A stretch of DNA of 64,000 bases from Macrostomum lignano (taxonomy: Eukaryota), in assembly GCA_002269645.1 (NCBI GenBank), contig NIVC01000035.1, positions 735,362 through 799,361 on the forward strand, given 5' to 3'. Below the pieces are notes generated by a model. That model saw only the letters and a list, made by a program, of their open reading frames with translations. It did not search any database and had not been told where the DNA came from. How positions within the stretch are numbered: the first letter of the stretch is position 1; each line of letters starts with the position of its first letter. A program made the translations under genes and the position numbers. Below, piece after piece: positions 1-64,000 of the stretch.

Positions 1-300
1 GAGGGAGAGAGAGGGAGAGTAAGAGGGAGAGGGAGAGGGGGGGAGAGGGGGAGGGAGAGGGAGAGGGAAAGAGAGGAGAGAGGAAGAAGATGGAGAGAGA
101 GAGAGGAGAGGGAGAGAGAGGGAGAGTAAGGGAGAGAGGGAGAGGGAGAGAGGGGAGAGAGGATGAAGAGAGGGAGGGGAGAGAGAGGAAGAAGAGGGAG
201 GGGGGAGAGGATGAGGAAGAGGGTGAGGAAAGGAGAGGGAAAGGAAGAGAGAAGAAGAAGAGGGAGAGGAGGAGGGGTGAAAGGAGAGGAAGAGAGAGTT
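1..300. repeat. Polypurine (GA-rich) low-complexity tract
   Basis: Almost only G and A (GAGA/GGGAGA/GAGGA) from the window start; the overlapping E/R/G-rich ORFs are by-products. Confidence 0.95.
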
Positions 301-2072
301 GTTGTGGAGAAAAGGGTAAACAGGGTTTTCGAGTTGGGATTTTTTGATAAAGCAAATTACCCAGACATATAGCTAGAGCTTCAGGGATCTTACTGTGTCA
401 GCAGCTGCCATATATGCAATATTAATTAATCAGACTTAAAGAGCAAAAGAAGAATAAGATAAATAAGGATATCTGTGTTGCATCATTCATTTTTGGCTTT
501 TATTGTATAAATAGCCGGTGGTTCAAAAATGCACCGGTTTTTTGTAGTTTCTTTGAAATGAGAGTTCAAAATAACAGCTTAAACTCCGCCGACTTTTATT
601 GGGGGTCAGCTGACAGGGGGTCATAAGTGTCATGAACTTGGCTACGCCAGTACGCCACAGGTAGGCGAGGTAGCTTTAGTAGTATATCTAATAGTGTTGG
701 TTACAAGTATAGACCAGTCACCATACTGCAAGACAAACGGGCTGTTTCTTATTTTTCTAAAACTCATTCAATCAAGTTTTAATGTTCAATCCCCAATCGA
801 ATCTTGAGAGTCGAAGCTCCCGCTCTCATAGTACCGTTTCCTCTCAAGCTCCCACACTAAGCTCTATTATTGGTTTCAAATCTCCGGGGCAAGGGAAGGG
901 TAAACATCGATAGCGCTGCCCGGGGTTGGCTGGTTTGGAAATTTAAGAGGGGGGGGGTAGATTGGACGGTCGCGCTGTGTGCACTGTGTGCAGGCCGCCC
1001 AGTCTTCTCAGTGGGGCTAGGAAATGGAGCGGTGCGGCGCGTTTAATAAGTTTGGGGAGGTGGGGTGGGGTGGCGGCGCCGCGTACGGAGAGAGAGGAGT
1101 GGTGTTGGTCTGAATTGGTTTTCTTCACCCGGCCCACCACCCCATCCACCCGTGGCCCCTCCAACCCCACCACAACCTCAAATCAGAGAGGCTTTATATA
1201 TTGAAGTTTCGGCTGTGCGTGCTTACTGGTAGAAAACAAAGTGAAGGCGTGAAGGCTTGGCGCGCTGTAAAGACAGCAGCCAATGCTTGTCCAAAGCCTT
1301 TTTAAGTCGTTAAAGATAAGAGGACTGACTGAGCTCACAATAGGGTGTGTCGGGCTGTTCCGAGTTCAGTTGTCCTGAAATCTCGCAGCTCCACAACCAA
1401 CGCCAACGGCTGCGAAGGCTAACTTTGATTGCAGTGTAACTGTAAGTCTTAAGAAGAAACTGTAACTGTAACTGTAAGAAACTTTAATTTGTATTTTTAG
1501 TATGTGTGGTGTGGATTACCTTCTTATTTAGAAAATAGTTGGGATGAATCATCAATGCGATGTAGATGTTCATTGGACATTGGTCTTTCTGCTTTGTTAG
1601 ATTTTACCTACTAATAGTAATGTTGTAGCCTTGGTATAACTATATAAATCGAGTGTTTCGAGAAAGGCCTAAGCCTCGGACTAGGTAGGGCCGTAGGGGG
1701 CGTAACGAAAAGTACATTCATAAGAAAGAAATCGCGCTACCCCAACCCGAAGCAACAACTGTTGCATTAATTGTAGCAATTTTGCCTTGCTTGCTTTTTC
1801 AGTTAGTCGAAGTTCGGTTGTGCCGTAATTTTTTATAGCATTACCAAATTACCATGTCTAGTAGCGCGACTACTGCCTTACCTATAACCTATTATACTAA
1901 TAATCATAAAATAACTGGGGAAGACTAGTATACGGCTAGGATAAAAATCCATATTGAACAGATGTTTTACAATCTATCCTACTATACTAGTATAAGTTGT
2001 ATAACTCGACCTTGAAATGCGCACTTGCGAGCCCGCCGCTTGTAAACAGTAGGGCTCCCCGGCTCAGCCTCT

Positions 2073-2153
2073 GGGACAGGGCCCACAGGGCCTGGGCTTC
2101 CTTTAAACACAAGGGACAGGGCCCACAGGGCCTGGGCTTCCTTTAAACACAAG
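2073..2153. repeat. Perfect 40-bp tandem duplication
   Basis: GGGACAGGGCCCACAGGGCCTGGGCTTCCTTTAAACACAA at 2073-2112 and 2113-2152. Confidence 0.95.
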
Positions 2154-2875
2154 TTCCGGAGAAGGAGGGAACAGGGAATGGGAGGATTTTCGTCGCATTG
2201 CGATGCTATCTGGGACTGGGACAGTTTACTTTTCAAAGATCTAGCACTAGCTATTATATAATTTTAACTTCTTACTCTAAATTATACGATCTCAAGTGTT
2301 TTCATTTATTTGAATGAAGTTCAAATCCAGTATAGAGCGCAGGCGTACAAACCAATAATTTTTCAATACGATAGCAATAGAGTAGGACCCCCGAACTCCT
2401 TAGTCCTACTCCTAACTTATTTATTTATAAAGCAAGCCTCTCTAACCTAAACTAGGCAATTTCGCATCTTATCTTATCAGTTATAACAGCACTGAGAATA
2501 GGCCAGCCAGAGAGCGGAGTTTTGAGTATAGGAAGGACAAGCAGCACCCCCCTCCGCTGTGTCCTGTCCTTACTTTGCCAGTTTTTGCTCCATAGGACAA
2601 TTACGAAATAAAGTTTGTTAATTAACTAACTGCGTCTTTTGTGGAAACATTAGCGGAAGAATTATTATTAAGAAAGCTGGGATTACTCAGTGGGAGGCAA
2701 GATTTTGGCATAGCTGATGGAAGTCAAGCCATTATTACTCAGCTATGTCAAGTCTTACCATCAACTGATCCCTGATTCTACAATTCTAATATGCTTTTTA
2801 CTAATCCTCCGAGTTTGCAGAAAATTCATTTACTAATAATACTTTTATTGACAAATATGCTTACCCTGCGTTCAA

Positions 2876-5800
2876 GATGTTCAAGATAACCGGCGATTTG
2901 GGATCTCAGGTGAAGAGAACCGGTGATTTGGGATCTCAGGTGAAGAGAACCGGCGATTTGGGATCTCAGGTGAAGAGAACCGCTGAACCGGTGATTTGGG
3001 ATCTCAGGTGAAGAGAACCGGTGATTTGGGATATCAGGTAAAGAGAACCGGTGATTTAGAATCTCAGGTGAAGAGAATCGGCTGATTTGGGATCTTGGGT
3101 GAAGAGAATCGGTGATTTGGGATCTCAGGTAAAGAAATCCGGCGATTTGGGATCTCAGGTGAGGAGAACCGGTGATTTAGGATCTCGGGTAAAGAGAACC
3201 GGTGTTTGGGATCTCAGGTGAAGAGAACCGGTGATTTTGGATCTCCAGTCAAGATAACCGGCGATTTGGGATCTCAGGTGAAGAGAACCGGTGATTTTGG
3301 ATCTCAGGTGAAGATAACCGGTGATTTGGGATCTCAGGTGAAGAGAACCGGTGATTTTTTATCTCCGGTCAAGATAACCGGCGATTTGGGATCTCAGGTG
3401 AAGAGAACCGGTGATTTTTGATCTCCGGTCAAGATAACCGGCGATTTGGGATCTCAGGTGAAGAGAACCGGTGATTTTTGATCTCCGGTCAAGATAACCG
3501 GCGATTTGGGATCTCAGGTGAAGAGAACCGGTGATTTTGGATCTCCGTCTCCGGTCAAGATAACCGGCGATTTGGGATCTCAGGTGAAGAGAACCGGTGA
3601 TTTTGGATCTCAGGTGAAGAGAACCGGTGATTTTTTATCTCCGGTCAAGATAACCGGCGATTTGGGATCTCAGGTGAAGAGAACCGGTGATTTTTGATCT
3701 CCGGTCAAGATAACCGGCGATTTGGGATCTCAGGTGAAGAGAATCGGTGATTTTGGATCTCCGTCTCCGGTCAAGATAACCGGCGATTTGGGATCTCAGG
3801 TGAAGAGAATCGGTGATTTGGGATCTCAGGTAAAGAGAACCGGTGATTTGGGATCTCAGGTGAAGAGAACCGGTGATTTTGGATCTCCGGTCAAGATAAC
3901 CGGCGATTTGGGATCTCAGGTGAAGAGAACCGGTGATTTGTTTCTCAGTTAAAGAGAACCGGTGATTTGGGATCTTAGGTGAAGAGAACCGGTGATTTTT
4001 GATCTCCGGTCAAGATAACCGGCGATTTGGGATCTCAGGTGAAGAGAACCGGTGATTTTTTATCTCCGGTCAAGATAACCGACGATTTGGGATCTCAGGT
4101 GAAGAGAACCGGTGATTTTGGATCTCCGTCTCCGGTCAAGATAACCGGCGATTTGGGATCTCAGGTGAAGAGAACCGGTGATTTTGGATCTCAGGTGAAG
4201 ATAACCGGTGATTTGGGATCTCAGGTGAAGAGAACCGGTGATTTTTTATCTCCGGTCAAGATAACTGGTGATTTGGGATCTCAGGTGAAGAGAACCGGTG
4301 ATTTAGGATCTCGGGTAAAGAGAACCGGTGTTTGGGATCTCAGGTGAAGAGAACCGGTGATTTTGGATCTCCAGTCAAGATAACCGGCGATTTGGGATCT
4401 CAGGTGAAGAGAACCGGTGATTTTGGATCTCAGGTGAAGATAACCGGCGATTTGGGATCTCAGGTGAAGAGAACCGGTGATTTTTGATCTCCGGTCAAGA
4501 TAACCGGCGATTTGGGATCTCAGGTGAAGAGAATCGGTGATTTTGGATCTCCGTCTCCGGTCAAGATAACCGGCGATTTGGGATCTCAGGTGAAGAGAAT
4601 CGGTGATTTGGGATCTCAGGTAAAGAGAACCGGTGATTTGGGATCTCAGGTGAAGAGAACCGGTGATTTTGGATCTCCGGTCAAGATAACCGGCGATTTG
4701 GGATCTCAGGTGAAGAGAACCGGTGATTTGTTTCTCAGTTAAAGAGAACCGGTGATTTGGGATCTTAGGTGAAGAGAACCGGTGATTTTTGATCTCCGGT
4801 CAAGATAACCGGCGATTTGGGATCTTAGGTGAAGAGAACCGGTGATTTTTGATCTCCGGTCAAGATAACCGACGATTTGGGATCTCAGGTGAAGAGAACC
4901 GGTGATTTTGGATCTCCGTCTCCGGTCAAGATAACCGGCGATTTGGGATCTCAGGTGAAGAGAATCGGTGATTTTGGATCTCCGTCTCCGGTCAAGATAA
5001 CCGGCGATTTGGGATCTCAGGTGAAGAGAACCGGTGATTTTGGATCTCAGGTGAAGATAACCGGTGATTTGGGATCTCAGGTGAAGAGAACCGGTGATTT
5101 TTTATCTCCGGTCAAGATAACCGGTGATTTGGGATCTCAGGTGAAGAGAACCGGTGATTTGGGATCTCCAGTCAAGATAACCGGCGATTTGGGATCTCGG
5201 GTAAAGAGAACCGGTGATTTGGGATCTTGGGTGAAGAGAACGGTGATTTGGGATCTCAGGTAAACAGAACCGGTGATTTAGGATCTCCAGTCAAGATAAC
5301 CGGCGATTTGGGATCTCAGGTGAAGAGAACCGGCGATTTGGGATCTCAGGTGAAGAGAACCGGTGATTTTTGATCTCCGGTCAAGATAACCGGCGATTTG
5401 GGATCTCAGGTGAAGAGAACCGGCGATTTGGGATCTCAGGTGAAGAGAACCGGTGATTTTTGATCTCCGGTCAAGATAACCGGCGATTTGGGATCTCAGG
5501 TGAAGAGAACCGGTGATTTTGGATCTCCGTCTCCGGTCAAGATAACCGGCGATTTGGGATCTCAGGTGAAGAGAACCGGTGATTTTGGATCTCAGGTGAA
5601 GAGAACCGGTGATTTTTTATCTCCGGTCAAGATAACCGGCGATTTGGGATCTCAGGTGAAGAGAACCGGTGATTTTTGATCTCCGGTCAAGATAACCGGC
5701 GATTTGGGATCTCAGGTGAAGAGAATCGGTGATTTTGGATCTCCGTCTCCGGTCAAGATAACCGGCGATTTGGGATCTCAGGTGAAGAGAATCGGTGATT

Positions 5801-8800
5801 TGGGATCTCAGGTAAAGAGAACCGGTGATTTGGGATCTCAGGTGAAGAGAACCGGTGATTTTGGATCTCCGGTCAAGATAACCGGCGATTTGGGATCTCA
5901 GGTGAAGAGAACCGGTGATTTGTTTCTCAGTTAAAGAGAACCGGTGATTTGGGATCTTAGGTGAAGAGAACCGGTGATTTTTGATCTCCGGTCAAGATAA
6001 CCGGCGATTTGGGATCTCAGGTGAAGAGAACCGGTGATTTTTTATCTCCGGTCAAGATAACCGGCGATTTGGGATCTCAGGTGAAGAGAACCGGTGATTT
6101 TGGATCTCAGGTGAAGAGAACCGGTGATTTTTTATCTCCGGTCAAGATAACCGGCGATTTGGGATCTCAGGTGAAGAGAACCGGTGATTTTTGATCTCCG
6201 GTCAAGATAACCGGCGATTTGGGATCTCAGGTGAAGAGAATCGGTGATTTTGGATCTCCGTCTCCGGTCAAGATAACCGGCGATTTGGGATCTCAGGTGA
6301 AGAGAATCGGTGATTTGGGATCTCAGGTAAAGAGAACTGGTGATTTGGGATCTCAGGTGAAGAGAACCGGTGATTTTGGATCTCCGGTCAAGATAACCGG
6401 CGATTTGGGATCTCAGGTGAAGAGAACCGGTGATTTGTTTCTCAGTTAAAGAGAACCGGTGATTTGGGATCTTAGGTGAAGAGAACCGGTGATTTTTGAT
6501 CTCCGGTCAAGATAACCGGCGATTTGGGATCTCAGGTGAAGAGAACCGGTGATTTGTTTCTCAGTTAAAGAGAACCGGTGATTTGGGATCTTAGGTGAAG
6601 AGAACCGGTGATTTTTGATCTCCGGTCAAGATAACCGGCGATTTGGGATCTCAGGTGAAGAGAACCGGTGATTTTTGATCTCCGTCTCCGGTCAAGATAA
6701 CCGGCGATTTGGGATCTCAGGTGAAGAGAACCGGTGATTTTGGATCTCAGGTGAAGATAACCGGTGATTTGGGATCTCAGGTGAAGAGAACCGGTGATTT
6801 TTTATCTCCGGTCAAGATAACCGACGATTTGGGATCTCAGGTGAAGAGAACCGGTGATTTTGGATCTCCGTCTCCGGTCAAGATAACCGGCGATTTGGGA
6901 TCTCAGGTGAAGAGAACCGGTGATTTTGGATCTCAGGTGAAGATAACCGGTGATTTGGGATCTCAGGTGAAGAGAACCGGTGATTTTTATCTCCGGTCAA
7001 GATAACCGGCGATTTGGGATCTCAGGTGAAGAGAACCGGTGATTTTGGATCTCCGGTCAAGATAACCGACGATTTGGGATCTCAGGTGAAGAGAACCGGT
7101 GATTTTGGATCTCCGTCTCCGGTCAAGATAACCGGCGATTTGGGATCTCAGGTGAAGAGAACCGGTGATTTTGGATCTCAGGTGAAGATAACCGGTGATT
7201 TGGGATCTCAGGTGAAGAGAACCGGTGATTTTTTATCTCCGGTCAAGATAACCGGCGATTTGGGATCTCAGGTGAAGAGAACCGGTGATTTTTGATCTCC
7301 GGTCAAGATAACCGGCGATTTGGGATCTCAGGTGAAGAGAACCGGTGATTTTTGATCTCCGGTCAAGATAACCGGCGATTTGGGATCTCAGGTGAAGAGA
7401 ACCGGTGATTTTGGATCTCCGTCTCCGGTCAAGATAACCGGCGATTTGGGATCTCAGGTGAAGAGAACCGGTGATTTTGGATCTCAGGTGAAGAGAACCG
7501 GTGATTTTTTATCTCCGGTCAAGATAACCGGCGATTTGGGATCTCAGGTGAAGAGAACCGGTGATTTTTGATCTCCGGTCAAGATAACCGGCGATTTGGG
7601 ATCTCAGGTGAAGAGAACCGGTGATTTTGGATCTCCGTCTCCGGTCAAGATAACCGGCGATTTGGGATCTCAGGTGAAGAGAACCGGTGATTTTGGATCT
7701 CAGGTGAAGAGAACCGGTGATTTGTTTCTCAGTTAAGAGAACCGGTGATTTGGGATCTTAGGTGAAGAGAACCGGTGATTTTTGATCTCCGGTCAAGATA
7801 ACCGGCGATTTGGGATCTCAGGTGAAGAGAACCGGTGATTTTTTATCTCCGGTCAAGATAACCGACGATTTGGGATCTCAGGTGAAGAGAACCGGTGATT
7901 TTGGATCTCCGTCTCCGGTCAAGATAACCGGCGATTTGGGATCTCAGGTGAAGAGAACCGGTGATTTTGGATCTCAGGTGAAGATAACCGGTGATTTGGG
8001 ATCTCAGGTGAAGAGAACCGGTGATTTTTTATCTCCGGTCAAGATAACCGGTGATTTGGGATCTCAGGTGAAGAGAACCGGTGATTTAGGATCTCGGGTA
8101 AAGAGAACCGGTGTTTGGGATCTCAGGTGAAGAGAACCGGTGATTTTGGATCTCCAGTCAAGATAACCGGCGATTTGGGATCTCAGGTGAAGAGAACCGG
8201 TGATTTTGGATCTCAGGTGAAGAGAACCGGTGATTTTTTATCTCCGGTCAAGATAACCGGCGATTTGGGATCTCAGGTGAAGAGAACCGGTGATTTTTGA
8301 TCTCCGGTCAAGATAACCGGCGATTTGGGATCTCAGGTGAAGAGAATCGGTGATTTTGGATCTCCGTCTCCGGTCAAGATAACCGGCGATTTGGGATCTC
8401 AGGTGAAGAGAATCGGTGATTTGGGATCTCAGGTAAAGAGAACTGGTGATTTGGGATCTCAGGTGAAGAGAACCGGTGATTTTGGATCTCCGGTCAAGAT
8501 AACCGGCGATTTGGGATCTCAGGTGAAGAGAACCGGTGATTTGTTTCTCAGTTAAAGAGAACCGGTGATTTGGGATCTTAGGTGAAGAGAACCGGTGATT
8601 TTTGATCTCCGGTCAAGATAACCGGCGATTTGGGATCTCAGGTGAAGAGAACCGGTGATTTGTTTCTCAGTTAAAGAGAACCGGTGATTTGGGATCTTAG
8701 GTGAAGAGAACCGGTGATTTTTGATCTCCGGTCAAGATAACCGGCGATTTGGGATCTCAGGTGAAGAGAATCGGTGATTTTGGATCTCCGTCTCCGGTCA

Positions 8801-11800
8801 AGATAACCGGCGATTTGGGATCTCAGGTGAAGAGAACCGGTGATTTTGGATCTCAGGTGAAGATAACCGGTGATTTGGGATCTCAGGTGAAGAGAACCGG
8901 TGATTTTTTATCTCCGGTCAAGATAACCGGCGATTTGGGATCTCAGGTGAAGAGAACCGGTGATTTTGGATCTCCGGTCAAGATAACCGACGATTTGGGA
9001 TCTCAGGTGAAGAGAACCGGTGATTTTGGATCTCCGTCTCCGGTCAAGATAACCGGCGATTTGGGATCTCAGGTGAAGAGAACCGGTGATTTTGGATCTC
9101 AGGTGAAGATAACCGGTGATTTGGGATCTCAGGTGAAGAGAACCGGTGATTTTTTATCTCCGGTCAAGATAACCGGCGATTTGGGATCTCAGGTGAAGAG
9201 AACCGGTGATTTTGGATCTCCGGTCAAGATAACCGACGATTTGGGATCTCAGGTGAAGAGAACCGGTGATTTTGGATCTCCGTCTCCGGTCAAGATAACC
9301 GGCGATTTGGGATCTCAGGTGAAGAGAACCGGTGATTTTGGATCTCAGGTGAAGATAACCGGCGATTTGGGATCTCAGGTGAAGAGAACCGGTGATTTTT
9401 TATCTCCGGTCAAGATAACCGGCGATTTGGGATCTCAGGTGAAGAGAACCGGTGATTTTTGATCTCCGGTCAAGATAACCGGCGATTTGGGATCTCAGGT
9501 GAAGAGAACCGGTGATTTTTGATCTCCGGTCAAGATAACCGGCGATTTGGGATCTCAGGTGAAGAGAACCGGTGATTTTGGATCTCCGTCTCCGGTCAAG
9601 ATAACCGGCGATTTGGGATCTCAGGTGAAGAGAACCGGTGATTTTGGATCTCAGGTGAAGAGAACCGGTGATTTTTTATCTCCGGTCAAGATAACCGGCG
9701 ATTTGGGATCTCAGGTGAAGAGAACCGGTGATTTTTGATCTCCGGTCAAGATAACCGGCGATTTGGGATCTCAGGTGAAGAGAACCGGTGATTTTGGATC
9801 TCCGTCTCCGGTCAAGATAACCGGCGATTTGGGATCTCAGGTGAAGAGAACCGGTGATTTTGGATCTCAGGTGAAGAGAACCGGTGATTTGTTTCTCAGT
9901 TAAAGAGAACCGGTGATTTGGGATCTTAGGTGAAGAGAACCGGTGATTTTTGATCTCCGGTCAAGATAACCGGCGATTTGGGATCTCAGGTGAAGAGAAC
10001 CGGTGATTTTTTATCTCCGGTCAAGATAACCGACGATTTGGGATCTCAGGTGAAGAGAACCGGTGATTTTGGATCTCCGTCTCCGGTCAAGATAACCGGC
10101 GATTTGGGATCTCAGGTGAAGAGAACCGGTGATTTTGGATCTCAGGTGAAGATAACCGGTGATTTGGGATCTCAGGTGAAGAGAACCGGTGATTTTTTAT
10201 CTCCGGTCAAGATAACCGGTGATTTGGGATCTCAGGTGAAGAGAACCGGTGATTTAGGATCTCGGGTAAAGAGAACCGGTGTTTGGGATCTCAGGTGAAG
10301 AGAACCGGTGATTTTGGATCTCCAGTCAAGATAACCGGCGATTTGGGATCTCAGGTGAAGAGAACCGGTGATTTTGGATCTCAGGTGAAGATAACCGGCG
10401 ATTTGGGATCTCAGGTGAAGAGAACCGGTGATTTTTGATCTCCGGTCAAGATAACCGGCGATTTGGGATCTCAGGTGAAGAGAATCGGTGATTTTGGATC
10501 TCCGTCTCCGGTCAAGATAACCGGCGATTTGGGATCTCAGGTGAAGAGAATCGGTGATTTGGGATCTCAGGTAAAGAGAACCGGTGATTTGGGATCTCAG
10601 GTGAAGAGAACCGGTGATTTTGGATCTCCGGTCAAGATAACCGGCGATTTGGGATCTCAGGTGAAGAGAACCGGTGATTTGTTTCTCAGTTAAAGAGAAC
10701 CGGTGATTTGGGATCTTAGGTGAAGAGAACCGGTGATTTTTGATCTCCGGTCAAGATAACCGACGATTTGGGATCTCAGGTGAAGAGAACCGGTGATTTT
10801 GGATCTCCGTCTCCGGTCAAGATAACCGGCGATTTGGGATCTCAGGTGAAGAGAACCGGTGATTTTGGATCTCAGGTGAAGATAACCGGTGATTTGGGAT
10901 CTCAGGTGAAGAGAACCGGTGATTTTTTATCTCCGGTCAAGATAACCGGTGATTTGGGATCTCAGGTGAAGAGAACCGGTGATTTGGGATCTCAGGTGAA
11001 GATAACCGGTGATTTGGGATCTCAGGTGAAGAGAACCGGTGATTTGGGATCTCCAGTCAAGATAACCGGCGACTTGGGATCTCGGGTAAAGAGAACCGGT
11101 GATTTGGGATCTTGGGTGAAGAGAATCGGTGATTTGGGATCTCAGGTAAACAGAACCGGTGATTTAGGATCTCCAGTCAAGATAACCGGCGATTTGGGAT
11201 CTCAGGTGAAGAGAACCGGCGATTTGGGATCTCAGGTGAAGAGAACCGGTGATTTTTGATCTCCGGTCAAGATAACCGGCGATTTGGGATCTCAGGTGAA
11301 GAGAACCGGCGATTTGGGATCTCAGGTGAAGAGAACCGGTGATTTTTGATCTCCGGTCAAGATAACCGGCGATTTGGGATCTCAGGTGAAGAGAACCGGT
11401 GATTTTGGATCTCCGTCTCCGGTCAAGATAACCGGCGATTTGGGATCTCAGGTGAAGAGAACCGGTGATTTTGGATCTCAGGTGAAGAGAACCGGTGATT
11501 TTTTATCTCCGGTCAAGATAACCGGCGATTTGGGATCTCAGGTGAAGAGAACCGGTGATTTTTGATCTCCGGTCAAGATAACCGGCGATTTGGGATCTCA
11601 GGTGAAGAGAATCGGTGATTTTGGATCTCCGTCTCCGGTCAAGATAACCGGCGATTTGGGATCTCAGGTGAAGAGAATCGGTGATTTGGGATCTCAGGTA
11701 AAGAGAACCGGTGATTTGGGATCTCAGGTGAAGAGAACCGGTGATTTTGGATCTCCGGTCAAGATAACCGGCGATCTGGGATCTCAGGTGAAGAGAACCG

Positions 11801-13285
11801 GTGATTTGTTTCTCAGTTAAAGAGAACCGGTGATTTGGGATCTTAGGTGAAGAGAACCGGTGATTTTTGATCTCCGGTCAAGATAACCGGCGATTTGGGA
11901 TCTCAGGTGAAGAGAACCGGTGATTTTTTATCTCCGGTCAAGATAACCGGCGATTTGGGATCTCAGGTGAAGAGAACCGGTGATTTTGGATCTCAGGTGA
12001 AGAGAACCGGTGATTTTTTATCTCCGGTCAAGATAACCGGCGATTTGGGATCTCAGGTGAAGAGAACCGGTGATTTTTGATCTCCGGTCAAGATAACCGG
12101 CGATTTGGGATCTCAGGTGAAGAGAATCGGTGATTTTGGATCTCCGTCTCCGGTCAAGATAACCGGCGATTTGGGATCTCAGGTGAAGAGAATCGGTGAT
12201 TTGGGATCTCAGGTAAAGAGAACCGGTGATTTGGGATCTCAGGTGAAGAGAACCGGTGATTTTGGATCTCCGGTCAAGATAACCGGCGATTTGGGATCTC
12301 AGGTGAAGAGAACCGGTGATTTGTTTCTCAGTTAAAGAGAACCGGTGATTTGGGATCTTAGGTGAAGAGAACCGGTGATTTTTGATCTCCGGTCAAGATA
12401 ACCGGCGATTTGGGATCTCAGGTGAAGAGAACCGGTGATTTGTTTCTCAGTTAAAGAGAACCGGTGATTTGGGATCTTAGGTGAAGAGAACCGGTGATTT
12501 TTGATCTCCGGTCAAGATAACCGGCGATTTGGGATCTCAGGTGAAGAGAATCGGTGATTTTGGATCTCCGTCTCCGGTCAAGATAACCGGCGATTTGGGA
12601 TCTCAGGTGAAGAGAACCGGTGATTTTGGATCTCAGGTGAAGATAACCGGTGATTTGGGATCTCAGGTGAAGAGAACCGGTGATTTTGGATCTCCGGTCA
12701 AGATAACCGACGATTTGGGATCTCAGGTGAAGAGAACCGGTGATTTTGGATCTCCGTCTCCGGTCAAGATAACCGGCGATTTGGGATCTCAGGTGAAGAG
12801 AACCGGTGATTTTGGATCTCAGGTGAAGATAACCGGTGATTTGGGATCTCAGGTGAAGAGAACCGGTGATTTTTTATCTCCGGTCAAGATAACCGGCGAT
12901 TTGGGATCTCAGGTGAAGAGAATCGGTGATTTTGGATCTCCGTCTCCGGTCAAGATAACCGGCGATTTGGGATTTCAGGTGAAGACAACCGGTGATTTGG
13001 GATCTTAGGTAAAGATAACCGGTGATTTAGGATCTCGGGTAAAGAGAACCGGTGTTTGGGATCTCAGTTAAAGAGAACCGGTGATTTGGGATCTCAGGTC
13101 AAGAAATCCGGTGATTTGGAATCTCAGGTGAAGAGAATCGGTGATTTGGGATCTCAGGTGAAGAGAACCGGTGATTTGGGATCTCAGGTGAAGAGATCGG
13201 TGATTTGGGATCACAGGTAAAGAGAACCGGTGATTTGTGATCTCAGGTAAAGAAAACCGGTGATTCGGGATCTTAGATTTAAGAA
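2876..13285. repeat. 10.4-kb satellite array, 30-bp monomer with A/B dimer and higher-order repeats
   Basis: Monomer B ACCGG(T/C)GATTTGGGATCTCAGGTGAAGAGA largely alternates with monomer A ACCGGTGATTTT(T/G)(G/T)ATCTCCGGTCAAGATA. Recurrent variants include a +6 (CCGTCT) 36-mer, +1 T 31-mers and a 29-mer GATTTGTTTCTCAGTTAAAGAGA. Monomers are more diverged at both edges. Confidence 0.97.
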
Positions 13286-13944
13286 ATCCATACAGATCGG
13301 TGTCCTGCAGGTCTCAAGGTTCGTTTCGTACTTCGTTTGCAGAAAAAAGTCTCATAAGAGATAGCTGAAACCTGTCAGTCAGTCAGGCGTTGTGAGTCAT
13401 CAGTTCACCTAAAATAAAAAGCATTTTTGAGTACCTGCCAACTCCATATAGTCGTATAATAGATACATGGCTATGCGCAGAAAATTTTCCGAGATATTTT
13501 GATACACTGAGACTGTCACTGCGGCTTGCCTGCGCCCCCCCATAGAGCTCAACCAGTTTAATAAAAAAATTGAAATTGAAGAACTACACTATATCGAATA
13601 GCTCCATAGCAGCGAATTTAATACAATGCAACCCATGACAGCCGAAGTGTATATTAGAGAATGAAGCTGCGTGAGTTCAAGATTGAAGCTTCTCGTCCTC
13701 TGTATTGGAGCCCGCCGGTGCTGCACACTTGAGCACGATTCGAGCCTGCATGCAGTGTCTTGTGTGTTTAGGCTGTTTCTCACCTTAACGTGGCGTTTCA
13801 GACCCTGTTGCGTTTTGTAATATACGACTAACACTGAGCTGCTCAATTTTTAGTTTGGTTAGTTCTCGTAGCAAGATTTGCGTGTGCCGTGTGGCTGGAG
13901 ATTATTAATTACTCATGCATCTGCTGTTAGCCTGGTCCCGTGTG

Positions 13945-14620
13945 GCTAAGCTGAGGATCTGGGGGGGGGGGGCTTGCCCAGCACTGACACTCTGGGAGGC
14001 TGGCCCAGCAACTGACACTGGGAGGCTGACCCAGCAACTGACAGTGTGGGAGGCTGCCTTAGCAACTGAGGATCTGGGAGGCTGGCCCAGCAACTGACAC
14101 TGTGGGAGGCTGGCCCAGCAACTGACACTGCATGTGGGAGGCTGGCCCAGCAACTGACACTGTGGGAGGCTGTCCCAGCAACTGACACTGTGGGAGGCTG
14201 GCCCAGCAACTGACACTCTGGGAGGCTGGCCAAGCAACTGACACTGTGGGAGGCTGGCCCAGCAACTGACACTGCATGTGGGAGGCTGGCCCAGCAACTG
14301 ACACTGTGGGAGGCTGGCCCAGCAACTGACACTGTGGGAGGCTGGCCCAGCAACTGGCACTGTGGGAGGCTGCCTTAGCAACTGAGGATCTGGGAGGCTG
14401 GCCCAGCAACTGACACTGTGGGAGGCTGGCCCAGCAACTGACACTGTGGGAGGCTGGCCCAGCAACTGGCACTGTGGGAGGCTGCCTTAGCAACTGAGGA
14501 TCTGGGAGGCTGGCCCAGCAACTGAAACTCTGGGAGGCTGGCCCAGCAACTGAGGATCTGGGAGGCTGGCCCAGCAACTGAGGATCTGGGAGGCTGTGAC
14601 CCAGTAACTGAGGATCTAGA
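13945..14620. repeat. 28-bp GC-rich minisatellite
   Basis: Unit TGTGGGAGGCTGGCCCAGCAACTGACAC, with CTGAGGATCT and GCCTTAGC variants. Confidence 0.95.
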
Positions 14621-15216
14621 ACAACCTGCAAGATCTCTTAATTTTTCTCCATGGCATCCAAGCATCAACAAGCACGCACCTGCATGATGCAGGCCCAGAT
14701 TAGCAAGCAATAACAGGCAAGCAACTGAATCGGTGTCTCTGTAGACAGGAAAGTGCAAATAAATAAAGTGCATCAAATTAACGCTTGCAGCATGAGACGC
14801 ACGAGAGCTGACAGCACGGGGCCTCTCTAAGTAAGTGCCCCACACTACGACAGCGAATCCAGGTTAACCATACGACGTGAAAGAGACTCAGCAGCAACTA
14901 ATGACACAACTAAACCAGGCAAGCAACACTTAGCAATTTTCCTCCTAAGCAAATCAACTTCATAAATGCATATATGTGTATTCGTGAGTCGCCCCACACC
15001 TTGAGAGGGGACTGCTGAGCGATGTCAACAGCCATGAGCATGCATGTGCACCTCGTAAGGATGCAGACTGAAGTATCCATTAATAATAGCCCACTGTATA
15101 GAGGGTGGCGATGATCTCTCTAAGGCTTCCTTGTGCTGCGTCATGCGTGAAAGCGAAAAATGCATCCCATTCCCCTTATGAATGCACATGAAAAGTACAT
15201 TTATTATGGAGTAGTA

Positions 15217-17207
15217 GACAGAGTGGCGCCGAAAGTGGCGCTGAATAGGGTGGCGCCGAAAGTGACGCTGGATAGGGTGGCGCCGAAAGTGACGCTAGAT
15301 AGGGTGGCGCCGAAAGTGACGCTAGATAGGGTGGCGCCCAAAGTGACGCTGGATAGGGTGGCGCCGAAAGTGACGCTAGATAGGGTGGCGCCGAAAGTGA
15401 CGCTTGGATAGGGTGGCGCCCAAAGTGACGCTGGATAGGGTGGCGCCGAAAGTGACGCTAGATAGGGTGGCGCCCAAAGTGACGCTAGATAGGGTGGCGC
15501 CGAAAGTGACGCTTGGATAGGGTGGCGCCGAAAGTGACGCTTGGATAGGGTGGCGCCGAAAGTGACGCTGGATAGGGTGGCGCCGAAAGTGACGCTGGAT
15601 AGGGTGGCGCCGAAAGTGACGCTAGATAGGGTGGCGCCCAAAGTGACGCTAGATAGGGTGGCGCCGAAAGTGACGCTTGGATAGGGTGGCGCCGAAAGTG
15701 ACGCTTGGATAGGGTGGCGCCGAAAGTGACGCTGGATAGGGTGGCGCCCAAAGTGACTCTGGATAGGGTGGCGCCGAAAGTGACGCTAGATAGGGTGGCG
15801 CCGAAAGTGACGCTTGGATAGGGTGGCGCCCAAAGTGACGCTGGATAGGGTGGCGCCGAAAGTGACGCTAGATAGGGTGGCGCCGAAAGTGACGCTAGAT
15901 AGGGTGGCGCCCAAAGTGACGCTAGATAGGGTGGCGCCGAAAGTGACGCTAGATAGGGTGGCGCCGAAAGTGACGCTAGATAGGGTGGCGCCGAAAGTGA
16001 CGCTAGATAGGGTGGCGCCGAAAGTGACGCTTGGATAGGGTGGCGCCCAAAGTGACGCTGGATAGGGTGGCGCCGAAAGTGACGCTAGATAGGGTGGCGC
16101 CGAAAGTGACGCTGGATAGGGTGGCGCCCAAAGTGACTCTGGATAGGGTGGCGCCGAAAGTGACGCTAGATAGGGTGGCGCCGAAAGTGACGCTAGATAG
16201 GGTGGCGCCGAAAGTGACGCTAGATAGGGTGGCGCCCAAAGTGACGCTAGATAGGGTGGCGCCGAAAGTGACGCTAGATAGGGTGGCGCCGAAAGTGACG
16301 CTTGGATAGGGTGGCGCCGAAAGTGACGCTGGATAGGGTGGCGCCCAAAGTGACGCTGGATAGGGTGGCGCCGAAAGTGACGCTAGATAGGGTGGCGCCG
16401 AAAGTGACGCTAGATAGGGTGGCGCCCAAAGTGACGCTAGATAGGGTGGCGCCGAAAGTGACGCTAGATAGGGTGGCGCCGAAAGTGACGCTAGATAGGG
16501 TGGCGCCGAAAGTGACGCTAGATAGGGTGGCGCCGAAAGTGACGCTAGATAGGGTGGCGCCCAAAGTGACGCTAGATAGGGTGGCGCCGAAAGTGACGCT
16601 AGATAGGGTGGCGCCCAAAGTGACGCTAGATAGGGTGGCGCCGAAAGTGACGCTAGATAGGGTGGCGCCGAAAGTGACGCTTGGATAGGGTGGCGCCGAA
16701 AGTGACGCTGGATAGGGTGGCGCCGAAAGTGACGCTGGATAGGGTCTCGCCGAAAGTGACGCTGGATAGGGTGGCGCCCAAAGTGACGCTAGATAGGGTG
16801 GCGCCGAAAGTGACGCTGGATAGGGTGGCGCCCAAAGTGACTCTGGATAGGGTGGCGCCGAAAGTGACGCTAGATAGGGTGGCGCCGAAAGTGACGCTAG
16901 ATAGGGTGGCGCCCAAAGTGACGCTAGATAGGGTGGCGCCGAAAGTGACGCTAGATAGGGTGGCGCCCAAAGTGACGCTAGATAGGGTGGCGCCGAAAGT
17001 GACGCTAGATAGGGTGGCGCCGAAAGTGACGCTTGGATAGGGTGGCGCCGAAAGTGACGCTTGGATAGGGTGGCGCCGAAAGTGACGCTAGATAGGGTGG
17101 CGCCGAAAGTGACGCTTGGATAGGGTGGCGCCGAAAGTGACGCTAGATAGGGTGGCGCCGAAAGTGACGCTAGATAGGGTGGCGCCGTGGCGCTGAATAG
17201 GGTGGCA
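15217..17207. repeat. 27-bp minisatellite (about 2 kb)
   Basis: Unit GATAGGGTGGCGCCGAAAGTGACGCTA with occasional 28-bp (CTTGGA) variants; explains the DRVAPKVTL ORFs. Confidence 0.97.
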
Positions 17208-17387
17208 TAGGTTATCAAAATAACGAAAGAAATGTCAAAAGTATTTGCCTGCCCAATAGTTATTAAACCCAACTAAAGGTTTTAGTAAAAAAAGTAAAAA
17301 TGGATTACAATTTCTACAAGTAGTATATTTGGATAGATATTCATACACACGTATGCAAGGCAAAACAATTAGAAATTCAGTTGAATG

Positions 17388-17981
17388 CACAGATACTAGA
17401 ATAACTAGATGTGTCACTCGCAAAAAATGCGTTTCTCTACTCTTTTTTCAGTAGCAAAATTAGCGTTTTTTGCCTTTATAAAAGTAAAATTAAAATTTAT
17501 CTACTTTCAAACGAAATTTTAAGTTTTTAAAGCTGCAAAATATGTCTGTGCCTAATTCTACAAGCAGGCTAATTAAATTGTCTGCTGAGTTTTACCGGTT
17601 CAAAAATAAACGAATTTAAGACTTAAGACTGTAGAAAACTATAAAAATGTAAAATTCCCAAATTCAGTGCTTGGCATAGAGAGCAAGAGAGAATTAGTGC
17701 TGGCCCCCAGACATCTCTCTACTGCTCTCTCATTGGCTGAGCTAGATTGGGCCTGCCCCCCCCCCCAGGCTGAGTTTCGTCCGTCTTGCGTTCATTTGTG
17801 TACATTGGGTTAACAAATGCTTGTTAATTCTTAACCCCATTTGCTCTTCCATGAGGAAGGAAAGGAATTTTACATCAAATTTAAATTACATTAGCGTGAC
17901 AACTACTGAAAAAAGAGTAGAGGCTCTACTTTTTCACAATTTTAATTGCGAGTGACACATCCAGTTATTCTAGTATCTGTG
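17388..17981. mobile_element. 594-bp MITE, P-element-like (or hAT) non-autonomous DNA transposon
   Basis: TIR CACAGATACTAGAATAACT(A/G)GATGTGTCACTCGCAA at both ends; 8-bp TSD GTTGAATG at 17380-17387 and 17982-17989. The CANRG terminus with an 8-bp TSD fits the P superfamily; hAT is not excluded. Confidence 0.85.
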
Positions 17982-18447
17982 GTTGAATGTAAGCTACACA
18001 ATATAATTCTGAGATCAATAGCTACGTATTTGATAAATTAAATTAATTAGTAGTTAAACTATAAATGTAAAAAAATCACAGAATTTCTTGCTGCAATTGC
18101 TCAGGATAACCGCGAAAAAGGCAATGAAAATAAGTTACAAACTGATTAAAAATAAATAAAAGAGTAAAAAAACTCGCTATAGCTGCATCAGCCTACTTGC
18201 AGTAACGAATAACAAAACATAAATAAACTAAAAAAATCTGCATCAAAGCAAAACACCTGGAAGGCAATATCATAAAAGGGAAGAATTAAAGACTGAATAA
18301 AGAATCTCAAGTTTTTTTTAAGAAAAGAAGCAATAATTAAATACTAATAGCTATCAATTAATTTTTTTGGAACCCTAACCTGGTCAAAAGACAAAAGTAG
18401 AAAGTAAAAAAGTAAATAAAGTCAAAAGTAAATAAGGGGACTCTTAG

Positions 18448-18917
18448 CTCCGGAATCTCGGGACTTCTAACGTTGGGATCTCGGGATTTTTAACCTTGGG
18501 ATCTAGGGACTTCTAACATTGGAATCTCGGGATTTTTTAACCTTGAGATCTCGGGACTTCTAACCTTGGGATCTCGGGATTTTTTAACCTTGGGATCTAG
18601 GGACTTCTAACATTGGGATCTCGGGATTTTTTAACCTTGAGATCTCGGGACTTCTAACCTTGGGATCTCGGGATTTTTTAACCTTGGGATCTAAGGACTT
18701 CTAACATTGGGATCTCGGGATTTTTTAACCTTGAGATCTCGGGACTTCTAACCTTGGGATCTCGGGACTTCTAACCTTGGGATCTCGGGATTTTTTAACC
18801 TTGGGATCTAAGGACTTCTAACATTGGGATCTCGGGATTTTTTAACCTTGAGATCTCGGGACTTCTAACCTTGGGATCTCGGGATTTTTTAACCTTGGGA
18901 TCTAGGGACTTCTAACA
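18448..18917. repeat. 23/24-bp minisatellite with 94-bp four-monomer higher-order unit
   Basis: Alternating TTGGGATCTCGGGATTTTTTAACC (24) and TTG(A/G)GATCT(C/A)GGGACTTCTAAC(C/A) (23) monomers. Confidence 0.93.
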
Positions 18918-18951
18918 CTCTTAGCTTCAAGATTTGGGGACTCCAAAAATT

Positions 18952-19311
18952 CTATTTGCTAACAGAAAAGTATTGCTGCTGTTGCTGATGTTGCTGCTGA
19001 TGCTGATGAGCAGCAATCAAAATTGTTTGGCCAACAAACGCCGGACCCTGAGTAGACTGAGGATGAGGCTGAGGCTGCTGTTCCGAGGGCCGACGCCACT
19101 CCAACTGTGCAACACCTTCGGATGCAATCTTCTCATACAGCGACATGAGAAGTTGCGGCGGCAGGCCATCAGAATCAGCATATTGCCAGTTGGGGCTGTC
19201 CAGGTCTGGGTCAGTGAGACTGAACTGTTGCAGACTCTGTTGCTGCTGCTGCTGGCTAGGCTGAAGCAGAGTGACAGATCTGACTGGGTGAACAGGCGGT
19301 GGCGATGCCAT
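18952..19311 (-). CDS. Candidate exon/ORF, Gln-rich protein with a PAGR1 (PA1)-like motif
   Basis: GC-richer coding-like island starting MASPPP. The segment W-QYADSD-GLPPQLLMSLYEKIASEGVAQLEWRRPS recalls, from memory, the PAGR1 pattern W..SD..PP..I..LYE.L...G.L.L.W..RRP. The C-terminal part of PAGR1 was not found. Confidence 0.35.
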   Translation of the reverse strand: MASPPPVHPVRSVTLLQPSQQQQQQSLQQFSLTDPDLDSPNWQYADSDGLPPQLLMSLYEKIASEGVAQLEWRRPSEQQPQPHPQSTQGPAFVGQTILIAAHQHQQQHQQQQQYFSVSK

Positions 19312-19574
19312 TATAGGCAAATCAAAATTGCCACCAACACAGTCATACATGCGCAACCTCCAAAATTCGGTCGGCCATGCGACTTAGTTTTAACAAAAAT
19401 GCGACGTAGTTTTTGGCCAAAAATGCGACTTACATGTAATAAAAACTGTAAAGCAAAATTAACGCAACTTAGGGTAAACGGCAGGAGTAACTATAACTGT
19501 CTTATTAGGGCAAAATGGCTCGTCAGCTACTTAGTAATACTACTTAGGTTTTTTTGGGTGGGCATTTTTGCGAC

Positions 19575-19625
19575 TTCCTTGATTGGCTGCCAAATCGGTC
19601 GGCCGGATCGGCCGACTCGGCCGAC
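19575..19625 (-). promoter_or_regulatory. CCAAT box and GC-rich hairpin upstream of the candidate ORF
   Basis: TGATTGGCTG on + (CAGCCAATCA on -) and palindrome GTCGGCCG-GAT-CGGCCGAC about 270-310 bp upstream of the ATG at 19311. Confidence 0.3.
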
Positions 19626-22263
19626 TGTTGCGCATGTATGAACACAGTAGTCCACTCCACTGGTTAGGGCACTGTGATTGATTGATGCTGGATTGTCCTG
19701 AAAATTTGCAAAACTTTAGCATCAATTTGTTATCCAAAGACCAAACTCATTATAGACAAAAAAATTTTAAATAAAATAAAACAGCAATACCACAATCTTA
19801 TCTTTTTACTTTATGGTCTTTCCAGCCTAAAAAAGTCTGCAGACTAAATATTAATATTTAGCTTACTCATAGTCATAAATTTGATGATTGATACAAATCT
19901 TCTGAAGATCCTTTTTGCCTAAGTGCCTTTCTGATAAACAATTGGCAACAATATTGTTACTTATCTAAGGTGTCCTTCTCATTGTAAAGCAATAAAGGTG
20001 AATAAGAGATATGTTGTGATTAGTCCTATTTTTATATTGTAAATATTGTTTCTTGCAATACGCTTGTATAGTCAAGGAAATGTTAGAATACTATTATATT
20101 TATAGATATAATTAGGCCTATGCATATAATTTTTGGATATTAGGGTCTCTAGACAAAATACAAAATAAATTCAATATATAAATTTTAAAAAATTGGATAT
20201 TGAAAAAATTAAAACTTGGGAGACCTCTTAGAACAAACATCTCATTAGGGATTTAGGGAATACAAAATCCCAAGTTTTTCCAATCTTAGGATTCATAGGA
20301 TTAGGATATCCCAGAATTTGCCAATCCCAGGATTAATGATAGATCCAAATATTCAGATTTGGAATCCGAATCTGAAAAAAGTCTCACTTTTATAGAAATC
20401 TGAATGTTCCAAATATGCTTCTAAATATAAAAAAATCAAAAAACCAAAACAAAATTATGCAAACGTAAAAGAAATACTACTTTTGAAAAAAGAAAGTAAA
20501 TAAAAAAGAGAATTCAAAATTTCATATTATATTGTTTGTTTTTACAATGGTCTATTTTTGCAATAATATATATTTTTAAAGTGTTATTAAATAAAGTTAT
20601 TTAACTTTAAGAGCTTTGAGGCATTCAACCTAAAGTTGCAGAAACATTTTTAGGTAATCATTGTTTAAGTGTAATCATTACTTTTTTTAAAAATGCAAAT
20701 GCAATGGACTTTACATGCAATGTACATGGTAGGCCTAACATTATCAAATTGCAAAAATGTAATGTCAGTTAGCATTAGTAATTGGAATTAATTAGATTAG
20801 ATATATAAGAATTAAGTTCAGTTTTAGGTTCAATTCAATTCAGATACTAGATAGATATATAGTAAAGCCCGAGATAGATTGAATCCTGTCAGTAAATTAA
20901 TGTATAGCACTAATATGATTACTAATTAGATGACAAGGCTTTTTTGACACTGAAGGGTATCAAGTTACTCCCACTGTTTACCTTTTACTCTTTTATATTC
21001 AGAAACACACTTGGATGTTCAGATTCGGATTTGGAATTTTTTCGTACATTTGGTTTCAGTTTTGGAAACTTGCAAAAATCTACATTTAGTCCATCACTAG
21101 GCCTACCCAAGATTGCAATAAATTTGGCCAGGATCAAAAAGGTTTCTCATTTTTGTTGGTGCAATTTTGGTTTACAAAGCTATCTAATATGATTTTAATT
21201 GCAAATGATAAAAGTACAATAGAATAAAATATTTTACAAACAAGAAACTGACAATGAGCTTTGAATTAGAGGGTGATATATAGGCTAGCATAATAGACAA
21301 GATTTTTTTACATGCCAGTATCAGCTTAGGAAAATCACACTAGATTGTGATGTAACCTGGGGAATGATAGCTTACACTTACAGAGCTACATACATGGCCC
21401 AAAGTACTAATATCAGGTTAGAAAGGGATTAGACCTTGCACCCCCTGCTCTAAATAAAGAATTGCTAGTTTTGGTTGCAGTCCAATAGCAAAGTCCCAAC
21501 TCCCACTGTTCTAATCTTAACTACAGCCTAGAGTTTTGAAGGTAGGGGCTATTTAAGTAGTTCTGCCACTAACCCTGGCCTATTCTGGGCATCTAAAGGG
21601 TGCCTTGACAATGCTAAGAATGAGGTCTTTTGCATAGGGGGCTTTTGATCTATGCAAGGTCAAGACTTGAGACCCCCTGACTTTATCTAGGTTTGAGATA
21701 GAGGGAGAGTTCAAATGAACAATGATCTGATGATCTCCATCTAGCAAGCTATAGTGCTATGATAGGAAACAATTAGGAATTGACTTTTATTGCTTTAGGC
21801 TCTGTTCACAGGTTTTTGAATAATAATTACATTAGTTTGCAAGTAACATATATATAGCTATATAGCTACATAGGCCTATATATATTGTTGCACCTAAAAT
21901 CTCATAATCTACCAATAGGCCTAGCTTTAGTTTTGTATCCCTGCAACCCTAGCCTTCTTATTAGCCTTTATGCTTAAAAGATTAATAAATCAAAGCAATA
22001 TAGATAGCCAAGATAGGTTATGATAGCCCAATTGCAAATACTATTACTTGAGAATGAATTAGGCCTATTGAATTATTGCAAACTAGGATTAAGATCCTAA
22101 TGGTCAATCCCTAGATTTTTTAATCCTAGAAAATTATGATCCTAGGATTTAGAATCCCAGGATTTAGGCCTAATCCTAGGATTTTGGGATCCTGGAATCT
22201 TAGGATTGTATTCCCTACCTCTTATAGGCCCCTATATTTTTATTTTTTATGCTATAAAAATAC

Positions 22264-22655
22264 GAAGAGCTTGCGTGCACGGCAGCCGTTCATGTAAGCT
22301 CAGAATTGCGTGCACGGCGGCTATCTACCTAGTGCTTTATTTGCATGTATGCAGCCGTCCACCTAGTGTTGTAATTGCGTGCATGGCAGCTGGCAATTGG
22401 CCGGGACTGGGGCCCTTAAATCCACGCATTGGCATTGGCAAACCTAATTAAAAAATATTTTTACTATATTGTTTTATAATGTTTTATCCCCCGTACACCA
22501 TGGACTGCAAATGTAATCTTAATTCATTGTTTTTTTGTTAACTTGAATATTAATTCAAATAGTATATGACCTACTGTATAAGCCTATAAGATATAGCTCT
22601 GCCATGCACGCAATTCTGAGCTTACGTGAACGGCAGCCGTGCACGCAAGCTCTTC
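22264..22655. mobile_element. About 390-bp MITE-like element with ~65-bp TIRs
   Basis: GAAGAGCTTGCGTGCACGGC(A/T)GCCGTTCA(T/C)GTAAGCTCAGAATTGCGTGCA... inverted at both ends; no clean TSD, superfamily not assignable. Confidence 0.75.
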
Positions 22656-23315
22656 TATTAAAAATAAAAGTAATATCAACTAAGATATACAAAAATATAA
22701 ATCTATTATCATTTATTTTTCAAAAAGATAGGATTAGAAAAAACCATTAGTTGATTCAAGTTCATCTAAAGTAAAATCTTAGGCCTTGGCAACCCTTGGC
22801 TTTATTAGTGTTTCTATAGGCAATAGGGGCCTAGGCATAGGCCTATTCAAAATCATAGCCTAGCTATAATATAGCCTACATTACATCATATAGGCCTGGG
22901 AATACAGCCATACTAGAAACATGGTTTCTTAAGTTTATTAGCCTGCCTTAGTAAAACTATGGTTATGCTTGCAGAAATTAATTTAATAAGTGAGAGAGTT
23001 AGTTTAAAAAATTGCTGCTCAGTCGGCTAGCTTGTGCTTTGTACTTGAAGCTTGTACGCCTTGTAGTACATAAAAATGGTATCGTTAATATCTTCAAGTT
23101 AGAAGTTAGACTTAACTGAGTCAAATTACTGTCATTAGCTATATTACTCTGTATAAATCTGATTTTTAGAGGTATCTCTTTGAATCTAACAGTCTGCAAC
23201 GACCAACGAATGCGAATGCATTTTTATATGCAGATTTTATATTTTATATTTTTAAATTCCAATGTTTTTTAGCTTTTGAATTTATTTCAGATTTAAAAGT
23301 ATACCCCCCGTAGTT

Positions 23316-23692
23316 GGGTCTCCCTAAAACACGCCCCGCACCGCCCTGCAGCGCTACACATTAAAACAAATTGGACTATAACTGAAGACACTTCAAAATG
23401 CGTTTTCTGTTAAGCTTCAAAGTTTTAATTAAATTCAGTTTTTTTACTTTGAAATATAAAATTCGGTGAATAATAAGTGATATATAAGTGATATAAGTGA
23501 ATAATAAGAATATAATTTAATTATGAAAAGGATAATATAAAAATAATAACAATATTTATAATAATAATTAAAGATATTTATTCCATTACTCTTACAACAA
23601 ATAGTTTTCTTTGCAATCAAATACTGCATTGACAAGAAATGTTATAATGTGTAGCGGTTCGGGGCGGTGCGGTGCGTGTTTTAGGGAGACCC
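23316..23692. mobile_element. 377-bp MITE with 9-bp TSD (Mutator- or Merlin-like)
   Basis: TIR GGGTCTCCCTAAAACACGC(C/A)CCGCACCGCCC..., about 55 bp imperfect; TSD CCCGTAGTT at 23307-23315 and 23693-23701; AT-rich interior. Confidence 0.85.
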
Positions 23693-23939
23693 CCCGTAGT
23701 TAGATGTTACTCGCAGTATTTAGAAGTAAAACAATGTTGTAATTCTATTAGTAGTGGAACTGTACCATGTGGTACAAGCGTAGAGAAACTTATTGCTAAC
23801 TAATACAGCAGTTATTCTAATAATTTATACAAGCAAGAACACTGATAAATTAACAACTGAAAAATGATAAAATTAATTCGATTCGCGTTAAATTCTTTTG
23901 AGATGAGCCAATTAAATAATTCACAGATTTGTTTTGCCT

Positions 23940-25215
23940 GTTTGTATATTGGAGTTGGAGCTGGAGTTGGCGCAAGCTGGGGATCGTGTCGTTCAGCTGT
24001 CGGCCGAACAGCAGGTCGGCTAAGGCCATGCCAGTTGCTGCGTGCTGTGTTCGCCGATACGTGGCCATAGGTCCAGTGCCGCCTGCAGTCGCTGCCCTCC
24101 AGGATCGTCGCTCTGATTGCCTTATTGAGGCCTCGGTTGCCTCGCTCTACGAGTCCGTTGGCTTGAGTGTGCAGCGGTGTAGTCCGATGGTGGTGGATGC
24201 CCTCATGGCTGCGCAAGAAGGCGTTGAATTCTGCGGACGAGAATGGGGGCCGTTGTCGGTGGTGATCTTGACTGGCTGGCCGAGCGTGCTGAACCACTGG
24301 CGGAGGGTTCGGATGACCGGAGTTGCCGCTGTCGACCCCGACATCGTCCGTACCAGTGGGAAACGTGAAAAGTGCACACCAGCAGCATGTGGCCTTTGAT
24401 CCCAGGAAGTCTAGTAGGCCGAAATCTATGGCGGGAAAGACGATTTGGTGCCCTTTGAGCAGAAGTCCGTCGTGTTGTGAGAGCTCGTGCCGCAGGCCGT
24501 GTAGGCTGTGCGTGTCATGGCTGTCAAGTTGCCACCAATGGGACCGGAGCTGGGACCGGAATGGGACGATTACGGCGGCTTGAATCGCCCTGTCGCCTGC
24601 GGAGGCCACCTTGATCGTGTCGAGGTTGGTACTACTTTTCGGCGCTGTCATTGCGATGAAGGCCGTGTCAAGATCCTCACCCTCGTTGTTCGGCGGTGTT
24701 GGACGTGGCTGGCGGCTCAGGACATCTGCCGGGTTGTCTGCCCCCGGCTGGTAGTTGACTTCGAAGTGGAGGTCCTGCAGGCTGCAGCCGAAGTGCCATG
24801 CGCTCGATCCGCGGCGGGGGCCGCGAGCCGGGGCTGAGCAGGCTGACCAGCGGCTTCTGGTCGGCGATGACCTTGAACTTTGGGCAGCCGCTAAGGCAGT
24901 GGTGGAATTTGAGGCAGCCGAATTTTACGGCCAGCGTCTCCCTCTCTGTCTGCGAGTAACGCTGCTTGGTGTCACTGAGGCTGCGACTGGAGTAGACGAT
25001 TGGCCTGGTGAGGCCACCCGGTTGCACGTGGGTGAGGATCACCCCAAGGCCGGTCGGGCTTGTCAACAGTCAGCCAATTGTCTCACAGTTCTTGTTAAAG
25101 AAGGCAAGCGTAGTGCTGTGTGCAATCGACTGCTTGATGGACTGAAAGGCTGAGGCTTGTTGTGGGCCCCACGACCATTTTACATTCTGGGAGTGCAAGC
25201 TGCAGGTGTCCCGAA
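23940..25215 (-). pseudogene. Decayed Ty3/Gypsy pol fragment (RT connection, RNase H, integrase)
   Basis: Minus-strand pieces WSWGPQQASAFQSIKQSI, PIVYSSRSLSDTKQRYSQTERETLAV...ADQKPL, KITTDNG and HTQANGLVERGN lie in several frames with stops and deletions; no LTRs seen. Confidence 0.88.
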
Positions 25216-25876
25216 CTGCCTGCCTCACGCCTGTGCACGATACAGTATCTATAGAGGAATATCAATGATTGAAATATTCCGTCATTAGGGTTTTTACTGG
25301 GTAATTTCATATAAGATTTTTGTGAGATGATCTGTAACTTAGCTACGATCGCGTACGTTAAATTGATTTCATTTATTTCTTCGATCCGTGCTTATTGTAA
25401 CGGTTAATAATTCTGAATTTGAAGCGATTGTGTTTCTTTGAACTTTAGTAGAATCAAATGCTGTTCTTTATGCTGTTATAGTTGTGTACGTCAATTTATT
25501 CTAGGGTTCTAATAATGTGTTTTAATATTTTGTTTAAGTAGATTTTGTTTCCAAGAAATGAGACTCATATTTAAGCATGTAACTTATAGTAGTATATTTC
25601 GGTAAACGTGTGGCAGCCTTGGATGTAGATCTCAGCTGTATATCGAAAACCATTACACGTGATAAATACGTAATCAGAGCGTCAGTTTGCGCATCTTAGT
25701 AATCATAAGACAGAAGGATTCCTAGCCTAGGTCTGACTGGCGTATAGCTGCGCTAAGTGATATAAAATATACTGGACTCGTTACAATATGACTCGTTCTC
25801 ACTATACAACTATAGTTTATGGTAGCAATAAACAATTGGATTGTTTGAACGTTTGATAGACACTAAATGGACACTA

Positions 25877-26180
25877 TGTTCTGGAGCTGCCACTGTCTCG
25901 TGGTATTTCTTAAACTTTTCGTTTGCAATAGCTACATGTACGTTCAATTAGGCTAACGTTTATTTTGCTCATACGTACAGTCCCTAATTATTGATCGCAC
26001 CACTTTCATTCTTCACTGATCGCCCCACCCCACATTACGCTCACGTGTATTGTACGCTTTCACTCAGCTCATTAAATATATCGACCCAGAGCATCTCGCT
26101 CAAAAGGCCCTTTTCGTTTTTCATCGTTGCAATAGCGCAGCATATAGTTTGTCTTTCATCTCGAGTTATTCTTGCAACCA
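25877..26180 (+). repeat. 5' LTR of BEL/Pao element
   Basis: TGTTCTGGAG...TTGCAACCA; the only difference I saw from the 3' LTR is 26173 T vs 31716 A. Confidence 0.96.
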
Positions 26181-26182
26181 TT

Positions 26183-26200
26183 TGGTAGCAGAGCGTGGTT
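26183..26200 (+). promoter_or_regulatory. Primer-binding site, initiator tRNA-Met type
   Basis: TGGTAGCAGAGCGTGGTT begins 2 nt after the LTR and is complementary to the 3' end of metazoan initiator tRNA-Met (...CUCUGCUACCA). Confidence 0.85.
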
Positions 26201-26244
26201 ACTCAAGCCACAGTACATCGTGTCCAATAGTCTGTTAGATCAGT

Positions 26245-29200
26245 ATGAGCGACGACGAAAAACAGAAGCAAGCGCCAGAGCCCGATGTTGCTTCGCCGAA
26301 TGCTCTGAGGCGACAAAAGACCAAGTTCAAGTCTGCGCTGACCAAGAATCGAAATAAACTGGCCTGGCTATTACAAGACGGTTCTGACAAGAGCGAAATT
26401 CAGCACCAATGCGAAGCCGTAACCGAGATCTTCGAGGGAACAATCGAGGCGCTGTACGAGTTGAGCGACGAGTTGCAACGAAACAACAGCGACGCAGCAC
26501 AGCACTCTCGGCTGCTCGATGAAATAGAAACCGTCGAGGAGGACTACCGCGTCAGCATGCGAGAGGTCCAGCGTTTCCTAGCAACTCAGCAGTCACCATC
26601 TGCAGCGGCACAAGTTTCTCAGGAGACAGCGGCAGCGTCGGCAGCAGAGCCGGCGGCAGAGTCGGCGGCAGCGACAGCCCAATCGCTGGGTGCAGTCAAT
26701 CTAGATCGGCAAATCGGATTCAGTGTTGCAGAGCCGGACTTCATGCGAGGACAGAGACAGCAGAGGCCCTACAGAGACCTTGGTGAGTTTGGCTACCTGC
26801 CTTCTTCAAATCAGCATGCGGGTTTCGAGATGAGAGCGGAGGATCGAACAAGCTCTTCTGAATCAGTAGACGAATGCAGGCTCGGCAACTCTTCGGAGCA
26901 AGAGCTGTCGAAGGATCTCTGGAAGATGTTGCGCAGAGTGGAGATTCCAACATTCTATGGCGACAAGCAACAGTATGAAGCGTGGAAGGCTGCCTTCATG
27001 GCATGCATCGATAGGGCTCCAGCAACACCAGAGTTCAAACTGCTGCAGTTGCGTCAGTATTTGCGTGGATCAGCGCTGAAGGTGATAGAGCACTTGGGTC
27101 ATTCGGCTGCTGCCTATCAGGCGGCCAAGGAGAGATTGGAGCGTGAGTACGGCGGCAAGCGACGACAGTTGGCGCACTACTTGGAAGAGCTAGATAGTTT
27201 TCCACCCGTGAAGCAGAATAGTGCCGAGGAGCTGAAGAAATTCGCAAACATCCTCGATGTGGCTGTAATTAATTTGGAAGAAGCTGGTAAGAACTCCGAA
27301 CTTAGTGATGGACTGCTTTATGCTAGATTGCAAAAAAAGTTACCAGAGCCGATGGTCGCAGCATTTCGACGATGGATCTTCGAGAAGGCGAAAGCAGAAG
27401 GCGTTAGGACCCTTCGAGAGTGGGTTTTGCGTGAGGCAGAGTTCCGGACTGAGGCAGCAGAAATTGTGTACGGGGTGGCCGCATCGAGTCAGGAGCAACC
27501 AAGAAAGGACAGCAAGCAGAAGGCCTTCCATGTAGCGCAGCTAAGCAAGAGCTCAAGCAAGGGGAGCTACTCCTGTGTAGTCTGCAAGGAGGCGCACGAT
27601 CTATGGAAGTGTCCCGCATTCGGGAAACTGTCGTCTGAGAACAGATGGAAGGCTGCTCAGGAAGCCAAAGCCTGTTTCCGCTGTCTTGGCCATGGTCACA
27701 CCGGTATGAACTGCCGACGAGGTCGAAAGTGCGGCGTTGATGGATGCACCAAATCCCACCATCGTCTGCTGCATTCGACAGCAAGGTCGGAATCGAAAGA
27801 GAAGTCAGAAGTCAAAGCCGGTGCTGAGCAAGAAATGCAGTCGAAGCCCAAAGCTGCAACCGTGACAATGGTCGCTAGAGAAGCCAGTGCGGTTTCACTT
27901 CGAACGGTTCCGGTCATTCTTAAGGCGAATAGGCGAGCGGTGAAGGTCAATGCCTTACTTGATGACGCCAGCACAAAGACCTATTTGAATACGGCGATAG
28001 CATCCAAGCTTGGCCTGCACGGCAAACAGGAATCAATGCAGGTAAACGTGTTGAACGGACAGGTGGAAACCTTCATAACAGCACCAGTGTCATGCACCTT
28101 GGAGAGTACTGACGGCCAAATAAGCAAGGAGATTACTGCGCTGACGGTAGATAGAGTGACAGGGAACATGGAAGTAGTAGATTGGCAAGAATTGGCGTCG
28201 AAATGGTCGCACTTAGCAAGCATTCCGTTTCCAAGAATGCAAACGCCAGCGGAGGTTGACTTTCTGATCGGAGTCGATCACCCAGACTTGCATGCATCAC
28301 AGTTGGAAGTGACCGGCAACCCAGGAGATCCGCAAGCGCGGCTGACACCTTTAGGTTGGACTTGTATCGGTAGAGTTGATGGAGCTTCGGAGCACGCGTT
28401 GTTTGCAAACACGTTCTTCAGCCGAGGCGGGTCTGAGAATCTAGCGCCACTGTTACGCCAGTTTTGGGAAGTAGAAGAGGTGAGAAGCATCGAACCATCT
28501 TCATTTACTAATGCAGAGCAGCTCGCTTTGGAAAGAACTCGATCATCGCTAAAGTTCGTCGATGGGCGATACCAAGTTGGCATTCCGTGGAAACCGGATG
28601 TCACGTTTAATGATAGCAACTTTGAAATGGCTATCAGGCGGCTTGCAAATACCGAGAAGAGGCTCCGCAAAGATCCGGATCTAGCAAAGCAGTATCAGGA
28701 CGTCATCAGTCGCTACGAAAATGTTGGCTACATCAGAAGAGTACTGGAGCATGAGCAACAACCAGCGAACAGGTATCACCTTCCTCATTTCCCAGTGGTT
28801 CGAATGGATAAGGCAACTACCAAGGTGCGCATCGTCTTTGATGCTTCAGCTGGCGGTGAGGAGTCGTTAAATAGCCTTATGCTGGCAGGACCGAAGCTTC
28901 AGAAAGATCTGGTTGATGTGCTCCTACGCTTCAGGAGGCATCCAGTGGCGGTTGCTTGCGACATTTCTGAAATGTACTTGCAAATCGCGATCGCACCAGA
29001 AGATCGGGCAGCGCACAGCTTTCTGTGGCGGGACATGGATCCGACAAAGGTACCACAGACATTCGAGTTCAACCGAGTGGTTTTTGGAGCAACGAGCTCA
29101 CCATTTCTGGCGCAATTCGTGACTCAGGAGCACGCGAAGAAGCTGAAGCAGGAGTTTCCATCGGCCGCAGAAACAGTGCTCCAGTCAACTTACATGGATG

Positions 29201-30843
29201 ACTGCCTGGATTCGAAGAAGACTGATTCAGAGGCTATTCAGTTGTATCAGGAGCTGAGCCAATTGTGGGAGCGAGCTGGTATGCACGCTAGGAAGTGGAT
29301 TTCAAACTCAAGAGCATTGCTTGCGTCTGTAGCACCAGAGGATAGAGTCGCGGAGGTGAGCCTGGATGGTCAGCCGTTGCCAGTTTCGAAGACGCTTGGA
29401 GTAGTCTGGAAAAGTGAGGACGATGAATTCACCTTTGTTGCTGATAGCGAGCTGAGACCAGTCAAGTCAAAGAGAGATCTGCTAAAGAGATTGGCTTCAG
29501 TGTACGATCCTCTCGGACTGATAGCACCTTTCACTGCACAGGCAAAGATACTACTGCAGGAGCTCTGGTGCAGCGGCCTTGATTGGGATGAAGCGCCGGA
29601 CGAGGCTCTGCAAAGGAGGATTCAAGCATGGTGTGCTGACCTGACGAAGCTGAACTGCTTTCGAGTTTATCGCTGTCTGCAGTTCTCTTGCGTACCTACG
29701 CAGTCTCAGCTTCACTGCTTTGTCGATGCTTCGGAGAAGGCCTACGGAGCAGTGTGTTATCTACGATGCAAGTACACCGACGCCTCGATATCCGTTCGGC
29801 TCATCGCTGCCAAGTCTCGAGTTGCACCCATAGCAACTATGAGCATTCCGAGGCTGGAGCTGATGGCAGCGGTCATTGGGCTGAATCTAGCGGTCAAGAT
29901 TGCCAAGGCACTAGTGATGAACATCAAAGATGCGGTATTCTGGTCGGACAGCATGAACGTTCTGTTTTGGATTCGTGGAAGAGGACGCTTCTTTGAACCG
30001 TTCGTTGCGAATCGCATCGGAGAAATCCAGCAGACAACTGATCCGAACCAGTGGAGACACGTGCCAACGGCGTGCAATCCTGCCGATCTGCTGTCAAGAG
30101 GCGCAACGATAACTCAGCTGGCCGAGGATCAGAAATGGAAAAACGGTCCAGAGTTTTTACATCATGACGATTACAAGTGGCCAAGTACCAGGTTGGAGCG
30201 ACCAGCAGACCTGGAGACGAAAGGTTCGGCGAAAGATTCAGTCCCGTCCGAAGCGGTCATGTGTGCAACAATGGTCACCAGCGAGCAAAGAAAGCATCAA
30301 GTAGAGCGGCTCGATCCAAGCAGGTTCTCCAGCTGGATGAAATTCTTGAGGGTAAATGCCTGGATTAGCAGATTTGCCAACAATTGTCGCTTCGAACCAC
30401 AGTACCGAACTCGAGGAGAGCTGCAGGCGTCGGAGCTGGAAGACGCGGAGTTAAGAATCATCAAGGATGTGCAGCAAGATGCATTTAGCACGGAGCTTTC
30501 CGCCTTGAGGAAGAACAAGAGCGTTTCTGAGAGCAGCAAGCTGGCTAGAATGCATCCCAGACTCGATCCTAGCGGCGTTCTTCGCTCAGAGAGTCGTCTA
30601 CAGTTGGCCGAAGCATTGCCGGTTAGTATCAGATCACCAATCATCTTGCCAAAGCTCGACCTCAAGCCCGGGGACGTCGTGCTGTATGTCTGTCCGGACA
30701 GCCCTCGGGGTCACTGGCCTCTGGCTCGAGTCCTGGAGGTGTACCCGGGTCGAGACGGCCATGTTCGAGTAGCAAAGGTGCAGCTGGCGGACAAGGTTCT
30801 GACGCGGCCAATCAACAGACTGTGCCCATTGATTGCTGATTGA
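26245..30843 (+). CDS. BEL/Pao gag-pol polyprotein (1532 aa) lacking the integrase zinc-finger and DDE core
   Basis: Gag EIPTFYGD motif; three Cys/His knuckles (CVVCKEAHDLWKC, CFRCLGHGHTGMNC, CGVDGCTKSHHRLLH); protease LLDDAS; RT YMDD; RNase H FVDASEKAYG. PIILPK then joins directly to the C-terminal GDVVL...RGHWPLARV...GRDGHVR motif. Confidence 0.93.
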   Translation: MSDDEKQKQAPEPDVASPNALRRQKTKFKSALTKNRNKLAWLLQDGSDKSEIQHQCEAVTEIFEGTIEALYELSDELQRNNSDAAQHSRLLDEIETVEEDYRVSMREVQRFLATQQSPSAAAQVSQETAAASAAEPAAESAAATAQSLGAVNLDRQIGFSVAEPDFMRGQRQQRPYRDLGEFGYLPSSNQHAGFEMRAEDRTSSSESVDECRLGNSSEQELSKDLWKMLRRVEIPTFYGDKQQYEAWKAAFMACIDRAPATPEFKLLQLRQYLRGSALKVIEHLGHSAAAYQAAKERLEREYGGKRRQLAHYLEELDSFPPVKQNSAEELKKFANILDVAVINLEEAGKNSELSDGLLYARLQKKLPEPMVAAFRRWIFEKAKAEGVRTLREWVLREAEFRTEAAEIVYGVAASSQEQPRKDSKQKAFHVAQLSKSSSKGSYSCVVCKEAHDLWKCPAFGKLSSENRWKAAQEAKACFRCLGHGHTGMNCRRGRKCGVDGCTKSHHRLLHSTARSESKEKSEVKAGAEQEMQSKPKAATVTMVAREASAVSLRTVPVILKANRRAVKVNALLDDASTKTYLNTAIASKLGLHGKQESMQVNVLNGQVETFITAPVSCTLESTDGQISKEITALTVDRVTGNMEVVDWQELASKWSHLASIPFPRMQTPAEVDFLIGVDHPDLHASQLEVTGNPGDPQARLTPLGWTCIGRVDGASEHALFANTFFSRGGSENLAPLLRQFWEVEEVRSIEPSSFTNAEQLALERTRSSLKFVDGRYQVGIPWKPDVTFNDSNFEMAIRRLANTEKRLRKDPDLAKQYQDVISRYENVGYIRRVLEHEQQPANRYHLPHFPVVRMDKATTKVRIVFDASAGGEESLNSLMLAGPKLQKDLVDVLLRFRRHPVAVACDISEMYLQIAIAPEDRAAHSFLWRDMDPTKVPQTFEFNRVVFGATSSPFLAQFVTQEHAKKLKQEFPSAAETVLQSTYMDDCLDSKKTDSEAIQLYQELSQLWERAGMHARKWISNSRALLASVAPEDRVAEVSLDGQPLPVSKTLGVVWKSEDDEFTFVADSELRPVKSKRDLLKRLASVYDPLGLIAPFTAQAKILLQELWCSGLDWDEAPDEALQRRIQAWCADLTKLNCFRVYRCLQFSCVPTQSQLHCFVDASEKAYGAVCYLRCKYTDASISVRLIAAKSRVAPIATMSIPRLELMAAVIGLNLAVKIAKALVMNIKDAVFWSDSMNVLFWIRGRGRFFEPFVANRIGEIQQTTDPNQWRHVPTACNPADLLSRGATITQLAEDQKWKNGPEFLHHDDYKWPSTRLERPADLETKGSAKDSVPSEAVMCATMVTSEQRKHQVERLDPSRFSSWMKFLRVNAWISRFANNCRFEPQYRTRGELQASELEDAELRIIKDVQQDAFSTELSALRKNKSVSESSKLARMHPRLDPSGVLRSESRLQLAEALPVSIRSPIILPKLDLKPGDVVLYVCPDSPRGHWPLARVLEVYPGRDGHVRVAKVQLADKVLTRPINRLCPLIAD

Positions 30844-31406
30844 AGGCTGACTATGACTCACTGATCGATGGACTGTAACTGTCAATCCCCGTGTCGATTC
30901 GTATTTTCATTTTCGTCATTTTGTCATTATCATTTTTGTCGCTTTCTAGACAGTGTTTTTTTTCGGTGTGCGAATGATTACTTAGTTTTATTTTGTTTGT
31001 TTGTCAAATACGTTTATTTCGGTCATGTTTAAATTTTGAGTTTGGTGTTTGCCTTCGTAATTTAGGTTTTTAATTTTTTGAATCGATTATTATTTATATC
31101 GTAATCCAAATTTAACCATGTTGCATCGCGATTTCACGTTGTCCTTTGTCTTGTAATCACATCACTCTCTGGTAATGGGTTGATCATCTTAAAATCTTTT
31201 TTCGTGAAATGCTATACAACTGCAGTTTACTGTAACAGAGCCCAGCAAGACAATTTTGTTTAGTCAAGTTTTGTACAAGTACGAAATGCGTAAGTTCTGC
31301 GTCATAACTTTTTCTGCATCTTTATCTCATAGGTTTTGCTTCCACTGCCACTCATTTTCAAAATTACATTTTTGCATCATTATTTTGTTTTTGCCATAGA
31401 CATGTC

Positions 31407-31419
31407 AAGGTGGGGGGTA
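31407..31419 (+). promoter_or_regulatory. Polypurine tract of BEL/Pao element
   Basis: AAGGTGGGGGGTA immediately before the 3' LTR. Confidence 0.85.
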
Positions 31420-31723
31420 TGTTCTGGAGCTGCCACTGTCTCGTGGTATTTCTTAAACTTTTCGTTTGCAATAGCTACATGTACGTTCAATTAGGCTAAC
31501 GTTTATTTTGCTCATACGTACAGTCCCTAATTATTGATCGCACCACTTTCATTCTTCACTGATCGCCCCACCCCACATTACGCTCACGTGTATTGTACGC
31601 TTTCACTCAGCTCATTAAATATATCGACCCAGAGCATCTCGCTCAAAAGGCCCTTTTCGTTTTTCATCGTTGCAATAGCGCAGCATATAGTTTGTCTTTC
31701 ATCTCGAGTTATTCTAGCAACCA
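31420..31723 (+). repeat. 3' LTR of BEL/Pao element
   Basis: 304-bp direct repeat of 25877-26180. Confidence 0.96.
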
Positions 31724-33190
31724 CACTAGATGAGTGTTTTCAAACGATATAACCATTTAGGCATAATTGTCTTTTATAGATATTGATCAAGCCCACTACT
31801 GTAGTAATCGGCATACTTCTACGTTATTGATTAGAGTTAGAATGTTTCGTGTTTTTACCGATTTGCTTGTCTAGAGGTACTGACGACAATACATTTGTTC
31901 CACCTGTAGTTGCAGTTTCTCTTTTCGCGTGCGAGTCAGAGTGCATTGTGACAATTATATGCATCAGTGCGTACAGTTCTTGGTCAAAACCAACTCAACT
32001 TCCGTAGTCTTATTTAGGAAGAGGATAATTTCTTCCTAAATTGACACACTTTGTACATCACCTTGAGTCTTCGATGTCCGAGTCTTGCAGCAGATATCCA
32101 TGTCTTTATGTCAAAGGTTATGTGAAAGCACCTGGGATCGACAGATATTCCTCCAGGAATTGACGTTAAAATCAGAGAGCAATCAAACCAGACGACTCAA
32201 TATCGGCTTGCAATTAAGGAACTATTCCGGCTTTCTATAATTACTTTACAGGTATTACACTGCCGTACCCTACAGGCAAGATCAATTAGTATCAAAAAGA
32301 TAGTCATTAGGTGACGTCGTTTCAATGCGGACTGTCGATTAATTGGTTGTGACGATCTGGCACTCAGTATCCGATGAAGGCATATCGTAAAAGTTCATGT
32401 ATAGCCTAAATCCTTGATATGCATGGAGCTCGTACCGGGAAACGAGCAAGTAGAGATCAAGTGCATGTATGGACCTCAGATACCGGACTGGATTGTTAAT
32501 TGCCTTAATTGGTCTCCACTGTGATCTGCGATCTATTAAGGTCAGCTATGTCCTTCTATACATGTACTTCAGTGTGAATCACTGTGTAGGCTTAATTAAT
32601 ATTTGATCTATAAAAGTCCGAACGCATTCAATCTCGTAAATCTACTATTAATATATTTCATTGTTTCTATAAAAATTATAAAAAAGGATGAAAGACAATT
32701 TAGGCAATGCATCATGAAAATTGAATGAAATGCGAGAGTGCGAAAATAAGTGTTTCGAAAAAGAGTGGGTAGAGATACATGTAGTAAGTGACAGTGCATT
32801 TGACTGAAATTGAAAGCCAAGCTATGACTATCTGCATCGCTCTCAATAAAAGCAAGGTAGCTTGTCAGTGACGAACATTTCGTTAAAAGCTGTTGCACGG
32901 TTTGAGATCCGACACTTCATCGCGCCATGCGACAATTATTTTCCGCTGTTTTTTTGATGCGCTTCGCTGCAGTTCGCATGCAGTTCCTGATCATATTCCC
33001 ACTGGAGTCATATTCCCCCTGTCTCTGTACCTGCTCTCACATTTCTTTCTAGAATCCCTAGCTGGAATTTCTAGCTGAGCCTAATTGCTTACGGCTGATT
33101 TGCGTCACTGTCGCAGTGTCGCGAGCTAAATTTGTAACACTTCGTGCATGTTAAAAAATAACTGCCCGTCTGGCTATTTTACTGACTAAC

Positions 33191-33715
33191 TGAGTCGTCT
33201 GGATTGTCTCTGAGTCGTCTGGATTATCTATGAGTCGTCTGGATTGTCTCTGAGTCGTTTGGATTGTCTCTGAGTCGTCTGGATTATCTCTGAGTTGTCT
33301 GGATTATCTCTGAGTCGTCTGGATTGTCTCTGAGTCGTCTGTATTATCTCTGAGTCGTCTGGATTGTCTCTGAGTCGTCTGGATTATCTCTGAGTCGTCT
33401 GGATTGTCTCTGAGTCGTTTGGATTGTCTCTGAGTCGTCTGGATTATCTCTGAGTTGTCTGGATTATCTCTGAGTCGTCTTTATTGTCTCTGAGTTGTTT
33501 GGAGTGTGTCTGAGTCGTTTGGATTGTCTTTGAGTCGTTTGGATTGTCTCTGAACCGTTTGGATTGTCTCTGAGTCGTTTGGATTGTCTCTGAGTCGTTT
33601 GGATTGTCTCTGAGTCGTTTGGATTGCTTTTAAGTCGTCTATATCGTATTTGAGTCGGCTTGATTGTCTCTGAGTCGTATGAATTGTCTTTGAGTCGTTT
33701 AAAGTGTCTTTGAGT
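33191..33715. repeat. 20-bp minisatellite
   Basis: Unit TGAGTCGTCTGGATT(G/A)TCTC, about 26 copies, degenerating towards the right end. Confidence 0.95.
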
Positions 33716-34700
33716 GTCTAGCTCGTGTCGTACAAGTCTAGTAGTTTAAAGCATAAGTTTTTTGCAGTTTCTTAGGGCTACTAGGGCTACAAAATAAGTT
33801 ATCGATACTGTCTTAGTCTCAATGCCGGCCCATGACGGAAACCCTTGTCAATGAAGATTAGTTTCCTACCACTGCATCCGTCGATAGCGACCTAGTACGC
33901 TGAAAAGGTTACTTTGCCGTTTAGGCAGCAAAGTACATTTATTCTTTTCCTACTTCCCAATACATCCGCATTCTAGCACAGCATTGGAAATTCAAAATCA
34001 GCATTAGTTGGTCGCCCAACCGCTCTGACTTCTCAAACTGTCGACTGCAGTTTACCTATAGTTACCGACTCAGTCCACGGGTCGTTTCCCTATCCTACGG
34101 CCTCTACTTCAGCGACTGTCCTTGGCGTGGCTCAGTGTGACTGACACTTCCGCCAAAAACTGTTGGGAGAATTGGCTCTGCCTCCGATCGCTCTACCGGG
34201 CGATTGAGGGCTTGAAGAGTTGAGCTAGCGGAGGATGAGGTGGCTCGCTAGAGCATTGAGCTTGCAGCAGTTTGTGACTTCTTTTCAATTTCGTCACTAT
34301 AATCATTACTCAGTATTGGCCTGCGGGCTTGGCATAAACAGGAACCGGTGATGCCTATCGACTCTCGCCGTGAGGACTTTTTGGTTGAAGCTTTTTGTTA
34401 CTTTCTAAGGGGAGAGTCAACAACTATTTTTTTGAAGTGTTTTGTACTGACCGCTTATAAATGACTCCCGAAAGTTATATCACGTTACATAGGGGAAATT
34501 AAAAAAGAAACAATGAACCTTCCGCGACATCGTCCCATAATCATAAAATTTCAGAGATTCCCTTAACTGCATCTCTGCACGCACGCTTAAGCTGGATGTC
34601 AAAGTCGCTAAAACGATGCAATCATGTAGCGTTTGCGACACAAGCACCTCCCAGAGTGACCGACTGGTTGACTCCGACTGAGATGGATAGGCAACTGCCA

Positions 34701-34742
34701 GCCAATCAGAGGCTTCCAAGGGCTGTAAAAAGGAAATATAAA
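34701..34742 (+). promoter_or_regulatory. Candidate CCAAT and TATA boxes of the GPCR gene
   Basis: GCCAATCAGA at 34701-34710 and TATAAA at 34737-34742, about 60 nt before the ATG. Confidence 0.4.
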
Positions 34743-34801
34743 GTAAAATCTTTGCCTGAGATTAGTCCCGCTACTCCCAGTTATACGCTACCGGCATTGA
34801 T

Positions 34802-36295
34802 ATGAGCGGCGTCAACAATAGCAGCATTAGTTGCTTAGCAACTCTGACGCCTAGCAGCGTTATCAATTCGCCGCAGTTTCCAGTTCGAGTTCTAGTTGCC
34901 AGCCTGTTGGCTTTGGTTGCTATGGAAACGCTGCTAGGCAACAGCCTGGTGATCGCCTCGGTAATTAGATTCCGCCGCCTACGCACCCGGAACTGTTTCC
35001 ACCTGCTGGCCTCACTGGCATCGGCCGACATCGCCATCGCTCTGATTGTCATGCCCTGCTCCATCGTGCACACGATGCTCGGCTGCTGGCCTCTGGGTGA
35101 CTTTCTCTGCAAATTCTATCAGGCCAGCGACATCATGTGCTGCACGGCCAGCATCCTGCATCTGTGCCTCATCAGTTTGGACCGCTACATTGCCGTCACT
35201 CGACCGTTGCACTATCGGAGTCTTGTCAGGCCTAGACGAATCTGGGCGACAGTGGCGCTGGTGTGGGCCGTCAGCATCGGCCTGAGCTTCGGCCCTGTCT
35301 ACTCAGGCGCTGTGCAGCAGTCGCAGTCGGACTCGAGCGACGGTCAGTGCCAGATGCAGCCAGATAGAACCTACGCCGTGGTGTCCGCGTCAACCTCCTT
35401 CTTTCTGCCAATGCTGGTGATGACCCTGGCCTACGTCCGGGTGCATCGAATCGCCACGGCTCACACCGTTGGGACCTGGAGGAGGAAAGCTCGTCGACGA
35501 TCGTGCTGCGACAAAGGCGGTGGTGGTGGCGGCGGCGGGGCCTCTGACGCCTCTTCGTCGTCGAACAGGACGGCAACGGTCACGGCTACGCTGTCGGTCG
35601 TGGTTACGACAAAGAAAAGTTCGGCCGCGGCGGTGGCAGCGGCAGCGGTTCGAGTCACCCGGCACATGACCAGCGAGACCAAGGCGACAAAGACTCTCGG
35701 CCTGATTCTCGGCTGCTTCTATGTCTGCTGGTTCCCGTTCTTCATCATGTACACGGGCTGCCCGTTCACGGCCGACCAGTGCAACAGTCTGCCGTTCTGG
35801 CTGGTGACAGCCGTCACCTGGGTGGGCTACGCCAACTCGGGCGTGAATCCGATTTTGTACTGCTCGAATCAGCGCGAGTTCCGTCTGGCGTACCTGCGCA
35901 TTCTCGGCTGCCGGACTGGTGGGCCGAGGAGCGACGGCGGCAGGCGGCTCAGCGGAGCAGCGGCGGCGGCGGCGGTGGCTACGCACGCTGCAGCGGCGCA
36001 AGCAGCGGCCTCGGCGGCAGCAACGAGTGGCGGCCGAGCAGCCGGGGGAGCGACGCTATCAGCGGCTGCGAATAGATGGTGCCTGGACGGTAGCCAGGCC
36101 AGCGGTCGTCATGGCAACGGTAGCAGCAGGCTCAGCAACAGCCACCGCTTGCTGTTGTACAATAACGACTTCAACGGAACGAATAGCCGTCCGTGTGACG
36201 GCGGAGGAGACCGCAGTAGCCGCCAGTCCGGGAACAGTTCAGCGGAGATTATCGAGCTCTGCCCATTGAATAGGCAGATACCGGCGATGCTGTGA
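34802..36295 (+). CDS. Intronless class A biogenic-amine GPCR, D1-dopamine/octopamine-like (497 aa)
   Basis: TM1 GN, TM2 LASAD, TM3 Asp in DIMCCTASILHLCLISLDRY, TM5 serines (SASTSFFLP), ETKATKTL..CWFPFF in TM6 and NSGVNPILY in TM7. The exact ligand cannot be assigned from motifs. Confidence 0.93.
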   Translation: MSGVNNSSISCLATLTPSSVINSPQFPVRVLVASLLALVAMETLLGNSLVIASVIRFRRLRTRNCFHLLASLASADIAIALIVMPCSIVHTMLGCWPLGDFLCKFYQASDIMCCTASILHLCLISLDRYIAVTRPLHYRSLVRPRRIWATVALVWAVSIGLSFGPVYSGAVQQSQSDSSDGQCQMQPDRTYAVVSASTSFFLPMLVMTLAYVRVHRIATAHTVGTWRRKARRRSCCDKGGGGGGGGASDASSSSNRTATVTATLSVVVTTKKSSAAAVAAAAVRVTRHMTSETKATKTLGLILGCFYVCWFPFFIMYTGCPFTADQCNSLPFWLVTAVTWVGYANSGVNPILYCSNQREFRLAYLRILGCRTGGPRSDGGRRLSGAAAAAAVATHAAAAQAAASAAATSGGRAAGGATLSAAANRWCLDGSQASGRHGNGSSRLSNSHRLLLYNNDFNGTNSRPCDGGGDRSSRQSGNSSAEIIELCPLNRQIPAML

Positions 36296-37277
36296 CAGAT
36301 TACGCAAGGCTTGATTGACCTACTGTGCACTTGTTGTGAGTGCGTGTAGTCCGTAGCTGCAGATAGTTGTTCAACCGAATTTTCATCTTTCTCTTGTAAC
36401 ATTTGTTGCCTGTCGATTGTATACTCAGACTAATTGTAATATTTAAATAAAAATGACTACAAATTGAACCTGAAGCTCATATCCGGAACTGAATCGAAGA
36501 TATTTGATTGGATTGGTTGGACCCATGAGTGAAGAAAGTTGAAGATTGCTTGGCTAACCGTTGGAGACAGACTAGCTGGGGGATTTAAACGATTCGATTA
36601 TTGCGCACACGACACTGGCCCCGAGGTTTTTCCCTATTGCGATTTATATTCACGCTACAAAAATCTGCTTTCCAGAAGAGGCTCGAAACTTGAAGTAGAA
36701 CTCAAGTGCCTGTAAATCGGGAAGCTCAAACCCAAAGTACGACGTACTTCAATACGATTGTAAATACTAGAGCTAATGCCCTAATGCACTTATTAAGTAC
36801 GTCTAAAACTCACTGGCAACTCTGGTGCATCAGACCCTAAATTGTAAACAGTCTAAACTTCAGACTGCTTTTACCATTATAAAGTTAGCTCAAGGACGAA
36901 CTTGGGAGCTAGGTAAAGCAGAGTTCCCTTGGCCGCTTTTCAAAGGAATAACACTGCAGATTACAATTTCATTAGGAGAGGTGTTCCGGCAAAAAGCTCT
37001 CTTTGAGGAGCGGCTACTGATCAAGCTAAAAGTAGCAGAAACTCGCCTTAATTTCCTTGAAAGCTTGTGCACTTTTAATCTGAAGAACGTTTACGATTTA
37101 CGCTGTTGTTCTTTTATACTTTCTTAATAGAGGCGATGCTCCCAAACCTTAGACCGGCCTCTATGGCCGAAAAAGGCACATGCGCACGTACATTTAAAAG
37201 ATGCCTTACGATTTGCAGATTGAAAAACCGTTCTGTGAATATTTTGCTAAACTAAACAAACTAAACCAGCTGAGCTG

Positions 37278-37742
37278 ATGACTACATTGACTCCAACTAA
37301 ATCATTCGATTCAAGCTCTTTAAATAGCGATGGATTCTTCAATTCAACCAAGCAAGACCTGCTTTTCGAACTCATGGACGTGCTCACCAGCATCGATAAT
37401 CTAATTGGCGAATCGAGAATGTCATTCGTCTTTCTTCTTTGCGTCTGCGTGATGTTTGTTCTGCTCGTCATGGCCTCCTGCACAGCGCTGATGATGGTAA
37501 AGTCCAATTCGGCCATGGTGCTGGCCATCCGGTCAGCTAAGAGTCACGTGGCCGAGGACCGCTACTTGGGCATGCAGGAGCTGCTGACGCTGGCCAGATC
37601 CACCAAAGTCGGCGGCGGCGGCGGCGACAGCCACGGGGGCGGTAACGCAGCCAGCAGGCGAGGCGGATGGGCCAAAGGCAAAGTCACCATCAAAGGCGGC
37701 GTTAGTGGCAGCGACGCAACAGGAAAACGGTTTGGAGCGTGA
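37278..37742 (+). CDS. Hypothetical single-pass membrane protein (154 aa) or exon
   Basis: GC-richer island with one hydrophobic stretch (MSFVFLLCVCVMFVLLVMASCTALMMV) followed by a Gly-rich basic tail; no family recognised. Confidence 0.4.
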   Translation: MTTLTPTKSFDSSSLNSDGFFNSTKQDLLFELMDVLTSIDNLIGESRMSFVFLLCVCVMFVLLVMASCTALMMVKSNSAMVLAIRSAKSHVAEDRYLGMQELLTLARSTKVGGGGGDSHGGGNAASRRGGWAKGKVTIKGGVSGSDATGKRFGA

Positions 37743-37984
37743 CTTCCGCGTAGGCTATGTCTGCTTGTTGCGTCTTCTTCTACCTGTTGAATGCTTTTGT
37801 TTGCGACATGTGTCACATTTTAATGAAACGTTCGCCTAGTATAAGAAAGCTGTGTATTTGAAATCAGCTCCATAAAAAACCTCTTTAAAAGTGACCAAAA
37901 TTTTGATCCTATTAAAACTGGAACTGATCTAAAACTCTAGAAGTCCCCTCCTTTGTCTGCTTTTCTGTCTTCGGTATCTTTTTC

Positions 37985-38105
37985 ATGCGAAAGGAGAGAG
38001 GAAAGAGGAGAGATGAGAGATAATAGGTACATGTAATAGAGTAGAGATGAGGGAGGAGAGATTAGAGATGAGAAAGCAAAGAGGAGAGAAGAGACAGGAG
38101 AGAGT
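37985..38105. repeat. GA-rich polypurine tract
   Basis: GAGAGGAAAGAGGAGAGATGAGA-type low-complexity sequence. Confidence 0.8.
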
Positions 38106-38449
38106 CTCAGTCTGGACCATGGCAGTCAAGTGTTGCAAACATGGAAAATAGGATATGGTATTTTGAGTGGTTTTACAGAGGATTTCGAAGAAGGGATTCG
38201 GGTCATAGGATTCAGCTGATGGATTTCAGAGAAAGGAATTCTGTCGATGGAGTTCTATCTCCTTTCTCCTCCAACGGAGGATTTAGCCTCGTCAGCTTTA
38301 AAATAAACAAAGGAACAGCAGTAGCGTTAAAATATTGTTGAAAAAACTTCACATTGTTAAAGAACAACTGAAATCGCTTTGGTTCAAACTAAAATGACGC
38401 TTTCTCTTGCTTTTAGCTAAACTTAATCGATACACTTTTCAAGGTATCC

Positions 38450-39058
38450 CCTTTTTGTCTCCCTCTTTTTCTCCCCTGTCTTTTTCTCCTCTGTTTCCCT
38501 CTGTGTCTTCGTCTATGTCTTTGCTCCTTCCTTTTCTCTCCTCTCTCCTCTCTCCTCTCTCCCCTCTCCTCTCTCCTCTTTCCTCTCCTCTCTCCTCTTT
38601 CCTCTCCTCTCTCCTCTTTCCTCTCCTCTCTCTCCTCCTCATTCCTCTCCTCTCCCCTCCTCTCTCTTCTCTTCTATCTTCTCTTCCTCTTTCCTCTCTC
38701 CTCTCTCCTGATCTCTCCCCTACTCTCTCCTCTCCTCTCATCTCCTCATCTCTCCTTTCCTCCCCCTCCTCTCCTCTCTCCTCCTCTCTCCTCTCTCCTC
38801 TGTCCTCTCTTCTCTCCTCTCTCCTCTCTCCTCTCTCTTCTCTTCTTTCCTCTCTCCTATTACAATTCAAACCTTTTGCTCCTGGTCTTTTTACCGTGTC
38901 AGTGCCCGGTATTGGAGGCTCTCCTCTCTCTCCCTCTCTCCCTCTCTCTTCTTTCCTCTCTCCTCTCTCCACTCCTCTCTCCACTCCTCTCTCCTTTCCT
39001 CTCCCCTCCTCCCTCTTCTCTTCCTGCTCTCTCCTCTCTTCCTCTCCTCTCCCCTTTT
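38450..39058. repeat. CT-rich polypyrimidine tract
   Basis: About 600 bp of CTCT/CCTCT with a ~60-bp mixed interruption near 38858-38920. Confidence 0.95.
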
Positions 39059-40108
39059 TTGAGGTCATGAAGCGAACGATTGAATTAACGGAGCCCATTC
39101 GTTTAAAACAGAATGCGCTATTAGGAATCATAGCAAAATGCAGCTTCATGAAACAAAATGGCATTAGAAAAGGAAAATGTCAAGATCGGCCGTCGTGACA
39201 TTCTCAGTTGATTTCCTTTAAAAATTGAGCCTTTCATCGCCAATTGAGACTTTCCTTCGTTTTAATATACTGTCTTTGTAAATTGAGATTCAAAATAAAT
39301 GAAAAGGAAAACTGCTTGCAAGAAGGCATCCACCCACATTCCACCCACATTGAGAGCACCTGAATCGCTCTCGGATTGGAGTTCGTGAGCAATTTTGTCC
39401 CAACGGGGAAAGGTCGACGAGTCTAATGCCTGACTATCTTGTTTATCTCGCTTATTAATATTTTTCATTCGTTTTCAACCGAAAAGCTGCAATTGCTCCT
39501 GTGTGGAATACACTACTGATAATTGTGCAGTCAAGTAGCATGCTGCTGGGCGAACAGAGATCAGGGACAACAGATACATTATGACAGACAAAACAACATA
39601 CTGTAGTGGCTTAAGGACCACTGTAATAAAATAGGACGCAGAGCTCATCGTGTACTTTTTAGAAGGCCATTTTCATAAAACCAATCATCAAAAAACCCAT
39701 GATTGTGTTACGCGATGCTTTCCGAGTTCTGTACGATGTACCTAAAATTGAACTCGCTGCTCCGGAAGTAGCTACTAGATAGTACCGTTGTACTACCTAT
39801 CGATTTGCCTGAAAAGAACCTAAATCGTAAGCCCTAGTCTCGGTAGTTGCTGCCACCTTGATTTGCGGACTCGACGCGTCGGCAGAGTTGTCTATCCGTA
39901 ACCTGAAATAAAATAACGAAGTCGCTCGGAGCAATGCAAATCTGAAGATGTCTCGACAGTTGATCGTTCCTAAAATTGCTGCTCGAACCTGAAAACCTGT
40001 AAACCTGAAATGAGAGAGGAGAGAGCTCGGAGGCAGAGAGGCAGCTCCGGACGAGGCCCAACAAGCGCAGCGGCAAGGATCTGAAGAAAACAGCTCTCAG
40101 GTGCTCCG

Positions 40109-40487
40109 TATTTATAGCCGATCGAACCCCCAAAAGTCGCGTGAGTTTCATGCGGTAAGCGTGAAACTTCCTTATTTGGGCCTGGGAGTCATGCAAGAGA
40201 TGTGTGACTCAAGGCCAACTTCCAAATAAGGTAACCCTGTCACGCCACCGTGGGGCGACTCAAGCTAGGTCAGCTGCCACGCACAACTTGCGTGCACAGT
40301 CATGTGCTTTTACTGCGCTAAAAATAGAGTTTGGGCGGATGAGTCATCCTGTTTACTCCCTCCAGGCAGCGATTACACTCCGCGCGCGCGAGAGGGCAGG
40401 TGATGATCGTCATCTTGCTACGTCTCCTCAGTGCGAGTGGAGAAAACTTTGTGTGGCTGCCTGCGCGCCTGCTCGGGCGATGAGTCA
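40109..40487 (-). promoter_or_regulatory. Promoter-like module: TATA box plus AP-1 site cluster
   Basis: TATAAATA on - at 40109-40116; TGA(C/G)TCA at 40205-40211, 40340-40346 and 40481-40487; GC box at 40333-40338. Confidence 0.45.
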
Positions 40488-41439
40488 TCGGGCAGTAAAC
40501 ACTTAGGCCCAGCACAGGGTAACTCTCTCTAGATCAGGTGGATTGAGCTGCTGCGCAGCGGAACACAGAGCTCTTAAAGGAAAGCTAGTGAATGCTGCTG
40601 AATAGCCAGTTAGCAGCCAGTCACTACAATTGCATTTGGTTTAATAAGGCAGTAATATAGAGTTAACCCTGGATGATGTCCGCTTAAGATGAAACGCGTT
40701 GGCAAACGATTTTGAAAGATGTTCACTAAAGAATATATTGCACGTTTTTGACGTTCGCTTCTGTTTCTAATCGAGATTACCATTTTAAGTTTAGCATGAA
40801 TAACATGTCACGCTGTTTTATTTTATTTTATTTTATACTGAAAGTTTTATTTTTACTTCATAAGCACAAGCAGAAAGTTGTATATGCATATCATATGTAC
40901 AAGATATAGTCACACAGGTAAAATTTTTGTTCTGTTCCTTCTTGAAGCAAGTACATGTGTATATTTAATTTGTAATAAAATTCTTGCATTCAGGTTCTCA
41001 TAGCCTTCAGCTTGATAATTAACCTTTAGTTTTCTAGAGATTAGGTCCACAGCTAAATAAAAAACAACCCCAGGCCAAGTTTTTCACAAACCGGCTTAAT
41101 GATTGTGGACACGGTATAACAAAGTTTCTGCGAAATTCTAATAAAACTTTTAAAATTTATTCTGCTACTGTTCAGGCCGAACGAAAAACTATTTCGCTTG
41201 AATTTATAACAATATTTTTATTTCCTTGGTATTTTTGTTTTGAGTCTCTTGCGATGGACGAAAATAGTTTTAGGTCGCAAATTATATAGCTTAAAAACAT
41301 TAAAGTAATACAATTATTTAATAAGTTTCTTCAAAGTTAGTAGTAAAAATTCAATTCACTAAGGGCTGCAACTGGTGACACAGAAATTCACACAGCTAAG
41401 GTAGTGTTTAAAAGCTGCCGCTAAGTGCTAAATTATAAT

Positions 41440-41589
41440 ATGAATTCGCTTAAACTTAGCACATTTGCGTTGGCTTTTTTATGCCTTCAAGCAAGCTGCA
41501 CAGAGTTCACTTTTGAACTGCGCGAGCGAAGAAAAGATTGCTTCTATGAAAAATTCGAATCAGATGACAAAGCTCAGATTGACTTTCGT
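41440..41589 (+). CDS. p24/TMED (emp24/gp25L) cargo receptor, exon 1
   Basis: Signal peptide MNSLKLSTFALAFLCLQASC followed by FTFEL..RRKDCFYE...IDFR; GTAAGT donor at 41590. Confidence 0.88.
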
Positions 41590-42175
41590 GTAAGTCTTAA
41601 TGCATATTAATTGCAATATTGTATAAACGAAATTTTATTGAAACTTTTGGCCAAATCATGGACATTGTGGATGGACATTGGTATAAATTGTGTTTGTTGT
41701 TATTTTAACTTGAATTTAATATTTAATACTTATCAGAATATCAGTGCTTGTATGCATCTTTAATTTCTTTAAATTTAATTTTTGATTTATATCATTAAAT
41801 GTTTTTAATTAATTACTACAAGACATTGGCATTTGTAAGTTGGTACTTTTCTGCTTTTTGTCATTTTTCTGAAAATGTACTAAGTAAAAAATCCAAGTAA
41901 TCAATGTTTATGATAAATCTAAGCTGTCAAATGAGTTAACGATCTCTGTACTTTAATTTAAATAGGATTTCTTTAAACGTTTAATCAATGCACATTTTTT
42001 ATCTTTTCATAGAATTTTAAACATTTTTTTATTGTTTTTTTAAACTTCCTGTTTTTTTCTGAACGCAGTATAACAATTAAAAAGTTAAAACTTCATAAGT
42101 TGTAATACAGCAAACTTAAATGAACTTAATGTCAAATTTTCTATCAATTTTGTTTAAAATTGATCCTGCCCGCAG

Positions 42176-42718
42176 GTTCTATCAGGCGGTAATGTGGACA
42201 TCAATGTCCGCCTCTTTGACCCCGATGGCGAGCCAGTGTTCTCAGCCGACAAAAAGACTCAGGGAGGCCGAGTGTTCTCTGTCACCAAGCCGGGAATCTA
42301 TCGCGCCTGTTTCTCAAATGAATTTTCTGCTTTAGCCAGAAAGCTGGTCTACTTTGCCCTCCGCTCGGGCCGAGAAGAGAGCGAGTCGCTGGAATTTCCG
42401 GATTTGTCGTCATCTTCATCGTCGTCCAGTTTGGATGAAGACGATCAGGAGCGCCGCAAAGTCATGCTGGATTCGATGCAGATTATCGGAGCCAACCTCG
42501 TGTCAATCTCCAATTATCAGCGCCGGATGCGGCTTAACGAGGCGGCGGACAGGTTGGCAGCGGAGGCCACACTCGGTCGGGTTGGCGCCTGGTCGCTTGT
42601 GGAGATTTTCGGCGTGGTTTCGGCGGCAGCCGCTCAGGTGCTGGCGGTGCGCAGACTCTTCCAGACCACTAGCAGCGGGACCGCGGCGCCGGCCGGACTG
42701 ATGGGCCGCCGAGCTTGA
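42176..42718 (+). CDS. p24/TMED cargo receptor (gamma, TMED3/7-like), exon 2
   Basis: CCCGCAG acceptor ending at 42175, in phase: VLSGGNVDI..DPDG, G.YRACFSNEFS...KLVYF (GOLD domain), coiled coil, TM (WSLVEIFGVVSAAAAQV) and RRLF tail. Spliced product about 230 aa. Confidence 0.9.
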   Translation, partial: VLSGGNVDINVRLFDPDGEPVFSADKKTQGGRVFSVTKPGIYRACFSNEFSALARKLVYFALRSGREESESLEFPDLSSSSSSSSLDEDDQERRKVMLDSMQIIGANLVSISNYQRRMRLNEAADRLAAEATLGRVGAWSLVEIFGVVSAAAAQVLAVRRLFQTTSSGTAAPAGLMGRRA

Positions 42719-42896
42719 ATTGGGCTTCTGCAGTTCGCCTTTCTCTGATTGCATCAATTGGGTGCCGCAATTAACTTTAAATAGAGCATTATGTACTTTA
42801 GTAACATTTCTTAGAGAATCGTTTCTATGACCATTATGAATTCATTGAAAATTAGAAAATTTTTATAAGGCCATTTGAGAGATATGAATTTGCGCT

Positions 42897-43030
42897 TAGC
42901 ATAATGGTGCCATTTTTACCCTAATGGTGCCATTTTTAGCATAATTGTGCCATTTAGCATAATGGTGTCATTTTAGCGTAATTTTGCCATTTTTAACATA
43001 ATTGTGCCATTTTTAGCATAATGGTGCCCT
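42897..43030. repeat. Degenerate ~20-bp tandem repeat
   Basis: About 7 copies of GCATAAT(G/T)GTGCCATTTTTA. Confidence 0.85.
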
Positions 43031-43929
43031 ATTGAATGGGTCTGATTGGCTCTGACATTCTAATTTTAGCTTAGACAAATGGTTTTGTGATTTTAACGTT
43101 CTAATTTTCGACTTTTATGTGTTCTCTTCAGATGTTGGTGCCATTTTGGACCAAAACAGTGCCATCTAACACTTTCAAACAAAAATTTTGTTCGTTAAAA
43201 AATTTACCGTTGTTTCAAAATATGCAGTTCATGCTACTAATTACAGTTTTTTAAGTAGTCGTAAGTAGTAGTTCATGGTTTCCAAAAATTCGAAACGTGT
43301 AATAGCTGTAACTACAATAATTTTTTGTCTGTTACTATTTTTTTTTACAAAATTTGATAGTCTAGTGCTATTTATGTACTCTTATTTATACTCTTGGCCG
43401 TTTTTATTAGTTTTTTACGAGTCGTAGATGCTTTTTTAAATTTCGTATTGGCTACTTCTACTTTTAGTAGTGTGCAATATTTTATCAACAATCATTCGTA
43501 TTTAATTAGATTTTAGATAATTTAGACAAAAATGAATTGGCTTTGGTTTGCATTTTCTAAATGATTTGTGCTAATTGATTTTTTATTATAAACCCTGTTC
43601 GATCGATTTTTTACCAGTGCGCTGCCAAAATGGCATCAATAAAGGGAGTTTGAAAACTACTTCTGCCTTATCATTAAACCTCTTGACTAGCTGCATTAAA
43701 ACACTTGCTAAATCGTGACTGAAAAAAGTGTTTTAGAGTTATTGAAATTAAAAAAAATGTGTTGAAAATAGGTAGTACTTAAAGTAGCATTTAAATTGCA
43801 GAAAAAATAGCGTTTATGGTATATGGTGTATTTATTTCGATAGGCACAGTTATTAGAACCTGTATATGTAGTAGGGTGCCAGGAGGGTGCCAGGAGGAAG
43901 CCAGTGGAAGTACGCGCGTAGTAAGGGTG

Positions 43930-44886
43930 GTCAGCAGAGAGACTGTAGAGTGTCAGGGGAGGCGTTAGCCGTTAGTGTCAGCAGAGAGACTGTAGAGTGT
44001 CAGGGGAGGCGTTAGCCGTTAGTGTCAGCAGAGAGACAGTAGAGTGTCAGGGGAGGCGTTAGCAGTTAGTGTCAGTAGAGTGTCAGGGGAGGCGTTAGCC
44101 GTTAGTGTCAGCAGAGAGACAGTAGAGTGTCAGGGGAGGCGGTAGTGTCAGCAGAGAGACAGTAGAGTGTCAGGGGAGGCGGTAGTGTCAGCAGAGAGAC
44201 AATAGAGTGTCAGGGGAGGCGGTAGTGTCAGCAGAGAGACAGTAGAGTGTCAGGGGAGGCGGTAGTGTCAGCAGAGAGACAGTAGAGTGTCAGGGGAGGC
44301 GGTAGTGTCAGCAGAGAGACAGTAGAGTGTCAGGGGAGGCGGTAGTGTCAGCAGAGATACAATAGAGTGTCAGGGGAGGCGGTAGTGCCAGCAGAGAGAC
44401 AGTAGAGTGTCAGGGGAGGCGGTAGTGTCAGCAGAGATACAATAGAGTGTCAGGGGAGGCGGTAGTGCCAGCAAAGAGACAGTAGAGTGTCAGGGGAGGC
44501 GTTAGCCGTTAGTGTCAGCAGAGAGACAATAGAGTGTCAGGGGAGGCGGTAGTGTCAGCAGAGAGACAATAGAGTGTCAGGGGAGGCGGTAGTGTCAGCA
44601 GAGAGACAATAGAGTGTCAGGGGAGGCGGTAGTGTCAGCAGAGAGACAGTAGAGTGTCAGGGGAGGCGGTAGTGTCAGCAGAGAGACAATAGAGTGTCAG
44701 GGGAGGCGGTAGTGCCAGCAGAGACAGTAGAGTGTCAGGGGAGGCGGTAGTGTCAGCAGAGAGACAGTAGAGTGTCAGGGGAGGCGGTAGTGTCAGCAGA
44801 GAGACAGTAGAGTGTCAGGGGAGGTGGTAGTGTCAGCAGAGAGACAGTAGAGTGTCAGGGGAGGCGGTAGTGCCAGCAGAGAGACA
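43930..44886. repeat. 40-bp minisatellite
   Basis: Unit GTAGTGTCAGCAGAGAGACAGTAGAGTGTCAGGGGAGGCG, with longer TTAGCCGTTA-containing variants at the left edge and once internally. Confidence 0.96.
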
Positions 44887-45417
44887 CGGAAATCAAACGG
44901 AAAAAAATTAAGAACGACGAAATGAGAAAGGCAAAAACATCGACTTTGTTCTAAAGCTAAATTGACGTCAATTTTTCAGAAGTTATTACTTTTGTTTTAT
45001 ATTTTATCTTTATATAGTTTTAAGTCTAGAAAACAGCAGATGCGCACAGACGTTTCTCATTATTTAACAACCAAAAACAAACAAGTTATTAAATTCGCAT
45101 TGCATGTTTGGTGCAGAAGTTGCGTTGAGGTTGTGACGTAGGTGGTGGAACTAAAAAAACGCCAGAAGCTCAATCATGCATGCAAAAAGCAGGGTCAAAT
45201 GTTTCAACAGTATTTTTATTGGTTTCAGCCTCAATATGGGGCTGTTAATTTAATAGAAAACTATGTAATAAACATTATTGTTAAGTACACTCAAACGATG
45301 GTTGGTTCGGAGACTGGAATGAGAGTGCGTAGATGTAAATGTACGAGTACATTAACATGACGATTGGTTAGGCGGGGGGGGGGCTTGGGCTTGGAGGGAT
45401 CGAGGGAGTGCGTATAT

Positions 45418-45546
45418 TCAAGCGATGGTTTTCTGGGGGGACCGGGCGGGGGAATGTGCGCACAATCAAGCGATAGTTTTCTGGGGGGACCGGGCCGGGG
45501 AATGTGCGCACAATCAAGCGATAGATTTCTGGGCGGACTGGGGGGG
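45418..45546. repeat. 48-bp G-rich tandem repeat (about 2.6 copies)
   Basis: TCAAGCGAT..TTTTCTGGGGGGACCGGGC.GGGGAATGTGCGCACAA starting at 45418, 45466 and 45514. Confidence 0.85.
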
Positions 45547-45549
45547 TTT

Positions 45550-45830
45550 CACAAACTCGAAATTTCACAACGTCGAAAGCACCTTCTTTCACAAGATCAA
45601 AATTTCACAAGGTCGAAATGTCATAACATCGAAAACTCAAATAGCAACCACTTTCACAAGGTCGAAACTTCACAAGGTCGAAATTTCACAACATCGAAAA
45701 CTTTAGCAAGAGACTTCATAAGGTCGAAATTTCACAAGGTCGAAAACTACTGCATAGTTCTTGTTATATTAAGTTTTCGGTGTTGTGAAATTTCGACCTT
45801 ATGAAGTCTCTTGCTAAAGTATTCGATTGA
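45550..45830. repeat. TTTCACAAGGTCGAAA array ending in a perfect 38-bp inverted repeat
   Basis: Several 15-16-bp direct units; arms 45700-45737 and 45783-45820 are exact reverse complements. Confidence 0.88.
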
Positions 45831-46176
45831 AGTCACTTTTGCCAAAGTCGAGCTTGAAAAGGTATAATCATACAGTATAGCAAATAAGAGTTTTGAATTT
45901 TTACATTTTTAAGAAAGTTAGTCCACTAAAAACAAGTTTTTTATCTTTGTTTTATGTTTTTATGTTTTTATGTTTGTTTTTACTACAAACAAAGATATGT
46001 ATGCCTTTAGTACGAACTATGTCTATGGGCAAGCCTGCGAGCTGAAGTTGAGCTGGATTAAAAGAGAGACAGTTCGCTAAGTTAGACGCTAACGCACGAG
46101 AAATTTACACACGGCGTAAAAGCCAGAGCCTTGAGCTGACTAAACTTCTAAGTTGCTTTACTTATGACTACGTGAT

Positions 46177-49100
46177 TTGTGCAAAGACGTAACAATGACG
46201 ACGAAGATGAAAATCAGCGAATTCTCCACCGACCAGCCAGACAAATGGGAAGCCTTCGAGAAGCGACTGGAGCAGTTGTTCATCCTGGAGAAGATTGAAG
46301 ACGAGGCCAAAAAGCGGGCTACACTGATCAAAGCAATCGGTGATGACTGCTACGCGCTGCTTCGAGATCTGGTGTCTCCTAAGAAGCCCAAGGACGAAAC
46401 GTACACGCAACTCTTCAGAAAGCGCTGCGGGATTACTTTGCTCCAAAGAAGAAACTCATTGTGGAGAGATACAACTTCTACCATCGCAACCAGAATGAAG
46501 GTGAGACTGTAAGCGATTACTTAGTGGGTCTGAGGAAGCTGGCATCAACCTGCGAATTCGATATGTTCCTAGATGATGCATTGAGAGATCGACTCGTCTG
46601 CGGCATTCGAAACAAACTAATTCAACAGCGGCTGCTCCAAGAGGACAAGCTCACACTGGATACAGCTCTGACTCTAGCAACAGCTATGGAGACTGCTGAT
46701 CGAGGGGTTGCTGCTATAGCTGGGTCGTCTGTACATACCATCAACTTGTCCAAAGGTAGCCGATCTAAGCATAGTCAAAGTACAAAGTTTGACAAAGCCG
46801 AACGCAGTGCCAAGAGTGGATGCTATCGTTGCCATGGAACTGACCATTGGGCCAAGAGTTGTCCATTGCGAGAAAAGGTTTGCTCAAAGTGTTCCAAGCA
46901 GGGACATCAAGAACGCGCATGCCGAACGAAGACCTCAAACGGAAGTGCCAGCAGACATAGGCACATACGAATTAAACCTGGATGCTGCAAGAAGACAAGA
47001 GCAGTAATGGCTGAAGACTCTGAATCTGATAGTGAAGGATCAAGTGGCGAAATACAAACTGTTCGTTGGCGCGACTGCGACATTTCAACTGTCAGCTCTC
47101 CATACAGGTGTGTGATCAAGCTGCAAGGTACAAATGTTGAGTTCAGCATCGATACAGGAGCCGACAGAACGCTAATCAACGAGCATTGCTACAAGGATAT
47201 TGGGTTGGAGCTGAGCAAGACGTCAACGCGACTGTTTAGTTACTCGAACCATGGAATTCCGACGCTCGGTGAAGCTCTAGTCGAAGTCACTCATGGAGGA
47301 CTGCAGCATAAGCTGAAAGTTTTGGTGGTTAAGGGCAACGGATCGAATTTGCTAGGAAGGGACTGGCTGAATATCCTTAAGCTGGATTGGCAGAAGGTTG
47401 TCCACGTGGCTGAAATTGGAAGCACCTTTTCACCAAAATCCATCTTTGAGGTTACCCGGAGGTGTTTTCGTCTGGACTCGGACTCATCAACAACGCGAAA
47501 GCAAGAATCATTGTTCGTGAGGATTACTGTCCGAAGTTTCACAAGAGCAGACCTGTACCGTTTGCAATGAAGAAGCTTATTGAGGATGAACTCAGTAACC
47601 TTGTCAACAAGGGGATCATATCAAAGCTGAGTTCATCAGATTGTGCTTCTCCCATTGTGCCAGTGCTGAAGAAAGATGGGAAATCACTCAGGATCTGCGC
47701 GGACTTCAAGAGGACTATTAATCCACAGCTGGAAGTGGACAAGTATCCACTGCCTCGACAGGAGGAAATGTTTGCTACTTTGAATGGTACTTTTCCAAGC
47801 TGGACATTTCTCAAGCTTTTCTGCAGCTGGAGTTAGAAGAAAGCAGCAGAAAATTTACGACCATCAATACACACTTGGGATTGTATCAGTACAATCGACA
47901 AACAATGGGCTTGGCTTCTGCTCCTGCTCAGTTCCAAGAAGCGATTGAGAAAATTCTCTGTGGACTGGAAGTTGTTGCTTACATCGATGATATTCTAATA
48001 TCGGGAAGGTCACTCGAGGAACACGATCAGAAACTGCATGAAGTGTTGAAGACACTGCAATACAGGGGTGTCAGACTCAACAAGGACAAGTGCAAGCTTC
48101 GGCTGCAAAAAGTGGAATTCATGGGTCATATTATCAATAATGACGGACTGCACCCATCTCCTGACAAGGTAATTGCTGTGCGAAACGCACCGAATCCTAC
48201 CAGTGTGTCCGAGGTTCGATCCTTGGTTGGACTTATTAACTACTATGGGAAATTCATACCCAACTCATCAACTGTTCTGGCGCCACTCAACCGACTCCTG
48301 AGAAACGATGTGACATTCCTCTGGAACAGTCAGTGCCAAGCTGCTTACTCTGTGAAGTCAATTCTGACATCGGACCGGCTGCTGGTGCATTTCGACCCAA
48401 AGAAGCCGATCATCCTACACACTGATGCTTCGAAGTATGGGCTCGGATGTGTTTTGTCCCACACAATGCCAGGTGGTGCCGAGCTGCCTATCAGTTACGC
48501 ATCAAGGACACTATCACCAGCGGAGTAGAATTATTCTCAGTTGGAAAAAGAAGCGCTATCAATCATATTCGGGATCAAGAAGTTCCATCAGTATCTATTC
48601 GGGAACAAGTTTATTTTGGTAACAGACCATAAGCCTCTAATTACTATTTTCGGAGAAAAGAAGGACATCCCGAGCATCGCAGCTAGCAGATTGCAACGTT
48701 GGGCAGTCTTGCTCTCTGCTCATCAGTATGAGATAAGATTTCGAAAGACAGAGGACCACGGCAACGCTGATGCGTTATCCAGGTTGCCATTGCCAAGTTC
48801 GACGTCCCGAGTGGACAAAGCCATGGAACGTCGACTTCAAGAACTGCCTATCACCGCTGTCGAGATTCGTCGAGAGACAGCCAGGGATCCTATTTTGAGC
48901 AAGGTAATCAGGTTCTGCCAGAACGGTTGGCCGGAGAAATGTGAATTTGAGCTTGAGATATACCGTCAGAAAGGAAACGAACTCTGTCTTGAGCAGGGAG
49001 TCATCTTCTGGGGTATACGCGCCATCATTCCATCTAGCCTCCAACACCAAGTTTTGGACCTGCTGCACGAAGGACACCCTGGGATTGTATCGATGAAATC

Positions 49101-50187
49101 GATCGCTCGCCTGCACGTTTGGTTTCCGGGAATCGACCAACAGATTGAAAGAGCTGTGGAACAATGCAAGGGATGCGAACTGCAGCGAAGCAAACCACCA
49201 GAATCTGCTGTTCACCCGTTGAGTTGGCCAGAAAAGCCATGGACGAGACTTCAGGCAGATTTTTTCGGACCGTGTTTCGGATTCAATTGGTTCGTAATCG
49301 TGGATGCCACATCAAAATGGGTAGAGGTTTTTCCAATGTAAGTCGGCAGTGCCGCGAACACCATTCAACGCTTTCGAGAGACATTTGCTCGGTTTGGAAT
49401 ACCTCGACAGATACTGACCGACAATGGAAGCCAGTTTGCATCACAGGAGTTTGCTGAATTCACCAAGCGAAATAACATCCATCACATCTTCAGTGCTGTA
49501 GGACATCCAAGAACCAACGGGCTCAGTGAGCGAATGGTTCAAACAGCCAAGAATGCGATCAGAGCAGGCATGAAGAGGCACGGTGATGCCATGCTGAGCC
49601 TGCACAATTTCCTATTCCGCTATAGAAGCACGCCTCATAGCACAACGGGCAAGTCACCTGCAGAGATGATGCTTGCGTATGCAAGGCGCACAAAGCTGGA
49701 CTTCCCGAAGCCAGACACATACGGGAGAGTCCTGGATTCGCAAAGTAAGCAGATGATGCGCCGGGAACATATTCCTCACCGAGAGTTTCAGGCTGGAGAT
49801 ATAGTGCTAGCTCTTGATTTCAGGAGGGAAAAAGAAAACAAGTGGGCTCAAGCCAAAGTGTTGAAACAGACTGGGCCGCTGTCCTACCACGTGGAAGTCA
49901 ACGGACAAATCTAGAAACGACACGTGGATCATCTGATCAAATCTGAAACCGAAGTTGTGCCCCAGCCACAGTGTGATTTCGACACAGAACTAACGCAAGC
50001 ACACAATGCCAAGAATAGCTACAAGTTGAAAAAGGATGCAAAAGAGGAAGCTGAATCGACGGGACCAAATCTAGAGCATCATGGTCAGACTGGCAAGTCT
50101 TCGCGGGCCATAGAAAAAACTCGAAAGTTAGCCGCGTCATCAAGCTTCGATATCAAGCCAAAGGACGGCCAAGATGTGAAACAGTAG
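46177..50187 (+). pseudogene. Degenerate Ty3/Gypsy (Mag-like) gag-pol
   Basis: Gag W..F.KRL..LF, ER..F..R.Q..GE, LRDRLVCG and two CCHC knuckles; protease IDTGAD; RT AYIDD; RNase H TDASKYG; integrase HEGHPG, C..C, TDNG, NGLSER. About three frameshifts and in-frame stops at 48526, 49339 and 49912; no 3' LTR or PPT seen. Confidence 0.92.
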
Positions 50188-50219
50188 GCCTACTAGGGGC
50201 GATTGCTCTCATTGAAAGT

Positions 50220-50251
50220 ATCCCACTGCTGTCACCAAGTTGTATTAGGGG
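50220..50251 (-). other. Orphan LTR-end plus tRNA-Leu PBS junction
   Basis: Minus strand CTAATACA-ACT-TGGTGACAGCAGTGGGAT has the same geometry as the real junction at 62472-62500 and 16/18 PBS identity. Confidence 0.7.
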
Positions 50252-50621
50252 TTATTCATCTGTCTTTATGAATTGTCCTAAAGCTATTACTGAGTTATAT
50301 TAGGGCTTCTTTTTATACTTTTTATACTTTCTATATCAAATATCGAAAAACACTTCGTGAATATTTCTTGAAAACTCATTGTTATACGTTCACTATTAAG
50401 GCTTGCTTTGAGACTTGAGTCCGCAAACCAAGTTAATTGTCTCTTCTGGCTCCAAAAACTTGTCTATTTATACTAGCTTTGATTTTTGTTTAAAAAAAAA
50501 TAATAAATTGGAGAAATATTTCTGAAAATACAAACAGTAAAACAAAGTTTTCTTAGTTTTGCACGAGTTTGAAATGCATATGGTATGGATAGATGATTTT
50601 GTACATTTTGTTACAGGCCTA

Positions 50622-52218
50622 GGGATCGGATTCCCCGAGCGATATTCCAGATCGATATTCGGAAACAACACAGATACTAATATAACTAGATGGGCCACTC
50701 AGGCATAGGTACTTAGTAAAACTGCTTTCTACTTTCAGTTCAGTAGCAAAGAAGAATACATAAGCTATTTTATAAAAATAAAGACGGCTGAAACGACTGA
50801 TAAGTTTTGAAGCCCAAAGCTTGCAGGCGTAAACAGCTTGCTAATTGGTTCAGCAATAATGTACATTGGCCAGTCCACTGAAATGTACATGGCCGCTTTA
50901 GGCTGGAATTACGAGAAATGCAATAAAAATTTGGGGCGGGGCGGTGGGTAGTGTGGAAAGGCGCGGTTGGAGGGTTTAAGCGAGGGGGGGTAAGAGCCAA
51001 TAAATGAGCCGTGGCTTTAAAAATGAATTAAAATGCTTCGGTTTGACTTACTACTGAACTGAAAGTAGCTTACATGCAAATTTGCAGTGGCCCATCTAGT
51101 TATTCTAGTATCTGGGGGAAACAACAAAAATCTCTGCTTTTAAAGCACCAAATGCCATGATTTTTTACAGAAAAAACATCACCCACGAGATAAACTGACT
51201 TGAAAAAAATCAAGATTGAAAGATTGAAAGGATTTTTTACAATTTGCAAAAAACTGGTGCTTCCCTATCTCCACAGTGTATTAAATTGATATTCGATTTC
51301 GAGTACTTCTGCTTGCTCTCTGTCGCTGAAAATTGACATGCAGGGCTTCACCCAGACACTAATCGATTATCATAACTCAAACTGAACTCAAAGCTTCATG
51401 CTCGAGAACTATTCGAGAAAAACTGATGTTCCTTTTTCTACAGTATAGTGTAACATTTTTTATTGAGTTGAAAGTTTTTTTTGCACTGAATAAATTATAA
51501 TTTAAATGAAATTCAATTAGCTTTTTAGTCTAAATCCTTTAATTAAATAATAACTTAATCATTAGGTTAAAATAGCGGACGCAACACTCGCCGATTGTGG
51601 AAAAAAGTTTAAAAGGCATGTTACAGCATAGCACGCGCATTTTCATCTAGCAAAAATGAAGCAAAACAAGCAGTTTTTGTTTCTTTCTGCTGTTAAATGC
51701 ATTCTATGGGTCACATTGTAAACCAAATGCTTTGAGTTCAGTTTGAGTTAATATGATAATCGATTAGTGTCTGGGTGAAGTCCTGCATGTCAATTTTCTG
51801 CGACAGCTGTGAGCAAGCAGAAGTACTCGAAATCGAATATCAATCTAATACACCGTGGAGATAGGATCACATCAGTTTTCTCGAATAGTTCTCGAGCATG
51901 AAGCTTTGAGTTCAGTTTGAGTTATGATAATCGATTAGTGTCTGGGTAAAGCCCTGCATGTCAGTTGTCAGCGACAGAGAGCTAGCAGAAGTACTCGAAA
52001 TCGAATATCAATTTAATACACTGTGGAGATAGGGAAGCACCAGTTTTTTGCAAATTGTAAAAAATCCTTTCAATCTTTCAATATTGATTTTTTTCAAGTC
52101 AGTTTATCTCGTGGGTGATGTTTTTTCTGTAAAAAAATCATGGCGTTTGGTGCATTAAAAGCAGAGATTTTTGTTATTTCCGTATATCGATCCTGAATAT
52201 CGCTAGGGAATTATCCCC
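50622..52218. mobile_element. Long-TIR (foldback/Mutator-like) non-autonomous element
   Basis: About 350-bp imperfect inverted arms: left 50622-50668 plus 51117-51428 (split by a MITE), right 51870-52218. An extra partial arm copy lies at about 51728-51865. TSD not identified. Confidence 0.8.
50669..51116. mobile_element. 448-bp MITE of the same P-like TIR family as 17388-17981
   Basis: TIR C(A/C)CAGATACTA(A/G)(T/A)ATAACTAGATGGGCCACT; 8-bp TSD GGAAACAA at 50661-50668 and 51117-51124. Confidence 0.87.
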
Positions 52219-53913
52219 GTATTGAAAGAAGCCTTTGGGCCTTTTCATATTGCTTGCTCTGGTTCCAGAACCAGAACTAATTTGTGAAGTATAACTTTTT
52301 GTCTCCATAACTAGAGGGAGATACGTGCTATAAAGTTTTTATTATTGAATGACAATCGCCAAGAAGAAAGTGAAAAATTGTGCTAAGTTATGTTGTTAAG
52401 GCAGTCAAATATTAACAGAGTTTAATAGTTATACTGCTGTTTTTCTTGGAATTCCGAACCGATTCTGGTTCTGGAATTGGTAATATGAAAAGGCCCTTTT
52501 ACAATAGTTAAAGACAAGTTAAAACAAATTATATAAAATAAAGTCTTTTTTTTCAAATGCTTGTGAAAGTTTGTAAAATGTAACCAAAAAAGTTTTGTTA
52601 AATTAGACATTTCGCATCAAGAATGTAGTGGTACAATAAGGGACACTTGACATTTTTTCATTTTTTCATTTTTCTCCGCATGGCCATATTTTTGCAAATC
52701 CCTTTTTCCAACATTGTAACAAATAGAAAGACCTTATTAGGCATACAAGAAAATTGTTTTGCTTATTTTTCAAGTCACAAACATTTTTGCTTATAAGGCC
52801 ACCCAACCTTAAAGTAGCAAACATTTTTGGAAAGGACTTTTAAAACTCACAAGGATAAATAATGGATAAAAAACTTAATGACAAGGAAAAGCTAATTTGC
52901 AATTAAGAATTCAATTATATTAAAGGAACTATCCAAATTATACACAATTTTTTATTTCATTAATTGTCACTAAATTTGCCTAGATTTTTGCCAAATTTGC
53001 TTTCACTGAATTGGTCCATTTTGAATCTCTGTTACCAAATTTATATTTTGTTGCCAAATTGGTCAGCATCCATATTGAATAGGGCCTTGAAGGTTCTGTT
53101 AGATTCTTTTAGCTGTAGTAGATAGTCTTGTAGGCCCCTAGTCTTATACTAACTGCAGATGTCCTGGGTGAAGTTTTGCTAGTCCACAATGGTCTAGACA
53201 GCAATGTTTTTGCATTGCTGCCAAGTATTTTCCTACTTGGCCTACATAGCCGGTATAGCCCATTAGTAAATAAATAAGGTTGATTAGCTAGGTCATACTC
53301 ATAGGCAAATGACTGGCCTCAAAGAAGGATCCCTTTTGGATAAATGCTTATGTCTGGCATTGAAGGCAAGCCTAGTAGGGCCTAGCAGCCATCAATGAAA
53401 TGACCATTTTTCTATTTCTGTAGCTACACTGATAGCTGCCTAGGATAGGTGGCATAGCATTGTTGGTTGGCCAGTAAATGGTATATAGGCACATAGCCAA
53501 CTAGTAAATAATCACTTTGTTGATGGCTGTTATTATAATCAAATTGCACATTGTTAGGTTAAATTTGCATAGGTTTGCTGCAGGTTATGCATTTGCAATA
53601 AGGTTTAAAATAGTGGTTGTGGCAGGGTGTCTAGCCATGATTAAAGAAGAGTTATTGATCAATTAACAAAGTAAGCTAAGCAAAAAATCTCTTAGAATCC
53701 TAGACCCTTTCTTCCATTCTCTTTCCTTTTCCTCTCTTTTCTCTCATTTTATATCAAGTTTGAAGTCTTTATGTGGAGCAAACTTATGGCAGCTAAATTT
53801 AAGCCACTTTTAAAACCTCTTACGCATCTGGGCCCAGATTAGGAAGGAAAAGGTGAGCAAAGTTTAAGTTGGCTTTCATTCTAAAAAAAGAGACTAACTT
53901 TAAAAGTATATAA

Positions 53914-54920
53914 TGTCGTAGGCCTTTTGGCTCTCTATAAGAATTTCACCGTTATGCCACCAAGTTGTCGTAGATGTTTCACCTCCTACTTTATCAATTT
54001 TAATCTCACCGCTGATACCAAAGTTGTACTAGGTGTGTTTCCTGTGCACTGAGAATCCTACTAGATGCCACCAAAGTTGTAACAGGGGTGATTCTTTCTT
54101 CTTAATAATAATTTCACACTGTCACCAAAAGCTATCACAGGGCTAATTTACTAATCTCTTAAGTTGGTAGCTGCCACCAGGATTATCCTATTAATAAATT
54201 GTGAGTTTATCAATCTTAGAATAATCCGAGAAATGTTTCTTAGAATAGGTCTGGGTATTTAGTCTGAGTATTTAGTCTGAGTATTTAGTCTGAGTATTTA
54301 ATCTGAGTATTTAGTCTGAGTATTAGTCTTAGAAAAACTGTTAGCCCTGAGATTTAACTCTTCTAATTATTCTGGTAGCGTTCTATTATTCTGGTAGTGT
54401 TCTACTTAATAATGGCCTGAGCGGTATTTTGGCTTACTGGTATATGTATTTCATGTACTTTGCAAGTCCTTGGGCGTTACCGAGATCAGAGGGTCACAGC
54501 CTCCGGTTATTCTTACACGTATTACTTCAGATCTACTTCGCAACTTCTTACTACTCAACACTTTCCTTCTTAGTAGTATATATGGTCCACACTTCCGTCT
54601 ACTTCACTCTTACTTCTTGAAAGGAATTAACACAGAAAACACTTCTTCAATTCTTATTTTCTCGGAACTCTTACTATTCGTTATAACTGTATTATTAGTG
54701 AACCGCGATGCGCGAGGTTGGCAAGTTGCTCCTTCCTCCGCTGAAATTTGCTTGTATTTATAGTAAAATTCTAGTAGATTTTAAACAAAAATTAGTTCGC
54801 GTAAAATATTATACAAAACACGAATATTAAAACAAAAATGCGTCGTAGTTATTTGGCGTGAATTTAAAATGTAATAACCGATAGCTATTTTTAGAAAGAA
54901 ATCGGGAGGGGCCCTTTACA
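53914..54920 (-). repeat. 3' LTR of Gypsy element
   Basis: Direct repeat of 62493-63499 (offset 8579); the only difference I saw is 54398 T vs 62977 C. Confidence 0.97.
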
Positions 54921-54933
54921 ACCTGCCTCCCCT
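54921..54933 (-). promoter_or_regulatory. Polypurine tract of Gypsy element
   Basis: Minus strand AGGGGAGGCAGGT, preceded by a T run, directly abuts TGTAAAGGG of the 3' LTR. Confidence 0.85.
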
Positions 54934-55269
54934 AAAAAAAAATTTTTAAACGAGCTTACTACAGTCTACTATAAGTATGCGAGTGCAAAAATTTTAAAAT
55001 GCAAGAAAAGGTGCATAAACGAAGTGCTAAAAACTAAACAATTTGTGAATACTACGTGCAATAGTCATGAGCAAAGTATTAGGCACAAAATTATGTGATA
55101 AAGGCATAAAACAAAACAATCGGATAAGCAGTAAAGTGATAGATCATGTGTGGCAATTACCATTGAATAAAACAGAAAAACTAGTAAACTAGATTTGGAA
55201 GATTAGAAACAACATAGAAAAATACGATGGAAACGATCGGAAAAGCACACCGGTAATAAGAAAACCTGC

Positions 55270-56346
55270 CTAGAATTTGCAAGGGTTCGGGAGTTCGCGA
55301 AAATAGGGCCAGCCTAGGAGGCCAAAAATCCACCGCAATTCAATGTTTAGTAGGCGTCGCTGGGTTACCTGAGAATCAGCTCTCATGATGCGCTGGAGCT
55401 CTTCGGCGATGTGCTGGAGAAGCGCCACTGCCTCGGTTGATGAGCATAGTTCGCGCAGCGCTCTGATGGCGGCCCAAGCCTGCGAACGTTGCGGCAGCGC
55501 TTGATCTAAGCGCAAGTGGCCGATGCGCTGCAAATATTGCATCAGGCCGAAACGAACTCGTTCGACCGGCTCGCCTGTCTCGATGAGGCGTTGTGCCACC
55601 TCCTGGTAGCTTCCTGCGAGCTCAGGTCGTGGCGGTCGTGGTGCAGCGGCAGCGGCGGCTTGCTGACGGGGCGCGGCGGCGGCGACCTGCTGGCGCGGTG
55701 CAGCGGCGGCGGCGGCCTGCTGGCGAGGTGTAGCAGCGGCCTGCTGGCGCGGTGTAACGACGGCAGCGGCCTGCTGGCGCGGTGCAGCGGCGGCGGCGGC
55801 CTGCTGGCGAGGTGTAACGACGGCGGCTGCGGCATGCTGGCGTCGCCCCGATGGTGGAGCACTTGCTGGGGGCTGGAGCTGAACTGTCCGTCGCTCGAAT
55901 GCTGCGCTGCTGGCTGCCGATCCTTGACTCGAAGGTGCCGCATAAACTCGCACAGGAGCAGCGGCGGCGGCCTGCAGGATGGCTGCCCGCTTCGGTGGTG
56001 TCGGCCCGTCCACCTGCAGTCGTTGGCTCGACGTTGGCGATGGCGGCCTCGGCCGCTTGCTGGAGTCTCCTGGAAGCTTTGGTCGTGTTGAGCAACGTAA
56101 TGGTGCCTCGATCTCCGCTGATGCTGACGGTCTCTCTCGCGGGCTTGACGCGCTCGGGGCTGGCGGAGTCGGCGGTCTTGGAGCTGGAGCGGGCGGCGGA
56201 GTCGGCGGTCTTGGAGCTGGGGCGGGCGGCGGAGTCGGCGGTCTTGGCGCTGGAGCCGGCTGTCTCGGTGCTTCGTCTTCTGACAGGTCGCTATCTGACA
56301 GGGCTCCGCCCAGCAATTCTTCCAAAATATCGTCAACGTGGCTCAT
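55270..56346 (-). CDS. Accessory ORF3 of the Gypsy element (358 aa, non-envelope, unknown function)
   Basis: Uninterrupted ATG-to-stop ORF, sense with gag-pol. Acidic N-terminus, PAPAPRPPTPP x3, PRQQAAAA repeats and a ~100-aa helical-looking C-terminus. No signal peptide or long TM segment. Confidence 0.8.
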   Translation of the reverse strand: MSHVDDILEELLGGALSDSDLSEDEAPRQPAPAPRPPTPPPAPAPRPPTPPPAPAPRPPTPPAPSASSPRERPSASAEIEAPLRCSTRPKLPGDSSKRPRPPSPTSSQRLQVDGPTPPKRAAILQAAAAAPVRVYAAPSSQGSAASSAAFERRTVQLQPPASAPPSGRRQHAAAAVVTPRQQAAAAAAPRQQAAAVVTPRQQAAATPRQQAAAAAAPRQQVAAAAPRQQAAAAAAPRPPRPELAGSYQEVAQRLIETGEPVERVRFGLMQYLQRIGHLRLDQALPQRSQAWAAIRALRELCSSTEAVALLQHIAEELQRIMRADSQVTQRRLLNIELRWIFGLLGWPYFRELPNPCKF

Positions 56347-56430
56347 ATTCGCTATAACAGAATTTCTAGTCTCCTAAGAACGAACTAATTGCTGTGAAAT
56401 ATGAGGTTTTGTGAGCTCTATGGGGTTTCG

Positions 56431-56559
56431 TATTTATATGCGGCCAGCCGAAAAACTGGACCGCATCGTTGTGTTCGCGCTTTCGAAGGGGTTTTAATGG
56501 GGTCACGTGTCCGTCAACCATAGTGGCTTTCTAGCGTTCGCTTCGCGGGCTCTCATTGG
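56431..56559 (-). promoter_or_regulatory. Candidate internal promoter of ORF3
   Basis: On -: CCAAT (56555-56559), CACGTGAC E-box (about 56502-56509) and TATAAATA (56431-56438), about 85 nt before the ORF3 ATG. Confidence 0.55.
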
Positions 56560-56881
56560 CTCAGAGCAGCGCACCGTTGCTAAGCGTTGCTAGGATTATT
56601 TATTGTCTTCGGATTCCTTCACACAATTCTCTCATTTCTACTACTAGTAATGCGCAATGTTTTTGTGTTTTTATATTTTTAAACTTTTTATATTTTTGTC
56701 AATTTTTATTATTTACAACAGATTTCTATATACAGAGCAATTTTTTAAGCAAATTCTATTTACAATTTGATACTTGATATGGTACAAATTCGATCATTTC
56801 AGATAATGGCCGTATCGCCTGCGGGGGGCGAATCCTGAGGTGACAACTCTCTCACTTCTTGGTCTCAAATTATAATGCGGC

Positions 56882-59800
56882 CTATGCTTCAATCCTTTCG
56901 TCTTCATTTCTTTCTCTCCTATCTAATTCTAATGCATCATCTGTTTCGGCTGGCTCAGTTTTCTCACTATCTGTTGACTCATCTTCTTGTTCAAATTCTT
57001 CTTCGTTTGGTTCTATCTCATTCTGCTCAATCTCATCGTCATTCGGATTGATTGCCCTGGTTCTCCACTGGATTTTTTCGTCTTCGGAACTTTCGCTTAA
57101 TACTTCGACTGGCTCCATCTGTTTTCCTGTCCGTTTTGGCTGTCGCTGTTGCTGTGGCCTTCTCTTAATTTTCAGTTCCTTCTTTTTCTGATTGTTAGTT
57201 GGCTTTTCTTTCGGTTCTGCTTCTTTGTTCTGTTTATCCGGCAAGTCTATTTCTGAGTTAGGCACTGGGGTGAGATTGTTCCGATGCACGAGCATCTTCT
57301 CGCCGCTTCTCACTCCGTCTATCTCTCTTTGCACTCGAAAGACTGTTTCAGAAATTTGCGCAAGTACCCTGAATGCTGCTCTTTTCTTGCGATGGAACTT
57401 GTGACTTTCCTCGCTATGTAACTGCGGATTATTGATCAATGCGAGGCATCCAACCGGTACATGCTTCGGTGGTTTATTCTCAGCATTGTCTCCTTCTCGT
57501 CGGTCTCTTACTTTTTCCAACTTTTTCTGCACGATTTTCTGCGCTTCTTCAAGTCTTTCGGCATGACTCAGCACGTAGCTTGGATAGTCATAGTATAGCC
57601 TAGGTTTTCGGATAATGCTGTCAATTCTGAGGTCTGCTTCTCTGCCAAATAGCAGGTAGTGCGGGGTGAACCCGGTAGTCTGGTTCACACTGGTACGCAC
57701 AGCTACCAAAGCTGCGGGAATTAGCAGATCCCAATCGGAATGGTCTTTCTCTACTAGGCACGTTATTATCGACTTTATCTGCTTATTGAATCTCTCCACG
57801 AGTCCATTACTCTGCGCGTGATACGGTGTAGTACAGGTATGCTTGATGCCATACATCCTACAGAATGCCTGGAACTGACGGCTGACGAATGTCTTGCCAT
57901 TGTCGGTGTGGATCCACTGGCATTGTCCGTATTCGCTAAAGATTCTCTCTTGTATAACCTTAATCACTGTATCCGATTTCTGATTTCGCACTGGAAACGC
58001 AAAAGGAAACCGAGTGGTGCTATCTACTACTGTCAGTACGTAGCGATGACCTCGTCGGCTCTCTTTCGAGATCGGTCCTATCAGGTCAATATGAAGCCTA
58101 TGAAACGGTTCGCATATTGGAAAGGACTGCACTGGCGCCTTCACCTTGTTTCCTGCCTTACTCTCTAAACACGGAATGCATTCCGAAATATACTTCTCTA
58201 CTGCAGTTGCTAGCCCTGGTCGCCAAAATCGATCGCGTACACGTTGCAGTGTTTTATCACGACCCAGGTGACCTGCGAGAGGACTGTCATGCAACTCTCG
58301 GAAAACCTCTCTCTCTATATTCTCTGGCAACACGACCTTTCTTGTCCCGTCTTCGTCTATGGTCAAAAGTTCATCTTCTAGCTTCATCTGCTGATAGAAC
58401 TTCGCCATCTGCTTCAGCTCTCTAGCTGCATCTCCTGGTAATTCCGGCTCTCGGATCTTCTGCTCTTTCCAAGCTATCAGCGTCCTTGTAGAAGGGTTGT
58501 CACGCTGAGCTGATGTCAGCTGCTCCTTCTTAAGCGGGACGAAGAGATAGTCGGTCAGGAGTTTCCGACAAGCGGTTCCCTCAAAACTCTCTTCCGCATC
58601 CTCATACACTTCTTCATCATCAGCGAAATAGTCGCTGGCGTCTTCGTACTCATCTTCTTCGTCTTCGAAATACTCTCTTGCATCCTCGTACTCTTCATCT
58701 CCTTCCACTTCTTCTCTAATCGGATCGGTCTGGCAGCTCTGGTGCTTGCAGCTTGAGATTTCGGTCTGACTTCGGTTTACCGTAACGGTAGGAGTTTTCC
58801 TACCTGGACCTGTCTCAGCTTTGATGCACTTTTCTGCCTTAGCCTCCTGATTATTCTCTAATCGTTCTGCGGGTCGTCTGGATAGTCCGTCTGCATTGGT
58901 GTGTTTAGCACCGCTGCGATGTTCAATGTCATATTGAAATTCGCTTAACCTCTCGATCCATCTACCGAGGATTCCCTGCGCTTCAGTCTGGCGAAGTAAC
59001 CACAGAATAGCGCGATGGTCTGTTCTTGCCAGGAATCTCTTTCCGATGAGATAGAATCGGAAGTGTTTCATTCCGTCAACTAATGCTAGCAATTCTTTTC
59101 TCGTGATTGGATACCTCTTTTCTGATTCCTTCATGGCTCTGCTAAAGTACGCAATGGGTCTTTCGACTCCATCGGATTGTATCTGACCTAAGCAGGCTCC
59201 GATTCTATCATCACTCGCATCAGTGTCAAGCACCATTCGCACTTCTTCGTTGTCTGTGAACTCTGGGTAGGCTAGAACTTCGGTTGATGTCATTTTCTGC
59301 TTTAGTAGCGCAAAGGCCTCATCATGGCTCTTAGTCCATTTTTCTTTAAAATTCTGAATTCCCTTCTTAGTTAGCTGGAAGAGCGGGTGCGCTGCTTCTG
59401 CGTAATTCTTCACGAACCTGCAGTAATAGTTACAAAGGCCTAGGAAGCTTCTTAATTCTTTAACGTCCTTAGGCGTCGGCCATGACTGGATTGCTTCTAT
59501 CTTAGCTGGATCTGTCTTAATTCCTTCTCTGCCAACTATGTGTCCTAGGTACTTAAGTTCCTTCTGGAATAGATTACATTTCTTCGGCCTTAACTTTAAT
59601 CCGGCCGTTACTAGTCTCTGGAATACTTCACGTAAATGACTTAAGTGATCTTCGAATTTCTCTGAATAGGTTACTATGTCGTCAATGTAAGACATAGCGA
59701 ACTTGTGCTGAATTCCCATTAATACTAAATTCATTAATCGCTGGAATGTTCCAGGTGCGTTTGATAGTCCCTGCGCCATGACCTGATACTCGAACTGTCC

Positions 59801-61366
59801 CCTAGTCAAAGTCGAAAATGCCGTCATAAATTTGTCCTCTTCCTTAATCGGTACCTGCCAATAGCCTGAATTTAAGTCTAAGCTGCTAAAGTACTGGCTT
59901 CCCGTTAGATGAGAGAAGGTCTCTTGAATATTCGGCAACGGATATGGATAATAGTTAACTCGAGAGTTCAAGACTCTGAAATCGCTGACAATCCTAATCG
60001 TTCCATCTTTCTTAGGCACAATTACTAATGGCGTCGAATAGGTGCTATAGCATGGTCTTATCAAATTCTTAGCGAGCATATCGTCTAACTGTTCGTCTAC
60101 TTGTTTCTGCAGATGCGGTGGTATTCTGCGAGTAGGTATTCTGACTGGCGTCGAGTCCTTTAACGATATCTCGTGAGTCACAAGATGCGTGAGACCCATG
60201 TCTTGATTCGTCTGCGAAAATGCCTTTCTATTCTCTTTGAGTAGCTCGACTACTTTGTCTTTCTGCACTGGTGTTAGCTCATTCGAGATGTTAACCTCCT
60301 GAATCCATTCATCGGCATCCTCAGTATTTTCAGTGCATTTCGCGGAATTGACTTGTCCGGTGTTTTTCTTAGCAACAAAGTATGTTAGCTCTTTGGCTTT
60401 CAATGGCTTGGCAATGCCTACCATTGCTGATTTTCTAATTGTTACGTCATTGCTCTGTCTGTTAATTACTTCTACTACTCCTGTTCCGTCTTTCATCGTT
60501 AGTAGGGTTGGAACCATATCCAATGAGTCTTCGTTTACTGGAATATGTCCTTTAGTCGTCTCGATCATCATCGGCGTACCGTAGTTCACTTCTGCTCTTT
60601 TGGCTAATTTGACTGGTATTCTTAAAGCACTATTAGCTGGTACAACTACTTTGTCATGGCAGTATACTCGGCAAACTCGTACCGGCAACTTAGTAAACTG
60701 CATTGGAATACATTCTCCTGTTTTTAAAATCATCATTCCTTTGTCAAAGCTCATACTCTCGCAAAAGTTCATGAAGAACTCCATTCCTAGAATATCATCG
60801 CATTCGTGATTGCACAGCAGGAATTCGGTCTCAATCTCTATCTCTCCGAACATTACTGTCACTGACACTTCTCCTTCGATCTGTACTCTTGCTCCATCGA
60901 AAGCGGTTACTCTCCGATCAGATGGCCTGATCTCCTGTTCTCTGCATACTCTTCTCCAAGTACTCTTACTTAAGAAGTTGTGACCGGCTCCTGTGTCTAG
61001 TAAGAAACGGATGTTCTGCTTACGAATCTTTCCATCGATAACTGCTTCTCTTCCTTTCTTCTCTGCGCTAGTAATAACTTCTTCATCTGCACTTTCATTC
61101 ATCTTGACGTACTCTTCTCTCGGGCTTGGAGTACTTTTCTTAGGTGAGCAAATAGGTGCACGCGTAGTATTTACATTTGGTACTGTATGTGCATTCACAT
61201 GTTTTTTGTTTGGTTTTCTGAACTTATTATAATCTTCGCATGGCTTATACATGTACTGTTTGCTAACTTTGTACGCATTATTTACAAATTCAGAGGCCTG
61301 GATTTTGCTCTGGATTTCGCTGGAGGGACGTGGCCTCGTAATTCGGCCCTCGCTTCTCAGTTTCCC
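56882..61366 (-). CDS. Gypsy Pol (protease, RT, RNase H, integrase), translated by -1 frameshift from gag
   Basis: FLLDTGAG, YIDD, LDTDASD, H..H/C..C, LHIDLIG, HTDNG, NGLVER. The frame stays open from the slippery site through the ORF-track start at 61252 to the stop at 56882. Confidence 0.95.
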   Translation of the reverse strand, partial: GKLRSEGRITRPRPSSEIQSKIQASEFVNNAYKVSKQYMYKPCEDYNKFRKPNKKHVNAHTVPNVNTTRAPICSPKKSTPSPREEYVKMNESADEEVITSAEKKGREAVIDGKIRKQNIRFLLDTGAGHNFLSKSTWRRVCREQEIRPSDRRVTAFDGARVQIEGEVSVTVMFGEIEIETEFLLCNHECDDILGMEFFMNFCESMSFDKGMMILKTGECIPMQFTKLPVRVCRVYCHDKVVVPANSALRIPVKLAKRAEVNYGTPMMIETTKGHIPVNEDSLDMVPTLLTMKDGTGVVEVINRQSNDVTIRKSAMVGIAKPLKAKELTYFVAKKNTGQVNSAKCTENTEDADEWIQEVNISNELTPVQKDKVVELLKENRKAFSQTNQDMGLTHLVTHEISLKDSTPVRIPTRRIPPHLQKQVDEQLDDMLAKNLIRPCYSTYSTPLVIVPKKDGTIRIVSDFRVLNSRVNYYPYPLPNIQETFSHLTGSQYFSSLDLNSGYWQVPIKEEDKFMTAFSTLTRGQFEYQVMAQGLSNAPGTFQRLMNLVLMGIQHKFAMSYIDDIVTYSEKFEDHLSHLREVFQRLVTAGLKLRPKKCNLFQKELKYLGHIVGREGIKTDPAKIEAIQSWPTPKDVKELRSFLGLCNYYCRFVKNYAEAAHPLFQLTKKGIQNFKEKWTKSHDEAFALLKQKMTSTEVLAYPEFTDNEEVRMVLDTDASDDRIGACLGQIQSDGVERPIAYFSRAMKESEKRYPITRKELLALVDGMKHFRFYLIGKRFLARTDHRAILWLLRQTEAQGILGRWIERLSEFQYDIEHRSGAKHTNADGLSRRPAERLENNQEAKAEKCIKAETGPGRKTPTVTVNRSQTEISSCKHQSCQTDPIREEVEGDEEYEDAREYFEDEEDEYEDASDYFADDEEVYEDAEESFEGTACRKLLTDYLFVPLKKEQLTSAQRDNPSTRTLIAWKEQKIREPELPGDAARELKQMAKFYQQMKLEDELLTIDEDGTRKVVLPENIEREVFRELHDSPLAGHLGRDKTLQRVRDRFWRPGLATAVEKYISECIPCLESKAGNKVKAPVQSFPICEPFHRLHIDLIGPISKESRRGHRYVLTVVDSTTRFPFAFPVRNQKSDTVIKVIQERIFSEYGQCQWIHTDNGKTFVSRQFQAFCRMYGIKHTCTTPYHAQSNGLVERFNKQIKSIITCLVEKDHSDWDLLIPAALVAVRTSVNQTTGFTPHYLLFGREADLRIDSIIRKPRLYYDYPSYVLSHAERLEEAQKIVQKKLEKVRDRREGDNAENKPPKHVPVGCLALINNPQLHSEESHKFHRKKRAAFRVLAQISETVFRVQREIDGVRSGEKMLVHRNNLTPVPNSEIDLPDKQNKEAEPKEKPTNNQKKKELKIKRRPQQQRQPKRTGKQMEPVEVLSESSEDEKIQWRTRAINPNDDEIEQNEIEPNEEEFEQEDESTDSEKTEPAETDDALELDRRERNEDERIEA

Positions 61367-62370
61367 TGATTATTCTGACGATTCGGCATCTGCGGAACGT
61401 TCTGCTTGGCACTCCTGCACTGCTTTGCAATGTGGCCGATCTTCCCGCAGTTATAGCAAGTCTGCGGATGTTGTCTCGGCTGACCCTGGTTCAGGTGCTG
61501 CTGCCGGGCGAACATTTGCTGTGGCGCCTGCGCTCCATACTGTGACCGAACAGGCTGCAGCTGTTGAGGCTGGTATCTCTGCGGATACTGCCTGGCTACT
61601 TGAGCATATGAATAATTCTGCGGGTATTGCTGATTATTCTGCATCTTCTCTTCTCTTAGCTCCTGCAAGGCCTTCTTCTGCTGTTCGATTTCAAACTTCT
61701 GCTTCTTAATGATCTCTTCCAGCCTTTCCTGTTCAGCCCTCTTCTGTTCTTGCTCTTCCTCATTCCTAGCCACTCTCATACCTGAATTCCTGCGGGACAT
61801 GTTCCAGGCTGCTTCCATTCTCCTCAACATCCTTCTGGCTTCCTGTAGATTAGCTGGCTGAGCGAAGATCAGTTTCTCGCGGGTTTCCGGTAGAATTCTG
61901 ACACCCTTGATGAATTGTTCCACGATCTCCTCTTCCCGCTGTTCCACAGTCATGTTCGGGAAGGCTCGCGAAGCTAGCTCAATTAAACAGTCGGTGTACG
62001 ATTCTACTAACTCATTCCTGCCTTGCATTCGGCCTCTAAATTCTTCTCTAAACTCTGCTGAACTTCCGATTCTTCCAAAGCGCTCTATAAGTCTCTCCTT
62101 AAATTCTTCGTACTCCAGATCATCTGGGAGGTTCAGACGCTGAACTGCTGCAAACGCAGTAGCCAGGTCGAGGTTCGCGAGAAGCTCTTGCTTCCGGTGA
62201 TCTTCTTCAATTCCCTCAGCTTCACAGCGCTGGTCAAACGCAGTCAGCCAAATCCTAATATCTTGGCCAGGCGTGAATTTCTGGATTTTCACATGCCTTT
62301 GCGGCCCTAATTCTAATCTGTTTCGTAGCTCTTCAGCTAACATAGCGATTGCATCGTTGGCATTGGCCAT
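61357..62370 (-). CDS. Gypsy Gag (337 aa)
   Basis: Capsid-like F....D...W...F and FR...Q...E.V..Y motifs; CCHC knuckle CYNCGKIGHIAKQC. Confidence 0.94.
   Translation of the reverse strand: MANANDAIAMLAEELRNRLELGPQRHVKIQKFTPGQDIRIWLTAFDQRCEAEGIEEDHRKQELLANLDLATAFAAVQRLNLPDDLEYEEFKERLIERFGRIGSSAEFREEFRGRMQGRNELVESYTDCLIELASRAFPNMTVEQREEEIVEQFIKGVRILPETREKLIFAQPANLQEARRMLRRMEAAWNMSRRNSGMRVARNEEEQEQKRAEQERLEEIIKKQKFEIEQQKKALQELREEKMQNNQQYPQNYSYAQVARQYPQRYQPQQLQPVRSQYGAQAPQQMFARQQHLNQGQPRQHPQTCYNCGKIGHIAKQCRSAKQNVPQMPNRQNNQGN
61360..61366 (-). promoter_or_regulatory. -1 ribosomal frameshift heptamer G GGA AAC
   Basis: In the correct phase immediately before the gag TGA; the -1 frame reads GKLRSEG... 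into MYKPCED of Pol. Downstream GAGGG/CCCTC and GGCC/GGCC pairings are possible. Confidence 0.88.
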
Positions 62371-62471
62371 CTCTCTTCTACTGTTCCTAAAAGAAATTTC
62401 TCACTGATGATTTTCAATTGCCGGAGTTCTTCGCCGTTTCTCTGATCTGTTCGATTCTGGCCGTTTCTCTG

Positions 62472-62489
62472 ATCCCACCGCTGCCACCA
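62472..62489 (-). promoter_or_regulatory. Primer-binding site, tRNA-Leu
   Basis: TGGTGGCAGCGGTGGGAT begins 3 nt after the 5' LTR and is complementary to the 3' end of eukaryotic tRNA-Leu(AAG/UAG) (...AUCCCACCGCUGCCACCA). Confidence 0.92.
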
Positions 62490-62492
62490 AGT

Positions 62493-63499
62493 TGTCGTAG
62501 GCCTTTTGGCTCTCTATAAGAATTTCACCGTTATGCCACCAAGTTGTCGTAGATGTTTCACCTCCTACTTTATCAATTTTAATCTCACCGCTGATACCAA
62601 AGTTGTACTAGGTGTGTTTCCTGTGCACTGAGAATCCTACTAGATGCCACCAAAGTTGTAACAGGGGTGATTCTTTCTTCTTAATAATAATTTCACACTG
62701 TCACCAAAAGCTATCACAGGGCTAATTTACTAATCTCTTAAGTTGGTAGCTGCCACCAGGATTATCCTATTAATAAATTGTGAGTTTATCAATCTTAGAA
62801 TAATCCGAGAAATGTTTCTTAGAATAGGTCTGGGTATTTAGTCTGAGTATTTAGTCTGAGTATTTAGTCTGAGTATTTAATCTGAGTATTTAGTCTGAGT
62901 ATTAGTCTTAGAAAAACTGTTAGCCCTGAGATTTAACTCTTCTAATTATTCTGGTAGCGTTCTATTATTCTGGTAGCGTTCTACTTAATAATGGCCTGAG
63001 CGGTATTTTGGCTTACTGGTATATGTATTTCATGTACTTTGCAAGTCCTTGGGCGTTACCGAGATCAGAGGGTCACAGCCTCCGGTTATTCTTACACGTA
63101 TTACTTCAGATCTACTTCGCAACTTCTTACTACTCAACACTTTCCTTCTTAGTAGTATATATGGTCCACACTTCCGTCTACTTCACTCTTACTTCTTGAA
63201 AGGAATTAACACAGAAAACACTTCTTCAATTCTTATTTTCTCGGAACTCTTACTATTCGTTATAACTGTATTATTAGTGAACCGCGATGCGCGAGGTTGG
63301 CAAGTTGCTCCTTCCTCCGCTGAAATTTGCTTGTATTTATAGTAAAATTCTAGTAGATTTTAAACAAAAATTAGTTCGCGTAAAATATTATACAAAACAC
63401 GAATATTAAAACAAAAATGCGTCGTAGTTATTTGGCGTGAATTTAAAATGTAATAACCGATAGCTATTTTTAGAAAGAAATCGGGAGGGGCCCTTTACA
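62493..63499 (-). repeat. 5' LTR of Gypsy element
   Basis: On -: TGTAAAGGG...CTACGACA; TATAAATA at 63334-63341; internal 13-bp repeat (GAGTATTTAGTCT, about 6 copies) and the PBS-like array. Confidence 0.97.
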
Positions 63500-64000
63500 A
63501 TAATATCAATTAGGATTAACTTTAAGACTTGAAATTAAACAAAATTGCATTGAAATAGTTTAAACTATATGTAAAATTTAAAGATTATTGGTATAGGCAT
63601 AAGTGGAGCAGCACTGCAAAGGATTTGGTGAAAAAAATGCACTATCAGTTTTTTGCACTTTGAGATAAGAATACCATTTTTAGTATATGGAAGTCTTAGG
63701 GGCCTAAAATTAGGAAGTTCTAAAGTAGCCTATTTAAGATATTTTTTGTAGTAAGTTTAGGGTGGGTGCAAAAATTGATGTAATTAAGTTAAGCAATTTG
63801 GAAGTATATAGCAAAGTAATTTAAACACAAACATACAAAAAAAGATTAATTTTTTTATAGTTGGAAATATAAATTTAATATAATTACATTTAGGCCTATA
63901 TATAATTATATATAATTTCAAACAAATAATAAACATATGCCTCAGATTTGCAAACTGAGGCATATGTTTATTATTTTGTTTTATATAGCATAAACTAAGT

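Follow-up and report, generated by a model that had tools for sequence, protein, structure and literature searches.

A non-env accessory gene family of Macrostomum lignano Gypsy elements that travels with the U3 as a swappable cassette

What does a Gypsy-type retrotransposon encode between pol and its 3′ LTR when the product is not an envelope protein? The window, a 64,000-nucleotide stretch of Macrostomum lignano contig NIVC01000035.1, contains such a reading frame (ORF3; 55270..56346, minus strand; 358 aa plus stop), which an earlier note on this DNA described as an intact sense ORF in the env position and interpreted as a nuclear regulator or anti-silencing factor. The frame and its location between pol and the 3′ LTR are confirmed here, and we describe it as a non-env accessory gene. 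Cassette swapping, satellite elements, a candidate internal promoter and a host-fixed derivative are new relative to that note.

The element carrying ORF3 lies on the minus strand at 53914-63499 (9586 bp, LTR to LTR), and all its features are given on that strand. Its LTRs (5′, 62493..63499; 3′, 53914..54920; each TG..CA and 1007 bp) differ by a single mismatch over 1007 bp, and the 4-bp target site duplication ATAA is present at both flanks. A tRNA-Leu-like primer binding site (PBS) is located at 62472..62489, which we take to be complementary to tRNA-Leu; no tRNA gene was found in the 27 loci checked. A polypurine tract lies at 54921..54933. The open gag frame (61357..62370; 337 aa with a CCHC knuckle) terminates on a G GGA AAC slippery-type heptamer and overlaps, in the -1 frame, an open pol (56882..61369; 1495 codons stop to stop; PR, RT, RH and IN) with Pfam matches to gag-asp_proteas, RVT_1, RT_RNaseH, Integrase_H2C2 and rve. 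The order gag, then pol as PR-RT-RH-IN, together with the TG..CA LTRs, target site duplication, PBS and polypurine tract, is that of Ty3/Gypsy, and the element is young and intact. With regard to the Gmr1/Osvaldo clade in the sense of the available text of PMC12801592, RT identity to loci carrying the Mlig-id38 LTR motif is only 45-47%.

The U5 end of the 3′ LTR holds five PBS-like units of ~55 bp, starting at 54179, 54127, 54073, 54020 and 53962. Such arrays occur in both LTRs of the window element (53914-54200 and 62493-62780) and in most relatives, with five units in the former and up to six in the latter, each unit mimicking the LTR end plus the PBS. The true PBS of the clade is perfect in some copies, while other versions of it carry mismatches beyond ~11-12 nt. 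The repeated units could be tRNA-fragment decoys or re-priming relics.

Elsewhere the window contains, on the plus strand, a second, frameshifted Gypsy-type gag-pol (46168-49914), a 1534-codon ORF resembling a BEL/Pao polyprotein (26239-30843), and two host-like ORFs named by inspection, one aminergic GPCR-like (34766-36295) and one p24/TMED-like (42164-42718). Long minisatellite arrays (30-bp x341, 27-bp x73 and 40-bp x20) and a ~1-kb inverted-repeat MITE-like element are found within 2883-17187, 43930-44886 and 51117-52181.

Architecture and relatives of ORF3

The window protein has no R-x-[KR]-R furin site, no NxS/T glycosylation site, and no transmembrane or signal segment (maximum 19-residue hydropathy 1.03), in agreement with the earlier description. 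In an alignment of 34 proteins (32 from the M. lignano assembly, G000, and 2 from Logan), none contains a hydrophobic segment (maximum 19-aa hydropathy 0.27-1.11), and each has 1-5 cysteines, unlike a Cys-rich env-type ectodomain. The acidic N-termini, the low hydropathy and the lack of furin and glycosylation sites in the window protein do not fit an envelope protein of the errantivirus or retrovirus type.

Four parts of ORF3 are conserved: an acidic N-terminus, two central motifs and a C-terminal domain (C-domain), the remainder being family-specific low-complexity filler. The acidic segment (56275..56346) contains the DDILEELLGGALSDSDLSEDE motif seen earlier and forms an amphipathic helix at residues 4-11 in the full-length model; its acidity is conserved across types, the first 30 residues having a net charge of -7 to -11 in 32/32 aligned G000 proteins. 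The central motifs (55942..56109) are PxRxxTRP..KR, at residues 80-98 and present in 30/34 proteins, and a KRAAxLxxxA..PV helix (RAxLLxxQA-type), at residues 118-135 and present in 27/34. The basic PPKR patch reported previously corresponds to TPPKR at residues 116-120, and the basic motifs are conserved. The tandem repeats to which the earlier note also drew attention are present in the window (33 bp x3.1 at 56157-56260; ~30 bp x7 at 55640-55842), but these particular repeats are not conserved, and the filler differs from family to family.

The C-terminus (55273..55608, residues 247-358), noted before as helical-looking, is predicted by AlphaFold2 to be a confident five-helix bundle (mean pLDDT 88, pTM 0.81). 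Residues D281, P285, L297, W339, W346 and P353 are invariant, and six conserved arginines (R263, R274, R279, R287, R295 and R298) cluster at helix 2-loop-helix 3. The domain is basic in 32/32 G000 proteins (charge +2 to +9, pI 8.6-11.1) and neutral in the two Logan proteins, and its conserved GW sits in a confidently folded region (pLDDT 83-96). Beyond the C-domain, the full-length model (pTM 0.41) has helices only at residues 4-11 and 118-128 in an otherwise disordered chain, and packing of the central motifs onto the C-domain was not seen in it.

The view that this domain is unrecognised withstood every comparison made. Pfam gave no match for the window ORF3 and a best E of 0.019 for 27 aligned C-domains; the best E against PDB sequences was 0.4; and Foldseek searches of the C-domain model against PDB and BFVD returned nothing at E<=0.001. 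VIA-align reached a best Z of 7.1 (cobalamin cap four-helix bundles, KaiA), which is below the meaningful level for helical bundles. The ESM Atlas yielded no usable match, searches of word-indexed proteins came back either empty or with a single chimeric gene model, and neither a metagenome scan nor Rfam gave a match. Nothing in Pfam, PDB or BFVD pointed to homology with Tas or Tax. When 1.84 billion proteins were searched with a profile, 9 matched, five of them labelled Macrostomum lignano (a label also borne by proteins identical to ORF3s of G000) or from such chimeric models; P0007, P0009 and P0010 were rejected as repeat-protein noise. One further match is a Logan cluster, and the family is thus also found beyond the G000 assembly, since the best G000 counterpart of this cluster is only 44% identical. 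The C-domain is a new protein family.

Within G000, the last 116 residues of ORF3 found 148 matches down to 27% identity, and a distant member used as query found 151, in part overlapping the 148; both counts are lower bounds. We retrieved and inspected 93 ten-kb stretches anchored on such matches, some of which hold fragments only. Wherever an element is recognisable, ORF3 follows pol in the same orientation and precedes the 3′ LTR, and the pol of these elements is 60-96% identical to that of the window element. Sister lineages at ~60% RT identity (L149-L163) also have an ORF of 240-280 aa behind pol. One such ORF, type A (83 matches in G000), can be aligned to the domain of ORF3 across 99 columns (hhalign P 1.8e-4, a score equalled by 0/100 block shuffles). 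The other two types, B and C, sit on a single pol group; in the one comparison made, type B showed no homology to ORF3 (P 0.76). A third ORF is absent from elements with the published Mlig-id38 LTR, and the RT tree does not settle the branching order of the three lineages. Several sister elements have a reverse-strand TATA just within the 3′ LTR, a hint of possible antisense transcription in these lineages.

Selection on ORF3 and its exchange as a cassette

ORF3 is under purifying selection. In Nei-Gojobori counts for 24 hand-picked, non-independent pairs, dN/dS is 0.05-0.27 in the 17 pairs with estimable dS, while synonymous sites are saturated in the other 7 (dN 0.10-0.32); Fisher p<0.05 was obtained for 22/24. 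For the window ORF3 and L022, which with L023 looks like one duplicated older copy, dS is 0.52 and dN 0.039. Distant pairs filtered to dS<1.5 gave a median of 0.43 and values up to 0.94, which we read as a saturation artefact rather than as positive selection. Together with the 148 C-domain matches, this selection indicates that ORF3 is more than a chance ORF.

Of the 42 elements with an LTR identity of 99% or more, 36 have an uninterrupted ATG-to-stop ORF3, a figure inflated because the set was chosen for an intact C-terminus. It is open in 22 of the 24 young pol-bearing elements, 11 of which have an uninterrupted pol, and in 14/18 young elements lacking pol. ORF3 is intact in three of ten DNA matches at >=88% (the window, L015 and L017), many close copies being frameshifted; L019-L021 are a single old insertion in three homologous loci. 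The earlier note would have abandoned its reading had other young copies lacked the ORF; it is found clade-wide, though broken in 7/10 of the closest DNA matches.

ORF3 travels with the U3 as a swappable cassette, old types being found on near-identical gag-pol. We typed 66 C-domains, broken ones dropped, at a threshold of 88% nucleotide identity and obtained 34 types. The 29 pol-bearing elements form 7 pol groups that carry 20 ORF3 types, three of these groups carrying 4, 6 and 6. Between the window element and L060, gag-pol is 91-99% identical while ORF3, spacer and U3 are unalignable, and the same contrast holds for L059 against L071, L076 and L110; for L101 and L064, dS is 0.03 in RT and 1.30 in ORF3. 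These comparisons indicate that the gag-pol backbones are homogenised while old cassettes persist, through either balancing selection or backbone sweeps. The U3 is at least 85% identical in 31/37 pairs of the same ORF3 type, compared to 7/1188 pairs of different types, a co-variation that linkage alone can explain, since ORF3 and U3 adjoin. Young recombinants (L076, whose LTRs are 100% identical, L018 and L079) combine one ORF3 type with the U3 of another, and the L024 ORF3, ~74% identical to that of the window and of a different type, shares its U3 with it; a strict lock-and-key specificity is argued against by these mismatched U3s. Few splits are common to the ORF3, RT and IN trees, yet none of their conflicts has strong support, since resolution of pol inside groups is poor.

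Cassettes are also carried by 18 young pol-less elements (from the set with LTRs at least 99% identical), mostly of 4-6 kb, which we call satellites. Their layout is LTR, a distinct ~195-aa gag-derived ORF (broken in some), a common non-coding middle, the candidate ORF3 promoter, ORF3 and LTR; CCC..AAAAGGGCCGTTTTA is repeated three times in the middle part. The short gag (L015:4706-5296 and 18 other loci) has a GHCFFC..PGPIRPQAGHxC knuckle, and its ~195-aa product has no match in Pfam. It is itself under purifying selection (dN/dS mostly ~0.1-0.2, dS up to 3), which argues that the satellites are an old lineage. A single satellite backbone bears four ORF3 types (L015, L024, L062 and L097), two of which are identical in type to autonomous partners. 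A long RFX-like host ORF lies beside the satellite insertion at L024 (1088-2710 of the oriented locus).

Candidate promoters, sequencing contigs and host-fixed copies

Conserved motifs upstream of ORF3 suggest an internal promoter at 56431..56604. This candidate region contains AATAAA (56599-56604), CCTAGCAAC (56586-56594), which we take to be an RFX-like site, CCAAT (56555-56559), CACGTG (56504-56509), the conserved GATGCGGTCCAG (56456-56467) and TATAAATA, a putative TATA (56431-56438). GG(T/A)CCAG occurs at -104 to -135 in 15/28 representatives; where both motifs are present (nine representatives), the TATA follows 24-25 nt downstream in eight and 16 nt downstream in one. A strict TATA at -140..-60, found in 14/28 representatives compared to 21/84 control windows, is weak evidence when taken alone. 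The NCBI model P0002 takes as its start a Met that precedes the putative TATA, and read-through RNA fits equally well for that reason.

The short U3 of the 3′ LTR (54755..54920, with a TATA box at 54755-54762), which co-varies with ORF3 type, carries TTGTT(T/A)(T/A)A repeats and E2F-like sites. Across the U3s of 24 loci, the repeat occurs 48 times compared to 4.3 in shuffles (~11-fold), 47 times on the same strand and in 21 of the loci; E2F-like sites number 32 compared to 5.7, and TTCnnnGAA, counted on both strands, 22 compared to 2.4. These motifs, which presumably resemble host Fox/Sox, E2F and STAT sites, are common to different cassette types. In the candidate internal promoter their enrichment is slight (8 compared to 2.9 in shuffles, shuffle maximum 8), and that of the window has none.

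Contigs from four presumed RNA runs match portions of ORF3 with 99-100% identity, but transcription, strand, level and start are not derivable from them; the greater contig depth at the LTR R-U5 adds up many copies and was not used. The ids Mlig016073, 008906, 008543 and 026206 were not found in the main texts searched, in three supplementary files of PMC5730564 or in five of PMC12801592; tables using other ids may bear on tissue expression.

Three homologous host loci (L199:5042-5398, L200:5021-5377 and L201:4913-5269) retain the candidate ORF3 promoter, which is stronger support for it than the TATA counts, and an open, C-domain-only ORF of 118-119 aa. This ORF lacks the acidic N-terminal part of ORF3 as well as its final ~15 residues. 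No gag, pol or clade LTR was found near this ORF at any of them. The three differ by 1-4 synonymous and 1-2 conservative replacement changes, too few for a selection test. All are annotated as genes by NCBI; Mlig gene models were built from RNA-seq (available text of PMC5730564), and we infer that the BOX15 ids belong to this set. The loci are a candidate domesticated inhibitor. At L019, L020 and L021, a truncated element (promoter region, broken ORF3 and LTR) is arranged head-to-head with a host ORF for a SET-domain (SETD2-like) protein, which begins a few hundred bases away, and this truncated element may act as a bidirectional promoter. Capture of the SET-domain or RFX gene by an element was rejected, as the host genes adjoin the insertions.

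Possible functions of ORF3

We put at about even the chance that ORF3 is a nuclear factor that raises LTR transcription, by direct activation or by blocking silencing. In such a mechanism, ORF3 would be transcribed from its own internal promoter, and its basic motifs would carry it into the nucleus. There, the basic face of the C-domain would bind either the DNA of the U3 itself or a host factor already sitting on it; the TTGTT(T/A)(T/A)A repeats are a candidate target. The acidic helix would recruit co-activators, and the LTR would make genomic RNA. Satellites might retain ORF3 because it turns on satellite and helper alike, and cassette diversity might last because rare types evade host silencing. 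The purifying selection, the acidic N-terminus, the basic C-domain with its six arginines, the lack of a membrane segment, the co-variation of ORF3 with U3, the enriched U3 repeat, the spacing of the upstream motifs, the host loci and the intact ORF3 of most young satellites count in favor. The fold searches, which found no likeness to a known DNA-binding fold, count against, as do the linkage of ORF3 and U3, the recombinants with mismatched U3, the sharing of U3 motifs across types, the weak TATA signal, the start of P0002, the neutral C-domain of the Logan proteins and the broken ORF3 of most of the closest copies. Acidic helices and basic patches say little on their own, because many types of protein show them. 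What stands of the original interpretation is thus a conserved, selected, non-env protein that keeps its acidic and basic motifs, while the regulatory role itself is one that we infer.

The basic helical domain and the Arg-rich disordered motifs would also suit a protein acting after transcription, either as an RNA-binding export or protection factor (Rev/Rex-like) or as a suppressor of piRNA/RNAi. A cis-preferring RNA factor would account for retention in satellites, and the PBS-like U5 repeats and mismatched PBS variants suggest small-RNA pressure. We consider this role unlikely, as an acidic amphipathic N-terminus kept in all G000 types is unexpected for it, and the position of the conserved GW in a folded region makes an Argonaute hook improbable. 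ORF3 could instead alter the state of the host cell, for example by driving stem or germ cells into cycle, or could be selfish in a poison/antidote manner with the cassettes as specificity types; the discrete old types on homogenised backbones, the many short linear motifs and the excess of E2F-like U3 sites point this way. The cassette holds no second gene, and close pairs show purifying rather than positive selection, leaving such a role quite improbable.

A particle-related or integration-tethering protein, such as one that chaperones Gag or stands in for env in spread from cell to cell, would explain both the env position and the retention of ORF3 beside a short gag in satellites. It is very unlikely given that 0/34 proteins have a hydrophobic segment (maximum 1.11) and that ORF3 types are freely exchanged while Gag and IN stay nearly identical, an argument against tight contact with either. 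That ORF3 is a neutral frame derived from repeats, a leftover of env or a host exon captured not long ago is scarcely credible: GC-rich repeats do hold several frames open and many close copies are frameshifted, but synonymous sites are saturated at low dN, the predicted fold is confident, and a remote homolog is found at this position in another lineage, whose RT is 60% identical. Nor is there any env-like feature or match to a host or env family, the finding that would have overturned the earlier interpretation.

For the preferred reading, a nuclear factor acting on the LTR, one of the closest parallels is foamy virus Tas (Bel1), which has an acidic activation region and activates both promoters. 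The available text of PMC7828637 shows Tas as an accessory ORF that immediately precedes the 3′ LTR and has an internal promoter; window ORF3 is similarly a sense ORF adjoining the 3′ LTR, and its internal promoter is a candidate one. Unlike Tas, it belongs to a non-enveloped Gypsy element, shows no sequence or fold match, has its acidic part at the N-terminus, and comes in many cassette types with satellites. Oikopleura Tor3b/Tor4b are also animal LTR elements that express a third ORF (env) from a promoter after or within pol (PMC4402516, available text), but the Tor product is a membrane glycoprotein, whereas ORF3 has no membrane segment. The Arabidopsis VANDAL anti-silencing proteins VANC21 and VANC6 are accessory proteins tied to short repeated motifs of their own elements and diversify at the family level (PMC6719617, available text); VANDAL is a plant DNA transposon and its VANC proteins act on DNA methylation, no homology was found, and the U3 motif here is common across ORF3 types rather than type-specific. 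Plant Retand elements have lineage-wide extra ORFs between POL and the 3′ LTR (TRP28), proposed to be regulatory and also found with non-autonomous elements (PMC11963269, available text); these are antisense and plant-specific, whereas ORF3 is sense to gag-pol and has no Pfam match. The bdelloid rotifer elements Juno, Vesta and TelKA are animal and Gypsy-like with diverse non-env ORF3s, and a pol-less non-autonomous rotifer family likewise keeps its ORF3 (PMC5408684, available text). The rotifer proteins (GDSL, DEDDy, coiled-coil/TM or env, described as spliced) differ from the all-helical orphan described here, whose model and lack of a Pfam match do not fit the alpha/beta catalytic domain of the GDSL and DEDDy types. 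By analogy, ORF3 might work like Tas or VANC.

As an accessory gene family, ORF3 seems not to have been described before, and the dynamics of its cassettes are unusual. Element-encoded regulators are textbook knowledge for complex retroviruses and plant VANDAL transposons; our literature search turned up none described for a non-retroviral LTR element of an animal, nor any account of a Macrostomum retrotransposon ORF3 or a flatworm LTR-retrotransposon third ORF. The available text of PMC12801592 mentions no ORF, non-autonomous, envelope or accessory component, although an earlier M. lignano classification cited there could mention the ORF, and the available text of PMC13524379 does not mention Macrostomum. 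M. lignano has transgenesis and a working LTR-reporter assay (PMC12801592, available text), which makes self-activation or counter-silencing by simple retrotransposons directly testable in the host.

It is possible, if doubtful, that a non-enveloped animal Gypsy lineage independently evolved the logic of complex retroviruses, with an activator of new fold, an internal promoter, dozens of old swappable cassettes exchanged with Gag-only satellites, and an activation-less host copy serving as a dominant-negative brake. Whatever the biochemistry, a hypervariable ORF3 and U3 on homogenised gag-pol, with satellites and a host-fixed derivative, make up a compact arms-race system.
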